Source: Escherichia phage vB_EcoM-Pr121LW. From it: DNA of 64,000 nt. Under the pieces are notes generated by a model, which was not told the DNA's origin, made no database searches, and was given only the letters and a program-made list of their open reading frames with translations. This document shows, piece by piece, positions 1 through 64,000 of the stretch; within the stretch, counting starts at the first letter, position 1, and the number at the start of each line of letters is the position of its first letter. Where the stretch lies: sequence record MH752840.1, one strand, 5' to 3'. Made by a program: the position numbers and the translations under genes.

Positions 1-528
1 GACAAGTTTTTCTCCTCTTTGTCAAGTGCTGCATGAAAAATTTACAATCTTGTATGGTAGCATTTTTGCGGCCCTGTTTACATTCAGCGATGTATGTATA
101 AGCCTTGTTGTGTGGGCGTTTAGACGTCTAGACGGTCAGAAGTCCGCAGGTCAATATCTAATCTATCGGCTGCTAACTATATCCCACACAAATAGTAAGA
201 AATATAATTGTTATATGCGTAAACAGTAACTCATGTTATCAATCCCTGTATGTATCGCCAGTGGTGCGCATAATGGGTATTATGTTAAATTGCCCGTAAT
301 GATAACAGTTCTCACAATGATAGGTATTCTCATTCACTCCCACAAGAGAGGTTGCAAATGTTGTGCCATTGTGTGAACGGCCTCGCCTATTAATTTGCCT
401 CACTGCCCCGATATTTGAGAATTGTTATAAGAATGAGAAGTATTCCCATTTCGTCCGCCTGGCAGCACTCCTGTAGGACAAGCACAAAATCGTGGCATAA
501 CTGGACCTGTTCAGATATTTCTGGCTGG

Positions 529-1047
529 CTCTTCAGGTCTGTGTGGGAAAAGCCAACCTCTCCGGCGGCGGGGAGGGGGTCAATTAAAAAATTTACGGGG
601 TGTATGAAGCGCTCTTCAGGCAAGGCATGTATTATTGGATTAAACCCTCTTCAGGCAATGATATTTGTGGGCGTGATATTTGCTGGAAAGCTAGATATGA
701 CGGGACTCTCGGCGGGGCAGGGGTAGTACAGACAGGGAAAATATGGAGGATGTTGGTGGGTAAATTGATCAAGCAGGCAGGGTATGGAATATGTTACAGG
801 TATGTTAAATATGGAGGGTGAATATCTGTAGGATTTATGTGTAAAATCAAAGACTTAAGTGGTGTTGTGGTATTTTCTATAAATAATTCAAGTTTAATAG
901 GGAATATTTGTCAGAAAGGCAGGTTCAGGTTATCTAAAGTAGTATTTCAGATGCATGTTTACAGAAGCAGGTAACCCCCCTCCCCCTTCGGCTACCATTC
1001 ACCTTTTCCTCTGACTGGTACTTAAACACTTATTCAGACTCTTCAGG
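529..1047. repeat. Four copies of CTCTTCAGG (529-537, 612-620, 647-655, 1039-1047) plus G/C homopolymer-rich tracts in a ~1.4 kb region with no convincing ORF
   Basis: Direct reading; the 9-mer recurs four times; GGGGAGGGGG-like tract at 569-578 and CCCCCCTCCCCC at 977-988. Confidence 0.4.
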
Positions 1048-1397
1048 TTATCACCCATATATCATATGGCAGTGACTGGTGTCCTCCGGCCCCTCTTTCG
1101 TCACCCGTCCGCTTCGCCATGCTAATGCCATAGCCAAATGTTCGGTTGTTCACCCTGTTCACTCAGGTGTATCTCCATACCCCTTCAAACCGAAGAGAAC
1201 AGAAAACCCGAATTACTCGGTAAAAGAAAAGAGAAGAACTTAATTTTATCAGGATAGGCAAGAATGTCAAGGCATGACTGCTCACTAAACAAGCAAACAG
1301 TCATGTGTGGGAGGTAAGTGATTGTGGTGGTAGGAAATTTAGTTGAAAGATGTGTTATAGGTGCTTCCAGCACTTTAGCCTGGCAGCTAATTGTGTG

Positions 1398-1613
1398 TCA
1401 GTCCAGCGGTTCATCCTCTACTTCACTGAAATCGATGTTCATGGTCTCCTCCCAACCATCAATCTCAGCACCAGAGTAGAGATCTTTAGGACTTACTCCC
1501 AAAGCCTCAGCAACAGAGTCCATATTTAACACCTCTGGCAGGTATGATTCATCGAATTCAAGGTAAATCAGGCCACGAGTGTTGTCAGCTCCACCAAATA
1601 TTTCTATCTTCAT
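1398..1613 (-). CDS. hypothetical small acidic protein (start taken at internal MKIEIF; track ORF extends to 1679)
   Basis: ORF on minus strand; MKIEI N-terminus and acidic C-terminus like neighbouring small-protein family. Confidence 0.35.
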   Translation of the reverse strand: MKIEIFGGADNTRGLIYLEFDESYLPEVLNMDSVAEALGVSPKDLYSGAEIDGWEETMNIDFSEVEDEPLD

Positions 1614-1733
1614 GAAATCTCCTCTGGAAATGAGAATGTGAACAGGGTTTATACGTCCCAATGCACAGGAATTATGCACGTTTGCCTCTTCAGGCCATGC
1701 TTTAGCATGAGGAACCTGTGTGGGCTCGGTGCT

Positions 1734-2039
1734 TCACAGTCTACCACCCCTGAACTCTTCGTGCTCAGGCATAATAGAGAACCAGATATCTACGATGTCT
1801 TCCCACGTTAAGTCATCAGCCTCAGGATCTACCTGGAGCGAAGATGGAGAATCTTCAGAATCGAAGTTTTCCTCTTTAACTGGCTCAGCCAAGGGACATA
1901 TAGTCACTCCTTTGGATGTCTCTTCAGATGCATGTGTGTTTATCATGTTCCACCCGTGAGTATTCCTGCAACAGCCGCTATGGACGTAATGATCATCAGG
2001 ATCACCACCAAAACTTCGGACAATGTTTTCATTGTGCAC
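1734..2039 (-). CDS. hypothetical protein
   Basis: ORF in minus-strand gene block; acidic composition. Confidence 0.25.
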   Translation of the reverse strand: MHNENIVRSFGGDPDDHYVHSGCCRNTHGWNMINTHASEETSKGVTICPLAEPVKEENFDSEDSPSSLQVDPEADDLTWEDIVDIWFSIMPEHEEFRGGRL

Positions 2040-2306
2040 TCCATATTCTCCAGACTATGTGTGGATACTATCATGAGAGAGGTAATGTGTCAACAGAAAT
2101 GCCGCGAGGGTTTGGTTAAAATCCGAGCGTATGGTGATTTTGGTCAAAACGGACGTGCGTTCTCGCTACGCTCGAAATATAGAGTTGTTAGTAGGAAGCT
2201 CTTAAACGCTCTGTAATGAGATTATCTGTCCAAGGTATGCAATCGTGCACTAAATAAAGAAAAGGACGCCACAGAGCGTCCTAGGTGTCTTAAATTTGAT
2301 ATTTTG

Positions 2307-2618
2307 CTATACCCATGAGGGCTTATCAAGGTTGGAGTAGCTGAAAGGTGTCAAAAGGTGATTGTCAAAATCTCTCAAACTATCCAAATCTTTTTCCTCG
2401 TCCTGACACCATCTGTGCCTACATTTATTGTTGTAGTGCATAGAATGCATAGCGTTCTGCAACTTAACAGGCACAAGTGACTCAGGGGTAGATAGTATTG
2501 TTGGGTATGCCAGAACCACCTCAAACAGTGGAAACACATCGAAACTGAAGTCTACCTCTGCAGAGGTTGATGGCATGTAGGAGTATTTAGCCGCCTTTGT
2601 AGACATAATCCACCTCAC
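2307..2618 (-). CDS. hypothetical protein
   Basis: ORF; stop overlaps start of upstream gene. Confidence 0.35.
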   Translation of the reverse strand: MRWIMSTKAAKYSYMPSTSAEVDFSFDVFPLFEVVLAYPTILSTPESLVPVKLQNAMHSMHYNNKCRHRWCQDEEKDLDSLRDFDNHLLTPFSYSNLDKPSWV

Positions 2619-2941
2619 ACAGGTTTGATAATACCTTTACCGAATAACTCTTCGTATCTAATCTTATCCGGATCCCACTCCTGGATAATTTCGAAGACAA
2701 TATCCAACCCTGGAATAATCACTTCTCCAGTGTCAAGTTTGGCAAGAACAAAACCGGAAGGTTGGATGGTTTCCCAGTTGCGACGATTGGAATAGAAGAC
2801 CTCGAAAATATCACCGACCTTGATCTGTTGATCAAGATGTTCAAGATTCTCTTTCATGTAGACGCAGCGGATTTTTCGTGCAGGCCATAGACCACCTGCA
2901 TCACGTTCATTCAATTCTTTTACAGTGATCGGTATACCCAT
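2615..2941 (-). CDS. hypothetical protein
   Basis: ORF with ATGA-type overlap to downstream gene. Confidence 0.4.
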   Translation of the reverse strand: MGIPITVKELNERDAGGLWPARKIRCVYMKENLEHLDQQIKVGDIFEVFYSNRRNWETIQPSGFVLAKLDTGEVIIPGLDIVFEIIQEWDPDKIRYEELFGKGIIKPV

Positions 2942-2961
2942 CTCAAATCTCCTTCATAGAT

Positions 2962-2990
2962 AGTAAAAAGAGGGGCCCAAGCCCCTCTCT
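2962..2990 (-). terminator. rho-independent terminator (minus strand)
   Basis: 8-bp stem AGAGGGGC/GCCCCTCT with 4-nt loop, followed on minus strand by TTTTTACT. Confidence 0.55.
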
Positions 2991-2996
2991 TTGTCA

Positions 2997-3302
2997 TTAT
3001 TCTACAGAGCGTTTGAACAGAATGTCTGCCTCGGACATGTGCTCAACCTCTTCTTCGATTTTAGCTCGACGTTTTTCAGCCTCATATCGAATATCGAACT
3101 CGGTAGCCACCAGAGATTTGATGAATTTAGGAGAATACAGATGATCCTGCTTCTCAACAAGAATGATATCCTTGATGGCATCTTTCAGATCTTTAATCTG
3201 AAGTTGGAGTTCCACCAGTTCTTCGATTGTTTTGCGAAGGCGATCACGCTCTGCAGTGTCAGAAGGAAGAGAGGTGAACAGTTCAACTTTAGATTTAGCC
3301 AT
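2997..3302 (-). CDS. hypothetical coiled-coil protein
   Basis: ORF; charged helical composition; followed by terminator. Confidence 0.4.
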   Translation of the reverse strand: MAKSKVELFTSLPSDTAERDRLRKTIEELVELQLQIKDLKDAIKDIILVEKQDHLYSPKFIKSLVATEFDIRYEAEKRRAKIEEEVEHMSEADILFKRSVE

Positions 3303-3330
3303 AGTAAGAGTCTCCTTATGTTGTTTTAAA

Positions 3331-3582
3331 TTAACGTTCTACAAAAATACCGTTCAGTTCAATAACCAGGAATTTCTGGTCTTCACTATCGTCTCGTGCC
3401 AGCACCTCACAGACGTATCGGTCATCCCCATCATCATCGCAGTCAAATACAAGACTGAGGACTTTATCATGATAAATCTTCGACACGACTGCCTCGTAAG
3501 TATTGCCGATTGTGAATCCAAGATAATCTCCAATGCATTTGACAACAACATGATCGCCAGCATTCAAGTCAATCTTCGTCAT
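3331..3582 (-). CDS. hypothetical protein (start at internal MTKIDL; track ORF to 3648)
   Basis: ORF; acidic tail DCDDDGDD. Confidence 0.35.
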   Translation of the reverse strand: MTKIDLNAGDHVVVKCIGDYLGFTIGNTYEAVVSKIYHDKVLSLVFDCDDDGDDRYVCEVLARDDSEDQKFLVIELNGIFVER

Positions 3583-3737
3583 TACTGCGCCCCTTTGGTA
3601 ATAATACTGTATGTAAAACTTTAACCAGAGATGTGAATAACGCCCCAAAACACACCGATAGCGCTAAAACAGACAAGGCCATCATTAAAGCTTCAGTAAA
3701 ATCAGTCACTCCTCACCTCTTGTTAGTCACTATACTG

Positions 3738-4001
3738 TCATTTATCCTTGCCGTCAAGAACTTTTTTAAATCTTTCAGGGATATCGCCTGTTCTTAGATA
3801 GCTCATGACCTCACAAGGTTCCCACTTGAATTTCTTACAAAGCAGGGCGGCTGAGATTGTTTCATTGCGAAAAGAAAGGATATTAATATCCCATTCTGAG
3901 AACCCCAACTTCCGAAGGGTAGCTACAGAAATCCTCACCGCAACCCAGCAGCAAAAACATGCAACAAACGCCACTGCTATAACCCATATCAGGATGTTCA
4001 T
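3738..4001 (-). CDS. hypothetical membrane protein (one N-terminal TM helix)
   Basis: Hydrophobic N-terminus ILIWVIAVAFVACFCCWVAV. Confidence 0.35.
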   Translation of the reverse strand: MNILIWVIAVAFVACFCCWVAVRISVATLRKLGFSEWDINILSFRNETISAALLCKKFKWEPCEVMSYLRTGDIPERFKKVLDGKDK

Positions 4002-4090
4002 ACAAGCACCTCACTGAAATACAAGACACAGTGTTAAGGTTACAGACCAGCAAATAATTAACAGTGCCGTTGCAACCTTGGCAAGATTTA

Positions 4091-4378
4091 TCATAGTGCC
4101 TCTAAGATTTCATATCCTTCGGGTCGGAATACAAGCCACTCCGTGGATCCGTTTGGTCGATACGCTTTATACAGAACAACCTGATCTCGGCACATGCACA
4201 TAGCTACATAGTTTTCATCCACACCTGCAGCCTGCATTGCAGCTTCTTCTCCGGCAACTGCTTTGCTTACAACCTCCTTAGTAGGCAGGTGTGCGATCAG
4301 CTCGTCACCATCATTAATTCCAAAATGGCTGAGTTCTCCATTGGTATCTTTAATCTTAATCTTAACCAGATCTTTCAT
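4091..4378 (-). CDS. small acidic protein, paralog family A
   Basis: MK(D/I)..K.K N-terminus, acidic C-terminus; ATGA overlap with neighbour. Confidence 0.45.
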   Translation of the reverse strand: MKDLVKIKIKDTNGELSHFGINDGDELIAHLPTKEVVSKAVAGEEAAMQAAGVDENYVAMCMCRDQVVLYKAYRPNGSTEWLVFRPEGYEILEAL

Positions 4379-4707
4379 TAGTCTTCCTCCAGGTTCAAAG
4401 GCCCTAAGATTTCATATGCCAGATTAGAAGTTACCAAAGGATCTTCTGCATCTTTAGTATTGTACCACCCATGAATAACCAGGGTCCCACTTTGTTTCAT
4501 GTCCAACTGGAACTCTTCTGCCGTTTCCTCATCCAGCTCCAAGATTTCCATAAGGTATTTGATGTTAGGAAGGTATGCAGCTGTTACAGTTCCCTCCACC
4601 AAACCTTCGGGCCAACCTACATCCGGATGACAAGTAGGAACCAAGTTGGTCAGCTTAATGGTGTACGCTTTTTCTGCACGAGCTTTCAGTAACTGGTCAA
4701 TCTTCAT
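4378..4707 (-). CDS. small acidic protein, paralog family A
   Basis: ORF, overlapping stop/start with neighbours. Confidence 0.45.
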   Translation of the reverse strand: MKIDQLLKARAEKAYTIKLTNLVPTCHPDVGWPEGLVEGTVTAAYLPNIKYLMEILELDEETAEEFQLDMKQSGTLVIHGWYNTKDAEDPLVTSNLAYEILGPLNLEED

Positions 4708-5057
4708 TATTCGTCCTCCTCTTCGGTGCCTGCTTCCAGTAATAAGTTAAGAATATCTTCTGCACAAGGCTCATAGAACTCTTGGCCTTCATTATCGATG
4801 ATTTTGTAGTCATCTCCACGAATAATCAGGGGATCACTCTCAAAATTATCAAGACCTTTAACAACGACAACACGATCGATTGCCATCATTGTAAGAACTT
4901 TATCGACATCTTCCTCTGCTACACCGTACTGCAGCAGAATGTCTTTGGTAGGAGGAACAGCATCCACCACAACACCGTTACCAAAACCTTCCGGAAGATT
5001 AGCTAAAATATCTTCCGGAACCACATTAACATCAAAACCAGTAATTTCTACTTTCAT
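4707..5057 (-). CDS. small acidic protein, paralog family A
   Basis: MKVEITGFD N-terminus, acidic tail EEEDE. Confidence 0.45.
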   Translation of the reverse strand: MKVEITGFDVNVVPEDILANLPEGFGNGVVVDAVPPTKDILLQYGVAEEDVDKVLTMMAIDRVVVVKGLDNFESDPLIIRGDDYKIIDNEGQEFYEPCAEDILNLLLEAGTEEEDE

Positions 5058-5318
5058 TTACAGCACCTCTTCGTCAACTACTTCATAAAAATGGCCTGGG
5101 ATTGCAATAGCGTTCTCACCTTCACCTACAAACACAGTTCCGTCAAGAATCAACATCATAAGAATTTCTGGAATATCCTCTTCCGGAACGTTGCCAAAAC
5201 CTTTAATCAGCTTGTAGGTTGGAAGATTTACCTCTAAGATGTCACCATCTTTAGAGCGGAAATCAACACCATCCTGAATCTCTGCCATTTCAAGGTTTTT
5301 CAGTTTAATCTTCATCAA
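5058..5318 (-). CDS. small acidic protein, paralog family A
   Basis: MMKIKLKN N-terminus, C-terminus VVDEEVL. Confidence 0.45.
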   Translation of the reverse strand: MMKIKLKNLEMAEIQDGVDFRSKDGDILEVNLPTYKLIKGFGNVPEEDIPEILMMLILDGTVFVGEGENAIAIPGHFYEVVDEEVL

Positions 5319-5394
5319 TCAGTCTCCTGTCTTGTTAAGATGAAGGTATTATTTCACACAGGGTTGGTGTTGTCAACACCTGTGTGCAAGAAAA

Positions 5395-5790
5395 TTACTG
5401 AAACAGTGCGGATAAATTACCTTCTGGTGGGAACTTATCTGCCAAAAACGGTGTTAGCACAGTAGCCTTCTGAAGATCTGGGGTCCACTCGTTGTTCAGA
5501 ACATCCCAGTAGTACGCAATGTTGCTGTGTGGGTGCCGCATTACGAACTTTTTCCCTTCGTAATCATCTGAAACCTCTACAGAAGAAATAACAACAGAAT
5601 CTTCAAGGGTTTCTTCATAGAAAGATCCGCCTTCAAATTTCCAACGAGATGCAAGAGCCCCTGCCTTGAACGCTGCAGATAAAGGACTGTCGGCAAGAAC
5701 ATACATTTCTTGCACTCTGTCGCTGCGATCTTTGCTTCTTACGTTGTATACAGTATCTGAGCTATACTCGACACGGTATAGGCTTATCAT
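5395..5790 (-). CDS. hypothetical protein, paralog of 7599-8012
   Basis: Shared HP.S...YW.....WTP motif with 7599-8012 product. Confidence 0.4.
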   Translation of the reverse strand: MISLYRVEYSSDTVYNVRSKDRSDRVQEMYVLADSPLSAAFKAGALASRWKFEGGSFYEETLEDSVVISSVEVSDDYEGKKFVMRHPHSNIAYYWDVLNNEWTPDLQKATVLTPFLADKFPPEGNLSALFQ

Positions 5791-6122
5791 TACCGCACCT
5801 CCTCAATAACTTCCACATCTGAACCAACAACAAATGCAAAAGGACAGGTTTCATGAAAGACATCCGGATCGCCGCCAAGCTTGCTAACAATTTCTCCACC
5901 ATTAATAAACACAAGCTCACCGATATTCATCAGATTGCTGAAATAGTATCCATAATGATTAAAGAATGCAGCGGGGTCAGGTAGACTAGTAGCCTCAAGC
6001 ACTACATCGGTTGAGGTTACTTTCTTATCATAACCTCTCGCCTTTTGAGATGCAAGATCTGCAGAATCCTCAGGCGACCGGAGATGCACAGGAATTGTTT
6101 CACCAATAAAGCGTACTTTCAT
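5790..6122 (-). CDS. small acidic protein, paralog family B (start at MKVRF; track ORF to 6149)
   Basis: MKVRF N-terminus and SDVEVIEE C-terminus resemble 8009-8480 paralogs. Confidence 0.4.
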   Translation of the reverse strand: MKVRFIGETIPVHLRSPEDSADLASQKARGYDKKVTSTDVVLEATSLPDPAAFFNHYGYYFSNLMNIGELVFINGGEIVSKLGGDPDVFHETCPFAFVVGSDVEVIEEVR

Positions 6123-6126
6123 ATTA

Positions 6127-6390
6127 TCACCCAACAACCATAGCTTCAAAAGGAGTCATGAACGAATAAACGGCATCATCATCTGCTTCAGGGAATGCTC
6201 CCAAAGACTTCATATCTGAGCCCTTGACAAATACAAGGTTTTGATCAAAGGCTTCTTGGGGGTCAATCCGATACATATTTCGTAAAATATCGCTTACCTC
6301 CTCATCAAGAGGTGAGTATGCTGTGCACGTTTTTCCGATCAAGCTTTGAGAATCAGGGTATCCACCTGAAGTTTTAAAATAAACAATCAT
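6127..6390 (-). CDS. hypothetical protein
   Basis: ORF in operon. Confidence 0.35.
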   Translation of the reverse strand: MIVYFKTSGGYPDSQSLIGKTCTAYSPLDEEVSDILRNMYRIDPQEAFDQNLVFVKGSDMKSLGAFPEADDDAVYSFMTPFEAMVVG

Positions 6391-6481
6391 ATAGTATCAC
6401 CTCTGGTAAGAGATTGGGACTCCTTTCCCACAAATAATTACAAATCTTCCTTAGCGAGGAAGTATGCTAATCCAAGCAGGA

Positions 6482-6751
6482 TTATTCCTCTACAATCTCA
6501 TACACATCAGGAGTTACAATCAACTCTTCTCCGTTACCCGGTGCAACAAACACCACCAAGCCTTCAGGTGTGTGCTTTTTAGCCATCTCGATAACATCTT
6601 CTCGCAGAGCTGGCTCCATCAGATCAAAACCTTCACCCAGTGCATCACGAACTACCTTCATGTAGTCCACTGGTTGTGCTTCAACGATCATGCCTTCAAC
6701 CAGTCCACAGTTTTTGTCTGCCAGCTCAGTTTTGAATAATTTAATTTTCAT
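6482..6751 (-). CDS. small acidic protein, paralog family A
   Basis: MKIKLFK N-terminus, YEIVEE C-terminus. Confidence 0.45.
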   Translation of the reverse strand: MKIKLFKTELADKNCGLVEGMIVEAQPVDYMKVVRDALGEGFDLMEPALREDVIEMAKKHTPEGLVVFVAPGNGEELIVTPDVYEIVEE

Positions 6752-6888
6752 TTAGAGGTCTCCTCAATTATTTGATATTAATAGCCGTAACCTAACACAT
6801 TAACTACAACTGCGATTGCAAACATAATTTCAAAGCATGCAATCTCTACATTTGGGACTAATTTCTTAATCACGCCCATTATAGCACC

Positions 6889-7206
6889 TCATTCTCCAAA
6901 GTCAATCTTTACTTTGCCTTTCCCCTTACCTTTCTTTCCACCGCATTTAGCCAGCTGACGTGCTGCAACATCTACCATACGGTCAGTTGCCTCGTAAGCA
7001 TCGCTACCTTTAGCTTTGGCGATAACTTCTTTCCCAGAATTGTCAAAAATAAAAGCCATAACTTCCTGGTGATCATTTTCAACTTTTACACTCACACGTG
7101 CATAGTTGGCAGATGGGTGCAAACGCTCCAGTTTGGACATTTTGTGGGAAATGAAAGACACCATACCTTCAGTGATCTCTACGTTGCCAGTGATTTCAAT
7201 TTGCAT
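6889..7206 (-). CDS. hpf: ribosome hibernation promoting factor / RaiA (ribosomal S30AE family) homolog
   Basis: MQIEITGNVEITEGM... N-terminus and spacing of KLE, VKVE, AKG.D.Y.A.D, DV.ARQL match bacterial HPF/YfiA as recalled; lysine/glycine-rich tail. Confidence 0.65.
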   Translation of the reverse strand: MQIEITGNVEITEGMVSFISHKMSKLERLHPSANYARVSVKVENDHQEVMAFIFDNSGKEVIAKAKGSDAYEATDRMVDVAARQLAKCGGKKGKGKGKVKIDFGE

Positions 7207-7290
7207 AACGTGTTCCTTTTAAGGAAGAGGGAATAACTATCTCTCTTTGAAAACAATGATACTAAATCTGAAGCGTTGTGTCAACAGTTT

Positions 7291-7581
7291 TTACAGCTTG
7301 TTGTCGATAGTTTTTAAAATATCCACTGCAAGATCTGCCATTTTACGAACATACTCTGCAAACTCAACAGGATCCTTGATCAATGAGTTCACAGGGTCAT
7401 ACCCTAAAGCGTTTAAAATGGCTACAGCATCCACAACCTTCTCATCGTTTGCGAAGATCTCACCGTCAAACTTGTAGGTCCATTTTGAGTCAATCTTGGC
7501 ATGGCAGGATTGGTCCATGCTTATTACACCATCTTTTTTAGACGATTCTGTGTTATCAGTATCCAAAACTAAATCCATCAT
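7291..7581 (-). CDS. hypothetical protein
   Basis: ORF. Confidence 0.35.
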   Translation of the reverse strand: MMDLVLDTDNTESSKKDGVISMDQSCHAKIDSKWTYKFDGEIFANDEKVVDAVAILNALGYDPVNSLIKDPVEFAEYVRKMADLAVDILKTIDNKL

Positions 7582-7598
7582 GTAAGTACTCCACTATT

Positions 7599-8012
7599 TC
7601 AGCTTATCTTTTCTTCAACAACCCCATAGCTTGGGGCAGAGTCAAGAGCTTTCTGGTTCAAAAGTGGTGTAGCAGAATCTGCAAACGGTGTCCAGGTTTT
7701 TGTTCTGGCATTCCAGTAATGCTTCACTCTGGAATCAGGATGCACTATAACAAAAACTTTTTCACTTGTCAACACATTAATTTCTTCCACACCCTTACTG
7801 ACAATTTCTCCGTCATAGCCCCCAGTCTGGTATCCTTCGTACCAGGTTCTTGCATAGGCATATCCGGCCTGCCAGCATGCAGCCTCTTCAGAGGTGGAGA
7901 CTACGTAGAAGTCTTTCTCAAATTCCGGGATACGCCCTTGCTTTACGCTCCAAGCTCCGCGAATTTTCATTGTAACTTTGAACAGTTTATTTTTCACAAC
8001 AGTCCCCATCAC
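7599..8012 (-). CDS. hypothetical protein, paralog of 5395-5790
   Basis: Shared IVHPDSRVKHYWNARTKTWTP motif. Confidence 0.4.
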   Translation of the reverse strand: MMGTVVKNKLFKVTMKIRGAWSVKQGRIPEFEKDFYVVSTSEEAACWQAGYAYARTWYEGYQTGGYDGEIVSKGVEEINVLTSEKVFVIVHPDSRVKHYWNARTKTWTPFADSATPLLNQKALDSAPSYGVVEEKIS

Positions 8013-8263
8013 AGCTCTAAAATATCTGCATCTGACCCTGCCCCAAAGGCATAATACGAGTCCTCTCCGAAATAATATTCCGGGGCACCAGCCGCTATTA
8101 GGTCTGATCCCAAGATGAAAACCACATTGTGGCCTACATAGCTGTGATTTTGCCGCACAGGATCATCCCACGGCAACTCTTCGAAGTATACAGCAGGTAC
8201 GACCTTTCCCTTCAGGAAGGATTGTCCCAAGTAGACGTTAGAGTCAAGAATTTTAACTTTCAT
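8009..8263 (-). CDS. small protein, paralog family B (DLIAAGA motif)
   Basis: MKVKILDS...DLIAAGA shared with 8253-8480 and 11907-12140. Confidence 0.45.
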   Translation of the reverse strand: MKVKILDSNVYLGQSFLKGKVVPAVYFEELPWDDPVRQNHSYVGHNVVFILGSDLIAAGAPEYYFGEDSYYAFGAGSDADILEL

Positions 8264-8480
8264 GATCGTCCTCCACTACCTCCACATCCTCCCCTAGGGC
8301 AAAGTTGTAGGTCCACTGACTGTCAAAGCATTCCTGAGATGCACCAGCGGCAATAAGATCTGCCCCTTTTATTTTTAAAAGGTCAGGGTAATCTTCGTTA
8401 GGGACAGCAGTAAACACTTTCCCTACTAAAAGCTCCTGACCAATATAGAAGCTTGAATCTAAAACTCTAACTTTCATCAA
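8253..8480 (-). CDS. small protein, paralog family B (DLIAAGA motif)
   Basis: MMKVRVLDS...ADLIAAGA. Confidence 0.45.
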   Translation of the reverse strand: MMKVRVLDSSFYIGQELLVGKVFTAVPNEDYPDLLKIKGADLIAAGASQECFDSQWTYNFALGEDVEVVEDDHES

Positions 8481-8764
8481 CGGTCTCCATCAGGTGGTTG
8501 TGGGACGTAAACACTGTTACGAATATCGTCCGCAGTATAGTAATAAGTGTCTCCAACCCTATCTCTAGCTGCAATGTACTCTGCTATACCAATAAGTGCC
8601 ATTGATTTGGTGGCGTATCTTCCCAACTCGTTAGCTCCCCAGTAGAATTTAGACCAATAGGGAATAAGACCGAACAAATATACCTTTTGACGAACTTCCC
8701 AGTAAGTGCCTTTCCCGACAAGTTTAAACTCGACTTCACCACTGTTAATCTTTTTCATTATCAA
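8477..8764 (-). CDS. hypothetical protein
   Basis: ORF with 4-nt overlaps. Confidence 0.35.
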   Translation of the reverse strand: MIMKKINSGEVEFKLVGKGTYWEVRQKVYLFGLIPYWSKFYWGANELGRYATKSMALIGIAEYIAARDRVGDTYYYTADDIRNSVYVPQPPDGDR

Positions 8765-9156
8765 TCTCCCTCCACCGTGGTCGGATTGTCAGTAAGAAAT
8801 TGAGCATTAGCTGGAGGAACACCTGACATTTTCCACACAACCATAAGTTTGTAACCAGGCACTCTATTAAGTGCAGATCGAGTAGAGTTTGTGCACGTAT
8901 ACTTTCGCTTTCCAAACCCGTTCTCCATCATAATCCAGTACCCAGTATCTTTGTCACCAGGTATTGGTAGACCACCTTCATCAACCCACTGAATGGACCA
9001 CGGCACGATGGCTACAGCTTTATATTTAAACTTTTTAAACCACTGAAAAAGTTTCATAATCCAGCCTCGCATAGACATAATCACTATAAACAGGCAAACA
9101 ATGAATCCGAATGCCACGCCACCCATAAACGTTAATATTGATGCAATCATAGTCAA
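8761..9156 (-). CDS. hypothetical membrane-anchored protein
   Basis: N-terminal hydrophobic helix IASILTFMGGVAFGFIVCLFIVIM. Confidence 0.35.
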   Translation of the reverse strand: MTMIASILTFMGGVAFGFIVCLFIVIMSMRGWIMKLFQWFKKFKYKAVAIVPWSIQWVDEGGLPIPGDKDTGYWIMMENGFGKRKYTCTNSTRSALNRVPGYKLMVVWKMSGVPPANAQFLTDNPTTVEGD

Positions 9157-9338
9157 TCAGCCTCGCTTGGCAACTCTTCTACCTTAACATGCCGAAAAGT
9201 GTTACCGTAATGGTTGATCCATGACATCAGCTCGCTTTCTTGCTCTTCCTCTGGAATGCACTCTCGAATGCTGACAAGTTTTAAGAAAACCCAATCGCAA
9301 TCTGCACCCATTCTACCAGATAGACAATAGTGCTTCAT
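9153..9338 (-). CDS. hypothetical small protein
   Basis: ORF, overlaps neighbour. Confidence 0.3.
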   Translation of the reverse strand: MKHYCLSGRMGADCDWVFLKLVSIRECIPEEEQESELMSWINHYGNTFRHVKVEELPSEAD

Positions 9339-9357
9339 AAAAACCCTCTACCTTGGT

Positions 9358-9558
9358 TTAGAATACTGCCTCTTTTAATGATCCAAGGAGCAGTAGGTGT
9401 GAAATCTGATCCACATTCATGGTAGATTCAATCTCCTCTTTTTTGAAAGGTTCTCGGCAAAACAGTACTACATTTGGGTTTTCGCTACGCACTATATAAT
9501 ACAGATCGTTCAAATCATTCTCATAGTAGGTATTAAATTTAAGAATTTTGTCACTCAT
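9358..9558 (-). CDS. hypothetical small protein
   Basis: ORF. Confidence 0.3.
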   Translation of the reverse strand: MSDKILKFNTYYENDLNDLYYIVRSENPNVVLFCREPFKKEEIESTMNVDQISHLLLLGSLKEAVF

Positions 9559-9842
9559 TTTCTAATCCTCTTCTTAGATTTTTGGGGAGAAACGCTTTCT
9601 GCAATACGAGACAAACGTTCTTCTGAAGCCTTTCCTATTCCAGGTTTTTTGAGTGGATTATCTTTATGACCACAATCCAATTGGATATTGGACACCTCTC
9701 CCACTTTGTAAGCCAATTCTAGCAAAAGGTTGTCGTCCTTGTCAAATGTTTTTACGATAAATTTTTTATCGTCCTCCTGAACCTCATATCTGGTACCTGC
9801 AGTATACAGCATGGTGCCATCAGTATAGGATATCCAGATCAT
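9555..9842 (-). CDS. hypothetical protein
   Basis: ORF. Confidence 0.35.
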   Translation of the reverse strand: MIWISYTDGTMLYTAGTRYEVQEDDKKFIVKTFDKDDNLLLELAYKVGEVSNIQLDCGHKDNPLKKPGIGKASEERLSRIAESVSPQKSKKRIRK

Positions 9843-10186
9843 TGAGCCTCCTTCTGCTGTAACAGCATTAACTCTTTGTTAGAGATCTTTACTGCTGTTT
9901 TTATTGTTCCATCTTCACGGAACCACGACCAGAACTCTACAGTGTCACCACTATCAAGCAAAGCATGCCCATGGTAAAAATCTTTGTCCTTAGACAGTTT
10001 CTCATCTATATCTGCATCAACACATTCGTGATCCATAGCGTTTTGCCTGAACGCATCGGTTATGCCAATACACGCCTTGCTCTCAAGACTGGTATATCCG
10101 ATATCTTTTAATTCAGTTTCCCAAACCCAGTACCCTATAAAAGCCACAACAGCTACCCACATTAATATCGATTTAATCTTTGGCAT
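9839..10186 (-). CDS. hypothetical membrane-anchored protein
   Basis: N-terminal TM/signal segment ILMWVAVVAFIGYWVW. Confidence 0.35.
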   Translation of the reverse strand: MPKIKSILMWVAVVAFIGYWVWETELKDIGYTSLESKACIGITDAFRQNAMDHECVDADIDEKLSKDKDFYHGHALLDSGDTVEFWSWFREDGTIKTAVKISNKELMLLQQKEAQ

Positions 10187-10246
10187 TCTCTCTACCTCTT
10201 TCTTAGTTTATTTAGTTATGGCACATCCTTTGTGCCTTATTGTGCA

Positions 10247-10708
10247 CTACTTAAACAACAGTTCAAGATAGTGCAAAATTAACAGAAGTTGAATTACGCC
10301 CAGCACAACGGCAAGTATGTTAATCTTAGAATCAAAAAACTTCTTAACTTTTACCCTAAAAGGTTCCTTAATGTCCTTTACGATCCTATCTATAGATGAC
10401 CTCATATCTCTGATTACCATCCTGAACATTAAAGACGGATGCTCCCTCTCTGTAACGGAATCGAAAACATACTCTCTTCGGTCATAAGGGCCGCCAGCTC
10501 TGCGTATTAACCTCTCCACAGATACCTCGAACGTCACACCTGTAACGTAATCATCTATAACAAGTAGTGACGGGTCTTTACTGTCAAGAGGCACCAAAGT
10601 TATCTTTCCAGATTTTGTTAAAATTTCTCCTTTTTCAAGCAAGGTATACCAATGCTCTCTGCCAAGGCTATTGAGGCACGTTTTTACATATTTAACAAAC
10701 ATCGTCAC
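10247..10708 (-). CDS. hypothetical protein (C-terminal TM helix)
   Basis: ORF; hydrophobic C-terminus. Confidence 0.35.
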   Translation of the reverse strand: MTMFVKYVKTCLNSLGREHWYTLLEKGEILTKSGKITLVPLDSKDPSLLVIDDYVTGVTFEVSVERLIRRAGGPYDRREYVFDSVTEREHPSLMFRMVIRDMRSSIDRIVKDIKEPFRVKVKKFFDSKINILAVVLGVIQLLLILHYLELLFK

Positions 10709-10908
10709 CCCTCATCGCACGTCTGATATAACCACTCTATAAAATCTTGATACCATTCACCCTCTGAGCGCTCCGTAGGCCAATAATCTTCACCCTCTCG
10801 TGCATTAAAATCTGAGTATTCAACTTTCCACTCCTTTACCAGCTCGTGGAGAAGGTTTTCAGCCTGCTCTAAAGATTTATTTTTTACCATTGCTGTCTCC
10901 TTTTTCAA
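10705..10908 (-). CDS. hypothetical small protein
   Basis: ORF. Confidence 0.3.
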   Translation of the reverse strand: MKKETAMVKNKSLEQAENLLHELVKEWKVEYSDFNAREGEDYWPTERSEGEWYQDFIEWLYQTCDEG

Positions 10909-11109
10909 GATAGTTATACATCAGAACTGCACCACCTAAGATGGTTACCAGTAACAATACCCCAGATAGCATTTCAATAAACATGGCTTGAAACACCGGA
11001 AGATCTCCCTAAATTAATGCACCATTTTAAATACATGCTCTTTTCCCATAAAGGTGCCCGGCTAAGATCTGCGTAGAACGCAATCTCTTTAAGAACAGTA
11101 TAAACAGTT

Positions 11110-11346
11110 TTAGGTGCAGTCTCCATTCCTGCTCTCCTTTTTCTCCTTACGGGTATTCTTGTAGTAATCCACCAGGCACATTATCACTATGAAGATAACA
11201 ACAGGCCAAAAAGGTGCAGCAGTGATGATAGTGATAAAATCATCAAACTTCACCCTTCGTGTGGACACGATGCATACACCTGCCAAGAATACTGCCGTTA
11301 TAACGGCTATTACCAGGTAGCCTATTAGCACAACATCTATACTCAT
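11110..11346 (-). CDS. small membrane protein with two predicted TM helices
   Basis: Two hydrophobic segments then a basic tail. Confidence 0.35.
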   Translation of the reverse strand: MSIDVVLIGYLVIAVITAVFLAGVCIVSTRRVKFDDFITIITAAPFWPVVIFIVIMCLVDYYKNTRKEKKESRNGDCT

Positions 11347-11376
11347 TAGTCCTCCCTTTGTAGGTTAAATTATATA

Positions 11377-11910
11377 CTACAGATGGTTGCTGATGGTGTC
11401 AAGAAAATTATCTCGTTCTTTCTTGGAGTTTTCACTGGTGTAGTTGAAAAACATATCTAGAATAACCTTATTGATATATTCCAGCTCCTCTGTGTTCAGG
11501 TACTTAGCAGGATCTACAATGACATCCCAAGTCTCATACAGACCACACTCATGATACCCCCAACGCTGCTCAATTGTCAAGCTGATCGGCAAAGCTTTAC
11601 CGTCACAAACAACCTTCCATCTGCAAATGCTGGTATCTGGGCGTACCTGTGCACGGTATACCTGCACAAAATCCAATTTGAATTTGAGATACTCGTCATA
11701 CAATTTAAGTACAAAGCTCTCGATTTGTGGAGACACTTTTGCAGCAAACTGTGCGTATTTGTACTTGCACTGGATAATCTTTCTGCGTTTCGCAGTTAAA
11801 TTTTTTGCAGCCAGTTGTTCTTCAGTATATCTCCATCTACGATCAACAAACGCAACAGGGTCTTTGTCCCCATAGAGGTCTTCCCAGTTAATCAGAAGCA
11901 TACCTGTCAC
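11377..11910 (-). CDS. hypothetical protein
   Basis: ORF. Confidence 0.4.
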   Translation of the reverse strand: MTGMLLINWEDLYGDKDPVAFVDRRWRYTEEQLAAKNLTAKRRKIIQCKYKYAQFAAKVSPQIESFVLKLYDEYLKFKLDFVQVYRAQVRPDTSICRWKVVCDGKALPISLTIEQRWGYHECGLYETWDVIVDPAKYLNTEELEYINKVILDMFFNYTSENSKKERDNFLDTISNHL

Positions 11911-12140
11911 TCCTCCACAACTTCAAGGCCTTTACCGCCTCGCTCTGGCAGATTACTTAAAGATAGGTAATACATATAATCAGGAGAGATCCTGCCAGAC
12001 TCTGCACCTGCAGCTAGTAAATCCTTCCCTTTAACCAGGACAACATTATCGTTTGCAGATAGTCGTTTTGCTTCCACAATTTTACCAACGCAGTCAACCA
12101 AGGAAGGGTACCCTAAATCTGTAAGAAATTTAACTTTCAT
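11907..12140 (-). CDS. small protein, paralog family B (start at MKVKF; track ORF to 12161)
   Basis: MKVKFLTD...DLLAAGA. Confidence 0.4.
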   Translation of the reverse strand: MKVKFLTDLGYPSLVDCVGKIVEAKRLSANDNVVLVKGKDLLAAGAESGRISPDYMYYLSLSNLPERGGKGLEVVEE

Positions 12141-12179
12141 GCTACCTCCTACTTCTACCATCCCTGGTAAGATAAATTA

Positions 12180-12578
12180 TTACTGAACAGAGCGCGGAGC
12201 TGGGAAGGATAACTCTTCTAAAGAGAAGATTTCATTCCCCACAATCCATGTTGCAGGATCATCTGGGTTGACTGGATAGATAATCATCACCTCGTCAGTG
12301 TTACATACCCGCTTTTTACCTGTGGAGTCATCAGCAACCAGCATGCGCGGTTCTTCAGAAATGCACAGGTAGCCTCCTCGGCCCACTGTTCCTTCCACGG
12401 GATCCTGCCCTTTGACCACAATGAATACCTTCTCTCCTGTGGAGATATTACTTTTCACACTAACAGTTTGACCAACTTTAGATGTACCGATCTTGGTGGC
12501 TTCAAACATTAAATCCCGAATTACTGTTGCATAGTTGCCGGACACTTTCTTACCTTCTTTAGTAATCTCAATCTTCAT
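12180..12578 (-). CDS. hypothetical protein
   Basis: ORF; MKIEITKEG N-terminus. Confidence 0.4.
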   Translation of the reverse strand: MKIEITKEGKKVSGNYATVIRDLMFEATKIGTSKVGQTVSVKSNISTGEKVFIVVKGQDPVEGTVGRGGYLCISEEPRMLVADDSTGKKRVCNTDEVMIIYPVNPDDPATWIVGNEIFSLEELSFPAPRSVQ

Positions 12579-12850
12579 AATCTAGGCTCCTTAAATGAAT
12601 CTATGTAATCAATTAAATCCCAAGCATCGCGATGGGCTGTCAGAGGGTATACTTCTCCGAGAGGGATCATAGCAATAAGTCTATCAAAAACCCAGTCTGG
12701 ACGCAACATTTTATGGTGATATTCCCACTCACCTTCCACAGATTTTTTCTGAGTGATCAGGATCTCTGTGTAGTGTTTCGCCTGTCTTGAGTAGATTGAA
12801 AATGACTTGTACATAAATGACCCCCTCTTGTTGAAAACAACAATACACAA
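12575..12850 (-). CDS. hypothetical protein
   Basis: ORF. Confidence 0.35.
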   Translation of the reverse strand: MCIVVFNKRGSFMYKSFSIYSRQAKHYTEILITQKKSVEGEWEYHHKMLRPDWVFDRLIAMIPLGEVYPLTAHRDAWDLIDYIDSFKEPRL

Positions 12851-13135
12851 CTACCAGGTTACTGTCAAGTAGGCAACCGTATTATTTTTCTCTGGGGAGA
12901 TGCCAACAACATCTACCTGCAGACCTCCTGCCCTTAAATCTCCAACAATGTGCGGGAAGTAATCTGAGAGATGCGAGGGTAGATTTATCGAAAATCCGCA
13001 CCCCAGAAAGCCTGCTAACGCTTTATTTTGTATCTCCCCTACAATCGCATCATAAATGGAGTTAAGCTCGTCAGGAAGCGTTACAGGACGTTTTAGCGCT
13101 AACTGGTGTAATTTGTCCTTAGCACTCATTTTCAT
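12851..13135 (-). CDS. hypothetical protein (start at MKMSAKDK)
   Basis: ORF. Confidence 0.3.
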   Translation of the reverse strand: MKMSAKDKLHQLALKRPVTLPDELNSIYDAIVGEIQNKALAGFLGCGFSINLPSHLSDYFPHIVGDLRAGGLQVDVVGISPEKNNTVAYLTVTW

Positions 13136-13665
13136 TTCAGGTCTACCTCTGGAGGTGCCAACCACATAAACGGCGGCAAGTCTAAACGGTTTTTCTTATC
13201 CCACACAAAATATGCATATGCTTGCCCGTCAGTTCTGCCATTTGATTGAAATGATGGACGCTTAGATATTGTGATCACAGTAGTAGGTGCATTATTAAGC
13301 CACCATTCAAATCTGGCTTTGCTTTCCAGAAAATTAAGACGTAAAAGCATAATAACTACGTCAGCATCTTTCAACGCCTTGTCTACGAACTCACGGGCCA
13401 GACTGTATGGTGGGTTGGTGATAATACAGTCAACATGGTTGTATTCTGTATTCAGATAGTCAACACCTTCTTGGATTTCTCCCCATGCAGATCCTAACGG
13501 CATACGGGAGTAGAACACACCTGAGGCACTATTCCTGCAAGGCTCTAAATAGGTCCAGTCCTCTGGGAACGGAATAAGGTCATACAGTCCTTCTGCACAC
13601 CACTCCGGTGTCACATACTCATCGTATGCGTTACGTTGTTCATCAGGTTTTCTAGCACAAGTCAT
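13132..13665 (-). CDS. DNA N6-adenine methyltransferase (small, NPPY class)
   Basis: IITNPPYS catalytic motif with upstream YVTPEW. Confidence 0.6.
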   Translation of the reverse strand: MTCARKPDEQRNAYDEYVTPEWCAEGLYDLIPFPEDWTYLEPCRNSASGVFYSRMPLGSAWGEIQEGVDYLNTEYNHVDCIITNPPYSLAREFVDKALKDADVVIMLLRLNFLESKARFEWWLNNAPTTVITISKRPSFQSNGRTDGQAYAYFVWDKKNRLDLPPFMWLAPPEVDLK

Positions 13666-13680
13666 GCAAATCTCCAGATC

Positions 13681-13703
13681 ATAAAAGCCCTCCGAAGAGG
13701 GCT
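13681..13703 (-). terminator. rho-independent terminator (minus strand) after ClpP-like gene
   Basis: GCCCTC-CGAA-GAGGGC hairpin followed on minus strand by TTTTAT. Confidence 0.55.
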
Positions 13704-13716
13704 TTAGAATTAATGT

Positions 13717-14766
13717 TTAAGCTTCTTCGACAATTCCTGCACCCAGGATTTTTTCATTGAGCTCTTTTGCTGTTTTAATGATATTGTCCATCAGACGCTT
13801 GCGGGTCTTGTCTTTCACCTTAACCTCTTCACCGCCGTTCAGAGTAGTCTTCAATTGAGACAGAATATCCTGAAGTTCGACGACAGAGAATCGCTGCAGA
13901 TCTTCTGAAGTAATTTCACCCAGGGCGATCCGGACGGTCTCACCACTTTCCATCTGCAGATTCAGGAACACAGTGTGAACATCGTCTTTCATACCATTTG
14001 CTTTTGCAGACTCAACAGCATGAACCAGCTCGTCCAGAGATGTGCATTGGTGAATCTCTGGCAGGCCTGCTTCGCCTAGCACACCTTCTTCATCACTTTT
14101 TGCCAAAAGCTTTTTCGGTTTCTGTCCATTCTGAATGCGCTGAATGTTTTCATCGTCCAGAATGATAGCACCAGTTCTAGATGCCAGCTCTTCTCCATCT
14201 AACCACACTTCACCGCCAGCTGTGATGGATGCGATCTCATCTTCTGTCAGCACCCCACCGTAGTATTTTTCGATCAGGCGTTCAAAACGTTTTTTCCAGT
14301 AGCTGACCTGAGTATTCATGTTCACACCGTTACCATAAGTGCCACCTTGATAGTAGTGGAACATAAATTCTGTGTCCGGAGCCACAGTACGTTCTTTGCA
14401 ACCAAGCCATAAGATTGTTCCAGCAGAGCAGCACATCCCTTCAGCATGTGCAACAACGCTTGCCTGAGACTCTCGGAATGCCTGCAGATAAGCCATTGCA
14501 ATGTGCACGCAACCCCCAGGGCTATTGATGATCACCCGAATGCTTTCTTCCGGCTGAGCCATACGGATCGTCTGCAGACGAGACATATGATCTTGTAAGT
14601 CTTCCAAATCGTCGATATAAAGAACGTGGTCAACAACAGGTGTTGGGTAGCTGTATGTTTCCATGATACCGCCCGGCATACCAAACATTTTATTACTCAT
14701 AGGTTCGAAACCGTTCTGTTTTTCTTTCATGCCGTGTACCATGGTGCTGCGAGGTGTTAAATTCAT
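13717..14766 (-). CDS. ClpP-like serine peptidase (S14 family) with ~150-aa C-terminal extension
   Basis: INSPGG oxyanion motif and GMCCSAG serine motif spaced as in ClpP; long acidic helical C-terminus. Confidence 0.6.
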   Translation of the reverse strand: MNLTPRSTMVHGMKEKQNGFEPMSNKMFGMPGGIMETYSYPTPVVDHVLYIDDLEDLQDHMSRLQTIRMAQPEESIRVIINSPGGCVHIAMAYLQAFRESQASVVAHAEGMCCSAGTILWLGCKERTVAPDTEFMFHYYQGGTYGNGVNMNTQVSYWKKRFERLIEKYYGGVLTEDEIASITAGGEVWLDGEELASRTGAIILDDENIQRIQNGQKPKKLLAKSDEEGVLGEAGLPEIHQCTSLDELVHAVESAKANGMKDDVHTVFLNLQMESGETVRIALGEITSEDLQRFSVVELQDILSQLKTTLNGGEEVKVKDKTRKRLMDNIIKTAKELNEKILGAGIVEEA

Positions 14767-14826
14767 GAGAAATCCTTAATATTGGAAGTTGAAAGCTATT
14801 TATTTAAACCTGATTCACATTTACCT

Positions 14827-15138
14827 TTATTTAGCAATCACTAGGGAATACTTACGATTGTCAGAAGCATCACAGCTCAATGATTGCCAGTCTACCACAT
14901 ACCACGTATCATTGTCAACAATTACTTTATCGCCTGTTCTGTAGCAGGTGCTGCTTTCAATAATCCGAGACTCGATAAAGAATCTGTGTCGGCGCTCACG
15001 TAGCAACGCTAAGTTGATTATATTACCACCGCTGTCCTTGATCCACACATTCTTGGATCCTTTATTTGCCAAAATTGTCTCTCCGTTATAGACAAACAGG
15101 CAGTATATTTTATTCAGTCTCTCTTGTATTGTAGCCAT
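14827..15138 (-). CDS. hypothetical protein
   Basis: ORF. Confidence 0.35.
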   Translation of the reverse strand: MATIQERLNKIYCLFVYNGETILANKGSKNVWIKDSGGNIINLALLRERRHRFFIESRIIESSTCYRTGDKVIVDNDTWYVVDWQSLSCDASDNRKYSLVIAK

Positions 15139-15168
15139 ACTATCTCCTTCTCCTTGTCTTGTCCGGTA

Positions 15169-15197
15169 ATAATATCTAAATCTTACCTGTTTGTCAA
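15169..15197 (-). promoter_or_regulatory. sigma70-like promoter (minus strand) TTGACA-17-TATTAT
   Basis: Reverse complement reads TTGACAaacaggtaagatttagaTATTAT upstream of 14827-15138. Confidence 0.45.
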
Positions 15198-15241
15198 CAA
15201 CTGTTTTAGATATCTAAGGGTGGAATAACCACCCTTCTGTA

Positions 15242-16030
15242 TTACTCGGAAACAGGGGTCCAAATATGATTTGCACGATCCTCAATAAGATTGAGTGCAA
15301 TCTGACGACCCAACCCGGAACGAACAACATCGTCTGGACTATCAAAGCTGATCATTCCAACCTCAGGATCTGGATGACGAGTAAAGAAATCCGTCACCCA
15401 TGCAAGGCCAGATTTACCAGGGATGTCACGTTGGCTATTATCGCCCATAATTACAAGGGTGGCCTGATCAGAGATCCTTGTGATAATTGACAACATTTCT
15501 TCAGGGTTAGTTTGCTGTGCCTCGTCAATCAGGACAAAGCATCGCTCATCGAAACTACGACCACGAATGCTTTCAACCTCACAAATCTCGATACGGCTGT
15601 TCTGACCGTCTCCCAGCATTGCGGCAAAAGCACCTTTGCCAACACGACGACAAATCGTGTCCATCATGCTTCGAAGATAGGGCCACAGTTTCTGCATTGC
15701 ATTTCCAGGTTTAAATCCTGAAGTCTTTCCTGTCTGAACGTAAGGACGTGCAACAATGATCTTATCAATCTCGTTCTTACGCAGAAGATCACCTGCATAG
15801 GCAGATGCCATGAATGTCTTACCAGATCCAAACACACCGTTTACAATGATAATCTTACGTGACCCTAGATAATCAAGATACTTTTGCTGCTTCTTATTCA
15901 TTGGTCGGAGAGCTGGAGCGGTGTGCTCTCTTTCGTCAGCAAATTTCTCAGCAGCCTTACGCAGGCGATCAGATTTGCGAGCCTCTCTAGCTTCATCACG
16001 CATGCGTTTTGTTTCTTTAGCTCGACCCAT
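15242..16030 (-). CDS. phoH: PhoH-like ATPase
   Basis: Walker A GVFGSGKTFMA and overall PhoH-like layout; basic N-terminus. Confidence 0.75.
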   Translation of the reverse strand: MGRAKETKRMRDEAREARKSDRLRKAAEKFADEREHTAPALRPMNKKQQKYLDYLGSRKIIIVNGVFGSGKTFMASAYAGDLLRKNEIDKIIVARPYVQTGKTSGFKPGNAMQKLWPYLRSMMDTICRRVGKGAFAAMLGDGQNSRIEICEVESIRGRSFDERCFVLIDEAQQTNPEEMLSIITRISDQATLVIMGDNSQRDIPGKSGLAWVTDFFTRHPDPEVGMISFDSPDDVVRSGLGRQIALNLIEDRANHIWTPVSE

Positions 16031-16067
16031 GTGGGACTCCTTTCAGATTGAGATGTGCCAAGTACTT

Positions 16068-16418
16068 TTACTGCAACAGTTTTTCAATAGCCGCTTCCAT
16101 GCTGCTTGCAACAGCCTGAACTCGGATATTCATCTCTTCTTGGTGGATCAGCTCCTTAAGCTCTTTAATGGTAAATTCTTTAGAGAAACCTTCCACCATA
16201 ATCTTGTGTAAGGCTTCTTGCGTGTCTACTTGCAAGAACTTTTCCAGTTTGTTGGCAGAGGCTTCTAAATCAGCCCGAATACGAGGGTCATCTGTGCGAT
16301 TCAGCATTAGGCGTAAGCCATCAAGATTAGTAGAAATAGCGTCTGCATGTTGAGTAACTAACCGTGGCAAAATGAGATCTACAAACTTATTAGCCAAATC
16401 GATACGTTCTTGTGTCAC
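16068..16418 (-). CDS. hypothetical protein (GTG start)
   Basis: ORF. Confidence 0.35.
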   Translation of the reverse strand: MTQERIDLANKFVDLILPRLVTQHADAISTNLDGLRLMLNRTDDPRIRADLEASANKLEKFLQVDTQEALHKIMVEGFSKEFTIKELKELIHQEEMNIRVQAVASSMEAAIEKLLQ

Positions 16419-16528
16419 TGTTGCACCCCCTCTTCATCCTCATGATGTTTCTTTTCCCGCTTGTGTTTTTTCTTAAGCTCAAGCGCAATTTCTTTTTTGT
16501 ACGCCTTCTTCAAGGCTTTTTTAGCCAT
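16415..16528 (-). CDS. small lysine-rich protein, 37 aa (MAKKALKKAYKKEIALELKKKHKREKKHHEDEEGVQQ)
   Basis: AGGAGG 6 nt upstream of ATG; stop overlaps GTG start of downstream gene (GTGA). Confidence 0.3.
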   Translation of the reverse strand: MAKKALKKAYKKEIALELKKKHKREKKHHEDEEGVQQ

Positions 16529-16592
16529 TTGGCACCTCCTCTGCTTTCATTTTACGATAATTATACCTATCTAAACAAAGCTTTGTCAACAG

Positions 16593-17066
16593 CTAGTCTA
16601 CCTGAACCCAACCGCCTGATACTTTTTTAAACATTCTTTGGTTATCACTGCCTCGGAACGGTTTCTTGGTTGGTAAATCTTTTACATACTTACCGTCAAT
16701 GATGATATCAGCCAGTTTAAGAACATCACTAGAGATATGGTCAAATGTGAACCCAGTATATACAAGAATAGTTTTCTTGTCACCAAATTTTTCCTTAATT
16801 TTCTCCATCAGGCTAATAATATCTGGCTCATTATAGTATGCTAAGGGTTCTCCACCCAGCAGAGAGATACCGCACACAGACGGGTTATCTAAATCTGACA
16901 AGATTTTTTGCAAGTCTTCTTCAGTAAACTCTCTCCCCTTATCTTTTGACCAAAATGCCTGATTAAAGCAACCAGGGCAAGCGTGTGGGCACCCAGATAC
17001 CCATAAGGCAGTTCTAATACCTGGCCCTTCGGTGTAAGATATTTCTGTGTATCCGACAATATTCAT
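16593..17066 (-). CDS. nrdG: anaerobic ribonucleotide reductase activating protein (radical SAM)
   Basis: CPHACPGC cysteine cluster near N-terminus; directly downstream of nrdD. Confidence 0.8.
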   Translation of the reverse strand: MNIVGYTEISYTEGPGIRTALWVSGCPHACPGCFNQAFWSKDKGREFTEEDLQKILSDLDNPSVCGISLLGGEPLAYYNEPDIISLMEKIKEKFGDKKTILVYTGFTFDHISSDVLKLADIIIDGKYVKDLPTKKPFRGSDNQRMFKKVSGGWVQVD

Positions 17067-17179
17067 AGATACTCCGCATCACATTCAGGGCAATGCCAAA
17101 TAAAATCGTCCAGTGCCTTGCACCAACGAAGATTGCAACGACAACCACACTTGCAAATTTTATAAATACCTGTAGACAT
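17063..17179 (-). CDS. small cysteine-rich protein, 38 aa (MSTGIYKICKCGCRCNLRWCKALDDFIWHCPECDAEYL), putative zinc ribbon
   Basis: GGAGG RBS; stop overlaps nrdG ATG (ATGA); 8 Cys in 38 aa; below the track length cut-off. Confidence 0.4.
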   Translation of the reverse strand: MSTGIYKICKCGCRCNLRWCKALDDFIWHCPECDAEYL

Positions 17180-17242
17180 ACTGTACCTCCTAGCTCACTG
17201 TGTGTCAATAATATGCCACATCCTTGTGGCTTTTGTCAAGTA

Positions 17243-19366
17243 TCAGCAACCACAACTTCCGTAGTGCTTAACCCGTTCTATAACTTCCGCTTGCTTACCT
17301 TTATTGTAAGGACGGGAGTTTGGACTAGACAGGTACCCGGATACACGTCTGATCACACTGATCGTTCCCTCTTCATGGTTTCCACACTCTGGGCATACAA
17401 AGCCTTTAGCTGTTGCACTGAACTCACCAGAAAAACCACACTTGAGACATTTATCCACAGGCTGGTTGATACCAAAATACATAATGTGTTTATATCCGAA
17501 ATCAACAAGAGCTTCCAAAGCATCTAAGTTGTTTTTCAGATTTGGTGTCTCTACGTATCCGATGTTGCCACCAGAGGAGATCATAGCAAAACCTTCCTCA
17601 TACTCCCACTTATCAAAAGGAGAGCTATTGATCCATACTGGCTGATGGAAACTGTTGGTGAGATATTCATGCTCGTGCTTCAACACTTCAGGATATTCAC
17701 GATCCAGACAGGTTGCAGCTTTATAGCATAGACTCTCAGAAGGGGTGCCGTACAAGCTAAACGCTAGTCTACTTTCCTTCTTGTATCGCTCACAAACATC
17801 TCTCATGTGCTGGAGTATTCCAAGAGCTAAAGCCTTGTCACCCTCCCTGCCCAAAATCTGACAGGTTTCATACACACCAATATACCCAATACTGATGGAA
17901 GCGTACCCGTCATAGAAGAGTTTATCAATACTCTCTTCAGGATCCAGGCGAGCAAGAGCGCCTTCACACCACATGATTGGGTTCTGCCCTGCCTTTGTTC
18001 CTTTTAGACGGTTAACCCTTACAAGGTGAGCCTCGTATGCAAGATCCAGGTATTCGTCAAGAACTGCAAAGAAATCAACACCTTCCGTTTTAGCTTTTGC
18101 CGCAATCATTGGCAGGTTAAGGCTAACAACGCCTAAGTTAAATCTACCAAGGTATTTCTCCTCGCCTGTTTCCAAGTCATTGTATTTGCTAAGAAAACTC
18201 CGGCAACCCATGCTCGTTACTTTACCATCTGTCGAGCCTGTCACTTTACGATTTAGTGGAACAGAAACAAAGTCAGGATAAATCCGCTCTGCAGAGCATT
18301 CCAGAGCTAATCGTTTCAAATCATAGTTAGGATCTCCAGGGTTCATGTTGACACCCTCTTCTAGGAAGAACAGCACTTTAGGGAACACAGGTGTGATACG
18401 TTCTTCACCAAGACCCATTTTGTGGACTTTCAAGTAGTTTTTGGTAATCATTCTACCAAAGACCGAGGTATCCAGTCCTAAACTTAATGTGATGAATGGA
18501 GTTTGCCCGTTGACAGAGGTTAACGTATTGATTTGATAGAGCAAAGTCTGCATGCTGTCAAATACGTCTTTATCTGTCATTTGCATTGCAACAGTCTCAG
18601 CATCTGGCAACCAATGTTCCTGGCAAAATTTAAGGTTCTTCTCATAGGTTGCTTCAGCATACTGTGCCAGATAATGATCAATATGGCTCATAGTCTGACC
18701 TCCATATTGAGCACTAGCTACTGCACTAGAGATTTGGCTAAGGATTGTTGTTGCAACCCCTATTGACTTCGGCTTACTGACATGGGCGTTGCCAATGTTG
18801 AATCCGTTTTCCAACATATCTGGATAATTTACCAAACAACAGTTTGTTAACGGACTGATCAAGTAGTCAAGATCATGCACATGGATGAAGCCTTTATTGT
18901 GCTCTTCTGAGACACGGTCTGGCAGGATCTGTGTTGATGCAAGGTGTTTGCTAAGGATGCCTGCAAGCAGGTCACGATGAGTGTGTACATGATTGGTAGG
19001 CTTATTTGCGTTTTCTTTTGTAAATTCATCACAAGTGCGATCCAAGAAGCCACTAATATCTGCAAGCAGTTTTCCACCTGCCTCTCTGTTATTATCTCTT
19101 GTCTGCCTATACTGGATGTATTCTCTGGCTGCGCATTTTAAACCCATATCCATAAGAGCGTCTTCAACAAGGATATGGATATTTTTTACAGAGATCGTGC
19201 ACTGGTCGGTTGGTAGATTGTTAGCAACAACTTCATTAACCGCGCAGGCGATCCGGTAAGCTTCTTCTTCAGTATGTCCAGACTCAAGTAAGGCGGACTC
19301 TGCCGCCTTGATCACCTTAATTCCGTTATAGACCTCTTCTCTACCGTCCCGTTTTACAACTTTCAC
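17243..19366 (-). CDS. nrdD: anaerobic ribonucleoside-triphosphate reductase (class III)
   Basis: 707 aa; C-terminal glycyl-radical region RRVSGYL and C-terminal Cys cluster. Confidence 0.9.
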   Translation of the reverse strand: MKVVKRDGREEVYNGIKVIKAAESALLESGHTEEEAYRIACAVNEVVANNLPTDQCTISVKNIHILVEDALMDMGLKCAAREYIQYRQTRDNNREAGGKLLADISGFLDRTCDEFTKENANKPTNHVHTHRDLLAGILSKHLASTQILPDRVSEEHNKGFIHVHDLDYLISPLTNCCLVNYPDMLENGFNIGNAHVSKPKSIGVATTILSQISSAVASAQYGGQTMSHIDHYLAQYAEATYEKNLKFCQEHWLPDAETVAMQMTDKDVFDSMQTLLYQINTLTSVNGQTPFITLSLGLDTSVFGRMITKNYLKVHKMGLGEERITPVFPKVLFFLEEGVNMNPGDPNYDLKRLALECSAERIYPDFVSVPLNRKVTGSTDGKVTSMGCRSFLSKYNDLETGEEKYLGRFNLGVVSLNLPMIAAKAKTEGVDFFAVLDEYLDLAYEAHLVRVNRLKGTKAGQNPIMWCEGALARLDPEESIDKLFYDGYASISIGYIGVYETCQILGREGDKALALGILQHMRDVCERYKKESRLAFSLYGTPSESLCYKAATCLDREYPEVLKHEHEYLTNSFHQPVWINSSPFDKWEYEEGFAMISSGGNIGYVETPNLKNNLDALEALVDFGYKHIMYFGINQPVDKCLKCGFSGEFSATAKGFVCPECGNHEEGTISVIRRVSGYLSSPNSRPYNKGKQAEVIERVKHYGSCGC

Positions 19367-19641
19367 TTTTTCTCTCCAAAACCATTCTTAACAAAAGAGA
19401 TGAAATCGTCGGCACCACCTACATGGACACTATCAAGATCGCTTTCTAAGAAGATCTGCGGTAACGTTCTTGGGACGATTGGACTACACTTCTCAATAAG
19501 CTCTTCTTTTGTGTATCCCTCTCCAAGTGTCTTATATACAAAAGGCAGACCTTTACTGACTGCAAATTCTTTTGCTCTTACACAATGTGGGCAGTTATCT
19601 TTACCGTAAATAATAAAGAAAAAAGATTTTTCACAGCTCAT
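19363..19641 (-). CDS. glutaredoxin/NrdH-like redoxin
   Basis: CPHC active-site motif in a ~90-aa protein between nrdB and nrdD. Confidence 0.7.
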   Translation of the reverse strand: MSCEKSFFFIIYGKDNCPHCVRAKEFAVSKGLPFVYKTLGEGYTKEELIEKCSPIVPRTLPQIFLESDLDSVHVGGADDFISFVKNGFGEKK

Positions 19642-19644
19642 ATA

Positions 19645-20733
19645 TTAAAACTCCCAAATTTCTTCTTCAGCGTCGTTAACAGTTGTGTTGACTCGGTAGT
19701 CGGTGTTCGACATTTCCTGGTTAGCCGTCTGTTGCAATGAAGGTTTCATCCACACCTGCATAAACGGTAGCGGGTCCTTTGTTGGCGGCACAAAATCTTT
19801 GTCGATGTCGTAGTAATCATAAATCGGTGAGCAGTTATAGTCAACCCATTCTTTAAGCAACGGTGAGTTAAGACCTATAATCGCTCTTCCTTCGCTGAAA
19901 ATATAGTCACTCCAACCGTACTCCTTGGTTCGTACTTCATCAAGAATCTCTTTTAACTCTCCCTTTATCTCAAGGAAGCTTTTCTCCCATGCTGGATCAT
20001 TAAGCAGGATATCAATGATGGCAAAATCACCTTTCGAATGCAGCATTTCGTCAAGCATGATTTTTTGAACAAGCTGCGCCACCTGAACAAAAATACCCTG
20101 TTCAGCTACTGCGAAAGTGCATGCAAAACTTGCAATAAACTCAATACTTTCTAGAGCTAAAAGTGCAAAAAGCGCTCTAAGAATGCATTTCCGCACAGTA
20201 TCTTCTTCAACACTAGAAGGATCCAGTCGATATTTTGCACCAATAATCTCAAGCTCTTGCATGTATTTGACAATAACTCCAGATCTGCTCAGTACGTTCT
20301 GGTTTTCCTGAATCTCTTCTATAATCTCCCGAGCATTAGGAAGGCATTGTCTAACAATCTCTGAGTAGGTTAGTGCGTGAAGAACTTCAATCTCTGACTG
20401 TTTCATCAATAGAGTGAAAAGCTCACTATTAGTGATGAATGGTGAAAAGAGGCAGATGATCGATCTTGCCGCAACGCTATCAGCCTCCCATTGCCACATC
20501 AAGGTCTGCACCATCACGTCATAAGTTGACTTGGAGCATGTTACAAAATCTGAAATAGATTGCGACAAATCCACTTCATCCTCTGCCCAGTCTTGTTCTT
20601 TTTGTTTTTTGTACAGTTCGAACAGTTGTGGATATTTTTTGTTAATAGAGTCGTACATACCCATTTGCTGTCCTAAAAACAGCGGATAGTCACCAGTTTT
20701 ATGAGCAGTGTTCTCAGCATTAAATACAGCCAT
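19645..20733 (-). CDS. nrdB: ribonucleotide reductase class I beta subunit
   Basis: 362 aa, immediately downstream of nrdA; composition and length typical of R2 subunit. Confidence 0.8.
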   Translation of the reverse strand: MAVFNAENTAHKTGDYPLFLGQQMGMYDSINKKYPQLFELYKKQKEQDWAEDEVDLSQSISDFVTCSKSTYDVMVQTLMWQWEADSVAARSIICLFSPFITNSELFTLLMKQSEIEVLHALTYSEIVRQCLPNAREIIEEIQENQNVLSRSGVIVKYMQELEIIGAKYRLDPSSVEEDTVRKCILRALFALLALESIEFIASFACTFAVAEQGIFVQVAQLVQKIMLDEMLHSKGDFAIIDILLNDPAWEKSFLEIKGELKEILDEVRTKEYGWSDYIFSEGRAIIGLNSPLLKEWVDYNCSPIYDYYDIDKDFVPPTKDPLPFMQVWMKPSLQQTANQEMSNTDYRVNTTVNDAEEEIWEF

Positions 20734-20744
20734 TATTCTACCTC

Positions 20745-20766
20745 TAAGACAGGGGCCGAAGCCCCT
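20745..20766 (-). other. nrdA-nrdB intergenic hairpin without U-tract
   Basis: AGGGGC-CGAA-GCCCCT stem-loop; on the minus strand it is followed by GTCTTAG, not a U-run. Confidence 0.35.
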
Positions 20767-20772
20767 TTAAAA

Positions 20773-23088
20773 TTACAGTGCACAGCTTTCGCAATACGGA
20801 TCTTCAACTGAACTATCTGCAATCAAAGGATAGTTCTTTCTGGTTTCATCTTCAGCCTGTTTCTTGGCATGAAGTTCCTCTGCCAAGGAGTCACCAGCAC
20901 CAACCCTGGAGTTTAAATAATACCATGTCTTCATCCCGAATTTAGTGGCACGGATAAGGTACCCTAGCTGCTCCTTCATTGAAATTTTACCATCTTTCAA
21001 CTTGGTGTAGTCTATGTATAAATCCGCGCTGATTGCCTGGCCTGTGAATTTTTGAATCACAGCATACATATCGATCATGTCGTTAGTATCAACGTCCCAA
21101 GCCGAAGTGTAATACTCTTTCAGCTCATCGTATTCAGGAACGATAAACAGCACCTGCCCTTGTGGCGACTTTTTAAAGATAATGTGCTCACGGACAGGAT
21201 AAACCCCGTTAGTGGTGTTTGTTGCCAGCGAAGAGCTTTCATTAGGCATATATGCTTCAAGAACGCTATTACGTAGCCCACCATTTTCAATGATTTCTTT
21301 ACGTAACCCTTCCCAATCCTGTTTAAGAGAAGGATCTTTCACCACGCTATCGACCTCTTTGTTATAGGTGTCGATTGGTAACCAACCTTCTGGATATTTT
21401 GTTTTATGCATCCACTCGCAGACACCACGCTCTTTTGCCAACCGTAAACTTGCCTTATGCAAGCTGTAGCTGTGAAGTTCTGCAAGATCGTGAACGAGCT
21501 GTTTACTTTCAGGAGATCCGTAAGTAACCTTGTGGCTGGCAATAAAATGTGCAACATTGGTAAGGCCAACCCCGATGGATCTGCGTTTTTTAACTGTGCT
21601 TTCCATATTTTCATACGGATATGTCATGATTTCCATAACATTGTCAATCATAAGCACCGTGTAGTATGCAACATCCTCATACTCCTCTGGAGTAACCCTT
21701 CCAGCTACAAGGGATGACAGGAAGCACAATGCAACCTCTCCATCATCAGCATCGTACTTGAAGATATTACGCATATCTGAATAGCCTTTTGTCGGGAGGG
21801 CTATTTCTGCACACAGGTTACTTGAATAGATCACATCTTTAAAAGGTGTATGTCTATTCATCTCATCTGTCCAGTATACATACAGCCTACCCACCTCAGT
21901 ACGCTGCGTGATCAGTTCAACAGCAAGATCTCTGGCTCGGATCCATGTTTTAGGAATACTGTCATCTTTAGCAATACGATCAACCTCTGCATCAAACTCC
22001 TCCATAGACATGGTGAAGATACCCTCATGCAGTTGAGGAGCGTGCTTATAAGAAACAAGAATCCAATCTAAATTCTTAGCCACACGGTTGATAAACGACC
22101 TATTAATACCGATGGAATAGTCCATGGTGTTGATTCTTTTTGAAGCAACAGTCATAGGGTTTCTCAAACGGATTAGCTCATCAATCTGCGGGTCCAGTGC
22201 AAGGAATGATACTGTTGCAGAACCGCCACGTGATTGTTGTCTGTTCTCCTTAACACCAGCATCAATACCTCGATAATACGGAATCTTACCCATATGTTTA
22301 ATAGTGTTACCACGAACACCATCGCCTGCAGATCTTGAGGATAAGTAGTAGCCGATGCCTGCTTGGTTAACCGTCATCGTGTACGCAACTTCACGTGCCA
22401 CACCAATAGATTTTGCTGTATCGTCAGCTTTTATTACACAACAAGATGCATACCCTGTCTTACCTGTGCGCAGCCCGTTTAAGTACGGTGTCGGAGCATT
22501 GATCTTTAAGTCGGACAGATAATTGTATAGTTTTACAACATCGTCGATACGACGTTCTTTCGGCATATTCTTCATGACAGCCATTGCTATCCCCATAAAC
22601 ATCATCTGGGGAGATTCAAACAGGGTGTCTTTAAGAGTATCCTTGATCCCGTATTTGTCGCGAAACTGTTTAAGGACTGCATAGCCGTAACCGAGATCTT
22701 TACTGTGGTCAATAACAGCGCCTAAAGTATTTAGCTCGGTAAAGCTATAACCCATATCCTCCCAATACCCTTTCTCAACCATGGTATTGTAAAATGATGG
22801 TAATGAAGGGATCTTTGTAAACCCTCCAAAAGCCTCTTTATAAATCTGACCAATAAGAACACGACCAGCCATACGGGAATGTGCTTCGTCTTTACGGCTA
22901 ACACAGGAGTCTATGATAGCTTGGTTAACTTCTTTGGTCGTACATCCATCATACAGTCGTTTGTATGCATCCAGTGCAATGTGTGACCAATTGCCGTTAC
23001 CGTCGTCACCGAAAATAGCTGCCTTATTTAAACGTTCTGGATCGAATGCCACTTCACATCCGTTGCTTTTAATTACCTTGGTGATCAA
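20773..23088 (-). CDS. nrdA: ribonucleotide reductase class I alpha subunit
   Basis: 771 aa; active-site SSNLCAEI motif; N-terminal ATP-cone-like region. Confidence 0.9.
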   Translation of the reverse strand: MITKVIKSNGCEVAFDPERLNKAAIFGDDGNGNWSHIALDAYKRLYDGCTTKEVNQAIIDSCVSRKDEAHSRMAGRVLIGQIYKEAFGGFTKIPSLPSFYNTMVEKGYWEDMGYSFTELNTLGAVIDHSKDLGYGYAVLKQFRDKYGIKDTLKDTLFESPQMMFMGIAMAVMKNMPKERRIDDVVKLYNYLSDLKINAPTPYLNGLRTGKTGYASCCVIKADDTAKSIGVAREVAYTMTVNQAGIGYYLSSRSAGDGVRGNTIKHMGKIPYYRGIDAGVKENRQQSRGGSATVSFLALDPQIDELIRLRNPMTVASKRINTMDYSIGINRSFINRVAKNLDWILVSYKHAPQLHEGIFTMSMEEFDAEVDRIAKDDSIPKTWIRARDLAVELITQRTEVGRLYVYWTDEMNRHTPFKDVIYSSNLCAEIALPTKGYSDMRNIFKYDADDGEVALCFLSSLVAGRVTPEEYEDVAYYTVLMIDNVMEIMTYPYENMESTVKKRRSIGVGLTNVAHFIASHKVTYGSPESKQLVHDLAELHSYSLHKASLRLAKERGVCEWMHKTKYPEGWLPIDTYNKEVDSVVKDPSLKQDWEGLRKEIIENGGLRNSVLEAYMPNESSSLATNTTNGVYPVREHIIFKKSPQGQVLFIVPEYDELKEYYTSAWDVDTNDMIDMYAVIQKFTGQAISADLYIDYTKLKDGKISMKEQLGYLIRATKFGMKTWYYLNSRVGAGDSLAEELHAKKQAEDETRKNYPLIADSSVEDPYCESCAL

Positions 23089-23336
23089 TTTGCTTCCTCC
23101 ACTTCATTAACGTATTTATCAAGGCAGGTATCAGTATCTTGCTGGATAAAGGTATCCTCTTCTACAGAGATATTTATAATTTTACCTGTATACTCGTCAT
23201 AATAAACATCATCATACATTTTAATATCGTTTGTCAGACCGTTGAACCAAAGCCAACCAACATACTCTGCCCGACTTGCAAAACCAAGATCCTTCCACTT
23301 GGAGCTATGACTCATCTTCACCACCTTAGCTTTCAA
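23085..23336 (-). CDS. hypothetical protein
   Basis: ORF, 4-nt overlap with nrdA. Confidence 0.35.
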   Translation of the reverse strand: MKAKVVKMSHSSKWKDLGFASRAEYVGWLWFNGLTNDIKMYDDVYYDEYTGKIINISVEEDTFIQQDTDTCLDKYVNEVEEAN

Positions 23337-23826
23337 TACCGAATAATTTTTCTAGGCGATGCAGATCTTCAAAATTGAAAGGTTCATCAACAATATGAAT
23401 ATCTTCAGCCTTTTCAGATTGTTTTGTATACTTTCTTACATTAACACGATCTTCTACTGGGATATCATACGGAAGATCTTGAACAAGCATTGCCTCACCA
23501 GGTGCTTTATCTACATCTAAAATATCTACACCGTTATACATTTGTGGGTATCTAAAGTCTGCACGCATGACACCAGCAAATACATCTGCCTTTCGATAAT
23601 GGGTTGGCTTATTTTTGCATCGAACGTTTTTTCCACGGAGAACATCAATATTTTTTAAATCAAAGCCTACGGCGAAGAGTGCAGCTCGGAGACCGTTTCG
23701 TGTGCGAACGTTAAACCCAGGTACTGTAGATAGGAAATCTAAAGTAACTGAAATAAATGTCTTTTTAGGAATCATAACATTACTCATATCTGTCTCCATT
23801 TCTGGCTCACCAACAAAGTGAGCCAT
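23326..23826 (-). CDS. hypothetical protein
   Basis: ORF; no recognisable motif. Confidence 0.35.
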   Translation of the reverse strand: MAHFVGEPEMETDMSNVMIPKKTFISVTLDFLSTVPGFNVRTRNGLRAALFAVGFDLKNIDVLRGKNVRCKNKPTHYRKADVFAGVMRADFRYPQMYNGVDILDVDKAPGEAMLVQDLPYDIPVEDRVNVRKYTKQSEKAEDIHIVDEPFNFEDLHRLEKLFGIES

Positions 23827-23885
23827 TATTATAGATTATCTGATAATATTAGTCAACACAAAAGTTACCTATCGCTGTGATAGGA

Positions 23886-24869
23886 TTAACCTTTCACGAA
23901 GTGGTTATTAAGCAGTTGTCTGTGCTGAACCCACCCACAAAAGTTGGCAGACCAGAATTTACCATCACGGTCTTGATGGGTTACACCTTCCTGCCAAACA
24001 CAGCTGTCTTGTGTGATTTCACATGAAGATAGATAGTAGTTTAAACGTTCCATTGCGTTATCGTGATCCATAGGTGTTGCTTGGTGCTCGTAAGGGCTTG
24101 CATGAATACGATCCCCACCAATCAATTTTTTAGCCACACTGTCTGCCTTTTCAAACGTGCTGTCAATATTTCGATAAGATACTTGTGCACAGCAACTAGC
24201 ACTAATAGACAGAGCTTCTCCAGTATCGAGAATGCAAAGCTTTCCTTCTGTGTCACGTACAGCATAGTTAAACTCGCCGTCCAAATAAACGTGCTCTACA
24301 TATGGTGTGTGCCATTGACCAGGTTTAAGGATTTCAGGAGTGCTATTCATAAGAGCATCCCACATGCAATTAGCCAACATCTGAATAGTAGGGTCCGCAT
24401 CGTGCCAGCAACGGAGATGGAAGAAATTATTCCACTCTGTGCTTGTTACAACTGTTTTCATGCGCTGAAACGGCTCCACTAAGCGGTTACATACTTGCTT
24501 ATGGTAACCCGCAAGGGCGAACTTCTCTGCATGCCAAGCTGCGTTTTTTGCAGCTTCTTTCCAAAACTCTTCAGGAGTTAACTCCATGTCAGTGTACTCT
24601 ACACGGATCTTTTGATCGTGTTCTCCACCATCTTCCATCCCCCGCTTATTTACACCGAAGCGGACGGGCATTGCCGGATTCTCCACAATCTGTTGCAGCA
24701 TCTTGCCGACAGGCACTGCACGGGAAGACATGGCGTTTCGGCTGAACACTCGGTGCGTCATAAGCTCTGAGTGAATAATTCGAGGATACTCCAGCTCAAA
24801 AGTGGTGATACGCTTACCTTTCTCGGAAATGCTGTCAGCAATGATCTTTGCAGTGCACAGTTTTAGCAT
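23886..24869 (-). CDS. thyX: flavin-dependent thymidylate synthase (ThyX)-like
   Basis: THRVFSRNAMSSRA resembles the ThyX RHRxxSxNxxSxR signature; length suits a ThyX homolog. Confidence 0.55.
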   Translation of the reverse strand: MLKLCTAKIIADSISEKGKRITTFELEYPRIIHSELMTHRVFSRNAMSSRAVPVGKMLQQIVENPAMPVRFGVNKRGMEDGGEHDQKIRVEYTDMELTPEEFWKEAAKNAAWHAEKFALAGYHKQVCNRLVEPFQRMKTVVTSTEWNNFFHLRCWHDADPTIQMLANCMWDALMNSTPEILKPGQWHTPYVEHVYLDGEFNYAVRDTEGKLCILDTGEALSISASCCAQVSYRNIDSTFEKADSVAKKLIGGDRIHASPYEHQATPMDHDNAMERLNYYLSSCEITQDSCVWQEGVTHQDRDGKFWSANFCGWVQHRQLLNNHFVKG

Positions 24870-25069
24870 TATTTAGCTCTCCTTGTTTTAATTTTGGAAA
24901 TTTCGTCTGGGCTTATGTTAGCCTTAAATGCAAGGTATCTGTTAAACATATCAGAGCACATGTCTTGGGTGATCCTGGAGGCATACACTAGCTTGCCCCC
25001 CAGATCATATACCTCCAGCCAGTCACCGTATCTGACTACAGGATCGCCACCTTTAGAACATCTGCCCAT
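24869..25069 (-). CDS. hypothetical small protein
   Basis: ORF. Confidence 0.3.
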   Translation of the reverse strand: MGRCSKGGDPVVRYGDWLEVYDLGGKLVYASRITQDMCSDMFNRYLAFKANISPDEISKIKTRRAK

Positions 25070-25070
25070 T

Positions 25071-25664
25071 TCAAATACCTTCTAAAAACTTCCCTATTTT
25101 ATACCAGCTATTAGCGGTATAGTCAACACTGACCTTTAACTCCTCGAATTGCTCATAAGGTGTGTCTTTTAGGATTTTAATAACTTCAGGTCGTGAAGCG
25201 AATTGGTTCAGGTATTCATGCCTGTCGTCAATTATAACATCTACAGCCACATTACCTTTGAAATGTGTGGCGTAGAAGCCGTGACCCTGGGTGTGATCAT
25301 CCAGATCCATAAAATCACTGGTCCAACGCTTTAAGAACCTTGATTTAGATGCCAGGTGACCTTTCTTGCATACCGAGATAAATGCGAGCTTGTGACCGCG
25401 AGCCACCAAATCTTTCATAACCTCAATAGCCCCCTCTTCAGGCTTAAGAAAGTCGTAGAGGAACGGATCACTCCAGAAATCAAAAGGTCCTATGATGTTT
25501 TCTTTGGGGCGATCAGGCCAATACTTTGACAGATCGTAATACATCAGCCCATTAGAAGGTTTAACGACTGTCTTACTGGCTGGACCATACAAACGCTCCA
25601 ACCACTCCCACCATGCTGTTCCTGAATCTACCAGTGTCAAATCTACATCAATTCCGATTAACAT
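25071..25664 (-). CDS. HAD-superfamily hydrolase, likely 5'(3')-deoxyribonucleotidase
   Basis: N-terminal IGIDVDLTL (DxDxT) motif. Confidence 0.5.
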   Translation of the reverse strand: MLIGIDVDLTLVDSGTAWWEWLERLYGPASKTVVKPSNGLMYYDLSKYWPDRPKENIIGPFDFWSDPFLYDFLKPEEGAIEVMKDLVARGHKLAFISVCKKGHLASKSRFLKRWTSDFMDLDDHTQGHGFYATHFKGNVAVDVIIDDRHEYLNQFASRPEVIKILKDTPYEQFEELKVSVDYTANSWYKIGKFLEGI

Positions 25665-26275
25665 TCTTCTTGGGCCTCTTTAGCATCAATATACTTGCAC
25701 ACAATCTCCGATGCACATTCCCAAGGTGCACCTTCAGGATTTACAACATCGAACTCAATCCCTTTTATTCCGTTATTTTCCAGACTTAGATAGGTTCTGG
25801 AATCATTTCCCCAGTCATATCCGACACGGTGAATACGGAACAACAACAGATCTCCACCTGTGCTGTATGCGTACTCACTAAGGCATGCCAGCTCCTCTTT
25901 GAATCCACCATCGGAGTAAACAACAACCCCTTTACCTTTAGGGAAATCTTTCTTCAAGGATGTGACTGCGGCCTTACCGAAAGCATCTTCACCAAAGATA
26001 GGTTTAATCAGATTTTCACTACAATGGATCATCCACTCTCGCGGAGAAACATGCTTGCCGTCTATCATTAAGAAAGGGCAAGGATCTTCTTTGTAGTGGC
26101 GGTCATAAAGTGCATTCCAGAGTTGAGGAGTTACACCAGCTGCCTTAATTGCCACACTGAAGAGCATCTCCTTAACCTCACGGTGGTGTGAGTTAGGAAT
26201 AGCTTCCAACAAGAGATCTGCAATGTGATCCTTACCACTGCTGGGTGGGGCGTTAAGAACAATAATATCCATCAA
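25658..26275 (-). CDS. P-loop nucleotide kinase, dNMP kinase-like
   Basis: N-terminal IVLNAPPSSGKDHIADLL resembles the phage dNMP kinase P-loop. Confidence 0.45.
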   Translation of the reverse strand: MMDIIVLNAPPSSGKDHIADLLLEAIPNSHHREVKEMLFSVAIKAAGVTPQLWNALYDRHYKEDPCPFLMIDGKHVSPREWMIHCSENLIKPIFGEDAFGKAAVTSLKKDFPKGKGVVVYSDGGFKEELACLSEYAYSTGGDLLLFRIHRVGYDWGNDSRTYLSLENNGIKGIEFDVVNPEGAPWECASEIVCKYIDAKEAQEEC

Positions 26276-26475
26276 AAACCTCCGTGGTATTCTTCAACTG
26301 CATCAATAATACTTTTACACTTATCTACTAGCTCGTTAGCCACTACAGCATCGTCTTCCCAAACAGCTTCCTCAATCTGATCAAGCAATGATCGCATCTT
26401 ACCCATCATTTCTGGGATAAAGTTTTCTGAAAAGCTGTCTGGAATTGTTAACTTTAGTGTCATTGTAGTCTCCAA
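26272..26475 (-). CDS. hypothetical small acidic protein
   Basis: ORF. Confidence 0.3.
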   Translation of the reverse strand: METTMTLKLTIPDSFSENFIPEMMGKMRSLLDQIEEAVWEDDAVVANELVDKCKSIIDAVEEYHGGF

Positions 26476-26490
26476 TCATACTATGCGTTA

Positions 26491-26949
26491 TTAGAAGTTT
26501 GTTTTTACACGTCCCTTTTCATCAACTTCGTTGTTAGCTAAAAGCGTTACAAAGTCTGTGAAACGGACATGAAGAACTCTTTTCTTATCAAGGTATCCTA
26601 AAGCCACCCCTGAGAAATTTAGCATCAAAGGGGCTAAAGAAGCTCTAGCGCTGAAATGCTGTTGCTCTACCCTTCCAACACCCTTAGTATAGGATGGGTT
26701 GAGATTGTAAGTTCTGAATCCAAGTTTTGTTGGGGCTTTAGAATTAAAAACAACTTTGTAGCGTTTCTTACTCAACTTATGCTCCAGGATAAGCATTCCC
26801 TTATCACCTTTGATAAGTTGAAAATCTGTAAAGTGCTCTTTTAAGACGAAAGGTAGTGCCAGTCCCATCGCCTGGCCTCTTTGTACCGCTGTCTCACCAA
26901 AAGCTTTTGCATCAGTAAGTTCTTTTGTCAAGTCTATGCTTTTGATCAT
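26491..26949 (-). CDS. hypothetical protein
   Basis: ORF. Confidence 0.35.
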   Translation of the reverse strand: MIKSIDLTKELTDAKAFGETAVQRGQAMGLALPFVLKEHFTDFQLIKGDKGMLILEHKLSKKRYKVVFNSKAPTKLGFRTYNLNPSYTKGVGRVEQQHFSARASLAPLMLNFSGVALGYLDKKRVLHVRFTDFVTLLANNEVDEKGRVKTNF

Positions 26950-27730
26950 ACCAGGTCTCCAAAATGTATTGTAGTTCTTTCTTGCCTATACTCTTCATTC
27001 CAGCAGTCTTACCTGCTTCTTCTTGAAAAGAAGAATAGCATTCAGCAAACACTCTGTCAACACCGTCAACTAAAGATTTTATGAAATACGTAGATTCTTC
27101 AGATTTTGGATCATCATCACCCAATACTTTTCCAGCGTTATACCCAACACGTCTTACACAGAAGTCGTAGTCATCCGGTGTGCTAAAAGAAAATAACTTA
27201 TTCTCTCCAATCTCTACAGGATCCCTATTGCACGCCTTTTTCTCCCAAATTTGGAAAACACATGGCACGTCGTAAGGTTTGCCATTAAGTAAAAACGAGT
27301 TCTTAGGGCACCTTTCGCTGTAGACAAGGTGCATAGACATGTCCAGTTTGTTTGCAAAAAATATTTTTTCAAATGTCCGTGGCAAGATGAAGGCTATAGC
27401 CCCGCCAAGCTCTAGCAATGATGCACAATGGTTAAAGAATTTGCAAGCTAAAGATGAATTCTTGCCAAATGGTGGGTTACCTATGAAGACATCTGCCTTA
27501 GGATGCACCTCCAAGAAGTTTGCCTGAATGCACTGTGTTGGTCCTTCAAATTCAGGATCTGGTACTAGATCGTACGACAGTATCTCTGAAAATAGTTTTG
27601 AAAAAGAACCCCTTCCAGCAGAAGGCTCAACGTATGCACAATTCCCATACTTGTCTTTTACTTTACCAACAAGATATTCTGCATACTTAGGGTTTGTGTA
27701 ATATTTGTCGTTGGACTCTTTCTTGCTCAA
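26912..27730 (-). CDS. DNA N6-adenine methyltransferase (probable TTG start; track ORF to 27760)
   Basis: EPSAGRGSF (SAM-binding motif I) and IGNPPF (motif IV); GGAGG 4 nt before TTG. Confidence 0.6.
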   Translation of the reverse strand: MSKKESNDKYYTNPKYAEYLVGKVKDKYGNCAYVEPSAGRGSFSKLFSEILSYDLVPDPEFEGPTQCIQANFLEVHPKADVFIGNPPFGKNSSLACKFFNHCASLLELGGAIAFILPRTFEKIFFANKLDMSMHLVYSERCPKNSFLLNGKPYDVPCVFQIWEKKACNRDPVEIGENKLFSFSTPDDYDFCVRRVGYNAGKVLGDDDPKSEESTYFIKSLVDGVDRVFAECYSSFQEEAGKTAGMKSIGKKELQYILETWYDQKHRLDKRTY

Positions 27731-27739
27731 AGTGCCTCC

Positions 27740-27767
27740 AAAAGGAAAAGGGAGGCGCAAGCCTCCC
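27740..27767 (-). terminator. rho-independent terminator (minus strand)
   Basis: GGGAGGC-GCAA-GCCTCCC hairpin followed on minus strand by TTTTCCTTTT. Confidence 0.5.
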
Positions 27768-27775
27768 TATAATTG

Positions 27776-28759
27776 TTAGATTATCTGAATCAGGGTGTTT
27801 TTCATTTCTTCTCTGGTACGGATGTTGTTACGGTCACGAACAACAGATCCACAACCTTCACAGCGGTATGTTTTAAATGCACTCAGCTGAGTATATGCCA
27901 AAGCTTCTTCCTCGTGAAAGTGTTCTCCACCACAGCGTGGGCAACGAACCTTTGGCTCCTCGTCTTGGTAGTACAATGACATGTTTGGGTGCTGCTTAGC
28001 AAACGGGCGAGCCAGCAAATACAGTCCTTCCAGAGACAGGATATCACCAACATTATACTCTCGCATCTGTTTAAATGCCTCAAGATCGCCATGGACACAC
28101 TTGATCCACATTTCAAATGTGTGATCAATCAGTTTCTGTCGGGCCAGTTGGAAGTATTTGCATGCATACTCCAAAGTGTTTGCATTCAAACGGAATGCCT
28201 TCTTGATCATTTTAAGGGTGTCGACCTCTTTGTAAGGGCTTGTTGGGGGCAACCCGTGAAATGCAAATCGTTGGTTGGCCCACCCGCAGTCAAAACCTGA
28301 ATTGTGGGCTACTGCGACATCGCATTTATCCAGATAATACCACAAATCCTGAATCAATTCGAGATCATTGTGAATATCTTCATCCCACATTTTGTAATCT
28401 GGAAGAGCGCAGTCAACCACACTAGGGCTGTCTAACCACTTACCTGCGAAAGTTAGCATATAGGGCATAACTTCAATACCGCAGGTTTGAATGTTGGTCT
28501 TATAGTGCCCAAAGAACCAGCCGTTTGTTGGGGATGTCTCTGTATCATACACCCAAACTTTAGCACCTTTGTGCTCTTCAAGGAAGCGCTCCGTTGCTTC
28601 TCCTACAATCTCTGACATATTATCTTGTGCACGTTTAAGCTGTAGTCGGATCCAGCTCTCACGTGACTCACGGCCTAAAAATTCACGAGCAATTTGTCTA
28701 TTAGTGTATCCCTGTTGCTTTAGTGTTAAAATTTGCTCAAGAGTTAACTTTGTCATCAT
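27776..28759 (-). CDS. DnaQ-like 3'-5' exonuclease with N-terminal HTH and C-terminal zinc ribbon
   Basis: VYDTETS (Exo I), AHNSGFDCGW (Exo II), C-terminal CPRCGG...CEGCG. Confidence 0.55.
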   Translation of the reverse strand: MMTKLTLEQILTLKQQGYTNRQIAREFLGRESRESWIRLQLKRAQDNMSEIVGEATERFLEEHKGAKVWVYDTETSPTNGWFFGHYKTNIQTCGIEVMPYMLTFAGKWLDSPSVVDCALPDYKMWDEDIHNDLELIQDLWYYLDKCDVAVAHNSGFDCGWANQRFAFHGLPPTSPYKEVDTLKMIKKAFRLNANTLEYACKYFQLARQKLIDHTFEMWIKCVHGDLEAFKQMREYNVGDILSLEGLYLLARPFAKQHPNMSLYYQDEEPKVRCPRCGGEHFHEEEALAYTQLSAFKTYRCEGCGSVVRDRNNIRTREEMKNTLIQII

Positions 28760-28771
28760 CGTTAAGATTCC

Positions 28772-28993
28772 TTAGTAAAACTGAAGAATGTCTTTTAAAG
28801 CGAAGTCACGATATTCGCCCTTGTCTACATCGAAGGCACGCATCAACCACTGCTCTTCTTTATGATACTCTGTAGAGCCAAACCATAAATTAGGCTCAGT
28901 AACGCAGCGATCTGCAACAACACCTTTCCAGTTACGGTATTTCATCCTGATCAGGACTGAGTCGCAAGGATTGAATACCTTTTTCATCCCCAT
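28772..28993 (-). CDS. hypothetical small protein
   Basis: ORF. Confidence 0.3.
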   Translation of the reverse strand: MGMKKVFNPCDSVLIRMKYRNWKGVVADRCVTEPNLWFGSTEYHKEEQWLMRAFDVDKGEYRDFALKDILQFY

Positions 28994-29537
28994 AGAAATC
29001 TCTCTCCTCAGTTTTCTTTATAAACTCCTGCATGTAGAACTCAATAGCCTCATGCTTGGTGCACTCCGGATTAATGACAAGATTGAGATCTGATTCTGCT
29101 CGTGCAATAATCGTAGCTTTAGAGCATCTCCTCAAGAACTTTGTCATATCATCTCTGTAGTTTTTGTGGAGTGGGAAGTCGCTGTAGTCTTTCTCCAAAT
29201 AGTCAGCCATCCGGCGCAACGCCTCTGATAAACTGCAATCTGTATACTCGTTACAGTATTTCATCCAGTATTTAAGCACATACCCCTCAAAGGTATTAGT
29301 GCATTGAGACAAAACACCCCTGCAACGACCAGTCAGATGATCATGATCTAAACAAGGCTTACGAAGTGGCTCGCACAAGATCGGATCAAGACCATCCTGC
29401 TCCTCTGACAATTCTTTTCGAAAGTTGGCTATGTCCTTAGAATCTTTTAACCACCCGTTATGAACTGGGGCTTTGACAGCTTTCTTTCTTATTTTACGCT
29501 TTGCGATAATCCCTCCAGATGAGCCCTGCCTATCCAA
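28932..29537 (-). CDS. recombination endonuclease VII-like
   Basis: CEPLRKPCLDHDHLTGRCRGVLSQCTN matches the Endo VII zinc/active-site signature. Confidence 0.7.
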   Translation of the reverse strand: MDRQGSSGGIIAKRKIRKKAVKAPVHNGWLKDSKDIANFRKELSEEQDGLDPILCEPLRKPCLDHDHLTGRCRGVLSQCTNTFEGYVLKYWMKYCNEYTDCSLSEALRRMADYLEKDYSDFPLHKNYRDDMTKFLRRCSKATIIARAESDLNLVINPECTKHEAIEFYMQEFIKKTEERDFYGDEKGIQSLRLSPDQDEIP

Positions 29538-30118
29538 TAAGCATCTGCGAGATCGGCCTTACCTTGTACCAAATTGATCCCGTCTAGGAACCCAGGTTCA
29601 GATACTTCGCAGGCCTTAACCATCAACTTTTTATCCATTGTAACAGGTTTCTTCACAGTATGCTCTTTACCTGTCTTTTTGTCAAGCTTTTTCTTCTCCT
29701 CAAAAGCAAGTTCTTCAGGAAGATGACTACGAGCAAACTTTTTGGCAGTTGTTGGTGTCACTGTGTGGACCTTAAACAGGCCGTCATTTGCACAATCAGC
29801 TAAGGCATCCCAAAGCATAATTTCAAGACCGTAAAACAACCCGGCCAGTTCACGTGTGGCATCCCCGCGTGATCCAAAGGAAAGCCCTTCCATAACCACG
29901 GTGTCAACTCCGTGCGTGTGGATATAATATCTGACCTGTTTGCAGATCCAGTCAATACGCTCAGCAGCTGTTGCAAAAGAAACCGTCCCTGGTTTCTTTT
30001 CTTTTGCAGATGAGCTTTGAGTTCGTAACACAACCTTATGAACAGGCTTTCCATCGTCCCATACAACGCAGGCTGTGTGGGTAAGAGACTGATCTATAGA
30101 CAGCAGTCTTTCTCTCAT
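29489..30118 (-). CDS. RuvC-like Holliday junction resolvase (phage type)
   Basis: LSIDQSLTHTACVVWDDG N-terminus, VMEGLSF, DLADAYWIGRA consistent with RNase-H-fold resolvase. Confidence 0.45.
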   Translation of the reverse strand: MRERLLSIDQSLTHTACVVWDDGKPVHKVVLRTQSSSAKEKKPGTVSFATAAERIDWICKQVRYYIHTHGVDTVVMEGLSFGSRGDATRELAGLFYGLEIMLWDALADCANDGLFKVHTVTPTTAKKFARSHLPEELAFEEKKKLDKKTGKEHTVKKPVTMDKKLMVKACEVSEPGFLDGINLVQGKADLADAYWIGRAHLEGLSQSVK

Positions 30119-30441
30119 ACTGTTTCCTCTTCATCTAGGGAATAAGCTTTGTCTTTGAACAGCACAAGAGAGCAAAGCTTAACGTCTGTTTCCACGCTGG
30201 TAAACATGCATAGCCGCTCGCCCTCAATCAGCTCACAATCCTCTTTTAACACAGCAGACCATACACGATCATCTGCGTAATCATCAGTATACAAGATGTA
30301 TGCAATAGTGTCATCTTCATACAACCGCCACATACCTGTGGCAACAATAAATGTATTTTTTGTTTTAATGGTCCCTGTTGTATGATCATCCTCAAAAACA
30401 GCTTCCATAATTGCACTATCTACAGAATTTTTAGTCATCAA
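30115..30441 (-). CDS. hypothetical protein
   Basis: ORF. Confidence 0.35.
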   Translation of the reverse strand: MMTKNSVDSAIMEAVFEDDHTTGTIKTKNTFIVATGMWRLYEDDTIAYILYTDDYADDRVWSAVLKEDCELIEGERLCMFTSVETDVKLCSLVLFKDKAYSLDEEETV

Positions 30442-31577
30442 ATTGCTCCAACATTTCTAAGAACGTTAACAAGTTTTGTTTGATCATTGAATGTTCGCTT
30501 CATATACAAACAGTCAAAAATTATACTCATCCATTGACCTACGGAAATTCTACGATCAATACCATTGAAGTCAGTATACTTAACAACACCTTTCGGGAAC
30601 CACTTCTTGTACTGATCAATAATAGCCACCCACATCTCTTTTGGAGTGCTGCACTGAGACAGCAGGTAGAATGCTGAGGCATCCCCGAACTTACCTTTAC
30701 CGATAAGTCCTTGATACGGCTTGATATTGTCAGCAGAGTCACCACACAGCATTTGGTATCCGAAGAACAGCATTCCGTAACCACCAACCTCTCCATTAGG
30801 CTTCATGAAGATGTTCCCCATACCGTTATCGATCAGCATAGGGGTTTCCCTTACAAAATCTCCCTTATCGTTTCGCATAGGATCGAACACAAGCCCCGGT
30901 AGTGTTCTTTGGTCCTTATCAATAGAGATAATAAACTTGTTGAACTTACCTGTTTTTTGGTAGTGGTTCCAACCTTCAAATTGCTGGATAGCTAACCAGT
31001 CGTCAGCCTCGATACCGTTGATCACTTGAGCATTATACTGCTTTTGGAGATACTGTCTTGCATCTCCAAGCAGCAGTGGTCGAAGGGTATTGTTACGGTT
31101 GGCTTTGTATCTTTCCGGCATTGGAAGATCTAGTCTGAAGTTACCTGTGCCTCCCAACACCCCGACACATCGCTCCTCCGGAATACCAAGATAGTTAAGA
31201 ACTGCATTTGCCTTACATTTTATTGTGTGCAAGCAGTTCTCTACTGGGTCAGGTGTTTGGATATCCAAGACATCAAAATCTTCACGTGTCCACGGAATAA
31301 ACTCCTTACCAGACTTTTTACATGCGGCTTCACGGTTGGTATTCTCAGCTTTTAACCAACCACCAACGGTGTTCTTCTGCCGACCCCAGAACTCTGTTCG
31401 TGTTTTAAACATCTTCTTACGTCCGGAGGCTTTGTGTGTTACCTCAATTGTCCTTTTTTCACAACTTGCCGCAGCTTGATATGCAACCTGGTCGAAGTCA
31501 TAATAAACTATAGCGTCAGGTTCGAGAAGATCAGCAAGACAATCTACAGATTCAATAAGTGGATATTCTCTACTCAA
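30438..31577 (-). CDS. 5'-3' exonuclease / flap endonuclease (FEN / RNase H family)
   Basis: GIEADDWLA and LCGDSADNIKPYQG (H3TH) motifs. Confidence 0.7.
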   Translation of the reverse strand: MSREYPLIESVDCLADLLEPDAIVYYDFDQVAYQAAASCEKRTIEVTHKASGRKKMFKTRTEFWGRQKNTVGGWLKAENTNREAACKKSGKEFIPWTREDFDVLDIQTPDPVENCLHTIKCKANAVLNYLGIPEERCVGVLGGTGNFRLDLPMPERYKANRNNTLRPLLLGDARQYLQKQYNAQVINGIEADDWLAIQQFEGWNHYQKTGKFNKFIISIDKDQRTLPGLVFDPMRNDKGDFVRETPMLIDNGMGNIFMKPNGEVGGYGMLFFGYQMLCGDSADNIKPYQGLIGKGKFGDASAFYLLSQCSTPKEMWVAIIDQYKKWFPKGVVKYTDFNGIDRRISVGQWMSIIFDCLYMKRTFNDQTKLVNVLRNVGAI

Positions 31578-31878
31578 AGCCCCTCCTGTTAGTTATTCTG
31601 CAAGATGGTTGGATGCTGTAATGAAATGCATCATCACTCTCTGCAATAAGTGACTCAACATCCCAATACTTTTCAAAAAGGAACGGATTAGACCCCCAGT
31701 GGTGGGTTATTTTCATCAAGGAGTCTGGTATCATATAACCACAGATCTTAATTACATCACCCGGTTGAATTGTGTTTTCATGAAGGTTTTTTGCCTTCTT
31801 CAGAATCATACCTTTGTGATTCTCGTTTGCATACAACTGGACGATATCTTTATCTTCAACAATAAAAATTTTAAGCAT
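31570..31878 (-). CDS. hypothetical protein
   Basis: ORF. Confidence 0.35.
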   Translation of the reverse strand: MLKIFIVEDKDIVQLYANENHKGMILKKAKNLHENTIQPGDVIKICGYMIPDSLMKITHHWGSNPFLFEKYWDVESLIAESDDAFHYSIQPSCRITNRRGFE

Positions 31879-31937
31879 ACCTAGTTCTCCTAGTTAATAA
31901 ATAGTTAACTGATAATATCAGATCAGAGACTCATTTG

Positions 31938-32231
31938 TCAAGACTTTTTAGTCTTTCTTGGAGAGCTTTTTGTTGATCTTTTTCTTTTGTGGTAAATTCC
32001 AAGTGCAGCATTTTCTTGGGCACACGTTTTAACGGTTTTTAGATCAGAGCTTTCAGCTTTAGGTAGATTAAGCTCCCACCAACCCAACCAGTAAAGCTCT
32101 GATTCCGACAGCTGCTCAGATTCAGACTTCCGATACAAGGCTTGCATACCTCTGATGATATCGTCCAAAGGTGTATCGAATACAAAAGCTGTCTTATCAA
32201 ATTTCTCTTTTACAGGTTTCTTAGCCATCAA
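31938..32231 (-). CDS. hypothetical protein with basic C-terminus
   Basis: ORF. Confidence 0.3.
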   Translation of the reverse strand: MMAKKPVKEKFDKTAFVFDTPLDDIIRGMQALYRKSESEQLSESELYWLGWWELNLPKAESSDLKTVKTCAQENAALGIYHKRKRSTKSSPRKTKKS

Positions 32232-32685
32232 GGTAACCCTCTATCCACGAAAAGTCAGTCTTCCATTCTGGAACTTTACTAAGCTCACGCCACTCTGCAA
32301 AGCAGTCTCGGTAATAGGCCTCCGCCATACCCTTGGTGATCTTATTCACCTTAGCTAACTGACTAACTGCCTGAGCATACTTCCCACGGATATTTGCTAA
32401 ACCAGGATGCACCGATGTGTGACAATCCGGGCACAACGCTATCAGTCCGACAAGCCGGATCACTCCCTCTTCGAAAGTGTAAAGTTCATGACACTCAACT
32501 GGATGTTTGCTGCCTTTACCTCCGCACACCTCGCAAGTGTAGTTTGCTTCTCTGTAGCACTTCTTACGGATCTTATCCCACTCACTCTTCTTCACAGCGT
32601 TTCGGAGGTTATTATACCAAGCTGTTTCTGGGATCAGTTGCACAATAAGCCTGCGTTCAGACTTCATTAAACGTCCGTCTTCCAC
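32221..32685 (-). CDS. putative HNH-family endonuclease (free-standing)
   Basis: CEVCGG...HPVECHELY...CPDCH metal-binding pattern. Confidence 0.4.
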   Translation of the reverse strand: MEDGRLMKSERRLIVQLIPETAWYNNLRNAVKKSEWDKIRKKCYREANYTCEVCGGKGSKHPVECHELYTFEEGVIRLVGLIALCPDCHTSVHPGLANIRGKYAQAVSQLAKVNKITKGMAEAYYRDCFAEWRELSKVPEWKTDFSWIEGYLDG

Positions 32686-32694
32686 GTATTCTCC

Positions 32695-32901
32695 TCATTC
32701 AAAGAAATGGGTGCGAGGACAAGATCCAGCCTCGCCTTGTTTCACAAGCTCGTAGAGCTCACCTTGACTTGTCTCATAAAGGCAAATACGTTTACCATTG
32801 TCCCGATATACATCGACAAGATACGCTGTTTCACCTGCAAACACGACACCACAGGCCAGACATGCTGCCATGAACAAAATTGCCAACAGAAAATCTTTCA
32901 T
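32695..32901 (-). CDS. small secreted or membrane protein
   Basis: N-terminal hydrophobic signal-like segment LLAILFMAACLACGVVFA. Confidence 0.35.
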   Translation of the reverse strand: MKDFLLAILFMAACLACGVVFAGETAYLVDVYRDNGKRICLYETSQGELYELVKQGEAGSCPRTHFFE

Positions 32902-32906
32902 GGTTA

Positions 32907-32935
32907 AGCCCTCCTAAACATTTTATGAGGTAACA
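32907..32935 (-). promoter_or_regulatory. sigma70-like promoter (minus strand) TTGACA-17-TATTGT
   Basis: Reverse complement TTGACAtaaccacacggacgtggTATTGT upstream of 32695-32901; shares CATAACCACAC with the region upstream of the endolysin gene. Confidence 0.4.
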
Positions 32936-32964
32936 ATACCACGTCCGTGTGGTTATGTCAATGA

Positions 32965-33435
32965 TCAATCAAGGACAACACCGCCTGCCTTTTTAAACAC
33001 CTCGATCAACTTCTCGATCTTCTGTTCATGCTGACCATATCCAGCACCAGGTAACGAAGCCCAGCGGGAACGGCATTTATGGATAGCCTCGTGGATACGC
33101 CCTTCGTCAATGTCGGCGAGAGCCTTGCACTCACGGATAAGTTGCAACGCAATCTTGTCCTGACTGGCAGGGCCAAAATCTGGCAATCCTAACTGTTCCA
33201 TGTAGTGTTTAGCAAACTTCTCCAAAACCTGGTAACGACCAGCAGCGGAGGAGGTAAGTTTAGCATTTAGCTTAACGTACACACCTGGATGCTTGCTGTA
33301 ATCGCTAAACAGCTTGCCACCAACTATGACATCGTATCCACGATCCTTAGTGGGTTGCCTACCATTATCTGTGCCTTCCGAATATGCGATCATATCCAAG
33401 AAAGCTTTTCGTTGAACATTTTTATCAAGTTTCAT
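32965..33435 (-). CDS. endolysin, lambda R-like lytic transglycosylase
   Basis: QRKAFLDMIAYSEGTDNGRQ...GYDVIVGG...AGRYQ...WASLPGAGYGQ closely follows lambda R as recalled. Confidence 0.85.
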   Translation of the reverse strand: MKLDKNVQRKAFLDMIAYSEGTDNGRQPTKDRGYDVIVGGKLFSDYSKHPGVYVKLNAKLTSSAAGRYQVLEKFAKHYMEQLGLPDFGPASQDKIALQLIRECKALADIDEGRIHEAIHKCRSRWASLPGAGYGQHEQKIEKLIEVFKKAGGVVLD

Positions 33436-33558
33436 TTTTCATACTCTCCAGTTTACTCATAACTAACACGATCAACAACACTACACAGTGTGGTTATGTA
33501 TGTGCCGATTGAAAACCATCATTCAATTGGCTACCGTTACCTACTGAACCTTCCTACA

Positions 33559-34842
33559 TCATTCAAGCACCTCCCAAGTGTCTGGGTTAACATTTCGGAC
33601 GCAGATACCGACAGGGAATTGGTAGTTGTTGTCTTCTGTCCTTGCTTGGTATTTGAAGGTGACAAACTTGCCGATCATTTCCTGCATCCTGTCATAGCTA
33701 CGCTCCTCGTGCGTGCCTTTCATCTTCATTTTAACAACAACACCTTCCTTGTCAACACAGATAAGAACACCTTCATCATTCTTATCTTTCTCAACGTCAA
33801 TAACTTTCACCTCTGCGTCGTTGAACTTTTTCCATTTCAATGCTTCAGATGTTCGCTGACCGTACTCGTATTTACCGCAGAAATTACGCATGATAGTACC
33901 TTCATATCCTTCGGACATGAATATACCAACAGATTCTTCGCAATGATCAACTGTGTACGCAAGCTCTGCGTCAACAACCTTGATATGATCAAGCATCAGA
34001 GTGGTAACGGTATCCTCTGCATCCATAAGATCCTTGCAGCGTCCAGACTCTGTTTCTGGATCCCACCACACCTTGTCGCTAGGAATATCAAAAATGTGAT
34101 ACTCCAGATCGTAGCTACAGTACCCACCGTAACGCAAATCATCACGAACAGGCTCAACATCGACAGGAATATCTACCTTGTTGAAGTTTTTGTATGTTGA
34201 TAAGCCTGCCTTAATTGCGGCATGACGGCGTTTTTTATCTGCCTCATAGTCTTTATCGATCTCGGCCTGAATCTCTTCCTGTGTGCGCCACCGTTTAGCA
34301 AGAGACACTATTTTCTGCAAAGGAAGACCATGAATGTATAGTTCCCCATCAAGTTGTTTAATACCAGTGGTAGAATGGAAAGAACGAAGTTGCTCTAAAA
34401 GCTTTCCTTGAATAGGGTAGGACTTATTACCACGGGAAATAAATTTAGGCTCACCATTTTGGAAAACAACAAGCAGACGAAGGCCATCTAACTTACGCAA
34501 GATCCAGCAAGGTAATTTAAGTGCCTTGCCACGCTTCAGGTAGTCATGCACCAGCATGGGTAAAAGGTCAACACCCTGCTCGCAATCTTCCATGTTTTCA
34601 ACATACCCCAGACGGACTTGTTTTTCCCACTTGCTGATAGCCTCAAGCTCGGCCTGTTGCTCAGCTGTAGTCTCATTGGCACGACCTACGTTCTTAGGTG
34701 TGCATACCGTCTCTTTGTACTGCAATTTACCGTCAAGCTTGCCAAACTCTACGATAACCTTTTCGCCATCAGTGAATACTTTCCACTGTTGGTAGCTGCC
34801 ATCTTTGTTCAGTGCGTACAGTGTTGTTTTGATTTGATGCAT
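33559..34842 (-). CDS. ATP-dependent DNA ligase
   Basis: KLDGLR (motif I), EGYEGTIMRN (motif IV), LKWKKF (motif V). Confidence 0.8.
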   Translation of the reverse strand: MHQIKTTLYALNKDGSYQQWKVFTDGEKVIVEFGKLDGKLQYKETVCTPKNVGRANETTAEQQAELEAISKWEKQVRLGYVENMEDCEQGVDLLPMLVHDYLKRGKALKLPCWILRKLDGLRLLVVFQNGEPKFISRGNKSYPIQGKLLEQLRSFHSTTGIKQLDGELYIHGLPLQKIVSLAKRWRTQEEIQAEIDKDYEADKKRRHAAIKAGLSTYKNFNKVDIPVDVEPVRDDLRYGGYCSYDLEYHIFDIPSDKVWWDPETESGRCKDLMDAEDTVTTLMLDHIKVVDAELAYTVDHCEESVGIFMSEGYEGTIMRNFCGKYEYGQRTSEALKWKKFNDAEVKVIDVEKDKNDEGVLICVDKEGVVVKMKMKGTHEERSYDRMQEMIGKFVTFKYQARTEDNNYQFPVGICVRNVNPDTWEVLE

Positions 34843-35111
34843 TACTCGGCCTCTTCCTTAAAAATTTTAAACATCTCTTCTTTACTCATTACCAACCAGT
34901 CTCCCATAAAGTCAACTAGCCAATCCCCCTGGTACAAGACAAGGTTACCAAAAGGCTCGACAAGCTCACACATGCGACGAAGATCTCTGGTCCGAACAGG
35001 TGACGATGTAAACACACCTGTATCAATCCACCGTTGCAGATCAGATACTGATGAAGAGCTTCCGTCAAACTGGTGGGCTTCTACAGGTTTAGCAAGATTA
35101 AATAACGGCAT
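34842..35111 (-). CDS. hypothetical protein
   Basis: ORF. Confidence 0.35.
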   Translation of the reverse strand: MPLFNLAKPVEAHQFDGSSSSVSDLQRWIDTGVFTSSPVRTRDLRRMCELVEPFGNLVLYQGDWLVDFMGDWLVMSKEEMFKIFKEEAE

Positions 35112-35406
35112 TGCAGTCCTCCTTCTGTAGTAGGTCTTTTATAGGATAAACAAGTAAGTGTGGATCGGAATAACGTATAGTCTTATTCTGCCACACTATG
35201 AACTTTATTACAACCAAATTTACAATATCTTTATCACCATGTAGCCCAACACACACATTTGTCCATATTTTGTGGTTGAAGATCTTGCTATCGATGTAGA
35301 TTTTAGTGTCAAACTTATCTTCCATTCTACCTATAAGTTTGATCAGCTCCTTCATCTGGTCGCCAAACACAGCATCTTTTTCAAGATCTCTGGAATGCTT
35401 GTACAT
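35098..35406 (-). CDS. hypothetical protein
   Basis: ORF. Confidence 0.3.
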   Translation of the reverse strand: MYKHSRDLEKDAVFGDQMKELIKLIGRMEDKFDTKIYIDSKIFNHKIWTNVCVGLHGDKDIVNLVVIKFIVWQNKTIRYSDPHLLVYPIKDLLQKEDCNAVI

Positions 35407-35468
35407 AACTAACTACCTCGCTGCATACTTTCCATAATAAGTAAAGCCGGGATTACCCGGCTATGTTG

Positions 35469-36182
35469 TCAAATAGACTCTGTTACATCCTTGAAGCTCG
35501 AAGGCTTCATGATCTTACCTTTACTGTCAAGGAATATGATAACTTTATTACCGTTGTAGAACTCTTCCTTAGCAACAAAACCTTCGTAGCGACCACCAAA
35601 ACGACGCTCAAGATCTTTAATCTCCAACTCGATGAGTTGTTCAGCAGGCATATCTGCACTGGCACCGTGTGAATGCCGTAGATGGTTGATCCGTGCAAAC
35701 TTACTGTCATTAGATTTGAGAACCTTCCGCATCATCCCACACACATCGCCGCGAAGCTGGAACAGCAAAGCTGTTGACAACTCCGCTAAGCGGTAAGCTG
35801 ACGCTCTTTGCTTGGATGTGTTTTTCGCAGCGATCAGTGTATCATAGAACTCACCAATCTTGAACTTAAGACCTCGTGGATTATCAAACAGGTTTGACCA
35901 CTTTTCGTGATTGTCATTAACAAGATAGGCGGCATAACTTGTGACAACGTGAAGATCGCAGGCCTCTTTTAACAGGTGATCTCCACCATCACCTTTCTCC
36001 AGCTCTTCCAAAACCTCATTGAACTCTTCCTCAATGAAGCTAAGCTGTAATTCGAATGGTGTGTATGATTTTTTCACTTTAGCTGCCACACGGTTCCAGT
36101 TTTCCACCCAGTTGGCAGACCAAAGGTAGTTTTCAGGCTGAGACAGTTTTTCCAGGTTGTCGATCAGTTTAGTATTCAGCAT
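35469..36182 (-). CDS. putative MazG-like nucleotide pyrophosphohydrolase
   Basis: FIEEEFNEVLEELEKGD...LLKEACDL resembles the MazG EExxE...D metal-binding helices. Confidence 0.35.
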   Translation of the reverse strand: MLNTKLIDNLEKLSQPENYLWSANWVENWNRVAAKVKKSYTPFELQLSFIEEEFNEVLEELEKGDGGDHLLKEACDLHVVTSYAAYLVNDNHEKWSNLFDNPRGLKFKIGEFYDTLIAAKNTSKQRASAYRLAELSTALLFQLRGDVCGMMRKVLKSNDSKFARINHLRHSHGASADMPAEQLIELEIKDLERRFGGRYEGFVAKEEFYNGNKVIIFLDSKGKIMKPSSFKDVTESI

Positions 36183-36195
36183 TAAAGGTCTCCTT

Positions 36196-36957
36196 TTAAA
36201 GTTCCATAAAGTTTTCTACAGTTTCAATAAATGCTTTATCAGAGAAAGCGTCAACAGCACCGTTAAACCATACAGGGATCCCGCGATCCTCATATTGATA
36301 AAGGTCGCTACGTGAAATGCCACTTCCATCTGCACTCTGCGAGTCATACTTGTTTACAATCAGCAGTTTTGTGCCTTTACAAGTAGCAGGAAACAATTCC
36401 CAGTTAAAATTAATAACTGTGTTAGAACAACCTACCAGGATCACCATATCATTGCTTGTGAGAGATGTCAACAGGTCATACATGTCTGTATACTTAGGAG
36501 CAACCTCACCGAAGAACACTACATTAGGCTTAACCCAGGTATACTTGCCTGTATCTACCTCCGTATATCCGATATTTTTAATTACATCGTTACCTTCAGC
36601 ATCTTCGTAGGTGATTTCAGGCAAATACCCGTGGACATGTAAAATATCTTCATGTTTTACACCAGCACGCTCCAGCAAATCATCTACATTGGTGGTAAGG
36701 TTGATCACACGACCAGACCAGCGGGAATACCACTCAGCGATCCGAAGATGTGCAAGGTTAGGATCAACACTGCCCAGAGCTACACGACGTGCATTGTAAA
36801 AGTCATGCACCTTATAGTAGTTCTTGGCAAAGGTGTGGATGTTGCACACCTCATCGATGCTGAAATTCTCCCACATTGCAGTGCTACCAGATCGGAAAGT
36901 GGGAATACCAGATTCAGCGCTCAAACCGGCACCGGAGATAATAATCAGTCGTCGCAT
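36196..36957 (-). CDS. Sir2/CobB-family NAD-dependent protein, lacking the zinc-binding cysteines
   Basis: GAGLSAESGIPTFR, FYNARR, NLTTNVDDLLERAG, HVHG and VVFFGE motifs in sirtuin order; no CxxC pairs. Confidence 0.7.
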   Translation of the reverse strand: MRRLIIISGAGLSAESGIPTFRSGSTAMWENFSIDEVCNIHTFAKNYYKVHDFYNARRVALGSVDPNLAHLRIAEWYSRWSGRVINLTTNVDDLLERAGVKHEDILHVHGYLPEITYEDAEGNDVIKNIGYTEVDTGKYTWVKPNVVFFGEVAPKYTDMYDLLTSLTSNDMVILVGCSNTVINFNWELFPATCKGTKLLIVNKYDSQSADGSGISRSDLYQYEDRGIPVWFNGAVDAFSDKAFIETVENFMEL

Positions 36958-36965
36958 AAGTGTCC

Positions 36966-37316
36966 TCAGTAGATGTTTTGTTTAATCTCTATTCCAAACT
37001 TCTTGAATGAGTCAGCAGCAAGCATAAATTTACGAGCTGCCGATGGATTAGAAGTATGTACGAAAATCTTCACGTTGTCAATCACTGGAGGCTTACCGAA
37101 TACAAATTTTTCCTCCAACATGGATAGGCAATCGTATCCTTCGAATACTTCTCCTAGGTCGTTGTCCATATGCCACTCAGAAACGCGTCTGTAGAGCTTT
37201 CCCTTATCGTTAATAAAATCCATAAACTCTGAGGAATTCTTCAGCCAAATAGCGTCTGGGAGTCCATAATTTGACGGATCTCTCAAATCATCCAGCCACA
37301 CAATCCACTTCTTCAT
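36966..37316 (-). CDS. hypothetical protein, possibly co-functional with the Sir2-like gene
   Basis: ORF with 4-nt overlap to RNA ligase gene. Confidence 0.35.
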   Translation of the reverse strand: MKKWIVWLDDLRDPSNYGLPDAIWLKNSSEFMDFINDKGKLYRRVSEWHMDNDLGEVFEGYDCLSMLEEKFVFGKPPVIDNVKIFVHTSNPSAARKFMLAADSFKKFGIEIKQNIY

Positions 37317-38248
37317 TGCATATAGTCCTCGTTGTGGAAATAGTAGTCCAGTATCTCACGACGCTCCTGCTCTAATAAGCAATTCCACACATCTTCTGTA
37401 TAGTTGCTACGAATAAATTTTACCATACCGTAAAACTCTTCGTCAACACGTTTAAAGATATCATCATCCCAAATCTTCCAAGCTTTACCCCTCATTACTG
37501 CCTTCCGTGCCAGATAGTATGGAGACTTGATCTTCAGCTGCAGATCATAAGGGTAGTAAGGCTTACGAATCATATACCCTTCACCTCTTGTTTCTGCAGC
37601 TAATTCTTTTGCATAGCTGAACGGAATTTCACGCACAGTGTGAGGACGTTTTGCACCAAGGTATTTGGCAATCCCATCTAAAGCTGCTTCTGGTAGCATT
37701 ATTCCAGAATCATTATATCTGCAACCTATCAAATATGCGCCATGATCTTCCTGAACAATATGCGGATCTGAAGGGTGGCAAATTTCAAACATGAATGTCA
37801 TGTTTTCATTGCCCATAACCTTCTTGATAAGATCTAAATTACCACATTGCTCCTTGATGGTTTCTTTTGCGAGGTTACAATATGGGGAATCAAGAGACCC
37901 GGTTGTTGAGAACAATAGTTCACCTTTATGAGATGATACCACACCGAGGAATCCGTTCTTTTTCTCTACCGCAGTAACAAGTTTACTGTCCGGTAGGTTG
38001 GTGGAGTTTTCTCCTAAGTTGAATACTTTTGTGAAAGGCCATGCCACAACATTCCCCTCATTGCCAACAACAATACCTCGGCACTCCAGTAAACGCGGAG
38101 ACAAATGCCACAGATCGTTGTAGAATACTTTTCTGGCATATTTATAGATCTTTAATCCAAGATCTGGATAATACCGACTGGTTACAAGACCTTTGTCTAC
38201 TAGGTCATCTGCATTAAAATACTTCATCATACGTTCCTCATTTGTCAT
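37313..38248 (-). CDS. RNA ligase (Rnl2-like nucleotidyltransferase)
   Basis: EKKNGF (motif I-like KxNG), EGYMIRKP (motif IV), LKIKSPYY (motif V). Confidence 0.5.
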   Translation of the reverse strand: MTNEERMMKYFNADDLVDKGLVTSRYYPDLGLKIYKYARKVFYNDLWHLSPRLLECRGIVVGNEGNVVAWPFTKVFNLGENSTNLPDSKLVTAVEKKNGFLGVVSSHKGELLFSTTGSLDSPYCNLAKETIKEQCGNLDLIKKVMGNENMTFMFEICHPSDPHIVQEDHGAYLIGCRYNDSGIMLPEAALDGIAKYLGAKRPHTVREIPFSYAKELAAETRGEGYMIRKPYYPYDLQLKIKSPYYLARKAVMRGKAWKIWDDDIFKRVDEEFYGMVKFIRSNYTEDVWNCLLEQERREILDYYFHNEDYMQ

Positions 38249-38291
38249 TTTGTCAGTCTATCCTGCCACACAAATAACCTAGTGTCAACAC

Positions 38292-38320
38292 TTGAAATTA
38301 ACAAAACAGTTAGGTATACT
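38292..38320 (+). promoter_or_regulatory. sigma70-like promoter TTGAAA-17-TATACT
   Basis: Hexamers at 38292-38297 and 38315-38320 in the divergent intergenic region. Confidence 0.5.
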
Positions 38321-38348
38321 ATCATTAAAATTAAAACGGAGGATTGCT

Positions 38349-38759
38349 ATGTCTAAAATGCTATATATCGTGCGTGGTCTGCCAGGGTCTGGCAAATCAA
38401 CACTGGCAAATGCGCTATCTTTAGAAGGTCTGTATCCACATTTTGAGAATGACATGTTTTGGTATGACGATGACGGCAATTACAACTGGGATGCAAGTAA
38501 AGTAACACTCGCAGCAAAATGGTGCAAAGATAACGTAGAAGATATGATGCGTATGGGATACGACCGTATCGTGGTAAGTAATACGTTTACAAAAGAAAAA
38601 CATGTGCAGGAATATGTTGACATGGCAATCAGTCATGGGTATAGTTATACCGTAATCGTGGTTGAAAACCGCCACGGTAATAAAAGCATTCATGATGTTC
38701 CAGACAAGGTTGTGGATCGTATGGAACGCCAGCTTAAAAACTGCATTAAACTTAAATGA
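38349..38759 (+). CDS. P-loop kinase, polynucleotide-kinase-like
   Basis: GGAGG RBS 6 nt before ATG; Walker A GLPGSGKST; track ORF starts at a TTG that is the promoter -35. Confidence 0.5.
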   Translation: MSKMLYIVRGLPGSGKSTLANALSLEGLYPHFENDMFWYDDDGNYNWDASKVTLAAKWCKDNVEDMMRMGYDRIVVSNTFTKEKHVQEYVDMAISHGYSYTVIVVENRHGNKSIHDVPDKVVDRMERQLKNCIKLK

Positions 38760-38766
38760 GGAATGT

Positions 38767-39321
38767 ATGAAATACTTTGTAACAAGCGATACGCACTTTC
38801 TCCACCAGCGGGTCATGGAGTTTGATTCATGTCAAAAACACAGATCTCAATATGATCACAATCTTGACAGTATGAATGCGGGAATCATCACCGAGTGGAA
38901 CTCCGTTGTGTCACCTGCAGACACTGTGTTCCACCTGGGAGATATTGCGTGCACTAATGATAAGAATATCAACAACTTACTTCCAGATATTCTAAATATG
39001 TTGAACGGACATATTATTCTTGTTCGTGGCAACCATGACACAAGGACGACTGTCAGAATTATGAAAGAGTTCGGTCATGAGGTTGTAGATTATTACGAGC
39101 TTCGCCACAACAAGAATTTGATCTGTATGAGCCATTACCAGTTTGCAAAGTGGAACAGAAAGCCTCACGGATCAGTCCAACTGTTCGGTCATGCTCACGG
39201 AACCACACAACAGTTGTTTGGCAGGCAGCTTGATGTCGGTTGGGATGTGTGGGGGAGACTCTTACCATTAGAAGAGGCATACCGTATTGCAATGAGTTTT
39301 GATATTGACAGCAGGGAGTAA
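38767..39321 (+). CDS. calcineurin-like metallophosphoesterase
   Basis: DTHF (motif I), GDIACTND (II), GNHD (III), GHAH. Confidence 0.7.
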   Translation: MKYFVTSDTHFLHQRVMEFDSCQKHRSQYDHNLDSMNAGIITEWNSVVSPADTVFHLGDIACTNDKNINNLLPDILNMLNGHIILVRGNHDTRTTVRIMKEFGHEVVDYYELRHNKNLICMSHYQFAKWNRKPHGSVQLFGHAHGTTQQLFGRQLDVGWDVWGRLLPLEEAYRIAMSFDIDSRE

Positions 39322-39368
39322 TCCCTGCTATTTTAAAGAAAATTGCCACACAAGGAGAATCAGGAGAT

Positions 39369-39719
39369 ATGAAAGATGGGGATAAGCTGCTATATCTTAA
39401 AGTCCCCCTTGAAATACTATCTATGTCAAAAGTTTTGAATGACACAACTGGGGAGGTTGTTGTTCTTGACTTGTATGACAAGATTGTATACTGCTACCTG
39501 CACAACTGGTATAAGCTTGGAGGAAATTCCCGCTTCACACCAAGCACAAGGAAAATTGCAGCAGATGTTGGGATAAAGAAAACAAAAGCAGCAGCGTGCG
39601 TTAAAACTTTAGAATGTGCAGGAGTGGTTGAAACATCCACACAAGGGAGAGGTAAAAGATGCACATTTTCCAAAGTTTTGCCACCAGAAGAAGTTATTCG
39701 AATGTCAACAACTGGTTAG
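39369..39719 (+). CDS. putative DNA-binding protein (HTH)
   Basis: TRKIAADVGIKKTKAAACVKTLECAGVVE helix-turn-helix-like segment; immediately upstream of palindrome array. Confidence 0.4.
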   Translation: MKDGDKLLYLKVPLEILSMSKVLNDTTGEVVVLDLYDKIVYCYLHNWYKLGGNSRFTPSTRKIAADVGIKKTKAAACVKTLECAGVVETSTQGRGKRCTFSKVLPPEEVIRMSTTG

Positions 39720-39794
39720 ACCAGTAAAAACTTAAATATCTGTACTATAAGGGTTTGTATGTTTTATGTTCACCATGGAACAGAAACTATTAAC

Positions 39795-39875
39795 TGTCCG
39801 TGATACGGACACCACTGTCCGTCACGCGGACACATCTGCCCGTAATACGGACACTAACTGTCCGTGATACGGACA
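39795..39875. repeat. Four phased copies of a 17-bp palindrome TGTCCG-N5-CGGACA (39795-39811, 39816-39832, 39837-39853, 39859-39875)
   Basis: Direct reading; centre-to-centre spacing 21/21/22 bp; copy 3 has one substitution (TGCCCG). Confidence 0.7.
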
Positions 39876-39914
39876 CATAAAGAATATAACTAAAATAACT
39901 AAATAATAAAAAAT

Positions 39915-40000
39915 AAAAGATCTAGTACTTATGGTACTAAGTACATATACTTAACTTATGTAGAATATACTAGATCCTAAGTACCATGTTTTAAATTTAT
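39915..40000. promoter_or_regulatory. AT-rich region with nested inverted repeats (candidate origin or regulatory site)
   Basis: AGATCTAGTA...TACTAGATC and ATGGTACTAAG...CTAAGTACCAT inverted repeats in an AT-rich stretch. Confidence 0.35.
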
Positions 40001-40019
40001 TACTTTCTATAGGTAGTGT

Positions 40020-40260
40020 CGGCCCTTCATTGGCACTCGCCTACGAGGGGCGAGATGCCGGGCCTCCATAGTGCACACATGCAGGTCTGTTAACATGTGT
40101 GGGAGCGAAGCGGCGCAGGCCAAAGGCCGAGCACTAATGTGGACCACCGACGAAAGCTTGCCAGCGCCGTAAGGAGTCGGTTGAGAGCCTCCCGCGCGAG
40201 TTTGGATAAAGTTTATGTGTGGAAACGGACAATGAGGCCCCTAAATCGCTCCACAGCCAT
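40020..40260 (+). ncRNA. GC-rich structured noncoding island (candidate structured RNA, class unknown)
   Basis: No ORF of 60 aa or more; several perfect hairpins (CTCGCC/GGCGAG, CACACATG/CATGTGTG, GGCC-AAA-GGCC); GC content well above neighbours. Confidence 0.25.
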
Positions 40261-40358
40261 ATAAACTATACCAAGTAAGGCAATCGCACCAGTTTGATAG
40301 AAAAGCTCGTTACAAAGCGATACAGCGAGTTTTTCTATAACTTGAAGAGGAGGCAGCT

Positions 40359-40937
40359 ATGAGTCCACGCAAAGATGACCGTGAAAAGATTGCAAAACGT
40401 TATCAGAATGAAGAACAGATGGAGAAAACTTTCAAGTGGAAGCCAGGTTTCCAGCGTAATCATTCTAACGCTCGTGATCGTAAGCATCCGGATAAGTGGT
40501 TAACACCGCCAAATGATGGCATGCAGGTTGGTGATGAGAAGGAGCTGTCACCTGGAAAAGATGGCAACTACATTCGCACTAAGGAAGCAGGTCCAAAGGA
40601 TGACAGCTATCTTGTAGATAAGGTTCTTGATGGTATTGATGTGGATGTTGACACTGCACGAAACCTTTTTCTTGGTTGGTATCGTACAGGGTTTTTCGAC
40701 ATCAAGGCTATTCGTCGTGTTTGCGATATTAAAAAGTCTGCCTATGATGATGACTCTCTACATCGCACTCTGAGACAATACTCAGAGAGATACGGTCATC
40801 CAGTCATCACTATTGACGATATTAACGAAGTGATGTATCATGCAGAGGTTGTTGCAGGTAGATTCGGTGATGCATATCTCGGTATTCTTTCTGCAAAAGA
40901 TGAGGTAATGTTAAATAAAATTTACTATGAACGCTGA
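40359..40937 (+). CDS. hypothetical protein
   Basis: AGGAGG RBS; ORF. Confidence 0.45.
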   Translation: MSPRKDDREKIAKRYQNEEQMEKTFKWKPGFQRNHSNARDRKHPDKWLTPPNDGMQVGDEKELSPGKDGNYIRTKEAGPKDDSYLVDKVLDGIDVDVDTARNLFLGWYRTGFFDIKAIRRVCDIKKSAYDDDSLHRTLRQYSERYGHPVITIDDINEVMYHAEVVAGRFGDAYLGILSAKDEVMLNKIYYER

Positions 40938-41136
40938 GGAGCGCTTAATGAACAACCCGGTAGCAAAGAACTGTAATAAGTTCAACAAGTCTGCAATTCA
41001 CACTGACAGGAAAAAGAGCTGGTCTCCTGACATTGACGAGGAGCTTGAGAGTTACTTTGAAGACCTGGTCACTAATGCAGATGAGGTTGCGATTAAAGAA
41101 TACGCAGACAGGAAGGATAAGGCCGGAATCTGTTGA
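40927..41136 (+). CDS. hypothetical small protein
   Basis: ORF overlapping previous stop. Confidence 0.3.
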   Translation: MNAEERLMNNPVAKNCNKFNKSAIHTDRKKSWSPDIDEELESYFEDLVTNADEVAIKEYADRKDKAGIC

Positions 41137-41212
41137 CAAAAATAGTGTTACCTGATAAGATCTGCAATATGATGTGATGCAATTTTAACTTACGAGGTCT
41201 ACAGGTAATGCT

Positions 41213-41455
41213 ATGTTTAAGGTTAAGCTCGTTTTTCGTTCCATGAATGAGGATTATTTAGAAGATGAAGGTGAATTTCGTGCACTGGATGATGCAATAG
41301 ATTTTGCCAACGACTTAGCTTGTATGAATACAGGTTATGGGCTATGCTGTTGGGATGGTGGTGTTCAGATCGGTGATAGCAAGATCTTCTACTTCTACCC
41401 TGAGCCTGATAACAAACAAATTAAGTATGTTTTATTTATTTGTGCTTTACAATGA
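41213..41455 (+). CDS. hypothetical small protein
   Basis: ORF. Confidence 0.35.
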   Translation: MFKVKLVFRSMNEDYLEDEGEFRALDDAIDFANDLACMNTGYGLCCWDGGVQIGDSKIFYFYPEPDNKQIKYVLFICALQ

Positions 41456-41479
41456 GGTTGTTTTCGTGTATCATGATGA

Positions 41480-41740
41480 ATATCCAATTTAAAGATGAAT
41501 TTGATGGCTTTATCTCCGGATGCTTTGAAACAGGGTTCGGAGAAGACTGAGTTCCCCTCAGAGGGCTTGATAGTGCACCACACTTAAAATGGTAGGGGCA
41601 GCCAGCACATGACGATGTGACCCCAGCCAACCTGTAACAAGGTCGAGCCGAAGCGCGGGTAATAGGCCTCTGGTAACCCACTTGTTGGGTCTTGCTGGTC
41701 CAGGACGCTGGACAAGTCGCAGGGAATACCACCCTGCGGC
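41480..41740 (+). ncRNA. second GC-rich structured noncoding island (candidate structured RNA)
   Basis: Only low-quality ORFs overlap; GC-rich with multiple complementary segments; ends at a consensus promoter. Confidence 0.2.
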
Positions 41741-41744
41741 GAAC

Positions 41745-41773
41745 TTGACAATCAGTATTTGCTATGATAAAAT
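41745..41773 (+). promoter_or_regulatory. sigma70-like promoter TTGACA-17-TAAAAT
   Basis: Consensus hexamers with 17-nt spacer upstream of 41802 gene. Confidence 0.55.
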
Positions 41774-41801
41774 CCACCTATCACGTGATAATGGAGGAAA
41801 C

Positions 41802-42140
41802 ATGGCGGATACAACTAAAAAGCGTCGCCGTAGAGGCAGACCTCTGAAAGAGGAGTCCAACGCCATTCAGCTAGAGAAGAACATCCTTGATATGAAGGAA
41901 TCTTTTATAGCGATGGTTCCAGAAGCTCACAAAGTTTTAAGAGAGCTGATGTTGGACCCGAAAACCAAACAAAATATTCGTCAAAGCATTGCAGAGTATG
42001 TTCTTGATAAGGCAGACCGAATGCAGGAAGAATATGATGAGATGTTTGGTGAAGAGGAAGAGGTGGTAGTAGAAGAGGCTGAAAAACCAGCACCTTTTAT
42101 GCCATTTACCACAGAAATACAACCTGTTAGCAATAGCTAA
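41802..42140 (+). CDS. hypothetical protein with basic N-terminus and acidic C-terminus (possible small terminase or DNA-binding protein)
   Basis: GGAGG RBS; MADTTKKRRRRGRPLK N-terminus. Confidence 0.4.
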   Translation: MADTTKKRRRRGRPLKEESNAIQLEKNILDMKESFIAMVPEAHKVLRELMLDPKTKQNIRQSIAEYVLDKADRMQEEYDEMFGEEEEVVVEEAEKPAPFMPFTTEIQPVSNS

Positions 42141-42149
42141 AATATTTTC

Positions 42150-42178
42150 TTGACAAACTTTGCTTAACAGTGTAATAT
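42150..42178 (+). promoter_or_regulatory. sigma70-like promoter TTGACA-17-TAATAT driving the tRNA cluster
   Basis: Consensus -35 with 17-nt spacer ~60 nt upstream of first tRNA. Confidence 0.55.
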
Positions 42179-42236
42179 TGTAAACATGGTCTCCCACCTT
42201 TTCTGGCGGCTAAGGTGTAAAAGAAAGCCACCCAGT

Positions 42237-42311
42237 GCCCTGTTAGCTTAGTGGATAAAGCAGCGGCCTTCTAAGCCGTTGACACTGGTTCGAGTCCAGT
42301 ACGGGGTGCCA
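42237..42311 (+). tRNA. tRNA-Arg (anticodon TCT)
   Basis: Manual cloverleaf: 7-bp acceptor stem, D-stem GCTT/AAGC, anticodon loop CTTCTAA, T-loop TTCGAGT, encoded CCA. Confidence 0.75.
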
Positions 42312-42442
42312 AGTTCTTTTTAATGTAGCTTACTTTAGCAGAGTAAATCTTCGGCAAGTGGCGGTAACCACTTTTACCGATACCTCATAGTTAGTGGTGA
42401 GAACACTAGCTATTTTAAAAAGAATTTAAATATTAGTATTTA

Positions 42443-42530
42443 GGTGAGTTAATTCCGTAGGGGTAGCGGGGCAGACTGTAAATCTGTTATCATTGCGATT
42501 CGGGTGGTTCGACTCCATCACTCACCACCA
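42443..42530 (+). tRNA. tRNA-Tyr (anticodon GTA), long variable arm
   Basis: Perfect 7-bp acceptor stem GGTGAGT/ACTCACC, anticodon arm GCAGA-CTGTAAA-TCTGT, T-loop TTCGACT, CCA; 88 nt. Confidence 0.7.
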
Positions 42531-42644
42531 AATTTATATTTTTAAATGCATAAATTATACAGATAATGGCATTGATATTTATCGTCGTTTATACTAGTCA
42601 CTAACTGCTCGAAAATCAGTGTCATTATCAGTATTGTTTATAAA

Positions 42645-42735
42645 AGAGGGTAGGGAGCAATGGTGCTCAAGCGGTCTTGAAAACCGTCCCGTTGAGGATG
42701 ACTCGATGATGGTTCGATTCCATTACCCTCTGCCA
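42645..42735 (+). tRNA. tRNA-Ser (anticodon TGA), long variable arm
   Basis: Perfect 7-bp acceptor stem AGAGGGT/ACCCTCT, anticodon loop CTTGAAA, T-loop TTCGATT, CCA; 91 nt. Confidence 0.7.
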
Positions 42736-42833
42736 TATTGTTGACCTTGTAATTAAGCGAAAGCCGGAAGCAGAACCGGATTATCAAATGTTACAGTCGT
42801 CATCGCCGACTAGCAACATTGTCAACATACTGA

Positions 42834-42932
42834 GCTAGGTAAGCCCTTTGGCAAGGGCGAGGATTTTTAATCCTGAAAATAGACGAGGTAGTCGTTGAAT
42901 ACATAGGTGGTTCGATTCCACCACCTAGCACC
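42834..42932 (+). tRNA. atypical tRNA-like gene (anticodon loop TTTTTAA, possibly Lys-TTT), ~30-nt extra region, no full CCA
   Basis: Acceptor GCTAGGT/ACCTAGC, D-arm GCCC-TTTGGCAA-GGGC, T-arm GGTGG-TTCGATT-CCACC are clean; anticodon stem and variable region are irregular. Confidence 0.35.
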
Positions 42933-42937
42933 TTTTT

Positions 42938-43013
42938 GCTGATGTAGCACAATTGGTAGTGCAATTGATTTGTAATCAATAGGTTGCAGGTTCAAGTCCT
43001 GCCATCAGCACCA
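42938..43013 (+). tRNA. tRNA-Thr (anticodon TGT)
   Basis: Acceptor GCTGATG/CATCAGC, D-stem GCAC/GTGC, anticodon arm ATTGA-TTTGTAA-TCAAT, T-loop TTCAAGT, CCA. Confidence 0.8.
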
Positions 43014-43014
43014 T

Positions 43015-43089
43015 GGCCCTGTAGCTGGAAGGTTCAAGCAAGCGACTCATAATCGCCAGACGGTGGTTCAATTCCACCCAGGGCCACCA
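43015..43089 (+). tRNA. tRNA-Met or tRNA-Ile2 (anticodon CAT), elongator type
   Basis: Acceptor GGCCCTG/CAGGGCC with G1-C72 pair, anticodon loop CTCATAA, T-arm GGTGG-TTCAATT-CCACC, CCA. Confidence 0.7.
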
Positions 43090-43100
43090 AATAGTAAATA

Positions 43101-43177
43101 CTCCGCGTAGCTCAGCTTGGTAGAGCGCCTGATTTGGGATCAGGAGGTCGAGTGTTCGAATCACTCCGTGGAGACCA
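43101..43177 (+). tRNA. tRNA-Pro (anticodon TGG)
   Basis: C1-G72 acceptor pair as in bacterial tRNA-Pro, D-stem GCTC/GAGC, anticodon arm CCTGA-TTTGGGA-TCAGG, T-loop TTCGAAT, CCA. Confidence 0.8.
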
Positions 43178-43223
43178 CTTTCAGTTATACTTTAAACATA
43201 TACACACAAAAGGAACCTTTAAA

Positions 43224-43493
43224 ATGTATACACTTAAAATTGTAGAGCGTGTAAATCCAACAAATACTGTAGATTTTCGTGACGATTTCAATCCTCTGGC
43301 TGTAAATCTTCGAGAGTCATATCATGAACTCAGCTGCGATGCAGTGGTGGTCTTTTTTGAAGACAACTCTGAAGGGGCGGTAGCTTGTGTTGTTGATAGT
43401 GAGCAGAAGTTTTATATTTACAGAGATGTAGATGCATACTTGATGAATGAAAATGCAGTTACTGTTAGAATCATCCACCGAGTGCCTCGATAA
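43224..43493 (+). CDS. hypothetical protein
   Basis: ATG with AGGAA RBS; followed by terminator. Confidence 0.4.
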   Translation: MYTLKIVERVNPTNTVDFRDDFNPLAVNLRESYHELSCDAVVVFFEDNSEGAVACVVDSEQKFYIYRDVDAYLMNENAVTVRIIHRVPR

Positions 43494-43548
43494 GTATTAG
43501 TCTCCTTTTAGTTAGTTTCGATCTATTTAGGTTACTAAATTTTAACCC

Positions 43549-43580
43549 GCCCCGTTAGCTGTATAGCTGCGGGGTTTTTT
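43549..43580 (+). terminator. rho-independent terminator
   Basis: CCCCG...CGGGG stem followed by TTTTTT. Confidence 0.55.
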
Positions 43581-43598
43581 CGTTTCTGGAGCCTTAAA

Positions 43599-43997
43599 AT
43601 GATTTCAGGTTTAACATGGCTTAGTAGGTATAGAGGGATCATAAAAGGTTTAGTTTTTGCAGCGGCTATAGGTACAGCTTATCTTGGGGCCGTGTATTGG
43701 TTTAACTCTAAGCTTAATGATGCCTACCAAGAGGGTGTGTCAGCAACAGAGTTAAAGTGGGAACGGATCCTTGATCAGCAACAAAAGCAGGCCGACAAAA
43801 TTAAAATGGGCCACGCAGAGGAGGTTAAAAACCTTGAAAAATCTCTTTCTGATCTGCAGGATAAATTAAATATAGCTGAGAGGGCAGGTAGAGAAAAGCA
43901 GATTATCTACCTCCAATCACCTGAAGGTAAGAAGTCAACACTCCCTGATCAGCTTATAGATATTTATAATGAGAGTATCAATCAGGAGGATCTATGA
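43599..43997 (+). CDS. i-spanin (Rz-like): N-terminal TM anchor plus coiled coil
   Basis: TM segment GLVFAAAIGTAYLGAVYWF followed by charged helical region; downstream overlapping lipoprotein gene. Confidence 0.5.
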   Translation: MISGLTWLSRYRGIIKGLVFAAAIGTAYLGAVYWFNSKLNDAYQEGVSATELKWERILDQQQKQADKIKMGHAEEVKNLEKSLSDLQDKLNIAERAGREKQIIYLQSPEGKKSTLPDQLIDIYNESINQEDL

Positions 43998-44281
43998 GAG
44001 TTGCTGCACTGTTTATTGTGTGCTTTTTATTATGCGGGTGTGCAACCAGCGTTGAGAGAGAATACAAGATTGACCCTCCTGATGTAGGAAGGTTGATTGT
44101 TAAACCCCCGGAAGGTGCCATGAAACCACCTGCTAAAGCTATGCCTTTGAAGAAAGGTGCGCCAGATGCAGTGAATTCTGGCATTATGAGGGATAATAAT
44201 CTGTCTTGTAGCAATGATAGAGCTAAATTGATCATTTTGCAAGACTATATTAGAACACTGTTTCCAAAGGAGAGAGGTTAA
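43994..44281 (+). CDS. o-spanin (Rz1-like) outer-membrane lipoprotein
   Basis: Signal peptide with lipobox-like LLCGCAT, proline-rich mature region; 4-nt overlap with previous gene. Confidence 0.5.
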   Translation: MRVAALFIVCFLLCGCATSVEREYKIDPPDVGRLIVKPPEGAMKPPAKAMPLKKGAPDAVNSGIMRDNNLSCSNDRAKLIILQDYIRTLFPKERG

Positions 44282-44706
44282 TGTCTAAGATTTACGGACC
44301 GTGTTCTGAAAAGCAGAAGATGATCCTCGAAAACGATGCAGATATTTTGGTAATCGGCGGTGCCGCAGGGTCTGGCAAGTCGTTCCTCTTGCAGTTGATG
44401 CCGCTTAAAATTATCGATGACCCCCACAGCTCTGTGGTTATGTTCCGAAGAACAACCCCACAGTTGGAAGGTGAGGGTGGACTATGGCCTAAAGCAGTAG
44501 CTATTTATAGCGATCTGCCTGAAAACATTAAGCCAAAGTTCAGAGAGAAGGATCATAAGTTCATTTTTCCACGGTTTGATCCGAACACTGGCAAGTGGGA
44601 TAGAAGCAAAAAGGGAGCTGTTGTAAAATACTGCCACATGGAGTATGTACAAGATAAGCTTAACCATCAAGGGCTTGAGTACACCATGGTTTGCTTCGAT
44701 GAGGGT
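44281..44706 (+). CDS. terminase large subunit, exon 1 (ATPase N-terminal part)
   Basis: Walker A GGAAGSGKS and Walker B MVCFDE; frame closes with TAA right at the intron start. Confidence 0.7.
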
Positions 44707-45026
44707 TAATTTGTAGCTCTCGTAAAACCTCCCTAATTGCGGGGAAATCTTTACTATTAATACCACCAACCTGTCATGGTAACATGATAGAGGCTTCGAA
44801 GAGAGATCGAAGGTATGGTAACAGTGTGTTAATTTAGATAATCCGCAGCGAAGCATCCGAGAGGATGAACGTTCAACGACTAGTCGAAAGACGTAGAATC
44901 AAGCGATTCGAAACGGGAGGGTAAGCGGTTGTTGTCGCTTATAAGATATAGTCTGGTCTGCATGGAGACATGCAGCTGCCTGAAAAATGGCGGGGCAAGA
45001 CTAGCGACCTTGCCCGAACATAGACG
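44707..45026 (+). ncRNA. group I self-splicing intron (ORF-less) in the terminase large subunit gene; boundaries approximate
   Basis: Conserved elements in order: P AATTGCGGGGAAA (~44737), Q AATCCGCAGC (~44842), R GTTCAACGACTAGTC (~44870), S AAGATATAGTC (~44940); intron begins GGT|TAATT like T4 td; no ORF inside. Confidence 0.65.
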
Positions 45027-46148
45027 ACACAATTCGAATGGGAGCAGATAGACTATCTGATGTCTCGTCTGCGATCTCAGTCAAAGTATCCATCAAGGAT
45101 GGTTATCAGCTGTAACCCTGATTCAGAACACATGCTTGCCAAACTGGTTAGATGGTGGTTGGACGATGAAGGGTATCCAGATCCGGAGAAATGTGGTAAG
45201 AAAAGATATTTTATCCGACGCGACGGTGAATTTATTTGGGGGGACTCTAAGGAGGAGTTGATAGAGAAATACACCACGGTTAACGGACTGGGTGTAGAGA
45301 TCAAGCCAAGACCGTTGTCATTCTCGTTCATAGGCGCAACAATATTCGATAATCCTGTCTGTTTGAGAGACAACCCAGAATACCTTGCTTTCCTCGAAGG
45401 TCTACCAGAGCTGGAAAAAGCTCAGCTTCTCCATGGTAACTGGTTTGCAAAGCCTGAGGGTGCAAACTATTTTCAAAGATCTTTCCTTCGTGATGCCGAT
45501 AGAGTACCCCTTGGATCAGTATCTTGCAGGGCATGGGATAAGGCAGGAACCGAGAGAACTTCTGGCAATAAATTTCCTGACTTTACTGCCAGTATTAAGG
45601 TAAGTAAAGATAGCGACGGCTTTTATTACCTGTCAGGGGATTATTGTCCTGAAAACGTGGATGACGGGAGGTATTCCACAGGTCTGGAAGGCAAGTTCTG
45701 TAAAAAGGCTGGTGAACGAGATGTGATCATCAGGAAACAGGCGCAGTTTGATGGTGATGATTGCATAATCGTATTCTCTGTGGACCCTGGTCAGGCAGGT
45801 AAGAGTGAGTTCTTAACCTCATCCAGATCCTTGCTCGCAGAAGGGTTCAGGGTTGAAGAAGACCCAATGCCTTCCAACAAGTCTAAACTGACAAGGTTCT
45901 CACCTTTTGCCAATCTTGCCCAACAAGGGATGGTGAGGATTGTAAAATCCAGTTTCCATCCTGATACTCTGGAAGCATTTCTGACCGAACTTGAAAAATT
46001 CAACGGGGAAAGATCAACATTTAACAGAAAAGACGACTGGGCTGACTGTGTAGCTTCTGCAATTAATTTCCTGGAGAAAGAGGAGGTAGCACTTCCTTGT
46101 GTGATTCCATCAATCTCATCACCTTCTATGTTCAAGCGTTTTATCTAG
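45027..46148 (+). CDS. terminase large subunit, exon 2 (nuclease domain); exon start uncertain within 45027-45060
   Basis: Frame open from 45024; 45027 follows a G and restores frame with exon 1; product size and position before the putative portal gene. Confidence 0.6.
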   Translation, partial: TQFEWEQIDYLMSRLRSQSKYPSRMVISCNPDSEHMLAKLVRWWLDDEGYPDPEKCGKKRYFIRRDGEFIWGDSKEELIEKYTTVNGLGVEIKPRPLSFSFIGATIFDNPVCLRDNPEYLAFLEGLPELEKAQLLHGNWFAKPEGANYFQRSFLRDADRVPLGSVSCRAWDKAGTERTSGNKFPDFTASIKVSKDSDGFYYLSGDYCPENVDDGRYSTGLEGKFCKKAGERDVIIRKQAQFDGDDCIIVFSVDPGQAGKSEFLTSSRSLLAEGFRVEEDPMPSNKSKLTRFSPFANLAQQGMVRIVKSSFHPDTLEAFLTELEKFNGERSTFNRKDDWADCVASAINFLEKEEVALPCVIPSISSPSMFKRFI

Positions 46149-46198
46149 GTGTTGCCAATCTTAATTAGATGTGGTAGAATAGATTAATCGGAGATACT

Positions 46199-46223
46199 AG
46201 CCCTCTAACACGAGGGCTATTTT
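46199..46223 (+). terminator. rho-independent terminator
   Basis: AGCCCTC-TAACAC-GAGGGCT hairpin followed by ATTTTG. Confidence 0.5.
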
Positions 46224-46250
46224 GTTATACTGTTTTGAGGGGTAAAGCTT

Positions 46251-47807
46251 GTGTCCAAAAAGAACCGCAGGAAACACAACGCCACAGCCAAAACTGTGAA
46301 TAAATCTGGGAACGCAGGCGCACCAACTCATAATGTTCGTATGAGTGAGATCGGTTCTGGCGCACTTTCCCAAATTATGGCAGAATCGCAATCTATGATG
46401 GTTGAGGAATTGCGTTGGCCTCAGCTGATTGCCACAGTGGAGACTATGAAATGTGATTCCACAGTTGCTACTGCCTTAGATACAAAATACGTTTTCATCA
46501 CGAAAGCATTTAATGATTTTAAGATCCTTTATAATGTTAAAAGTGAAGACTCTAAGAAAGCTGCCGAGCTTATAGAGTATTCTTTGCGTAATTTGGCAAA
46601 CCAACAAACCCTTCGGGATATTGCAAGAAGCGCAGCTACCTTTAACGAGTATGGTTTTTCACTGTTTGAGAAAGTATACCGCAGAGAGAAAGAAGGTAAA
46701 TATGCTGGGATGCTTCTTATTGATAAAATTGCATTCCGACCTCAGGCCAGTCTGTCTAGATCAGAGCCGTTTGTCTTTGACAAGAATAGTAGAACGCTGA
46801 CAGGTATTTATCAGTCACCTAATGCATTTCTAAACACTCAGAATGCACGCTGGGCTGGACCTCTTGCTGCAATGCCTTCAAAAGGCTTTAATGAGCCTGA
46901 AATTTTCATCCCTGCTAAAAAGCTTATGCTCATGACCCTGTCAGGAACAGAATCTAACCCTGCAGGTGTGTCACCTATGATAGGTTGCTACAGATCTTTC
47001 CGTGAGAAAGTTCTGATTGAAAACCTTGAGGTTGTTGGCTGTTCCAAAGACCTTGGTGGTGTACTTGAGCTGAAAATTCCTTCCAATATTTTGAACAAGG
47101 CCAGCATTGACCCGAATTCAATGGAAGGGAGAATGGTTGCAGATCTTATGCTTGACGCAGCAAACGCCCATAGTGGTGAGCAAAGTTTCTTTATACTTCC
47201 GTCTGATAGAGATAAGTCTGGTAAAGAGCTTTACTCCATGACCCTGAAGGGGGTTGACGGTATGGGTAAGCAGTATTCCACTAAAGATTTGATTGATGCC
47301 CGTAAGAAGGCGATTCTTGACCGTTTCGGTGCTGGCTTTATTAACCTCGGTAACGATAACGTTGGATCCTTCTCTCTGTCTGAGTCAAAACAGTCTATCC
47401 ATGGTCATTTTGTTCAGCGTGATATAGATATTATCACTGAAGCCTTCAATAAAGATCTTATTCCACAGCTTCTGGCATTGAATGGTATCATCCTTGAAGA
47501 TGATGATATGCCTAAACTGAAACCTGGTCTGATTGAAGAGGTGGACATGGAGAGCTTCTCCAAGTTTGTCCAGAGGATCGGTGCTGTAGGTTACTTGCCA
47601 AAAACTCCTGCAGTAATTAATAAGATTCTTGAAGTAGGTGGGTTTGATGAAAGATTTGACGAGGACATGGATCAGGAAGAGCTGATGAAGCTCTTGGGCC
47701 AGGACATCAGTAGAGCTGGTGATGGAATGGCTGCAGGATCCACTGGTAACGGCACTTCTAAGATGTCATCAACCAGAGATAATTCCATATCCAACATGGA
47801 AAATTAA
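46251..47807 (+). CDS. putative portal protein (GTG start)
   Basis: 518 aa, immediately downstream of terminase; position and size only. Confidence 0.45.
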   Translation: MSKKNRRKHNATAKTVNKSGNAGAPTHNVRMSEIGSGALSQIMAESQSMMVEELRWPQLIATVETMKCDSTVATALDTKYVFITKAFNDFKILYNVKSEDSKKAAELIEYSLRNLANQQTLRDIARSAATFNEYGFSLFEKVYRREKEGKYAGMLLIDKIAFRPQASLSRSEPFVFDKNSRTLTGIYQSPNAFLNTQNARWAGPLAAMPSKGFNEPEIFIPAKKLMLMTLSGTESNPAGVSPMIGCYRSFREKVLIENLEVVGCSKDLGGVLELKIPSNILNKASIDPNSMEGRMVADLMLDAANAHSGEQSFFILPSDRDKSGKELYSMTLKGVDGMGKQYSTKDLIDARKKAILDRFGAGFINLGNDNVGSFSLSESKQSIHGHFVQRDIDIITEAFNKDLIPQLLALNGIILEDDDMPKLKPGLIEEVDMESFSKFVQRIGAVGYLPKTPAVINKILEVGGFDERFDEDMDQEELMKLLGQDISRAGDGMAAGSTGNGTSKMSSTRDNSISNMEN

Positions 47808-47827
47808 AAATTATCAACACAGGGGGG

Positions 47828-47856
47828 TTGCAAAACCTCCTTTGGCGTGATAAAAT
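47828..47856 (+). promoter_or_regulatory. sigma70-like promoter TTGCAA-17-TAAAAT
   Basis: Hexamers with 17-nt spacer; the track TTG start at 47828 is the -35. Confidence 0.45.
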
Positions 47857-47875
47857 AATCCACATGGGGAATAAG

Positions 47876-48295
47876 ATGCCACAGGAAGAAATGATTTCCT
47901 ACGAAATCATCTACGAACCTGACACTAAAGATGCTCACGGTGAGTGGATGAGTAAAGACACCATCAAAAAGGCTAAAGATAACTGGGACGCAGCATACGC
48001 CGCAGGCCTAGTTTCTGAGAACCTTTTCCACTTGACCTCTACAGATGCTTTCACCATTGAAAAGACGTGGATTCAAGAAGAGTTTGATGTTGTAGTGATT
48101 GGCACTGAGCAGGTCATCAAGGCTGGCTCTTGGGTTGCTAAAGTTAAATACAATAATCCTGAATTATGGGAAGCTAAGAAGGCTGGCATTGTTGGTGGCC
48201 TAAGCATTCAGGCAACAGGTAATGTTGATGAAGAAACTGGTGAAATTACCAACGTAAACTTCGGGATCAGTGTTGTAGAAGAGGGCAATGAATAA
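47876..48295 (+). CDS. hypothetical head morphogenesis protein (possible prohead protease)
   Basis: GGGGA RBS then ATG (MPQEEM...); lies between portal and scaffold. Confidence 0.35.
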   Translation: MPQEEMISYEIIYEPDTKDAHGEWMSKDTIKKAKDNWDAAYAAGLVSENLFHLTSTDAFTIEKTWIQEEFDVVVIGTEQVIKAGSWVAKVKYNNPELWEAKKAGIVGGLSIQATGNVDEETGEITNVNFGISVVEEGNE

Positions 48296-49272
48296 TGTCT
48301 GAAAAAACGATTACTATTAAAGAGAAGGGGATTGCCCTGTGCCACAAGGCGCAAGGCTATAGCGCTAACAACAGACCTGTATCTCTTTTGATGAAGAGTG
48401 ATCTTAAGCCTGAGCAGTTAACAGACGATATTGTTAAGGCACTTCGTCAAGTTACTGTGGAGCTTAGTTTTGAAGAATACCTGCGTCGTTTCTTCGATAT
48501 GTGGTATGATGATGCTAAAGCACTTGCACATATGCTTGGCTTTGAGATTGAAGAAGAGGCTTGGGCTAAAGAGCATCCTGATTGGGAATGGGCGCAAGCT
48601 GACGCAGAGTCTTGTATTGCATGGCTGGAAGAGCGTTGTGATAACGTGACCATTCATAAAGCTGCAAAAGAAGGCAAGCAGCTTAGTGTGGTAGATCAGT
48701 ACAGTCTGTTAAAAACACAACAGATTTTTGAACAAGTAACCGCTGATCTCTTCGATAAAGAAGGGAACCTGATTAAGGCGGTACAGGAACCTGCTGAGGT
48801 GGATAAAACTACCGAGGTGGATGATGTTGCAAAATCCGCAAATACCGAGGAGAATCCGGTGGACGTAACCAAAACTAAAGAGTATCTGGATCTGCTGAAG
48901 CAAGTAGAAGAGCTGAAAGCAACCCAGAGTAAAGCTGAAGAAATCATCAAGGCCCAAGTTGAAGTTGAAAAAGCTAAAATGCTGACTAAGGCTCAAGCTT
49001 TAAGCTTTGTTGGTGAAGAAGATCATGCAACCCTGGTTGACTTCATGCTGGAAAAAGCTAACGAACCTATCGTAGCTATGCTGGAGAAAGCTCAAGCCAA
49101 AATTAAAGAGCTGGAAGCAGAGGTGCATAAAACCAAAGAAGAGTTTGCCACCACTGAACATGGTAATGATGGCGAACCTGTTGTGGATGATATTGCAAAA
49201 TCCGCAGAAGAAATTCTTGCTGAAAACGTTGCAAAAGCACTTGCTCGTGCACGTGCAGAATCTGCCAAATAA
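48295..49272 (+). CDS. putative scaffolding protein
   Basis: Acidic, helix-rich, coiled-coil-like; between portal and capsid genes. Confidence 0.4.
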   Translation: MSEKTITIKEKGIALCHKAQGYSANNRPVSLLMKSDLKPEQLTDDIVKALRQVTVELSFEEYLRRFFDMWYDDAKALAHMLGFEIEEEAWAKEHPDWEWAQADAESCIAWLEERCDNVTIHKAAKEGKQLSVVDQYSLLKTQQIFEQVTADLFDKEGNLIKAVQEPAEVDKTTEVDDVAKSANTEENPVDVTKTKEYLDLLKQVEELKATQSKAEEIIKAQVEVEKAKMLTKAQALSFVGEEDHATLVDFMLEKANEPIVAMLEKAQAKIKELEAEVHKTKEEFATTEHGNDGEPVVDDIAKSAEEILAENVAKALARARAESAK

Positions 49273-49292
49273 GACATTAACGGGGGAAATAA

Positions 49293-49682
49293 ATGATTAC
49301 CGCTCAATATTCTGATATCGTGCTCGGCAAAGTTGATTCTAGCGATGCTGGCTACAATTTTAAAGAGATTAAGGTAACACTGACAGAGCATCACCACGCT
49401 GGCACTGTTGTAACAAAAACAGGTACCATCGCTAACGCAGACGGTTCTGATGTGTACGGCGTTCTTGTTGACCGTGCTCTTGTCAAAGATGCTGGTACGG
49501 TTCATCTTGCAAAACCTTTAGAAGTAGGTCAATCCTATAACCTGGTTGTTGCCGTCCATGGTGTTACCTTTGCAAAAGACATGCTGTTAGGTGCAGGTGG
49601 AACTAAAGCAGACCAAAGAATTCTGGATAAGTTGGAAGCTTTAGGTAACAAAGTTCACGTCCAGACTCTTGGTGATGAGTAA
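49293..49682 (+). CDS. hypothetical head protein (possible decoration protein)
   Basis: ORF with GGGGGA RBS; strong codon bias. Confidence 0.35.
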   Translation: MITAQYSDIVLGKVDSSDAGYNFKEIKVTLTEHHHAGTVVTKTGTIANADGSDVYGVLVDRALVKDAGTVHLAKPLEVGQSYNLVVAVHGVTFAKDMLLGAGGTKADQRILDKLEALGNKVHVQTLGDE

Positions 49683-49730
49683 GCCCTAAATTGTTCGGGA
49701 AAATATTTAAGTTTTACTTTGGAGAAATAA

Positions 49731-50741
49731 ATGATTACTCGTAAAGATGAATTTGGCATTGTTGATTTAGGTGCTACTCTGGACCTTGTTCCGCGCCAAT
49801 TCCGACTGATTACCGGTATGGATCTGTTCGAAACCCGTCTCGGCACCTCAACGATTGCTCAGATCGAGCGTGTTGATGAAGTTGTAACCGACATTCCGGC
49901 ACGCCGTCGTGGTGGTGAGCGTAACTACGTTGGTAATGAACGTGCTCAGGTTAAAAACCTGAACATCCCGTTCTTCCCTCTGGACAAAGGCATCACCGCC
50001 GCAGATGTTCAGAACTTCCGTCGTTACTTCACCCCTGATGCTCCGAAAACTGTTCAGGACGTAGTAACCCGAGTTGTTCGCCGTATCCGTGTTTCCCATG
50101 AAGCACTGCGTGAGAAAGCGCTGTTCCAGGCTATTCTGGGTAAATCCTATGCACCTGGTGACGCTACCTGCCAGTATGATTACTACACTCTGTGGGGTGT
50201 GTCTCAGAAATCTGTAGAAATCGATCCAGCAAAAGCAGATCAGGACCCGATGGAAGTTCTGGAAGACGCTCGTCTGCATATCGCTCTGCAAGCTGGTGAC
50301 AACGCTGCTGGCTACCGTATCGTGGCTCTGTGCTCTCCTGAGTTCTTCAGTGCAGTCACTCACCACCCGCTGGTAGAGCTGGCATACACCTACTACGGCT
50401 CTGCTCAGGAACCTCTGCGTCGTCGTCTGGGTGCTGGCGGTCAGGACAGCGTTTATCGTGTGTTCGAACATAAAGGTATCACCTTTATCGAAGATATCTC
50501 TGGCAATATTCCTAAGAAAGAAGCTCGCATTCTGCCGATGGGTATTGATCAGATGTTCCAGCTGCACTTTGCTCCGGCAGATGATGTTAACGAAGCAAAT
50601 ACCCCAGCACAGGAACTGTATATGTGGTATAAACACTCTGCATACCTGCGTGAAGAGAAGATTGAATCTGAAACTTCTATGCTGGCAGTTAACACCCGTC
50701 CAGAGCTGGTTGTTAAAGCAACTCTGAAAGGTGGTGAATAA
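49731..50741 (+). CDS. putative major capsid protein
   Basis: 336 aa; codon usage shifts to CTG/CGT/GGT-type codons; strong terminator downstream. Confidence 0.5.
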   Translation: MITRKDEFGIVDLGATLDLVPRQFRLITGMDLFETRLGTSTIAQIERVDEVVTDIPARRRGGERNYVGNERAQVKNLNIPFFPLDKGITAADVQNFRRYFTPDAPKTVQDVVTRVVRRIRVSHEALREKALFQAILGKSYAPGDATCQYDYYTLWGVSQKSVEIDPAKADQDPMEVLEDARLHIALQAGDNAAGYRIVALCSPEFFSAVTHHPLVELAYTYYGSAQEPLRRRLGAGGQDSVYRVFEHKGITFIEDISGNIPKKEARILPMGIDQMFQLHFAPADDVNEANTPAQELYMWYKHSAYLREEKIESETSMLAVNTRPELVVKATLKGGE

Positions 50742-50765
50742 TCACTGAGGTGATTCATCCCATAT

Positions 50766-50798
50766 GGGGAGGGGGTTCTCCCCCTCCCCTTTTTATTT
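50766..50798 (+). terminator. rho-independent terminator
   Basis: Perfect 10-bp stem GGGGAGGGGG/CCCCCTCCCC with TTCT loop then TTTTT. Confidence 0.8.
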
Positions 50799-50822
50799 AT
50801 TAGGGTTTAACAGGAGTGCCCC

Positions 50823-51653
50823 GTGAAGAGAGCCGTATATCCAGTTGAGTATGATCCTCTATTAAGAGTTTTCAACAATCAGTTAAGTTTTTATCAATTT
50901 TTAGCACAATATAATCCAGAAATCAATGTTGGTTTATCAGCCCTTCTGCCACCAACAGAATTCGTTATTGGCAGTGTTCACTATCCATGTAGAACGATTG
51001 TAGACTTCTTCGAGAAGATTGCAAAACATACAGGCCTGCCAATTGATACTGGTATTTCAACTATCCGTATGGGTGTTATTCTTCTGTTCTTCACAGAAAA
51101 CCTTGATGAAAGCACTTTAACACTTCAAAGTGGTGATGTCAACATTACACTTACCCCTTCAGTGTTTAAAGAGGTAGATGCTGCTTTCAAGGTTTCCGTG
51201 GCAGAGGGCCATCTATGGGACCCTGCAGGAATGCCTAAAAAAGTGACCATAAACGATGAGCAATGCAACATTGTTTATGAAGAAGATACCCAAACTTTCA
51301 CCATTGAGTGGCCTAAGAAACGTTCTCAGGTTATAAATCTGGGTTTGACTTCTACAGTAGCACCTGAACCAGAACCTGAGCCTGAACCTGAACCAGAGCC
51401 TGAGCCGCCTGGAGAGGGTGACGGTGAAGGTCCTGCAGCAGATCCACAAGATGTGGCTGTAGCCTCTTTCGCATCTGCAGCTGTTGAGAATAAGGATGAA
51501 ATCCTTAAACAGGCCGCAGCTCTTAACAACGAAGATGACAAAAGTGGTTCAAAAGATGCACTCCAAACCTTCGCTAAAGAGTACGGTGTTACCTTAAGTA
51601 AGGCAAAAACTTTCCAAAATATGATGAAAGATTTTGAGGCTGCACTGGCATAA
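50823..51653 (+). CDS. hypothetical head-associated protein with (EP)n linker (GTG start)
   Basis: EPEPEPEPEPEPEPP encoded by GAACCTGAGCCT-type repeats at ~51366-51410. Confidence 0.4.
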   Translation: MKRAVYPVEYDPLLRVFNNQLSFYQFLAQYNPEINVGLSALLPPTEFVIGSVHYPCRTIVDFFEKIAKHTGLPIDTGISTIRMGVILLFFTENLDESTLTLQSGDVNITLTPSVFKEVDAAFKVSVAEGHLWDPAGMPKKVTINDEQCNIVYEEDTQTFTIEWPKKRSQVINLGLTSTVAPEPEPEPEPEPEPEPPGEGDGEGPAADPQDVAVASFASAAVENKDEILKQAAALNNEDDKSGSKDALQTFAKEYGVTLSKAKTFQNMMKDFEAALA

Positions 51654-51662
51654 TTTTGTTAA

Positions 51663-51697
51663 GGCCCCTTCCAAATCAGGAATGGGGCTTTATTTTT
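51663..51697 (+). terminator. putative rho-independent terminator
   Basis: GCCCC...GGGGC stem with long loop followed by TTTATTTTT. Confidence 0.4.
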
Positions 51698-51712
51698 ACG
51701 AGGTATTTTCAA

Positions 51713-52333
51713 ATGGCATGGTATGAAGATGAAGAGATTATCCCGTCCCCGCCTAACCATGATGGTGTAGTCGATACCCCAGCAGAGCCACCAAAAGAAG
51801 ATCCTGTACCTCCGGAACATGATCCAGACCAACCTCTTATTAATATTATGAGGTTGTTGCTTGGCAATGTTGATGAGGAAACCCTCCCTGATGAGGTAAT
51901 TAAAACATTCCTTGACATGGAGAAGTTAAAACTAAATTATCCGGCAGATCCTGATAAGCTTCCCCTACTTAAGTACAATGTGCTTGTGCAGCTTGTGCGG
52001 TGGCTGATGATGCAGGAAGTGTCCAGCGGTAATGCAAGTATAACTTCCCGTCTGGAAAAAATAGGTGATGAGACCATAGAGATTCGTGGTGGATCTTCCT
52101 ACGCCCAATGGAAAGATTTCCTTGATTGGCTGCTGGCACACCCAGACTATGTAGATTCTGAGCTAGATGCTTACAGCAGAATGATTATTATTGGTGGTGT
52201 TCGTGTAGATGAAGGAATTCGGGTTAAATTTAATGAAAACAGCAACGGGCCGTTCGATGTCCAGGGTATTACACCTATCAGTGGTCTAAATAACCAACCT
52301 CCTCGCCACCCAAGACGCAAACGCAGTTTTTAA
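51713..52333 (+). CDS. hypothetical structural protein (start at MAWYEDEE)
   Basis: GAGG RBS; proline/acidic-rich N-terminus. Confidence 0.4.
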   Translation: MAWYEDEEIIPSPPNHDGVVDTPAEPPKEDPVPPEHDPDQPLINIMRLLLGNVDEETLPDEVIKTFLDMEKLKLNYPADPDKLPLLKYNVLVQLVRWLMMQEVSSGNASITSRLEKIGDETIEIRGGSSYAQWKDFLDWLLAHPDYVDSELDAYSRMIIIGGVRVDEGIRVKFNENSNGPFDVQGITPISGLNNQPPRHPRRKRSF

Positions 52334-52339
52334 AAATTG

Positions 52340-52368
52340 TTGCTTTTGATGTATCTTTGTGGTAAAAT
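52340..52368 (+). promoter_or_regulatory. sigma70-like promoter TTGCTT-17-TAAAAT
   Basis: Hexamers with 17-nt spacer upstream of 52387 gene. Confidence 0.4.
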
Positions 52369-52386
52369 ACATTAGTGAGGGATATA

Positions 52387-52845
52387 ATGCTAAAGGTTAA
52401 ATGTCAAACAAGGTTCAACCTAAAGCGTTTAGATAGCTTCTACAAAGAACTTGTGAGACTTGAAAGTAAAACAATAACCTACGGCTTTTATGACGAACCT
52501 CACCCGTCAGGCTTAAATATGGCAACATTGGCAGCCATTCACAACTTTGGTTGGAACGGGCTGCCTGTTCGCAATTTCATGGAGACAGCCTTTGCATTTC
52601 ACAGCACTCAACTGCAGACCTTGACAGAAAAATTGTTGAGAGCTATGGCGAGAGGATCAAGTGCAGAGGCTATTCTTAAGCAGATGGGGGACACAGGGGC
52701 CAAAGCTATCCAGTTTGTTATTGAGGCTGGTCAGTTTAGTAATCCTACTGTTAGTGAGCAGTGGGCACAAGAAAAGGGCTTCAACGAGGCTATGCGGCAT
52801 TACGATGTGCTGCTTGAATCTGCAACCTTTAAAATCGGACAGTAA
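52387..52845 (+). CDS. hypothetical head-tail connector/neck protein
   Basis: ORF in structural module; position. Confidence 0.35.
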   Translation: MLKVKCQTRFNLKRLDSFYKELVRLESKTITYGFYDEPHPSGLNMATLAAIHNFGWNGLPVRNFMETAFAFHSTQLQTLTEKLLRAMARGSSAEAILKQMGDTGAKAIQFVIEAGQFSNPTVSEQWAQEKGFNEAMRHYDVLLESATFKIGQ

Positions 52846-52861
52846 AAATAAGGGGGGTTGA

Positions 52862-53287
52862 GTGGCAGCAGGTTATAAGCTGATAGGAAAGAACAGACTA
52901 ATACCTCGTAAAACATTCAAAGGTCGCCACAGAGTGTATAACAAAACAGTTGGTGGTCCTTTTGTCAACGAGGGGTTAGAGCTTGAGTATGAAGAGTTTG
53001 ATGTCTTAGAGTGTGTTGTGCAGCCGTTGACAGGAAGGGCAGCTAAAGATTACTCCTCTCAAATAAACCCTGAAGGTGACAGACAGTACGAGGCTTTTAC
53101 AGTTTACTCCTCAACCAAGTTGTATAGTCCGGACGAAGGAACATATGCAATGGCTGACCAAATTCAGCTGCCTGACATCCGTGGTGACTTGAAATGGTTT
53201 ACCGTTTTAAAATGCGATGCATATGTTACCTCTGGTGGTGGGAGATATAGATTTTTTGTGGTAGAAGAGCCTGAAGGAGAGAACTGA
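52862..53287 (+). CDS. hypothetical structural protein (GTG start)
   Basis: ORF in structural module. Confidence 0.35.
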   Translation: MAAGYKLIGKNRLIPRKTFKGRHRVYNKTVGGPFVNEGLELEYEEFDVLECVVQPLTGRAAKDYSSQINPEGDRQYEAFTVYSSTKLYSPDEGTYAMADQIQLPDIRGDLKWFTVLKCDAYVTSGGGRYRFFVVEEPEGEN

Positions 53288-53838
53288 TGGAAGCTTTCGA
53301 AAAAGTTTTTTCTGATCTTGAAACAACCATTGCTAAGCTCGTCAAGGTTGCCACAGGAAGAACTGTAGTTCTGGCAGAAAGCTCGACCATACCGAAGCCG
53401 GAAGGTGAGTTTGTACTTTTACAAACCTTGGCGATCAATCCCACCACTTGGGAAGATAATGAGTTTCAAGATGCGGAGGGTAATGCTTACGTCACCCACA
53501 GCTACACTGTTACTTATCTATTAACAGCTTATCGTGGCAGGGCATATGCTGCACTTAGCAGAGTATTGCAAGCAATAAACCTTCCAATGTTTTATGACAA
53601 GTATTTCCCTTTGGGATCGTGCTTTGCCTACTCTAACAATTCAACAATCTCACCTCAAAGAGTGCCGTTGAATAAGCAGACGTATGAAAATAGAGCCACT
53701 GTGATGCTGACATTTAACGTAAGGTTTGTTGAAACAGACATTGGGGCTTTTGAGGATCTTCAGGGAATTAAGGCTGAAATAACCACACACTTCCCTTCAC
53801 CCAATTCTGGTAAAGCGGTTACAGACAGTGGTCAGTAA
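53287..53838 (+). CDS. hypothetical tail completion/terminator-type protein
   Basis: Start overlaps previous stop (ATGA); position before sheath. Confidence 0.35.
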   Translation: MEAFEKVFSDLETTIAKLVKVATGRTVVLAESSTIPKPEGEFVLLQTLAINPTTWEDNEFQDAEGNAYVTHSYTVTYLLTAYRGRAYAALSRVLQAINLPMFYDKYFPLGSCFAYSNNSTISPQRVPLNKQTYENRATVMLTFNVRFVETDIGAFEDLQGIKAEITTHFPSPNSGKAVTDSGQ

Positions 53839-53910
53839 TCGTTATAATTGTGTAGTGTAATGATTACACTGCGTGTTTGATATCCGTGCACAGATATTAA
53901 GAGGAAACAA

Positions 53911-55287
53911 ATGCCATATTTAGATAAAGTGGTAGATGTTACAGTTAACCTCGGAACCCAGCCTATCGACACTGTAGGTTTCGAAACTCCCCTGTTCATC
54001 GCTATCCACAATAACTTTACTGAGCGAGCTCGCGTATATGCGGAGCTGGATCAGATGGTGGAAGATGGTTTCGCACAAGGCTCTGCAGCGTATGAGTTTG
54101 CAGCAAAAGCTTTTGGTGGTGTATTCCCTCCACAATACGTTATGATCGGCAGACAGGCCAAAGAAAAGACCACTGTAGATTTTAAAGGTATTGCTGCCGC
54201 AGCTGATACCGATGTTGTAATGACTATTGCAAAAGGTGACTACAATACTGCCTTGATAGTCCCTATCTCTGGTGGAACAGGGGCAACCCAGATCGCAGAG
54301 GCAATGAAGGAAAAAATTGAGGCTGATGATAGCTTAGACGGTATCACCGTACAGGCCGAAGAAGGTGTTATCACCATCACTGGTGATTGTACTGTTGGTT
54401 ATCATACTGGTAACTACACGATCAAAAACATTGCTAATAGTGAAAAACCTTCTACCGTGATCGACAAGATCAACGCTGAGCAGGATAATTGGTACTTCTT
54501 GTGCCATGAAGACCACACAGATATTGAAGCATGTGCTAAGTGGGCTCAGGCTAACTACAAACTGCATGTCTACTCTACTGCAGAAGATGTGACTGGCAAA
54601 GACAGCAACATTGCCACTAAACTGAAAGCTGCAAAATATGACAGTATTGGTATGTACGACCCTCGCGCCGACAAAGACTTCCCAGAGGGCGGTATTATCG
54701 GTGCTATGGCATCCAACGATCCGTCCTACGGCGACAGCTTACACTTAAAACAGATGCCTGGTGTTCTTGCACCATCCCTGACCTTGACCCAGCGCATGGC
54801 GATTTGGGAGAACAACATTAACTTCTACAGAACAATCAACGGTGTTGGTGCTTTCTGGGAAGGTAAATGTGCTTCTGGTCAGTATGCAGATGCTATCCGC
54901 TTCGCCCACTGGATTAAATTCAGATCCGAAGAGTCTATGTTTGGATACATGCATCGCCGATCTAATATGGGTCTGAGCATGAAGATGTCTGATGATGATC
55001 TTCCGGTTATCAAGTCTGTCCTGATGAACAACCCAATTAATACTGGCATTAAGAATGGTGCGATCCTGACAGGTTTCGACGAAGACAATAATGTATTCTA
55101 CGACCCGATCATCACAGTTCCTAAACGTGCAGAAATCCCAACCAATCAGTTGGCTGCTCGTGTTCTGGAAGGTGTGAAAGTAGAACTGGTGTACAATAAC
55201 GCCCTGCACTTCGTTCGTATCCGGATCAACGTCCTTCTGGACAAAGTTGGTTCTAAATCCACCAATGCTGTTGCAATGACTGAATAA
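53911..55287 (+). CDS. putative tail sheath protein
   Basis: 458 aa; strong codon bias; followed by 157-aa tube candidate, chaperones and tape measure. Confidence 0.45.
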   Translation: MPYLDKVVDVTVNLGTQPIDTVGFETPLFIAIHNNFTERARVYAELDQMVEDGFAQGSAAYEFAAKAFGGVFPPQYVMIGRQAKEKTTVDFKGIAAAADTDVVMTIAKGDYNTALIVPISGGTGATQIAEAMKEKIEADDSLDGITVQAEEGVITITGDCTVGYHTGNYTIKNIANSEKPSTVIDKINAEQDNWYFLCHEDHTDIEACAKWAQANYKLHVYSTAEDVTGKDSNIATKLKAAKYDSIGMYDPRADKDFPEGGIIGAMASNDPSYGDSLHLKQMPGVLAPSLTLTQRMAIWENNINFYRTINGVGAFWEGKCASGQYADAIRFAHWIKFRSEESMFGYMHRRSNMGLSMKMSDDDLPVIKSVLMNNPINTGIKNGAILTGFDEDNNVFYDPIITVPKRAEIPTNQLAARVLEGVKVELVYNNALHFVRIRINVLLDKVGSKSTNAVAMTE

Positions 55288-55297
55288 GGAAGCCTAG

Positions 55298-55771
55298 ATG
55301 GAAACTCAAATTTTAACTCCTTATGCGTATGACCCTAAAAAGGTCAAACTGTATCTGATGCAGCAGCGTGTCACTGGCTTCGCTGCTGACACCAAGATTG
55401 TTGTTTCAAGAAACGAAGACAACATTTATCCTCACGTCGGTGTGGATGGTGAAATGTCTGCGGCTCTGTCCCGTAACCAATCTGGTGTTATGACTGTGTC
55501 TTTGCAGAACACTTCTGTATGGAACGCTTACCTTTCTGACTGGCAGAAACAGGCATCGATTACTGGTCTGGTATTCTTCCCAGTTCTGCTGGAAGGTAGC
55601 CAGGGCCCTGGTATTTCCACAATTGGTTGGATCCAGAAACAGCCTGACCTGACTTACGGAACCGAAGTAGGTCAGCTGGACTGGGATATCGGTATTCTGG
55701 ATGCATGGCTCAACCGTGATAACATCACTGGTGCTCTTACTGGCCTCGCAGGTCTTGCAGGTATTATCTAA
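55298..55771 (+). CDS. putative tail tube protein
   Basis: 157 aa, strong codon bias, terminator downstream. Confidence 0.4.
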   Translation: METQILTPYAYDPKKVKLYLMQQRVTGFAADTKIVVSRNEDNIYPHVGVDGEMSAALSRNQSGVMTVSLQNTSVWNAYLSDWQKQASITGLVFFPVLLEGSQGPGISTIGWIQKQPDLTYGTEVGQLDWDIGILDAWLNRDNITGALTGLAGLAGII

Positions 55772-55788
55772 GGGCACACTTTAGCATA

Positions 55789-55815
55789 AGCCTCACCTTC
55801 GGGTGGGGCTTTTTG
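55789..55815 (+). terminator. rho-independent terminator
   Basis: CCTCACC-TTCG-GGTGGGG hairpin then CTTTTT. Confidence 0.65.
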
Positions 55816-55861
55816 CTTTTATGGTTTTGACACACGTTCTTGAATTGCTTGAAAGGTTAAA

Positions 55862-55890
55862 TTGACAATGCACCATAATCATGGTAAAAT
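55862..55890 (+). promoter_or_regulatory. sigma70-like promoter TTGACA-17-TAAAAT
   Basis: Consensus hexamers with 17-nt spacer upstream of tail chaperone gene. Confidence 0.5.
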
Positions 55891-55933
55891 ACACAAATAT
55901 GGTGCACAACATGACTAATAAGGATGCTATAAA

Positions 55934-56407
55934 ATGGCTATAAACTTTAGACCTACAACAGAGATTGATTTAGCAGGGCACAACTTTGTGATCACCCACT
56001 GGGGACCGATGAAAGCAATGAAAAACATGCCTAAAATCGGTAAGATTGTGGCTGTCCCGCTAGGTGCTATCGGTGGATCTATTATCTCTGGTGGTCAGAA
56101 TATGGCAGAGGTCCTTCCTACTGCTCTGGCTTACCTGTTCCAAGAACTTGATGATAGCTCTATTGAAGAGTTATTTAAAATCTTGTTCGAAGATATTACC
56201 GTAGATGGTGTGGATAAGCTTAACCCAGATGTTGTGTTTGCAGGGCATCTGCTGGAGATGATTAAGCTGGCAGGTAAGGTTCTGGAGGTTAACTACGGCT
56301 GTTTTTTCACACAAGACGGTTTAGGAAGCCTTCTGGAGATGTTACAGCAGATGGGTATGATTCAGCAGGTGAACAACCTGGATCAGACTCCGGAAGAGCA
56401 GGAATAA
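55934..56407 (+). CDS. tail assembly chaperone (zero-frame product)
   Basis: Position directly upstream of tape measure; slippery site near 3' end. Confidence 0.5.
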   Translation: MAINFRPTTEIDLAGHNFVITHWGPMKAMKNMPKIGKIVAVPLGAIGGSIISGGQNMAEVLPTALAYLFQELDDSSIEELFKILFEDITVDGVDKLNPDVVFAGHLLEMIKLAGKVLEVNYGCFFTQDGLGSLLEMLQQMGMIQQVNNLDQTPEEQE

Positions 56408-56667
56408 GCAAGGTTGTTGTGAGGGCCAGTGAGTGGGCAGCCAAGAACAGTTCACTCAACTGGTTCGACTTTCTTTGGTGCAGGGTGCTCAAGAATTTCA
56501 AAGGGGAAAATTTTGAATCGCTAAATCTTGCAGATATGGCGTATTTCCTGAAGCTCTGTGAGTATCTTGATATTGAAGAATTCCTAGATACCGTCCAAAA
56601 CAGGGAAATGGAGCGGGAGCAGAAGGCTGCCGCAGCTGCTGCGAAAGCTAAGCGCAGGAGAGGATAA
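56293..56667 (+). CDS. -1 frame extension of tail assembly chaperone (fusion via programmed frameshift at 56302-56308)
   Basis: T_TTT_TTC heptamer in the zero frame; -1 frame open from 56293 to 56667; conserved chaperone architecture. Confidence 0.45.
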   Translation, partial: LRLFFHTRRFRKPSGDVTADGYDSAGEQPGSDSGRAGISKVVVRASEWAAKNSSLNWFDFLWCRVLKNFKGENFESLNLADMAYFLKLCEYLDIEEFLDTVQNREMEREQKAAAAAAKAKRRRG

Positions 56668-56672
56668 TCTAA

Positions 56673-56708
56673 GGGCCGGATTCCTTTTCTGGGATCTGGC
56701 CCTTTTTA
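56673..56708 (+). terminator. putative rho-independent terminator
   Basis: GGGCC...GGCCC stem followed by TTTTTATT. Confidence 0.45.
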
Positions 56709-56721
56709 TTATGAGGAAACC

Positions 56722-59061
56722 ATGGCTACAAACAAAATAGTTGCCACAACAGTCAACAAGATTGGCTTTGAGATAGAGAACTCCTCCTACAAAAAAGCTG
56801 TAGAGAAAATTCGCAGTATTGGGAGGGAGTTCAGGAAACTAGGCGAGGATTTTAACTCAGCCAACCCCATGGGTAGATGGCAGGCGGTAGCTGTTAAAAC
56901 CCAGCAGACAATGCAGAGGGTTGCCAGACAGCAATCCCAGGCAAATGCTAAACTGCACAGGGAGAGCGTAACACAGGCTAAGAAAGAGGCTGCAGTAAGG
57001 GCTGCAATAGAACGTAGGGAGAATGCGAGACGTAAACAAGCTGTAGGTAATCTTACCGCTAAAAATCCAGAAATGGTTAGGATGCGTAAGTTCTATCAGC
57101 AGCAAGCTAAAGAGGCCAAAAAGGCTGCCAAATCTGCACCAGTGTCTTACGGTGGTTATAAGGCACCTAAGGCAAGAGTTCTGGCTAATGCCAAATCTTT
57201 CAAATATATCCCCGGTAACCCTAATATGGGTGGTGTGGCTTCCGACCCTAATCTTGTGAAAGCGCAGACAGCCGCTATGAATCGTTATCATAGACAGCTA
57301 AGAAGGGACGGTAAGGCTGGCATGGATAATAGGCTTATGTCGGATCGTGAGGCAAGGAGAACCCACCTCTACAACTCAGCGATAAGACTTTCTGCCAAGT
57401 ATGGTGCCGGATTCCGTGGAAGCTTGCCAGGATACTCAGAGTTAGAGTCCAGGTTTGCTCGTGGGGAGATGAAAAAGTCAACATTTAACGCCCACTTGTC
57501 AGCGCTGCAGTCTGGATTTAAAAGCGCCACCAGTCAAACGCTTACACTAGGCGATGCCATGAGAGACCTACGTAGGTCTGTTATTAATGCAACAGCTGCG
57601 TATACGGCTTTTTCTGGATTTACTGCTGTTAACAGATCCGGTCACATGATGGAGGGTGCAAGTGCTGCTCTTACTGCTGTTACTGGAGATCCAAACAAAG
57701 CCAACAGTGAGGTTGCGTTTGTCCAGCAAGAGGCTATGCGTCTTGGTTTTGATCTCAAATCTGGTCTTCAAGGTTACGCCCAGATGGCGGTAAACGCCAA
57801 AAACCAGATGACAAATCAGGAGGTTCATGAGCTGTTCTCTGCATACTCCCAGTATGCTGCTGCTTATGGTGCCGATGAGGTAAAATACCAGCGTGGTATC
57901 ATGGCAATCCAACAGATGCTAGGCAAGGGACAAGTAATGTCCGAAGAACTGAAGCAACAACTTGCTGAAGCATTGCCTGGTGCATACGAACCTTTTATCA
58001 AGGCCACCAAAGAGGCTTTTGGTCTTTCTGAACTCTCCATGGATCAGTTCATGGACATGATGAAGAAAGGTGAGGTTAAAACAGCTAAGATCATGAAGTA
58101 TGTGGCTAAGTACATGAACGAGGCATCTGCAGCTGGTTATGAAAGAATGCAGAAGTCTAACGTACTGGCAGAAAACAGACTGAAAACCTTCATCGAACTG
58201 TCTCGTCAGAAACTGTTCACCCGTTGGGCAGATGAATTGACAGAGTTCTACTACACCCTGATCCGCACAGGTGAGACTCTGCAATTTGTGTGGGATGCCT
58301 CAGGTGATTTTGTTAGCGGATTTATTAGAGGCCTTAACTGGGTTGTTGGTGAGCTAAACAACACTATAGTTAAGATCCGCCTGTTTTTCCTTGAGTGGGG
58401 CATCAAATGGGGGTTCATAACAGCTAAGACGAAGGAGTATTCCGAAGAGCTGCATGACACCTTCAGCACTGCCAAATGGGCAGGGTATGCTGCTGCCATT
58501 ATGCTGGTAGTGCACGCTCTTACAAAAGGGTTTGTCATGGCATCCATGCTTGTAAAAACTTTTAAGTTCCTTAGCACCCTGAAAGGTGCAGCTGGAGCTG
58601 CTGGCGCTGGTGCCATCACCACAGGGGGTTCTGTAGGTGGCGCAGCAGGAAAAGGTGGTGGAATAAAAGCACCAGGCATCAAAGGTACCGGTATGTTAGG
58701 CAAGTTGGGGATACTTGGGACATTATTGAGTGCTGGGGCTATGGTTAATGATCGTTTCAACCCTTTCAGTGAGAGAAATCAACAGCTGGATACTATTAGT
58801 GACATGATCCGCAAAGATATAGTATCGGGTGGCAACGGGTTTGTTAATCCTCTAGACACTTTACCTGGTGGAACCCTTCCGCTACCCGGTGGTCCTGGTT
58901 TTGCCTCTCAACTGAGAACCATGGAAATGTTACCTTTGGAGATCAGCGATGGTAAAATCACCATTTCGATAGATGAAGGTGAGTTTAGCAAAATACTTGA
59001 TGCAAAACTTGAGTGGGAGAATAGCAAAGATATTAACTTTATGTCAACAGATCTTTGGTAA
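56722..59061 (+). CDS. tail tape measure protein
   Basis: 779 aa, helix-rich, glycine-rich segment GAAGAAGAGAITTGGSVGGAAGKGGG, follows chaperone pair. Confidence 0.65.
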   Translation: MATNKIVATTVNKIGFEIENSSYKKAVEKIRSIGREFRKLGEDFNSANPMGRWQAVAVKTQQTMQRVARQQSQANAKLHRESVTQAKKEAAVRAAIERRENARRKQAVGNLTAKNPEMVRMRKFYQQQAKEAKKAAKSAPVSYGGYKAPKARVLANAKSFKYIPGNPNMGGVASDPNLVKAQTAAMNRYHRQLRRDGKAGMDNRLMSDREARRTHLYNSAIRLSAKYGAGFRGSLPGYSELESRFARGEMKKSTFNAHLSALQSGFKSATSQTLTLGDAMRDLRRSVINATAAYTAFSGFTAVNRSGHMMEGASAALTAVTGDPNKANSEVAFVQQEAMRLGFDLKSGLQGYAQMAVNAKNQMTNQEVHELFSAYSQYAAAYGADEVKYQRGIMAIQQMLGKGQVMSEELKQQLAEALPGAYEPFIKATKEAFGLSELSMDQFMDMMKKGEVKTAKIMKYVAKYMNEASAAGYERMQKSNVLAENRLKTFIELSRQKLFTRWADELTEFYYTLIRTGETLQFVWDASGDFVSGFIRGLNWVVGELNNTIVKIRLFFLEWGIKWGFITAKTKEYSEELHDTFSTAKWAGYAAAIMLVVHALTKGFVMASMLVKTFKFLSTLKGAAGAAGAGAITTGGSVGGAAGKGGGIKAPGIKGTGMLGKLGILGTLLSAGAMVNDRFNPFSERNQQLDTISDMIRKDIVSGGNGFVNPLDTLPGGTLPLPGGPGFASQLRTMEMLPLEISDGKITISIDEGEFSKILDAKLEWENSKDINFMSTDLW

Positions 59062-59068
59062 TAAACTG

Positions 59069-59095
59069 CGGGGGGCTCCGGCCCCCTTTATTTTT
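59069..59095 (+). terminator. rho-independent terminator
   Basis: GGGGGC-TCCG-GCCCCC hairpin then TTTATTTTT. Confidence 0.65.
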
Positions 59096-59102
59096 ATCGG
59101 TG

Positions 59103-59131
59103 TTGTAAAAACAGCTATTTTATGATACAAT
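59103..59131 (+). promoter_or_regulatory. sigma70-like promoter TTGTAA-17-TACAAT
   Basis: Hexamers with 17-nt spacer; track ATG at 59138 is too close to the -10. Confidence 0.4.
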
Positions 59132-59164
59132 ATCTAAATGGTATCGGAGTGTCCTGGAGAGGTT

Positions 59165-60049
59165 ATGCCAAATAATATAGTTGATGAAAAAGATCTGTAC
59201 AAGCCTCAAGAGGTTAAGTCTCCAAAGGCTGAAAAGGCTGAGCAGCAAACTGAAGGTGATGTAAAGTACACTATGTTTGTCAGCGGTCTTAACTATGGTG
59301 GTCGCAATACGGAGATGAAGGGTAAAAACTTTACTAACGATCTTGCTATTATCTTCGACCAGGTTGAGAACTATTCTTTCAAACATTCTGTTGATAAAAC
59401 TGGTTTTGCAGTGGAAGATAAATCTACCATGTCAGACCACGCTGTAATTAAAGATGGTGTATTTTCTTTTACTGGTAGGGTAAATACATCCCCACATATA
59501 ATTTATGAGCAAAACTACATTGATAGGAATACTGACTCTAAAAACCCTGCAGCATCTATGAGACCAGGCGCTGCATTGGAGGCTTTGACTGAGATTATCA
59601 ATAAGCGACAGTTGGTTTCCTTGGTTACCGAGGAGAGACTCCTTGAGAACTATATCATAACCAGCCTTTCTGCCAACAAGTCTGTTGGTGAAGGCGCTGC
59701 AATGGTGTTTGATGTGGAACTTACAGAGTTCCGCACATTCTACTTGAATAAGGTTGTTAATGCAACAGTGTACAGCAATCCTAAAAAAGTTGGGAAGACC
59801 CAGCAAAAAGGTGCTGTCAACGATTGCAAGAATGGTAGTAATGTAGGTAACAAGAGAGATACAGGGGCATTTGCAGACACTGCATCCACAAATGCTGCAG
59901 AAGAGTGGCAGCCATACAAGTCTATGATGTGGACAGATGAAAACGGTGTTACCCAGTCCGCTGCCGATTGGTACTATCAGGAATATGGAAGACCTTCCAC
60001 TATAGTTCCGTCAGAGCAGGGAAACTACGACAAAGTTAACGGAAAATAA
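59165..60049 (+). CDS. putative tail/baseplate protein (start at MPNNIVDEK)
   Basis: GGAGAGG RBS; position after tape measure. Confidence 0.4.
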   Translation: MPNNIVDEKDLYKPQEVKSPKAEKAEQQTEGDVKYTMFVSGLNYGGRNTEMKGKNFTNDLAIIFDQVENYSFKHSVDKTGFAVEDKSTMSDHAVIKDGVFSFTGRVNTSPHIIYEQNYIDRNTDSKNPAASMRPGAALEALTEIINKRQLVSLVTEERLLENYIITSLSANKSVGEGAAMVFDVELTEFRTFYLNKVVNATVYSNPKKVGKTQQKGAVNDCKNGSNVGNKRDTGAFADTASTNAAEEWQPYKSMMWTDENGVTQSAADWYYQEYGRPSTIVPSEQGNYDKVNGK

Positions 60050-60060
60050 GGGGAACAGTA

Positions 60061-60441
60061 ATGGAGCTTAAAGATTGGTGTGTAATCACTTTTGTGTGGG
60101 ACATTGATGGCTTTCCTGATCAAACCATGCGTGTTGTTTTAGATAACGAAACGTATGAAATGCGTATGCAGTGGAATGAAAGAGATGAGTCCTGGTGGCT
60201 ATCCCTTGGTCCGGTAGGGGATAGTCCTCTAGTAACCAGAAAGGTAACAGCTTGCCAAGATATTTTAGACGGTCTGCATTACAGAGACGATTTACCGAAA
60301 GGTAGATTGATGGCTTTGTCGTTTAAAGACGATCAATATTGGGGCAGGGTTGGAAGGTACAACCTTGGTGCGAGATCTGAGTTACAACTTGTGTACGGCA
60401 CCCCAGTTGATCTTTACAAGGAACAGCAAGGGTTAGACTAA
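60061..60441 (+). CDS. putative tail/baseplate protein
   Basis: ORF; position. Confidence 0.35.
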   Translation: MELKDWCVITFVWDIDGFPDQTMRVVLDNETYEMRMQWNERDESWWLSLGPVGDSPLVTRKVTACQDILDGLHYRDDLPKGRLMALSFKDDQYWGRVGRYNLGARSELQLVYGTPVDLYKEQQGLD

Positions 60442-61445
60442 TGGCAGAGTACAGACGTAGAACATGGCGATTATTGTTTGGTCGTCCTGTAGAGCACGGT
60501 GGAAAATCAAAAACCAATATTCCGAAATCTGTTGAAAAGAAAGGTGAGAGTGATTCTGGAGTCTATGAGATTAGCTCAGACACAGGCGCTGCCAACATAG
60601 AGTTCGACATACAAAAGGATAATACAAAAGAGCCAAACAAAGGTTATGTGACAGTTTACAACCTGTCTGACGATACAGTTAACTATTTGGATATGCATCA
60701 GGCTGATGCCCTTGCAGTTATGTTTGAAGCTGGCTATGATAATGAGAACCAGTTGATATTCTCCGGAACTGTGGAGTTTGTTGAAGACAGATGGGAAGGT
60801 CCGACCAGAAAAACTAAGTTCATCTTTGGGGATGGCACTGAGAACATCATTAAGTGCCAAAGCACAAGATCGTATCAGAAAGGCACACCTCTGAACTCTG
60901 TGCTTAATGACCTACTGAAGGATATGAACTTGCCAAAGGGTAGGGTTGTTGGTTTTGGAAACCAGACTTTGCAATACTCTATGGCTTTCTCTGGAAACAC
61001 TGCAGAGAACCTCCGCAGGTTTGCAAGGCTGACCAACTCAACATTCAGCGTTCAGGATGGGGCTTTGTATTGGACCAAGGTTGGAAAAAGGTTCAAGGAC
61101 TCTGTGTTTGAAATAAGTGCAGAGTCTGGGATGCACGGATCTCCTACCCCTAAAAACCCAGAACCTGCTAAAAAACGAAAAGCTAAAGCTGCTGCCAAAG
61201 GTGGTTCGACATCTAAAAAGAAAAAGAAAAACCCGAGAGAGGATGTTGGCCTTACTGTAACCACATGCCTTAACGGGGCCATTCTTCCAGAATCCACCAT
61301 TTACCTTAAAAGCAGGCAATACACAGGTTTCTATAAGGTGATCACGGTGCATCATAAAGGTACCATAGAAGGTGGTGATTACACTACAGAGCTCGGCCTT
61401 GGGGAAACAGTGGGTGGAGTTGTTGACAAAACTGAGGAGGTATAA
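60441..61445 (+). CDS. putative baseplate hub protein
   Basis: 334 aa, start overlaps previous stop; position after tape measure. Confidence 0.35.
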   Translation: MAEYRRRTWRLLFGRPVEHGGKSKTNIPKSVEKKGESDSGVYEISSDTGAANIEFDIQKDNTKEPNKGYVTVYNLSDDTVNYLDMHQADALAVMFEAGYDNENQLIFSGTVEFVEDRWEGPTRKTKFIFGDGTENIIKCQSTRSYQKGTPLNSVLNDLLKDMNLPKGRVVGFGNQTLQYSMAFSGNTAENLRRFARLTNSTFSVQDGALYWTKVGKRFKDSVFEISAESGMHGSPTPKNPEPAKKRKAKAAAKGGSTSKKKKKNPREDVGLTVTTCLNGAILPESTIYLKSRQYTGFYKVITVHHKGTIEGGDYTTELGLGETVGGVVDKTEEV

Positions 61446-62122
61446 TGGCAATAAACAGGAAAGATGCTGCTGTAAGATCCTTTATAGAAAAAATAATGAG
61501 GGACTACCACACCAGCATCAGGGCCAGAGTTGTCAGCGTAGATTACAGTATCCCCTCTGCAGCCGTGCAGCCAATAGCTGAAACCACGTTTGATGACGGA
61601 GATGTGGAGAGATACCCGCTTATCTATGACGTTCCAATTCAGGTGATGTCTGCAAACAGTGGGAAGGCAAGGTTAACACTTCCTATTAAGGCTGGAGATG
61701 TTGTAGGGCTGCAGTTTTCAGAGAGAAATGAAAACAATAACGATGATCAACAAACTCACGGCCTGTTTCCTGGGTGGGCAATCACCTCTGTTCATTCAGA
61801 CTCAAACGCTTTACAGATCGATCCTGATAACGTAGAGTTATGGAATGATAGGGTTTATTTTAAACTGACACCTTCTGGCGATTTTGAGCTTCAAACACCG
61901 GGTGGAACATTACGGTGCGACAGTAGCGGGGAGTTTTCTTTCACTAACGGTGCTGCCAATTTGCGAGCTGCTGTGGATGGAAATATCAGAATGAATGGTG
62001 CCACAATAGACCCATCTGGTAGAATTATAACTGCTGCTGGTGTGGATTTGGATTCATTCTATGCAGAATATAAAGGTCATACCCACTCTTGCCCTGATGG
62101 CGAGACAAGTGGACCGCACTAA
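61445..62122 (+). CDS. putative baseplate central spike (gpV-like)
   Basis: C-terminal HTHSCPDGETSGPH resembles the spike-tip metal-binding HxH motif; position. Confidence 0.45.
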   Translation: MAINRKDAAVRSFIEKIMRDYHTSIRARVVSVDYSIPSAAVQPIAETTFDDGDVERYPLIYDVPIQVMSANSGKARLTLPIKAGDVVGLQFSERNENNNDDQQTHGLFPGWAITSVHSDSNALQIDPDNVELWNDRVYFKLTPSGDFELQTPGGTLRCDSSGEFSFTNGAANLRAAVDGNIRMNGATIDPSGRIITAAGVDLDSFYAEYKGHTHSCPDGETSGPH

Positions 62123-62134
62123 TAGAGGGCTTTC

Positions 62135-62851
62135 ATGGCTACGCTTTATAGTGATATATTAATGGACCCACAGACAGGCGATTTGGCGATAGACAAAGGT
62201 CTTGAGTTGATAGATTCAAACCAGGTAAGTCTGCGCCAGCGCTTGTGGATGAGGTTTAATACGTGGAAGGGGAGCTGGTACTTTGACGAGTTGTTTGGCT
62301 TCCCTTATATGGACTTTCTCAGTAAGAAGGTCATGAAGACTGTTCTTGATAACAAGATTATGGAAGTGGCAAGACAAGAGCCGGATGTGCTAAACATCAT
62401 AAACTTCCAGTCTACCATGGATCGAAGATCGAGAACATACCAAGCGTTCTTTGAGGTTGTTACCAAAGAGAACGAGATTGTAAGGCTGGCTTTCGTAGGT
62501 CTTGATCAGTTTACCTACCCACAGCCTGATTCTGGGACAACCTCTCTCTGTGATGATGAAGGTTGGATTAAGTGGGCTAATAAACTGTACTATCTGATCA
62601 ACTTCAGATTGCCCAGAACCGGAGATGCCACATGGTGGAACCAGTATGCTGGTCCTGAGATGGAAAACCCGATCCCTGTAGGCTCTCTGTTGACTCAGGA
62701 TAAAGATCTGCTGATGACTGAGGCAGAACAAACCATTAACCGCAATACCTGGACGCTTGCTCCAGATGAGCGCGAATACTCTGGTGTTATTGCTACCTCC
62801 AATGATGAGGCTATTGCCAACCAGTCTGGTCGTGCTATTGATGTTAACTAA
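62135..62851 (+). CDS. putative baseplate wedge protein
   Basis: ORF; position. Confidence 0.3.
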   Translation: MATLYSDILMDPQTGDLAIDKGLELIDSNQVSLRQRLWMRFNTWKGSWYFDELFGFPYMDFLSKKVMKTVLDNKIMEVARQEPDVLNIINFQSTMDRRSRTYQAFFEVVTKENEIVRLAFVGLDQFTYPQPDSGTTSLCDDEGWIKWANKLYYLINFRLPRTGDATWWNQYAGPEMENPIPVGSLLTQDKDLLMTEAEQTINRNTWTLAPDEREYSGVIATSNDEAIANQSGRAIDVN

Positions 62852-62860
62852 GGAGAAACC

Positions 62861-63529
62861 ATGGCTGTAGCTTATCCTACAATACCAATTCCAGATCTTG
62901 AAGATGCAGAAACAGTCCTGAGTGATGACTTCTTGGTTGTCAACCAGACTGATGGGACAAGAAAGGCTAAGATTGACGATGTTGTCAACGATCTTAGCAT
63001 CACTAAGATAGTCTATTTCACAGAGGGTGGTTATCTTAAGAGTAAGAAGGACTTTGCTTATGATCCAGAAACTAAGCGCTACTACACGTGGAACGGGGAT
63101 TATCCTAAAATAATCCTCCCAGACTCCACTGTAGAGGGTGCTGGAGGTGTGTCTGCAAATGCCTGGTCTGTTTTTGGTGAGCTTGCTGCAACTTCTTCTG
63201 GCAGAATAGTTGATTACGGATCTATCGGCGGTCAGCTTGATATGGATCTTGAAGTTGCGGATACTTTTAAGGTTCGACTAACTTCAAATACCACAATCTC
63301 TTTTGAAAATCAAACAGAAGGTCTTGAAGGGGTGGCGAGAACTATAACCGTATGCATTACTCAGACCTCTGGCGGCAACAAAGTCTATTGGCCTGGTAAT
63401 GTTAAATGGTCCTACGGAAGAGATCCTATCCTAACATTTACAGCTGGTGCAACAGATATTTTCAAGTTGGAAACCTACGACAACGGGTTAACTTGGTACG
63501 GGGCACTGATTATCGCAGGAGCTATCTAA
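62861..63529 (+). CDS. putative baseplate/tail protein
   Basis: ORF; position. Confidence 0.3.
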   Translation: MAVAYPTIPIPDLEDAETVLSDDFLVVNQTDGTRKAKIDDVVNDLSITKIVYFTEGGYLKSKKDFAYDPETKRYYTWNGDYPKIILPDSTVEGAGGVSANAWSVFGELAATSSGRIVDYGSIGGQLDMDLEVADTFKVRLTSNTTISFENQTEGLEGVARTITVCITQTSGGNKVYWPGNVKWSYGRDPILTFTAGATDIFKLETYDNGLTWYGALIIAGAI

Positions 63530-63530
63530 G

Positions 63531-64000
63531 ATGCGTATTCAACATAACATTGATAACGTATTTCAGATGATTGAGGGGCACAGGAAGTGCCTCGATAACA
63601 ACACAGGTATTACCAACACCCCTACACAAAATAAGCTAGTAAACCCTGATGGTCTTATAGCTGCAGGGTGGGCAGGTAATAAGATAAATAATGATTGGGC
63701 GATGCATGAGCCCCAAGCTGTGTTGATTCTGGGATACATTGAAGCATACAGGGCATCGAAAAGCGATTTCTATCTGGATAGGGCAAAAGATGCTTGGGAA
63801 GCTTACAATAGCCATCTTCTAGGTGCATATGCAGTAGAAAGTAAAATGCAAAGATTGTCCCACTACCCTCTATCTACAGATGGGGTTCCATCACATGGTG
63901 GGTTTAAAGATGTGGTGGTGTCTTTTACCAATGGTAGAGGAAAAATCCCAGCTGGATCTCCGACATGGGGGGAATACCTGGACAAGGCATTCCAAGCGTA
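63531..64000 (+). CDS. putative tail fiber/baseplate protein, 3' end beyond window
   Basis: ATG at 63531 right after previous stop; frame open to window end; absent from track because no stop. Confidence 0.35.
   Translation, partial: MRIQHNIDNVFQMIEGHRKCLDNNTGITNTPTQNKLVNPDGLIAAGWAGNKINNDWAMHEPQAVLILGYIEAYRASKSDFYLDRAKDAWEAYNSHLLGAYAVESKMQRLSHYPLSTDGVPSHGGFKDVVVSFTNGRGKIPAGSPTWGEYLDKAFQA

Follow-up and report, generated by a model that had tools for sequence, protein, structure and literature searches.

The analysed window, a 64,000-nt stretch of DNA from Escherichia phage vB_EcoM-Pr121LW (MH752840.1), shares 97.8% nucleotide identity with the Mangalyan phage and belongs to Vequintavirus. 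Its genes include, in order, NrdA/B, NrdD/G, PhoH, a 103-aa gene, a ClpP-like protease gene, and a methyltransferase (Table 1). A preliminary description had placed a ClpP-like peptidase with a long C-terminal extension at positions 13717 to 14766; this is the exact span of the open reading frame, which lies on the minus strand (previously left unstated). The location given for it, between the methyltransferase and PhoH and about 30 kb from the head genes, also holds, with the refinements that a single 103-aa open reading frame separates PhoH from the protease gene and that the start of the portal gene is ∼31.5 kb away on the opposite strand.

The gene is already known: it has been part of the rV5 annotation since 2008/2013 and carries a ClpP subunit label in the genomes of more than 100 relatives. 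Within Vequintavirus, rV5 gp122 (349 aa; rV5 Table S3) and its orthologs share 97 to 99% protein identity with the window protein (99.4% for Mangalyan CPT_Mangalyan_126, 97% for other Vequintavirus proteins), and rV5 gp122 has the same 349-aa architecture, P121 promoter, t122 terminator, and PhoH/methyltransferase synteny. The orthologs (rV5, FV3, Mangalyan, LL12, PVP-SE1, phiTE) make up PHROG 5410, "ATP-dependent protease," with ClpP-subunit annotation, and differ in nothing of substance from the window protein, which matches the PHROG 5410 profile with an E value of 4.4e-155 (517 bits; residues 24 to 345 on profile positions 4 to 322 of 323). Against five Vequintavirus orthologs, dN/dS is 0.02 to 0.06 in all protein segments, and therefore all 349 aa are constrained coding sequence. 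This extends to the predicted disordered N-terminal tail, with 0 nonsynonymous versus 1 to 7 synonymous changes against five orthologs and with F28 and G29 nearly invariant across the family.

Table 1. Coordinates of the ClpP-like protease gene, its parts, and neighboring and head-module features in the window
Feature	Position	Strand	Basis or remark
N6-adenine methyltransferase-like gene	13132..13665	-	PHROG 799, E 1e-66; NPPY motif
Intrinsic terminator, GCCCTCTTCGGAGGGCTTTTAT	13681..13702	-	15 nt past the protease stop codon; identical to rV5 t122
ClpP-like protease gene	13717..14766	-	349 aa, ATG start, TAA stop; ortholog of rV5 gp122
C-terminal domain, residues 263-349 (beta-hairpin and two long helices)	13720..13980	-	Stand-alone model
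Variable linker, residues 213-262, partly disordered	13981..14130	-	pLDDT <50 at 222-240 and 258-262
ClpP-fold peptidase domain, residues 45-212	14131..14634	-	pLDDT 90-95; Foldseek
Glu186 codon (ClpP Asp171 position)	14209-14211	-	Alignment
His137 codon	14356-14358	-	Alignment
Ser114 codon	14425-14427	-	Alignment
N-terminal tail, residues 1-44, predicted disordered	14635..14766	-	pLDDT <50 at residues 1-40; family motif FG-MPG
103-aa gene (PHROG 5456, rV5 gp121)	14827..15138	-	PHROG E 3e-39; directly upstream of protease gene
Sigma-70-type promoter, TTGACA-N17-TATTAT	15169..15197	-	Scan, 11/12 matches; would drive the 103-aa and protease genes
PhoH-like ATPase gene	15242..16030	-	Pfam PF02562, E 3.6e-47
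Portal gene	46251-47807	Opposite to protease gene	Head-gene order
Head-module protease, 155 aa, Peptidase_S78_2/XkdF type	47828..48295	+	Pfam PF14550, E 6.3e-18, 65.4 bits (cutoff, 24)
Scaffold candidate	48295-49272		Head-gene order; after XkdF-type protease

The assignment of the N-terminal part to the ClpP family is borne out by profile, model, and active-site residues. The profile search proposed in the preliminary description returned an S14 match to Pfam CLP_protease (PF00574; E 2e-12, 47.8 bits against a cutoff of 20.2, residues 59 to 168), while the S49 SppA_dom model scored 14 bits against a cutoff of 155. In the AlphaFold2 model, the peptidase domain forms a complete ClpP alpha/beta fold including the handle helix, and a Foldseek search aligned it with many solved ClpP structures (E ∼4e-10, TM[target] 0.65 to 0.73, 160 to 172 aligned columns). 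The oxyanion and serine motifs recognized earlier, INSPGG and GMCCSAG, occupy residues 80 to 85 and 110 to 116, respectively. Ser114 and His137 align with S97 and H122 of the E. coli triad (S97/H122/D171) and neither residue varies among 23 family members, the homologs from ICP1, phiTE, Pakpunavirus, N4-like, and T5-like phages, or E. coli ClpP itself. With the S14 match and the conserved Ser and His, the conditions under which the preliminary description would have been refuted do not arise. The acid of the putative triad is Glu rather than Asp: the D171 column, which comes from the MAFFT alignment only, holds Glu186 here and is D or E in all six phage lineages aligned.

Such a substitution could mean that this is a ClpP-fold protein in which catalysis is weak or absent, retained for a structural or binding role. 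Besides the change from the canonical Asp to Glu, this idea is favored by Val187, which replaces the Arg that follows Asp in E. coli ClpP, and by a large subgroup (4MG/PVP-SE1) in which the family alignment has Gln at the acid position, so that the acid may be dispensable or the protein may have little activity. We nevertheless regard it as highly improbable. Phage lineages that diverged deeply all keep Ser114, His137, and the INSPGG oxyanion motif unchanged, a pattern difficult to account for unless the protein is catalytic, and purifying selection is strong. Judged by this conservation, the Ser114-His137-Glu186 set would be catalytically active.

How far the protein resembles cellular ClpP (S14; E. 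coli ClpP, PDB 1TYF) bears on its database label. The two have in common the fold with its handle, the Ser and His positions, and the INSPGG motif, but the phage protein is only ∼19 to 24% identical to E. coli ClpP, has Glu in place of Asp171, carries an additional 44-aa N-terminal tail and 137-aa C-terminal extension, and fails every ClpP equivalog cutoff (TIGR00493, 33.3 bits against 308.6; remaining ClpP NCBIfam models, 21 to 39 bits against 228 to 361). If the label were true, the protein would be a subunit serving host ClpX/ClpA, or it would join host ClpP rings and redirect or block host proteolysis. The full fold with its handle region and the CLP_protease match are in keeping with such a role, and bacteria are known to form heteromeric ClpP1/ClpP2 rings in which the triad is degenerate (Listeria ClpP1/P2). 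Low identity and equivalog scores far under their cutoffs speak against it, as does the surface on which an unfoldase would dock. In ClpP, the IGF/IGL loops of ClpX/ClpA dock in a pocket formed by V44, L48, F49, E51, A52, and F82 together with R22, L23, V28, F30, Y60, Y62, I90, M92, L114, and L189 (bioRxiv 10.1101/2023.03.01.530711). An hhalign alignment of the phage protein to ClpP replaces seven contact residues (Y60 by R77, Y62 by I79, F82 by E99, I90 by H107, M92 by E109, F112 by T127, and L114 by A129), mostly with charged or polar residues that are invariant within the family (R77, E99, H107, E109, T127), and deletes five more (L48 to A52). On this alignment, the hydrophobic docking pocket is not conserved; because it is gone, the "ATP-dependent" label is unsupported and the "Clp protease subunit" label is probably wrong.

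Other sources also speak against the label. No Clp-type unfoldase was found in the rV5 annotation, whose sole AAA+ entry found was a MoxR-type ATPase located far away, and the Keio-screen paper on the V5-like phage LL12 reports LPS core synthesis genes as required and never mentions clp (clpX, clpA, or clpP), lon, or protease. We consider service to, or interference with, the host Clp machinery quite unlikely; the aligned sequences suggest instead that the protease would work without a Clp ATPase. PhoH was considered as a dedicated ATPase partner and rejected: it is adjacent to the protease gene in rV5, ICP1, and phiTE but is not found within 5 kb in T5-like, N4-like, and Pakpunavirus phages. 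Their adjacency is most simply explained by membership of both genes in one module.

Transcription signals set the protease gene in that nucleotide-metabolism unit. A sigma-70-type promoter, the counterpart of rV5 P121 with one base different (rV5 Table S4), and an intrinsic terminator, listed as t122 at −14.9 kcal/mol in the same table, enclose the 103-aa and protease genes, which are probably cotranscribed. The terminator was found by reading the sequence and is missing from the list produced by a simple scan. The rV5 authors described genes 82 to 163 as a unit apart from late genes 27 to 66, which have T4-late-like promoters. Synteny is similar in related phages: of 17 related contigs, 16 carry PhoH and all 17 the methyltransferase at most 10 kb from the protease gene, and none carries TerL, portal, XkdF protease, or capsid genes in that range. 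PhoH is also near the ICP1 and phiTE protease homologs. The 103-aa gene adjoins the protease gene in 5 of the 17 contigs (tblastn), and a PHROG 5456 member also occurs two genes upstream of the phiTE homolog. PHROG 5456 was rejected as a conserved small partner, since it is upstream only within Vequintavirinae, and ICP1, N4-like, and Pakpunavirus phages have unrelated genes in that position. In 62 more distant viral contigs (∼29% identity), tblastn with rV5 proteins found no informative neighbors, and these loci therefore cannot be classed as head-module or otherwise. Location is also not proof of a nonstructural role, because the unit containing the protease gene encodes a 153-aa structural protein of the virion (PHROG 7821, probably rV5 gp133) only 3 kb away.

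Among the closest known parallels outside the family are short ClpP-like proteins of PHROG 1827, which matches the peptidase domain at an E value of 1.7e-40 (25 to 36% identity) and includes ICP1 gp211, the T5/BF23 "Clp protease" ORF45, Pantoea phage AAS21 gp134, Pakpunavirus orf044, and a protein of the N4-like Alteromonas phage AD45-P2. Like the window protein, they have the conserved Ser and His, an acidic third position, a nucleotide-metabolism or early location, and a separate head protease in the same genome; unlike it, they are mostly ∼180 to 205 aa long and lack the C-terminal domain. The short homologs adjoin RNR, dNMP kinase, or dCMP deaminase/ligase genes, and the contexts of the ICP1, phiTE, AD45-P2, AAS21, and Zigelbrucke homologs, in nucleotide-metabolism or early regions, are similar to that of the window gene. 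In the ICP1 transcriptome, the block containing the ClpP-like homolog peaks at 12 min, ahead of the capsid genes, and the capsid cluster gp122 to gp126, including protease gp125, is late (PMC7567579). A 2023 paper on the T5-like phage BF23 describes the Clp protease of that phage as having an unknown function and reports traces of ClpP-like ORF45 in virions. Our full-text literature search found no functional study of the family and nothing beyond the rV5 annotation, the ICP1 transcriptome, and this BF23 statement.

The preliminary description had offered two roles, a displaced prohead protease or a protease directed at host or early proteins. The first would make the protein a displaced or second head-maturation protease, with the ClpP-like domain cutting scaffold or internal proteins inside the procapsid and the C-terminal domain directing it to the capsid interior, as in lambda gpC/Nu3. 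There is some resemblance to such enzymes. ClpP-related head maturation proteases (NF045542; PHROGs 1684, 94, 2976, and 133) and the S49 protease-scaffold fusions of the lambda gpC type likewise have a ClpP-like fold and a protease followed by a helical tail, and the profiles of the head maturation proteases match the phage protein (NF045542, E 2e-16; PHROG 1684, E 6e-23 at residues 70 to 261; PHROGs 94, 2976, and 133 as well). The domain scores higher against profiles of head-maturation ClpP-like proteases (60 bits for NF045542, 83 for PHROG 1684) than against those of cellular ClpP (33 to 48 bits), and a head-maturation origin or residual role is therefore possible. The virion protein gene in the same unit and the low-level presence of the BF23 protein in virions point the same way. 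Even so, the NF045542 score is under the family cutoff of 120 bits, and the PHROG head-protease families reach 35 to 83 bits compared with 517 bits for PHROG 5410.

Several further lines of evidence argue against a role in the procapsid. Directly after the portal gene, and ahead of the scaffold candidate, the head module has its own S78_2/XkdF-type protease, which shares 41% identity with the ICP1 "capsid protease" and is the probable true prohead protease. Both kinds of protease coexist in T5-like and ICP1 phages, and short homologs of the ClpP-like protein are encoded in early or nucleotide-metabolism regions in T5-like, N4-like, and Pakpunavirus phages, which carry a head protease of their own. 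The gene lies outside the head module, with no head gene within 10 kb in the 17 related contigs, and its promoter is of the sigma-70 type and not of the late type; its ICP1 homolog belongs to a midinfection block that precedes the capsid genes. A nested internal start for a scaffold-like product, as in the lambda gpC type, was rejected: ahead of the C-terminal domain, the frame offers no internal start with a Shine-Dalgarno sequence, and Met259 is not conserved in the family. Prohead proteases are often missing from mature virions. The absence of the ClpP-like protein from the 19 proteins found by mass spectrometry of rV5 virions, although it runs against a head role, is for this reason weak evidence. 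Taken together, we judge a head-maturation role unlikely; with the displaced prohead protease disfavored, we infer that the second role, on host or early proteins, is the better choice.

The C-terminal extension distinguishes this family from the short homologs. It had been described as ∼150 aa of acidic helical sequence. The extension is indeed acidic (net charge −7, pI 5.0), but it comprises 137 aa (residues 213 to 349), the ClpP domain is the more acidic of the two (net charge −12), and only part of the extension is helical: the linker is disordered at residues 222 to 240, and this stretch is followed by a helix (244 to 256), a beta-hairpin (267 to 281), and two further helices (295 to 309 and 322 to 342). 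The length of the linker (residues 213 to 262) differs between family members, while F293, E297, and R322 of the C-terminal domain are invariant. Modeled alone, this 87-aa domain folds with a pLDDT of 86 and a pTM of 0.76 and has no significant match among PDB structures. Searching 1.84 billion representatives with a profile of the domain gave only five clusters, all from this one family or its fragments and with one architecture, which excludes other architectures for the domain among the sequences searched and suggests that it is limited to this phage group. The phiTE extension gives a weak hhalign match (E 2.5e-4, probability 43%), and no similarity is detectable to the extension of ICP1 gp211 (hhalign E 0.11).

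One reading of this domain is that its helix-loop-helix binds DNA or RNA in the manner of a SAP/HeH/Rho_N module and would hold a peptidase ring at the nucleoid or at replicating phage DNA, letting it strip host proteins there; we think this very unlikely. A more general role in target recognition or assembly would fit the proposed mechanism.

On balance, we consider it reasonably probable that this rV5 gp122 ortholog is a pre-late, cytoplasmic ClpP-fold serine peptidase that acts on host or early phage proteins and not in the procapsid. Its own host-type promoter within a nucleotide-metabolism and replication block would have the protease made ahead of the late genes. The product would combine a ClpP-fold serine peptidase (Ser114-His137-Glu186), a flexible linker, and a small C-terminal domain particular to this phage group, and would most likely act in the cytoplasm of the infected cell. 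Both the cytoplasmic role and the timing in this phage are suggested by gene context and by comparison with homologs. The peptidase may act alone or with another partner, and probably not as an "ATP-dependent Clp subunit," because the ClpX/ClpA docking surface is not conserved. Neither the protease nor the 103-aa protein matched any PADLOC defense model.

ClpP-like genes that sit in early or nucleotide-metabolism regions alongside a separate capsid protease occur in many large virulent phages (rV5-like, ICP1, T5-like, N4-like, and Pakpunavirus). As a speculation that we hold to be quite improbable in its full form, rV5 gp122, ICP1 gp211, the T5/BF23 "Clp protease," and their relatives could be a distinct class of peptidases, free of Clp ATPases, for host takeover by large virulent phages; the Vequintavirinae C-terminal helix-loop-helix would then anchor the peptidase on nucleic acid or on a particular host protein, where it might strip DNA-bound or defense proteins, for example, while the nucleotide-metabolism module is active. 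For annotation, "ATP-dependent Clp protease subunit" is probably wrong as a label, and the gene should not be called a head maturation protease in these therapeutic-candidate phages. Its substrate, if found, could reveal a new host-takeover or antidefense step.

The gene for the ClpP-like peptidase corresponds to rV5 gp122, listed as a 349-aa "ClpP (ATP-dependent) protease subunit" (PMC3606486, Table S3). Megablast of positions 13000 to 16100 against phage genomes matched 122 records, nearly all E. coli Vequintavirus (rV5-like myophages), with phage Mangalyan at the top (97.8% identity, 100% query coverage), which places the window within an rV5-type genome. About 18 GenBank records titled "Campylobacter phage" (MG0656xx) share 93 to 97% identity with this E. 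coli Vequintavirus region, likely reflecting host mislabeling or contamination of the data set. The protein is 97 to 99% identical to ClpP-subunit or ClpP-like-protease annotations in more than 100 Vequintavirus genomes and matches PHROG 5410 ("ATP-dependent protease") over residues 24 to 345 (E = 4e-155); the gene is already known and widely annotated, and the window contributes nothing new in kind. The preliminary description had placed the ORF ends exactly, and the INSPGG and GMCCSAG motifs it named lie at residues 80 to 85 and 110 to 116. Its ClpP-like assignment is borne out by Pfam CLP_protease (47.8 bits against a curated cutoff of 20.2; E = 2e-12), and its setting between a methyltransferase and PhoH, ~30 kb from the head genes, agrees with what we found, except that one 103-aa ORF intervenes before PhoH and the distance is ~31.5 kb. 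Against five Vequintavirus orthologs, dN/dS is 0.02 to 0.06 in each of the four segments (N-terminal tail, peptidase domain, linker, C-terminal domain), and thus the whole reading frame is a constrained protein.

Features of the window discussed in the text, with head genes in their genomic order
Feature	Position	Strand	Details
"Virion structural protein"	10247-10708	-	153 aa; PHROG 7821
Methyltransferase-like gene	13132-13665		PHROG 799, E 1e-66
Stem-loop terminator (t122)	13702-13681		15 nt past protease gene stop
Protease gene	13717-14766	-	ORF, 349 aa
103-aa gene	14827-15138	-	PHROG 5456
Sigma-70 promoter (P121)	15197-15169		near consensus, 11/12 matches
PhoH	15242-16030		Pfam E 3.6e-47
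Sigma-70 promoter	16560-16589	-	TTGACA-N18-TATAAT, 12/12
NrdD	17243-19366	-	707 aa
tRNA cluster	42237-43177	+	six genes
TerL, first piece	44281-44709	+	PHROG 979 positions 147-273
TerL, second piece	45060-46148	+	PHROG 979 positions 285-621
Portal	46251-47807	+	
XkdF-type serine protease	47828-48295	+	155 aa; directly downstream of portal
Scaffold candidate		+	325 aa
Decoration protein		+	
Major capsid protein	49731-50741	+	lambda-E type

The AlphaFold2 model, for which 23 family members were used, has a disordered N-terminal segment (residues 1 to 40), a confident peptidase domain (residues 45 to 212; pLDDT, 90 to 95), a linker whose pLDDT drops below 50 from residue 222 to 240, and a C-terminal part at 76 to 90. 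As modeled, residues 45 to 212 form a complete ClpP fold, long handle helix (150 to 169) included, and superpose on solved ClpP structures (Foldseek E, ∼4e-10; target-normalized TM, 0.65 to 0.73; 160 to 172 aligned columns). We aligned the 23-member family and, separately, homologs from ICP1, phiTE, Pakpunavirus, N4-like, and T5-like phages with E. coli ClpP. The peptidase proposal, which hinged on an S14/S49 match and a Ser-His-Asp triad in a structural model, is not refuted: Ser114 and His137 are invariant in both alignments and equivalent to ClpP Ser97 and His122. In the ClpP Asp171 column this protein has Glu186, the 4MG/PVP-SE1 subgroup has Gln, and other phage lineages have Asp or Glu; by alignment, the predicted triad is Ser-His-Glu. 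The protein is probably catalytically active, and we give very little credence to its being inactive.

The extension had been described as acidic and helical. Helices are present, but residues 213 to 349 (net charge, −7; pI 5.0) are less acidic than the ClpP domain (net −12) and also include a disordered linker and a beta-hairpin. Modeled alone, residues 262 to 349 (pLDDT, 86) form a beta-hairpin, a short helix, and two long helices, and F293, E297, and R322 are invariant in the 23-member alignment. Foldseek found no significant match to this domain in the PDB (best E = 0.6), and a profile search of 1.84 billion representative proteins returned five clusters, all of the same family or its fragments. 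The domain is weakly detectable in phiTE, no similarity to it was detectable in the extension of the ICP1 homolog gp211, and, in contrast to the rV5-type protein, the T5-like, N4-like, and Pakpunavirus homologs (180 to 205 aa) lack it. Pfam SAP and HeH reach only E = 0.06 to 0.08, in one or two of 18 members, and a nucleic-acid-tethered protease seems very improbable.

We next took the ADEP/IGF-loop pocket of E. coli ClpP (residue list from bioRxiv 10.1101/2023.03.01.530711) and mapped it onto the phage protein with a profile alignment in which the catalytic Ser and His served as anchors. Pocket residues are replaced (Y60→R77, Y62→I79, F82→E99, I90→H107, M92→E109, F112→T127, L114→A129), with R77, E99, H107, E109, and T127 invariant across the family, and L48-F49-L50-E51-A52 corresponds to a five-residue deletion. 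All NCBIfam ClpP equivalog models score 21 to 39 bits against cutoffs of 228 to 361, the rV5 annotation contains no Clp-type unfoldase (the one AAA+ entry found there, a MoxR-type ATPase, is encoded elsewhere in the genome), and the paper on a genome-wide Keio screen with the V5-like phage LL12 mentions neither clp, lon, nor protease, the required genes lying in LPS core synthesis (PMC7229145). We therefore conclude that "ATP-dependent Clp protease proteolytic subunit" fits the fold and not a demonstrated or likely partnership; "ATP-dependent" is unsupported for this protein, and a genuine partner of ClpX/ClpA or ClpP is quite unlikely.

The promoter upstream of the 103-aa and protease genes and the terminator coincide with elements predicted in rV5, whose authors place the protease gene in the unit of genes 82 to 163, apart from late genes 27 to 66 with their T4-late-like motif. 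Among 17 related viral contigs (N-domain identity, 53 to 98%), PhoH lies within 10 kb of the protease gene in 16 and a methyltransferase in all, and TerL, portal, XkdF-protease, and capsid genes in none. Shorter homologs adjoin ribonucleotide reductase (N4-like phage) and dNMP kinase (T5-like phage) or lie near dCMP deaminase and ligase genes (Pakpunavirus). The 103-aa protein, which shares the promoter and is kept near the phiTE protease gene, has no Pfam or PADLOC match and is a possible partner or regulator. Farther upstream, the full-consensus promoter preceding a 116-aa gene and PhoH matches rV5 P118 in position. NrdD (anaerobic ribonucleotide reductase) is a single intact ORF, whereas that of Mangalyan, the closest relative (25815-28735), is annotated as two pieces flanking an HNH endonuclease gene, indicating presence or absence of a homing-endonuclease or intron insertion between near-identical phages.

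The head module encodes its own protease, matching Pfam Peptidase_S78_2 (65.4 bits against a cutoff of 24) and 41% identical to an ICP1 protein annotated "capsid protease"; the ICP1 transcriptome study assigns a predicted protease, gp125, to late capsid cluster gp122-126 (PMC7567579). This head protease goes under the name "DNA methyltransferase" in several GenBank records, as does its best-matching PHROG (1530), which looks like a propagated misannotation. The terminase pieces, ∼350 nt apart, fit the terminase intron that has been reported in rV5. The lysis and terminase genes are immediately preceded by the tRNA cluster (Arg-tct, Ser-tga, Thr-tgt, Met-cat, Pro-tgg), in which one 99-nt call has a four-base anticodon and is possibly a degenerate tRNA or one with an intron.

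This separate head protease, the sigma-70 unit distinct from late genes, the head-gene-free synteny, and the settings of the shorter homologs disfavor the preliminary option of a displaced prohead protease. No nested start for a separate scaffold-like product was found in the gene. The protein is also missing from the 19 proteins in rV5 virion mass spectrometry, a weak negative because mature particles have often lost their prohead protease. On the other side, profiles of ClpP-related head maturation proteases fit the peptidase domain somewhat better than those of cellular ClpP do (83 bits for PHROG 1684; 60 bits for NF045542, whose cutoff of 120 is not reached), making an evolutionary origin from head proteases plausible, and traces of a ClpP-like protein occur in BF23 virions. 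The PHROG 7821 gene shares the nonstructural transcription unit, just 3 kb from the protease gene, and its product is probably rV5 gp133, which was reported as abundant when virions were analyzed by mass spectrometry; position alone is therefore not decisive, which weakens the positional arguments. We consider a second or displaced head protease unlikely, and the name "prohead protease" should be avoided for this protein.

We favor, as reasonably likely, a ClpP-fold serine peptidase that in vB_EcoM-Pr121LW would be produced before the late genes, together with nucleotide-metabolism and replication genes, and would target host or early phage proteins in the cytoplasm, with no canonical ClpX/ClpA docking. 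Its C-terminal domain, specific to this lineage and attached through a flexible linker, may serve target recognition or assembly. The analysis thereby frames the question of what role early-region ClpP-like genes play in many large virulent phages.

Follow-up and report, generated by a model that had tools for sequence, protein, structure and literature searches.

The small open reading frame (ORF) between nrdD and nrdG in this phage DNA is a genuine gene, judged by how its codons vary among relatives, and its protein is under strong purifying selection. We think it likely that the gene is a portable accessory of the early nucleotide and DNA-metabolism module, encoding a small metal-binding protein, and not a dedicated subunit of the reductase. 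It is already known, being annotated in the nearest relatives and catalogued as PHROG 20137.

Gene order and translation signals

The initial annotation had described a 38-aa ORF at 17063-17179, a GGAGG ribosome-binding site in front of it, a stop codon overlapping the nrdG start, and nrdD and nrdG as its neighbours. All of these readings were borne out in the window (the whole 64,000-nucleotide stretch of DNA that was analysed), the identities of the two neighbours by both Pfam and PHROG. The features are:

17063..17179, minus strand: small Cys7 protein gene, 38 aa (ORF and translation, PHROG 20137, pN/pS)
17186..17191, minus strand: Shine-Dalgarno sequence AGGAGG, 6 nt before the small-ORF ATG (sequence reading)
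17063..17066, minus strand: ATGA overlap of the small-ORF TGA and the nrdG ATG (termination-reinitiation coupling)
17072..17075, minus strand: ribosome-binding site of nrdG itself, GGAG, inside the end of the small ORF and 5 nt upstream of the nrdG ATG (sequence reading)
16593..17066, minus strand: nrdG, radical-SAM activase, downstream coupled gene (Pfam Fer4_12, E=9e-43; PHROG 626)
17243..19366, minus strand: nrdD, class III ribonucleotide reductase (RNR) catalytic subunit, upstream gene (Pfam NRDD, E=7e-161; Gly_radical; ATP-cone)
17215..17230, minus strand: hairpin GCCACA-AGGA-TGTGGC in the spacer between nrdD and the small ORF (-9.3 kcal/mol; terminator-like, with a weak U tract)
17210..17239, minus strand: putative sigma-70-like promoter match TTGACA-18-CATATT (consensus scan, 10/12), overlapping the hairpin

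Translation from the ATG at 17179 gives a product of 38 codons, MSTGIYKICKCGCRCNLRWCKALDDFIWHCPECDAEYL, which includes the peptide ALDDFIWHCPECDAEYL. It contains one histidine and seven cysteines (positions 9, 11, 13, 15, 20, 30 and 33), not the eight cysteines first claimed. The length of the small ORF alone is not significant, because the window holds 194 ATG-initiated ORFs of 30-60 aa; its seven cysteines are the maximum among these 194. A search for paralogues in the 64-kb window found none.

Coupling to both neighbours had also been proposed, and the nrdG side of this proposal stood. There, the nrdG start shares bases with the small-ORF stop codon. Ribosomes that finish the small ORF can thereby reinitiate on nrdG, and in the window this overlap probably feeds ribosomes to nrdG. 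The Murica record annotates a ribosome-binding site for nrdG at the position equivalent to window 17072..17075, within the small ORF. On the nrdD side, by contrast, coupling is lacking: there is a gap of 63 nt with a hairpin and promoter-like hexamers, which could together form a partial terminator and, for the small ORF and nrdG, an internal promoter. Of two related loci, L004 carries a compensatory version of the spacer hairpin and L003 a different, stronger one. A glutaredoxin gene lies upstream of nrdD. At the other end of the cluster, a perfect sigma-70 consensus (TTGACA-18-TATAAT, 12/12) is found at 16560-16589 (minus strand) immediately past nrdG, at the position of the promoter annotated as P118 in rV5. 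Past this match, at 16415-16528 (minus strand), is a very basic 37-aa ORF, MAKKALKKAYKKEIALELKKKHKREKKHHEDEEGVQQ, the positional equivalent of rV5 gp113.

The small ORF is conserved as a protein

Conservation of the reading frame in related phages had been named as a check on the ORF, and it was found: the ORF is intact in 120 of 121 related phage records. For a coding test, the small ORF was taken from 23 related loci plus the window, which gave 15 distinct nucleotide versions of a 29-codon core. Variable sites at codon positions 1, 2 and 3 number 9, 4 and 22, respectively (chi-square p=6e-4), and pooled pN/pS is 0.109 in the small-ORF frame compared to 1.10 and 1.95 in the other two same-strand frames. 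Both patterns imply selection at the level of the protein. In deep pairs, synonymous divergence is near saturation and the protein is hardly altered, as in the window and L003 copies (pS 0.775, pN 0.048; Fisher p=4e-9). Twenty-four positions of the protein are invariant, all seven cysteines among them. A Shine-Dalgarno motif stands at proper spacing in every lineage (AGGAGG, TAGGAG, AAGGAG, GAGGTG or GAGGAT), and the site is retained in four lineages whose upstream DNA is unrelated. A literature search found no transcriptomic, proteomic or ribosome-profiling data for the small ORF in these phages, and it receives no discussion in the rV5 paper (PMC3606486).

Rare disrupted versions were seen at L014 1001-1186 and L029 652-840. 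The copy in phage Alma reads through to 61 aa; the simplest cause is that one extra nucleotide, which may be a sequencing error, stands ahead of the last three codons. In one 1.5-kb metagenome contig, the first 21 residues of the small protein are fused to a gp111-like C-terminus, possibly by deletion or as an assembly chimera.

Two other readings of this stretch would do without the protein. It could be a cis element, as implied by the terminator that the Murica record annotates inside the small ORF and by a weak hairpin at 17110-17126, or a leader ORF that only delivers ribosomes downstream, which would agree with its ATGA coupling to two unrelated downstream genes (nrdG and DNA ligase). However, the annotated terminator is a weak, G-U-rich hairpin whose pairing is not preserved in L003; substitutions fall on third codon positions and do not preserve the stem, which in L003 consists almost wholly of G-U pairs; the region matches nothing in Rfam, and its folding is no more stable than that of shuffled sequence (z=-0.37); and conservation of the peptide (pN/pS 0.11) extends to rV5 and L004, where the ORF is uncoupled. 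We consider this reading very improbable. Still harder to credit is that the real gene is an overlapping frame, either the one annotated as rV5 gp109 (75-78 aa) or an antisense ORF of 144 aa at 17093..17527. The rV5 RefSeq record does annotate gp109 (YP_002003611.1, a 75-aa 'hypothetical protein' at L002 3436-3663; same frame at 17014-17208 of the window, minus strand), and both the gp109-frame and antisense ORFs are open in the window. Against this, the other two same-strand frames show pN/pS above 1, the gp109 frame is closed across the small-ORF stretch in phage ACG-C91, and in rV5, where the DNA is nearly identical, the antisense ORF is broken into two pieces. From these substitution ratios and the closed frame in ACG-C91, gp109 is probably a wrong-frame call.

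Annotation and family membership

The region is 98.7% identical in DNA to Escherichia phage JES2013, its closest relative, and 96-99% identical to ≈120 other rV5-like phages of the genus Vequintavirus. Eighteen or 19 'Campylobacter phage' records (MG065644-MG065682) are 96-98% identical to E. coli Vequintavirus over the region and are probably mislabelled or contaminant assemblies. PHROG 20137 (a 38-position HMM) matches the small protein with E=2.3e-31, residues 1-38 aligning to profile positions 1-38, and divergent members of the family also match it (E~1e-22). The ORF had been described as unannotated. This is true of some records, such as Mangalyan, PDX, FV3 and Murica, and rV5 has the different overlapping frame, gp109, called in its place, but the small CDS is already called in JES2013 (P766_gp108, YP_008530353.1), JEP1, SophiaRose, Alma and A51.2 (UniProt A0A9E7SGM6), besides its entry in PHROG 20137. 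P766_gp108 and A0A9E7SGM6 are the same protein as the one in the window (97% identity), in the same slot between nrdD and nrdG.

PHROG 20137 and RefSeq name the protein 'ribonucleotide reductase'. The window protein has no Pfam family match at E<=1 and no RNR domain, three relatives have no family match at E<=10, and neither NrdD (PF13597, glycyl radical) nor NrdG (radical SAM) came up as a homologue in searches of Pfam and NCBIfam. The name is without a basis in homology and appears to have been copied from the neighbouring genes; some records give the small ORF its neighbour's name. PHROG 13972, which resembles an ORF beside the ligase gene of phage K1E, is labelled 'DNA ligase', and in both PHROGs neighbour labels seem to have bled onto tiny zinc-ribbon ORFs. 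Across Pfam, NCBIfam and a PDB sequence profile, the small protein drew only sub-threshold zinc-ribbon noise. No Pfam match to rubredoxin was obtained (E<=1 for the window protein, E<=10 for the three relatives); rubredoxin is ~50-54 aa with CxxCG ... CPxCG knuckles and a conserved aromatic core, compared to 38 aa and 18 residues between knuckles in the small protein. The Lar-type (PF14354) and Com family models of Pfam did not match the V5-type protein either, and a Lar-family model in BFVD matched without significance (E=0.53).

The family comprises proteins of 36-54 aa and was found only in coliphages, namely Vequintavirus and relatives plus a few ACG-C91-like podophages of the genus Vectrevirus. 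A word-indexed search of 5.8 billion proteins returned six clusters and nothing beyond the small-protein family. Besides family members, an exhaustive HMMER profile search covering 1.84 billion representatives returned just a fusion (P0009) and two repeat proteins that are spurious (P0008 and P0010), and scans of IMG/VR, metagenomes and GTDB genomes added no phage groups to the same two. One apparent member, L023, was rejected as a false positive on a high-GC bacterial contig.

Linkage to nrdD and exchange of nrdG

In all Vequintavirus-type genomes examined, the small ORF lies between nrdD and nrdG, immediately 3' of nrdD or of an endonuclease gene inserted there. Its conservation tracks that of NrdD, far above that of NrdG: between the window and L003 or L004, which belong to the more distant relatives, the small protein is 80-86% identical, NrdD 71-87%, NrdG 48-52% and PhoH 49-50%. 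At least two nrdG cassettes occur within Vequintavirus. Window-type NrdG proteins are >=93% identical, and the window-type and L003-type nrdG genes are both ATGA-coupled (-4 overlap) to the small ORF. In rV5-type genomes, nrdG lies 189-384 nt from the small ORF, which ends in TAA, and the extra small ORFs gp110 and gp111 stand between them. This cassette polymorphism was compared at window 16593-17066 and rV5 L002 3618-4475. The boundary of the cassette falls exactly at the small-ORF stop codon, because NrdD, the small ORF, a gp114-like protein and PhoH are 97-100% identical between the window and rV5, and NrdG only 53.5%. The small protein stays 80-97% identical while the three NrdG alleles that accompany it share only ~50% identity. 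The small ORF is thus coupled to nrdG in most Vequintavirus-type genomes examined and uncoupled in those of the rV5 type. We infer that the coupling is a local arrangement and not a defining one. It is not conserved, and nrdG also has a GGAG of its own (17072-17075).

The junction of nrdD and the small ORF is also a hot spot for homing endonucleases. In SophiaRose and JEP1, a gene with DUF723/DUF4379 repeats and a T5orf172/MUG113 nuclease lies between the two; ORFs that are putatively of the same kind occupy this position in nom and Mangalyan. Hot-spot genes are at L012 279-1439, L013 13-948, L017 to 952 and L027 1388-2548. In other relatives, an HNH gene splits nrdD. The tripeptide 'GIY' at residues 4-6 of the small protein was considered as a GIY-YIG remnant and rejected; other lineages read GGF, GFK or VFK there.

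A second context in podophages

ACG-C91 and at least four metagenomic SP6-like contigs (44-45 kb) carry a 36-aa copy that is 77% identical to the small protein of the window. This copy lies between the genes for a nucleotide kinase (DUF3310) and DNA ligase and is ATGA-coupled to the ligase gene. The complete ACG-C91 genome contains no nrdD and no nrdG. Compared to other Vectrevirus genomes, the flanks of the ligase slot are constant and the ORF body alone is replaced. Three alternative occupants of the kinase-ligase slot have identical flanks and all overlap the ligase start by 4 nt:

ACG-C91: Cys7 gene
K1E: gene for a 38-aa C4 zinc ribbon
vB_EcoP_B: gene for a 57-aa cysteine-free protein

The three were read at L024 699-815, L025 699-872 and L001 3998-4108, given here by locus and not in the order above. 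The K1E ribbon (MTCPNCGSEE...) shares with the Cys7 gene its slot, length and ATGA coupling to ligase, and its CxxC-x18-CxxC spacing is that of the longer V5-type variants. It differs in having four cysteines and a very acidic pI of 4.1, compared to seven cysteines and a pI of 5.4-8.6 for the V5-type protein. Homology between the K1E-type and V5-type occupants is not detectable, as hhalign aligns a single knuckle only.

The initial annotation had suggested, solely from the position of the ORF, that it may encode an accessory of the anaerobic RNR. A dedicated class III accessory would bind NrdD or NrdG, whether as a rubredoxin-like electron carrier, as an activase chaperone or by acting on the host NrdDG where the phage lacks its own. 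In favour are the invariable place between nrdD and nrdG in Vequintavirus-type genomes, the coupling to nrdG in most of them, conservation that parallels that of NrdD, and the CPxC and CxxCG knuckles of the family, which resemble those of the rubredoxin type. Yet co-occurrence with nrdD and nrdG, as expected of a class III RNR component, does not extend to the small ORF: ~2,141 phage records have an NrdG homologue, compared to ~120 with the small ORF. In phi92, nrdG overlaps nrdD directly with no ORF between, and from the phi92 annotation this can be deduced for PVP-SE1 as well. The small ORF is uncoupled from nrdG in rV5-type genomes, its product is nearly unchanged across three divergent NrdG alleles, it is present and coupled to ligase in the RNR-less ACG-C91, and it matches no rubredoxin or other Pfam family even at E<=10. 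The gene is kept intact while its neighbours change, and its ORF body has passed between unrelated phages as a unit; this is a misfit for a dedicated NrdG partner and fits an NrdD partner only weakly. We therefore regard a dedicated accessory as unlikely; a link to NrdD is conceivable, because the small gene stays 3' of nrdD (or of the inserted endonuclease) and its conservation tracks that of NrdD (71-87%). More doubtful still is that the gene is a domesticated fragment of an adjacent zinc module, either the DUF723/DUF4379-T5orf172 homing-endonuclease repeat or the C-terminal ribbon of NrdD. Endonuclease genes with repeats such as 'IICKHCG...GCPEC' do stand directly upstream of the small ORF in SophiaRose and JEP1, and one repeat is 29% identical to the small ORF over 31 columns. 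The NrdD ribbon, a Zn(Cys)4 module at window residues ~638-663 with CxxCG ... CPECG knuckles, is encoded 200 nt upstream of the small ORF. However, hhalign scores are 20.4 and 19.7 for endonuclease repeats and 20.4 for the NrdD ribbon, with probabilities of 4-7%. Only generic cysteine knuckles match, because these scores are equal at such probabilities. The NrdD ribbon aligns with the small protein in its knuckles alone (hhalign probability 3.8%), with a spacing of 14 residues compared to 18, and the Pfam DUF4379 and DUF723 repeat models do not match the small ORF at E<=10. All comparisons give the same knuckle-level score, which leaves an origin from either module unproven.

Predicted structure

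The first cysteine motif of the window protein is C9-x-C11 and the second, which is invariant, is C30-P-E-C33. Three longer relatives (P0004, P0005 and P0007) have one extra residue in the first motif, giving C-x2-C-G-C-x-C-N-L-R-W-C ... C-P-x-C, with CxxC and CPxC knuckles 18 residues apart. This is the arrangement of a zinc ribbon, in which two Cys-x2-Cys-type knuckles lie ~15-20 residues apart, with CxC as the first knuckle in the window version. AlphaFold2 models, built on a family alignment of only seven sequences, have a mean pLDDT of 66.6 for the window protein and 76.1 for a CxxC variant (~82-85 at residues 10-40), and both place the same short strands in the same order and seem to set the two knuckles at hairpin turns. 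The best PDB fold matches are zinc ribbons (Rpb9, the N-terminal ribbon of a Nudix protein, ZifS, HVO_0758 and topoisomerase I), none of them statistically significant. In a viral structure library, the sole significant match was the small protein itself.

These models make a single zinc ribbon a reasonable prediction for the fold, as distinct from demonstrated class membership. The 'zinc ribbon' of the initial annotation accordingly stands as a generic fold type and not as assignment to a family. In the predicted fold, C9-x-C11 (CxxC in the longer relatives) and C30-P-x-C33 would together hold one Zn. C13, C15 and C20 would lie on or beside the central beta-strand, where they might coordinate another metal or provide a contact to a partner.

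Function and comparison with known systems

Our preferred reading, a portable accessory gene of the nucleotide and DNA-metabolism module, suggests that the product most likely works as a small binding module stabilised by metal. A myophage with nrdDG and a podophage without them should both offer its target, which would thus be host-encoded or generic rather than NrdG. As a long shot, the Cys7 protein may be a portable cofactor protein with Zn or Fe-S as its metal, which would raise the supply of dNTPs under anaerobic conditions by acting on a glycyl-radical or radical-SAM system that phage and host have in common (NrdD/NrdG, for instance). If this were true, it would explain both the retention of the gene in a 137-kb myophage and a 44-kb podophage among gut coliphages and the conservation of the small protein in step with NrdD.

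The finding itself adds little, as the gene had been called in the nearest relatives and in PHROG 20137. The useful corrections are that the 'ribonucleotide reductase' name is baseless by homology, that rV5 gp109 is probably a call in the wrong frame, and that coupling to nrdG is one of several arrangements. What emerges is an uncharacterised and unusually conserved small protein that gives no pointer to a new kind of system. With seven invariant cysteines in 38 residues and movement between unrelated coliphages, it is a cheap candidate for a screen of small-protein function.

Two known kinds of protein invite comparison. Stand-alone zinc ribbons, such as the CPxCG protein HVO_0758 of Haloferax, ZifS of Thermus and the Rpb9/TFIIS-type ribbons, resemble the small protein in size and in having two cysteine knuckles that include CPxC; they provide its best fold matches, and it may share their three-stranded ribbon. 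Pfam and NCBIfam matches to these families were all under threshold, and unlike these ribbons the small protein has three additional invariant cysteines and, in the window version, a CxC first knuckle. The Com protein of phage Mu, a small zinc finger that activates translation, is encoded immediately in front of mom. Searches for a relation of this type found no Com-family match in Pfam and no conserved target hairpin. Like Com, the small protein is tiny and (by prediction here) zinc-binding, and its gene lies directly upstream of the next gene and overlaps it. Unlike the case of Com, the gene downstream of the small ORF varies, being nrdG, the ligase gene or gp110.

Follow-up and report, generated by a model that had tools for sequence, protein, structure and literature searches.

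Why should a phage carry two junction-cutting nucleases side by side, and where does the second of them begin? The question is raised by a locus within a 64,000-nucleotide stretch (hereafter "the window") of Escherichia phage vB_EcoM-Pr121LW (MH752840.1). An original prediction had placed two nuclease genes back to back between positions 28932 and 30118, a RuvC-like resolvase candidate and an endonuclease VII-type (EndoVII) protein, overlapping by 49 nt and described as unusual in tandem. Both genes proved to be real; they lie on the minus strand and match known nuclease profiles (PHROG 159 and 423, PF02945). The region of the pair is 99.9% identical to Escherichia phage Murica (Vequintavirus), and the Murica GenBank record gives the same coordinates for both genes. 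The reading we favour, and regard as fairly probable, is that this rV5-like myovirus co-transcribes the genes of two structure-specific nucleases, which differ in fold, as part of a replication and recombination operon rich in nucleases (Table 1), with EndoVII started at an AUC codon and with divided roles.

Table 1. Features of the nuclease pair and its operon (window coordinates).
Feature	Position	Strand	Details
Sigma-70-like promoter candidate upstream of operon	31912..31941	(-)	TTGACA-18-TATTAT, 11/12 matches, with TG; consensus match only
5'-3' FEN/PIN-type exonuclease gene	30438..31577	(-)	PHROG 107 E=2.4e-71; GenBank "exonuclease, contains PIN domain"
Conserved 108-aa protein, directly upstream of RuvC-like gene	30115..30441	(-)	PHROG 7583 E=2e-54
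RuvC-family nuclease gene	29489..30118	(-)	209 aa, ATG start
Predicted catalytic codons, RuvC-like gene	D9 30094-30092; E77 29890-29888; D189 29554-29552; D192 29545-29543	(-)	
TTG, Murica-annotated EndoVII start, 49-nt overlap	29535..29537	(-)	probably not the functional start
Shine-Dalgarno-like GGAGG	29512..29516	(-)	4 nt upstream of ATC
ATC, proposed near-cognate EndoVII initiation codon	29505..29507	(-)	19 nt within RuvC-like 3' end, -1 frame
T4-type endonuclease VII gene, preferred model	28932..29507	(-)	191 aa from ATC 29507
EndoVII gene, longest ORF	28932..29537	(-)	201 aa from TTG
Predicted catalytic codons, EndoVII	D 29348-29346; H 29345-29343; H 29339-29337; N 29297-29295; E 29288-29286	(-)	
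Conserved 71-73-aa protein, weak WYL/SH3-like similarity	28772..28993	(-)	PHROG 3715 E=2.6e-26; Pfam WYL below cut-off
DnaQ-like 3'-5' exonuclease, C-terminal zinc ribbon	27776..28759	(-)	PHROG 403 E=8.9e-110; Pfam RNase_T just under cut-off
Intrinsic-terminator-like hairpin closing operon	27749..27768	(-)	8-bp stem, 6 GC pairs, then T-run

Family assignment of the two nucleases

In a profile search the RuvC-like protein matched PHROG 159, "RuvC-like Holliday junction resolvase" (E=5.5e-39). The window protein itself matched no Pfam entry at E<=0.1, the RuvC, RNase_H and YqgF profiles included; an NCBIfam scan likewise gave no match, searched alone against PDB sequences the protein returned nothing, and the family profile gave only a weak PDB match, to D. 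radiodurans RuvC (E=0.56). Pfam PF02075 was matched by four of the 32 family members (best E=1.8e-6). The AF2 model (pLDDT 92.1, pTM 0.88) superposes on RuvC structures: ranks 1-12 of a Foldseek search against the PDB were RuvC resolvases only (TMt 0.71-0.77), with matches to 4ld0 (E=5e-8, TMt 0.74) and also to 4ktw (phage bIL67) and 1hjr (E. coli). On the combined grounds of PHROG match, transitive homology and predicted structure, the upstream gene product is a RuvC-family nuclease of RNase-H fold with predicted D-E-D-D carboxylates, in agreement with the original prediction.

The catalytic carboxylates of RuvC are D7, E66, D138 and D141 in E. coli and D8, E71, D145 and D149 in bIL67. Their predicted counterparts in the window protein, D9, E77, D189 and D192, are invariant in an alignment of five divergent phages; among 32 aligned homologues E77 is invariant and the three aspartates are each at least 90% conserved. 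As in RuvC, D9 closes beta1, E77 closes beta4, and D189 and D192 lie within the last helix in the D-x-x-D spacing of E. coli D138/D141. Equivalence of D9, D189 and D192 to the RuvC carboxylates was assigned by motif position and fold match; for E77, an hhalign comparison of the family with an approximate E. coli RuvC sequence placed it opposite E66, over 35 columns and at low probability. Lack of any RuvC/YqgF profile match, or loss of the acidic residues, had been named as the outcome that would speak against the RuvC-like call. That outcome did not arise: a PHROG 159 match and conserved carboxylates were found, with a direct Pfam RuvC match absent.

The predicted RNase-H-like fold has the same order of secondary-structure elements as bacterial and bIL67 RuvC (PF02075; 4ld0, 1hjr, 4ktw; RuvC/Cce1/Ydc2/A22 class), and the protein shares with bIL67 RuvC a remodelled, positively charged alphaC-alphaD region. 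It shares just 12-18% identity with solved RuvC structures, has no direct Pfam match and exceeds them in length by about 50 aa, carrying a Lys-rich beta-hairpin insert (about residues 131-160, in the alphaC-alphaD region) and an extra strand after beta3. In phage RuvC, extra positive charge in the alphaC-alphaD region underlies the cutting of forks as well as Holliday junctions (PMC3864405). One might instead see in this protein another RNase-H-fold nuclease, either an "RNaseH" acting on RNA primers or a YqgF-like protein, and no resolvase. The Murica record does call the gene RNaseH, the window protein does not match Pfam RuvC directly, and the 30-aa insert is missing from canonical RuvC. Such a scenario is nevertheless very improbable: the acidic layout is RuvC-type (a Glu ending beta4 and D-x-x-D within the last helix), the 12 top structural matches are all RuvC resolvases, RNase H and YqgF entries are absent among the 50 fold matches listed (Foldseek PDB), neither the Pfam RNase_H nor the YqgF profile was matched, and a primer-removing FEN-type exonuclease is already present two genes upstream.

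The EndoVII-type call for the downstream gene held. Its product scores above the cut-off for Pfam PF02945 (Endonuclease_7; 31.6 bits, cut-off 23.6), matches PHROG 423 (E=6.4e-37) and, over residues 61-167, aligns by HMM with T4 EndoVII (PDB 1e7d, E=3e-4; T4 residues 37-147 covered). T4 EndoVII (gp49; PF02945; 1en7, 2qnc, 2qnf) was also the sole Foldseek match of the AF2 model (pLDDT 88.9), the entire 157-residue T4 structure superposing (2qnf, TMt 0.75, 157 columns), together with the C-terminal helical domain that in T4 forms the domain-swapped dimer. The His-Me finger of T4 EndoVII has the catalytic residues D40, H41, H43, N62 and E65; the equivalents D64, H65, H67, N81 and E84 (201-aa numbering) are invariant in 32 homologues and in an alignment that includes T4. 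The signature on which the call had been based is present as CLDHDHLTGRCRGVLSQCTN, although it ends in C-T-N in place of the "CN" originally given. Judged by model and alignment, the downstream gene is a full-length T4-type endonuclease VII with His-Me finger and C-terminal helical domain. It differs from the T4 enzyme in its low identity (22-23%), in an added basic N-terminal tail (AKRKIRKKAVKAP) and in a C-terminal extension of about 20 aa, which is unconserved, of low confidence in the model and overlaps the next gene. Also, the Cys4 zinc site of T4 (Cys23/Cys26/Cys58/Cys61) is not kept, the aligned window residues being D, L, S and T. Cysteines C56, C62, C72 and C79 lie near the T4 zinc positions and vary within the clade, some members retaining one. 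Loss of the zinc cysteines may go along with a stability and specificity differing from those of T4 EndoVII.

Translation start of the endonuclease VII gene

The 49-nt overlap exists if TTG 29537 is taken as the start; an overlap of 19 nt, counted from GGAGG-N4-ATC, is likelier. In four genera GGAGG-N4-AUC, located within the 3'-terminal 19 nt of the RuvC-like gene, is the sole conserved EndoVII initiation signal. The ATC is invariant in eight aligned genomes from these genera, as are the Shine-Dalgarno (SD) columns G55, G56, G58 and G59, and in every genus examined GGAGG or GGGGG is followed, after 4-6 bases, by a start codon. The start column reads ATA in one relative (L019), ATC in a distant one (L031), ATG or GTG in ABPH49, Certrevirus, H101 and L032, and "M" in the EndoVII protein clusters P0062, P0064, P0080 and P0081. 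Since GGAGG-N4-ATC is conserved, EndoVII probably starts at this rare ATC codon and overlaps the RuvC-like gene by 19 nt, the 49-nt overlap probably being an annotation artefact. In this the phage gene departs from the start arrangement of T4, its probable start being a conserved AUC within the upstream gene. The ATC sits in a dual-coding stretch, and its invariance could be owed partly to coding constraint in both frames. The RNA around the start can fold into a hairpin able to occlude the SD, no better than shuffled sequence (z=+1.0).

That the GenBank gene model is correct, with EndoVII read from TTG 29537 and a true overlap of 49 nt, we consider quite unlikely. TTG is the sole canonical start upstream of the conserved basic N-terminal tail in Murica and rV5, both of which have a usable TTG at -49; a cluster of 219 member sequences at 90% identity (P0034) is called at 201 aa, and a further one (P0035, 87% identity) with a similar N-terminus. 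Against this, the TTG start is doubted because no SD was found upstream of it, because it is blocked by a stop codon in a 95%-identical relative (L011) and because it is absent from other genera, the position being TTT or missing in Seuna-, Mydo- and Henunavirus. Between TTG and SD, L011 has three substitutions, none of which changes an amino acid in the RuvC frame; one of them (GGC>GGT there) turns CAG into TAG in the EndoVII frame, three codons past the TTG. The annotators of rV5 and PVP-SE1 also passed over the TTG: GenBank starts differ among the homologues (TTG in Murica, ATT in rV5, ATC in PVP-SE1), and other entries have downstream GTG starts and truncated N-termini.

A second scenario does without a separate EndoVII start, namely programmed -1 ribosomal frameshifting close to the 3' end of the RuvC-like gene, by which RuvC and EndoVII would be fused in one protein. 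EndoVII is indeed read in the -1 frame relative to RuvC; its ORF is open across the junction and, in all four genera, reaches back 37-70 nt within the RuvC-like gene. An A-run follows an SD-like GGAGG at a distance of 11-15 nt, and in Murica, PVP-SE1, LNA4 and KB57 A_AAA runs occur just ahead of the RuvC stop. Yet a conserved X_XXY_YYZ heptamer is missing (absent in 10 of 11 genomes, with GGGTTTA in L011 alone), BIS47 and L019 are without any slippery run, and local RNA folding shows no significant structure (z=+1.0). The distance from ATC to the RuvC stop varies (-19, -16, -10, -1), in outgroups EndoVII is a separate gene (starting with ATG, GTG or TTG) or another gene intervenes, and a fusion homologue of about 400 aa was absent from both protein searches. 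For lack of a conserved heptamer and of fusion homologues, and in view of the variable spacing and the separate outgroup genes, the fusion was rejected as extremely improbable.

For the favoured AUC start there is a known parallel. In E. coli the AUU starts of infC and pcnB serve as near-cognate dosage control. In the same manner, a strong SD with an AUH codon would limit initiation of a protein that is harmful in excess; the phage site differs in having AUC or AUA in place of AUU and in being embedded in the 3' end of the upstream ORF. SD and ATC, with the 19-nt overlap that follows from them, suggest weak, coupled translation of EndoVII. In E. coli, initiation at near-cognate codons is about 0.02-3% as strong as at AUG (bioRxiv 10.1101/063800).

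Conservation of the pair and possible roles

The description of the tandem as unusual survives in part: the tandem is restricted to a lineage, but within a large clade it is fixed, and the pair is already annotated in GenBank. The RuvC-like gene occurs in about 270 phage records. Among 32 related loci the tandem was found in 30, and in one of the remaining two the contig stops just past the RuvC-like gene. The pair is kept in order across proteins diverged to about 30% identity, and by this comparison the order RuvC-like then EndoVII returns in each related locus of sufficient length, both in Vequintavirinae and in allied myoviruses of 115-150 kb. No EndoVII was found within 4 kb of the more distant RuvC-like genes of smaller phages. 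As judged among related loci, the tandem is a lineage-restricted trait. Several GenBank records label its genes as Holliday junction resolvase and endonuclease VII; both are ordinary representatives of classical resolvase families, carry annotations already and do not constitute a new system. Literature searches for Vequintavirus with Holliday junction, or for two Holliday junction resolvases in phage, gave no paper discussing the pair, and in the Certrevirus and Septuagintavirus genome papers EndoVII alone is mentioned.

The operon runs from the FEN-type exonuclease through the 108-aa protein, the RuvC-like protein, EndoVII and the protein of about 72 aa to the DnaQ-like exonuclease, its last gene. 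The original prediction took the tandem as a hint of specialised roles, and a division of labour between the two junction-cutting enzymes is plausible by analogy. The RuvC-like dimer would resolve Holliday junctions and regressed forks in recombination-dependent replication. EndoVII, as in T4, would clear concatemers of leftover branches (Y-junctions, heteroduplex loops, mismatches) that would otherwise block headful packaging. T4 EndoVII is cited in PMC7344957 and PMC11370258 for mismatch repair and for branch removal for packaging; further references deal with its association with the portal and with the freeing of packaging that has stalled. EndoVII would be initiated at the near-cognate AUC codon, probably by ribosomes finishing the RuvC-like gene, and the promiscuous, potentially toxic enzyme would thereby be held low and tied to RuvC-like output. 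Location of both genes in one operon argues against a temporal separation at the level of transcription.

The alternative that the two enzymes are redundant resolvases, kept perhaps as a safeguard against inhibitors from the host or a competitor and not specialised, is possible but unlikely. Holliday junctions and other branched DNA are substrates of T4 EndoVII and phage RuvC alike (PMC3864405), and the two genes are co-transcribed; however, joint retention in constant order down to about 30% identity is unexpected for a dispensable duplicate, and initiation signals as unlike as ATG and AUC imply that the two proteins are made in different amounts.

Divided roles can also be framed more strictly, and in this form we put them forward tentatively: in four Vequintavirinae genera EndoVII would deliberately be made from a conserved AUC (or AUA) behind a strong SD in the last RuvC-like codons, its output being fixed at a small fraction of RuvC-like output and the resolvases splitting replication-linked resolution from pre-packaging debranching. 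If true, this would be a hard-wired dosage control of a promiscuous nuclease and one of few documented examples of a phage AUC start codon conserved in evolution, and automatic gene callers would systematically truncate or mis-start the EndoVII gene. The conserved SD-N4-ATC is a concrete candidate for near-cognate initiation throttling a toxic nuclease, and for a correction to annotation pipelines. A phage subfamily that stably keeps two unrelated junction-cutting enzymes adjacent also offers a natural system for asking why there are two and how their substrate ranges differ.

Around the pair, the upstream operon genes are joined by 4-nt ATGA overlaps, including that of the 108-aa gene with the 5' end of the RuvC-like gene; the 108-aa gene is syntenic in PVP-SE1, CR3, Hena1, BIS47, KB57 and ABPH49. 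Downstream, the gene for the 71-73-aa protein shares 56-62 nt with the 3' end of the EndoVII gene (its GenBank version is 216 nt long with an RBS), and the Murica record also places a terminator at the hairpin that closes the operon.

Two nucleases of different fold

The pair comprises two nucleases of different fold with intact catalytic residues, a conserved linkage and a conserved Shine-Dalgarno (SD)-ATC signal. The downstream gene encodes a T4-type endonuclease VII (EndoVII), as originally predicted: its product passes Pfam PF02945 (31.6 bits, cut-off 23.6), matches PHROG 423 (E=6.4e-37) and aligns with T4 EndoVII from the PDB across T4 residues 37-147, so that the C-terminal domain is matched besides the nuclease core. 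In a comparison of its AlphaFold2 model (built from 32 homologues, mean pLDDT 88.9) with the whole PDB, the sole structural match was T4 EndoVII (best 2qnf, 157 aligned columns, TM 0.75 normalised to T4). The catalytic D/H/H/N/E residues are invariant with respect to T4 and throughout the family alignment. The same alignment shows no conservation of the T4 zinc ligands Cys23/26/58/61 in this clade; relative to T4, cysteines of the protein are displaced by one position, two further cysteines are present, and cysteines vary within the clade (three in PVP-SE1, one in some homologues). Unlike T4, the clade carries a basic, low-confidence N-terminal tail (AKRKIRKKAVKAP). At its 3' end the gene shares 56-62 nt with the next gene, whose ~72-aa product (PHROG 3715) has weak WYL/SH3-like similarity; the last ~20 EndoVII residues, in this overlap, are unconserved (pLDDT around 50) and may result from the overlap without being a functional part.

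The upstream gene encodes a RuvC-family nuclease. Pfam, NCBIfam and direct PDB sequence searches with its product gave no match; PHROG 159 ("RuvC-like Holliday junction resolvase") was matched at E=5.5e-39, and 4 of 32 homologues match Pfam RuvC directly. Each of the best 12 PDB matches of its AlphaFold2 model (pLDDT 92.1, pTM 0.88) is a RuvC resolvase (from Thermus, Deinococcus, Pseudomonas, E. coli or phage bIL67; TM 0.71-0.77 normalised to target), and the 50 matches listed include neither RNase H nor YqgF structures. Five divergent phages all share D9, E77, D189 and D192; among the 32 homologues, E77 never varies and each of the other three is at least 90% conserved. All four lie where beta1 and beta4 end or, as D-x-x-D, in the last helix, the same layout as the RuvC carboxylates of E. 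coli (D7/E66/D138/D141) and bIL67 (D8/E71/D145/D149) (PMC3864405). Both a RuvC profile match and the acidic catalytic residues, on which the predicted RuvC-like identity hinged, were thus found. Between alphaC and alphaD the protein carries a ~30-residue Lys-rich beta-hairpin insert that the shortest homologues lack; in this same region of bIL67 RuvC, additional positive charge widens the substrate range (PMC3864405).

Both genes belong to an operon-like block. It encodes, in order, a small protein, an exonuclease of FEN/PIN type, a 108-aa protein, the RuvC-like protein, EndoVII, the conserved ~72-aa protein and a DnaQ-like exonuclease. Farther upstream is an HNH endonuclease gene. At the upstream junctions the genes overlap by 4 nt (ATGA type), consistent with translational coupling in the operon. 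In Vequintavirinae the gene for the 108-aa protein always follows that of the FEN-type exonuclease and precedes the RuvC-like gene, overlapping each by 4 nt; Pfam and NCBIfam searches with the protein gave no match, and it might serve the nucleases as an accessory factor.

Features of the nuclease block and of the terminase and tRNA regions
Feature	Position	Strand	Remarks
Promoter-like site	31941-31912	-	start of operon-like block
108-aa protein	30115-30441	-	PHROG 7583, conserved
RuvC-like ORF	29489..30118	-	209 aa, ATG start
EndoVII, longest ORF	28932..29537	-	201 aa, TTG start
EndoVII, most likely start	29507-29505	-	ATC
EndoVII overlap with next gene	28932-28993		
Terminator hairpin	27768-27749	-	end of operon-like block
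tRNA cluster	42237-43177	+	Arg-TCT, Ser-TGA, Thr-TGT, Met-CAT, Pro-TGG
Additional weak tRNA match	42443-42527		Rfam
tRNA-like gene	42834-42932		99 nt
Terminase ORFs	44281..44709 and 45060..46148		
Group I intron	44697-44975		RF00028, 84 bits, E=6e-20 (Rfam)
Terminase-gene insertion	44706-45026		321 nt

The pair across phages

The order RuvC-like to EndoVII on one strand recurs in Vequintavirus, Seunavirus (PVP-SE1, LNA4), Mydovirus (BIS47, KB57), Henunavirus (Hena1), ABPH49 (an Acinetobacter member of Vequintavirinae), Shandongvirus H101 and uncultivated contigs, and with one additional gene in between in Certrevirus (CR3) or two small ones in Plateaulakevirus. An HMM scan placed EndoVII just downstream in 30 of 32 loci with a RuvC-like protein at least 31% identical, the exceptions being a contig ending ~170 nt past the RuvC-like gene and a 75-kb contig; no EndoVII was found within 4 kb of more distant RuvC-like genes, including those of 70-77 kb phage contigs. 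Since, moreover, the RuvC-like subfamily occurs in 272 and EndoVII relatives in 807 of 50,697 phage records, the pair characterises one large clade, in which it is conserved. The tandem had been called unusual, which holds with respect to the distant RuvC-like genes but not within the clade, where it is fixed and already annotated. Some GenBank records name the pair resolvase and endonuclease VII (e.g. MiataMamis, Mangalyan); our literature search found no paper discussing it. Novelty is therefore low, and what modest interest remains lies in the conserved ATC start and in why the phage needs two resolvases.

The intervening Certrevirus gene, CR3_227 (543 nt, CR3 locus 3162-3704), is of unknown function; the Plateaulakevirus insertion spans 3052-3249 of its locus (L005). 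The junction thus tolerates insertions in lineages with canonical EndoVII starts.

Where EndoVII begins and what the pair may do

The Murica record, with the same coordinates, annotates "RNaseH" and a "recombination endonuclease", the latter with no ribosome-binding site. Relative to RuvC, EndoVII is read in the -1 frame, which is open 37-70 nt into the RuvC-like gene in all four genera. No SD precedes TTG 29537, and TTG is missing outside Vequintavirus; there, a canonical start first appears 44-77 nt past the RuvC stop, within the conserved basic tail or beyond it. In L011, a locus with a 95% identical RuvC-like protein, none of the three substitutions between TTG and SD alters the RuvC-frame product and one (CAG>TAG) introduces an EndoVII-frame stop, so constraint on this stretch comes only from its coding for RuvC. 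The motif GGAGG-N4-ATC, with GGGGG in Henunavirus and ATA in L019, is present in every genome; the distant L031 has GGAGG-N6-ATC immediately 3' of an in-frame stop. As the ATC lies at -19, -16, -10 or -1 from the RuvC stop codon end, it follows the SD and not the stop. Outgroups start canonically at the homologous position: ATG in ABPH49 (GGGGG-N5-ATG-GCC, "MARR"), H101 and L032, GTG or ATG in Certrevirus (GGAGG-N6-GTG-GCA) and TTG in Plateaulakevirus; several database homologues begin "MAK" or "MAR" at the exact alignment column of Murica "IAKR".

A -1 ribosomal frameshift yielding a RuvC-EndoVII fusion was considered, since several genomes have SD-like sequences and A-runs ahead of the RuvC stop. 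Against it, the genomes share no slippery heptamer (two lack one altogether), outgroups keep the genes separate, protein searches found no homologue of fusion length, and nothing stands out in the local RNA fold. On this sequence evidence (TTG without SD, the L011 stop, the conserved SD-ATC and the outgroup starts), EndoVII most likely begins at the ATC, with a true overlap of 19 nt. The original prediction thus saw two real ORFs and probably the wrong overlap, its 49 nt being arithmetically true from the TTG.

GenBank EndoVII starts differ: TTG (Murica), ATT (rV5), ATC (PVP-SE1), or downstream GTGs that truncate the protein (BIS47, KB57, Hena1, ABPH49). In these last four (L008-L010; ABPH49 at L066 2896) the annotated codons cost 15-85 N-terminal residues; CR3 EndoVII is annotated from GTG 3706, and GGAGG-N6-GTG at 3649 would add the conserved basic tail. 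EndoVII is probably mis-started in these records.

Initiation from AUC, AUA or AUU in E. coli reaches ~0.02-3% of that from AUG (bioRxiv 10.1101/063800). Such a weak start codon might keep EndoVII scarce and coupled to RuvC-like translation. By family analogy, a RuvC-like dimer would resolve four-way junctions and regressed forks from recombination-dependent replication, and EndoVII, as in T4, would clear leftover branches and mismatches so that packaging proceeds; PMC7344957 and PMC11370258 cite T4 EndoVII roles in branch and mismatch removal. Redundancy of the two nucleases, instead of the specialisation originally suggested, is a less likely alternative.

The source phage

The 1.8 kb around the pair are 99.9% identical to Escherichia phage Murica (Vequintavirus, rV5-like myoviruses) and at least 95% identical to 116 of 120 matching phage records, the remaining four at 90-95%. 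Outside this region, identity to Murica is 97-98% and the window has an extra 321-nt insertion. The phage is a close relative of Murica, distinct from it because the insertion is missing from Murica's continuous terminase gene. A group I intron lies in the large terminase subunit gene and divides this gene into two ORFs; that of Murica is uninterrupted.

The 99-nt tRNA-like gene has a four-base anticodon per ARAGORN and is "tRNA-OTHER" in the Murica record. The CAT-anticodon tRNA does not look like an initiator, because G1:C72 is paired. Finally, 20 GenBank records (MG0656xx) titled "Campylobacter phage", with Campylobacter in the host field (C. jejuni in 18) and mostly unannotated, match E. 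coli rV5-like phages at 97-99% over the pair region; the host label is probably wrong, or contamination lies behind the records.
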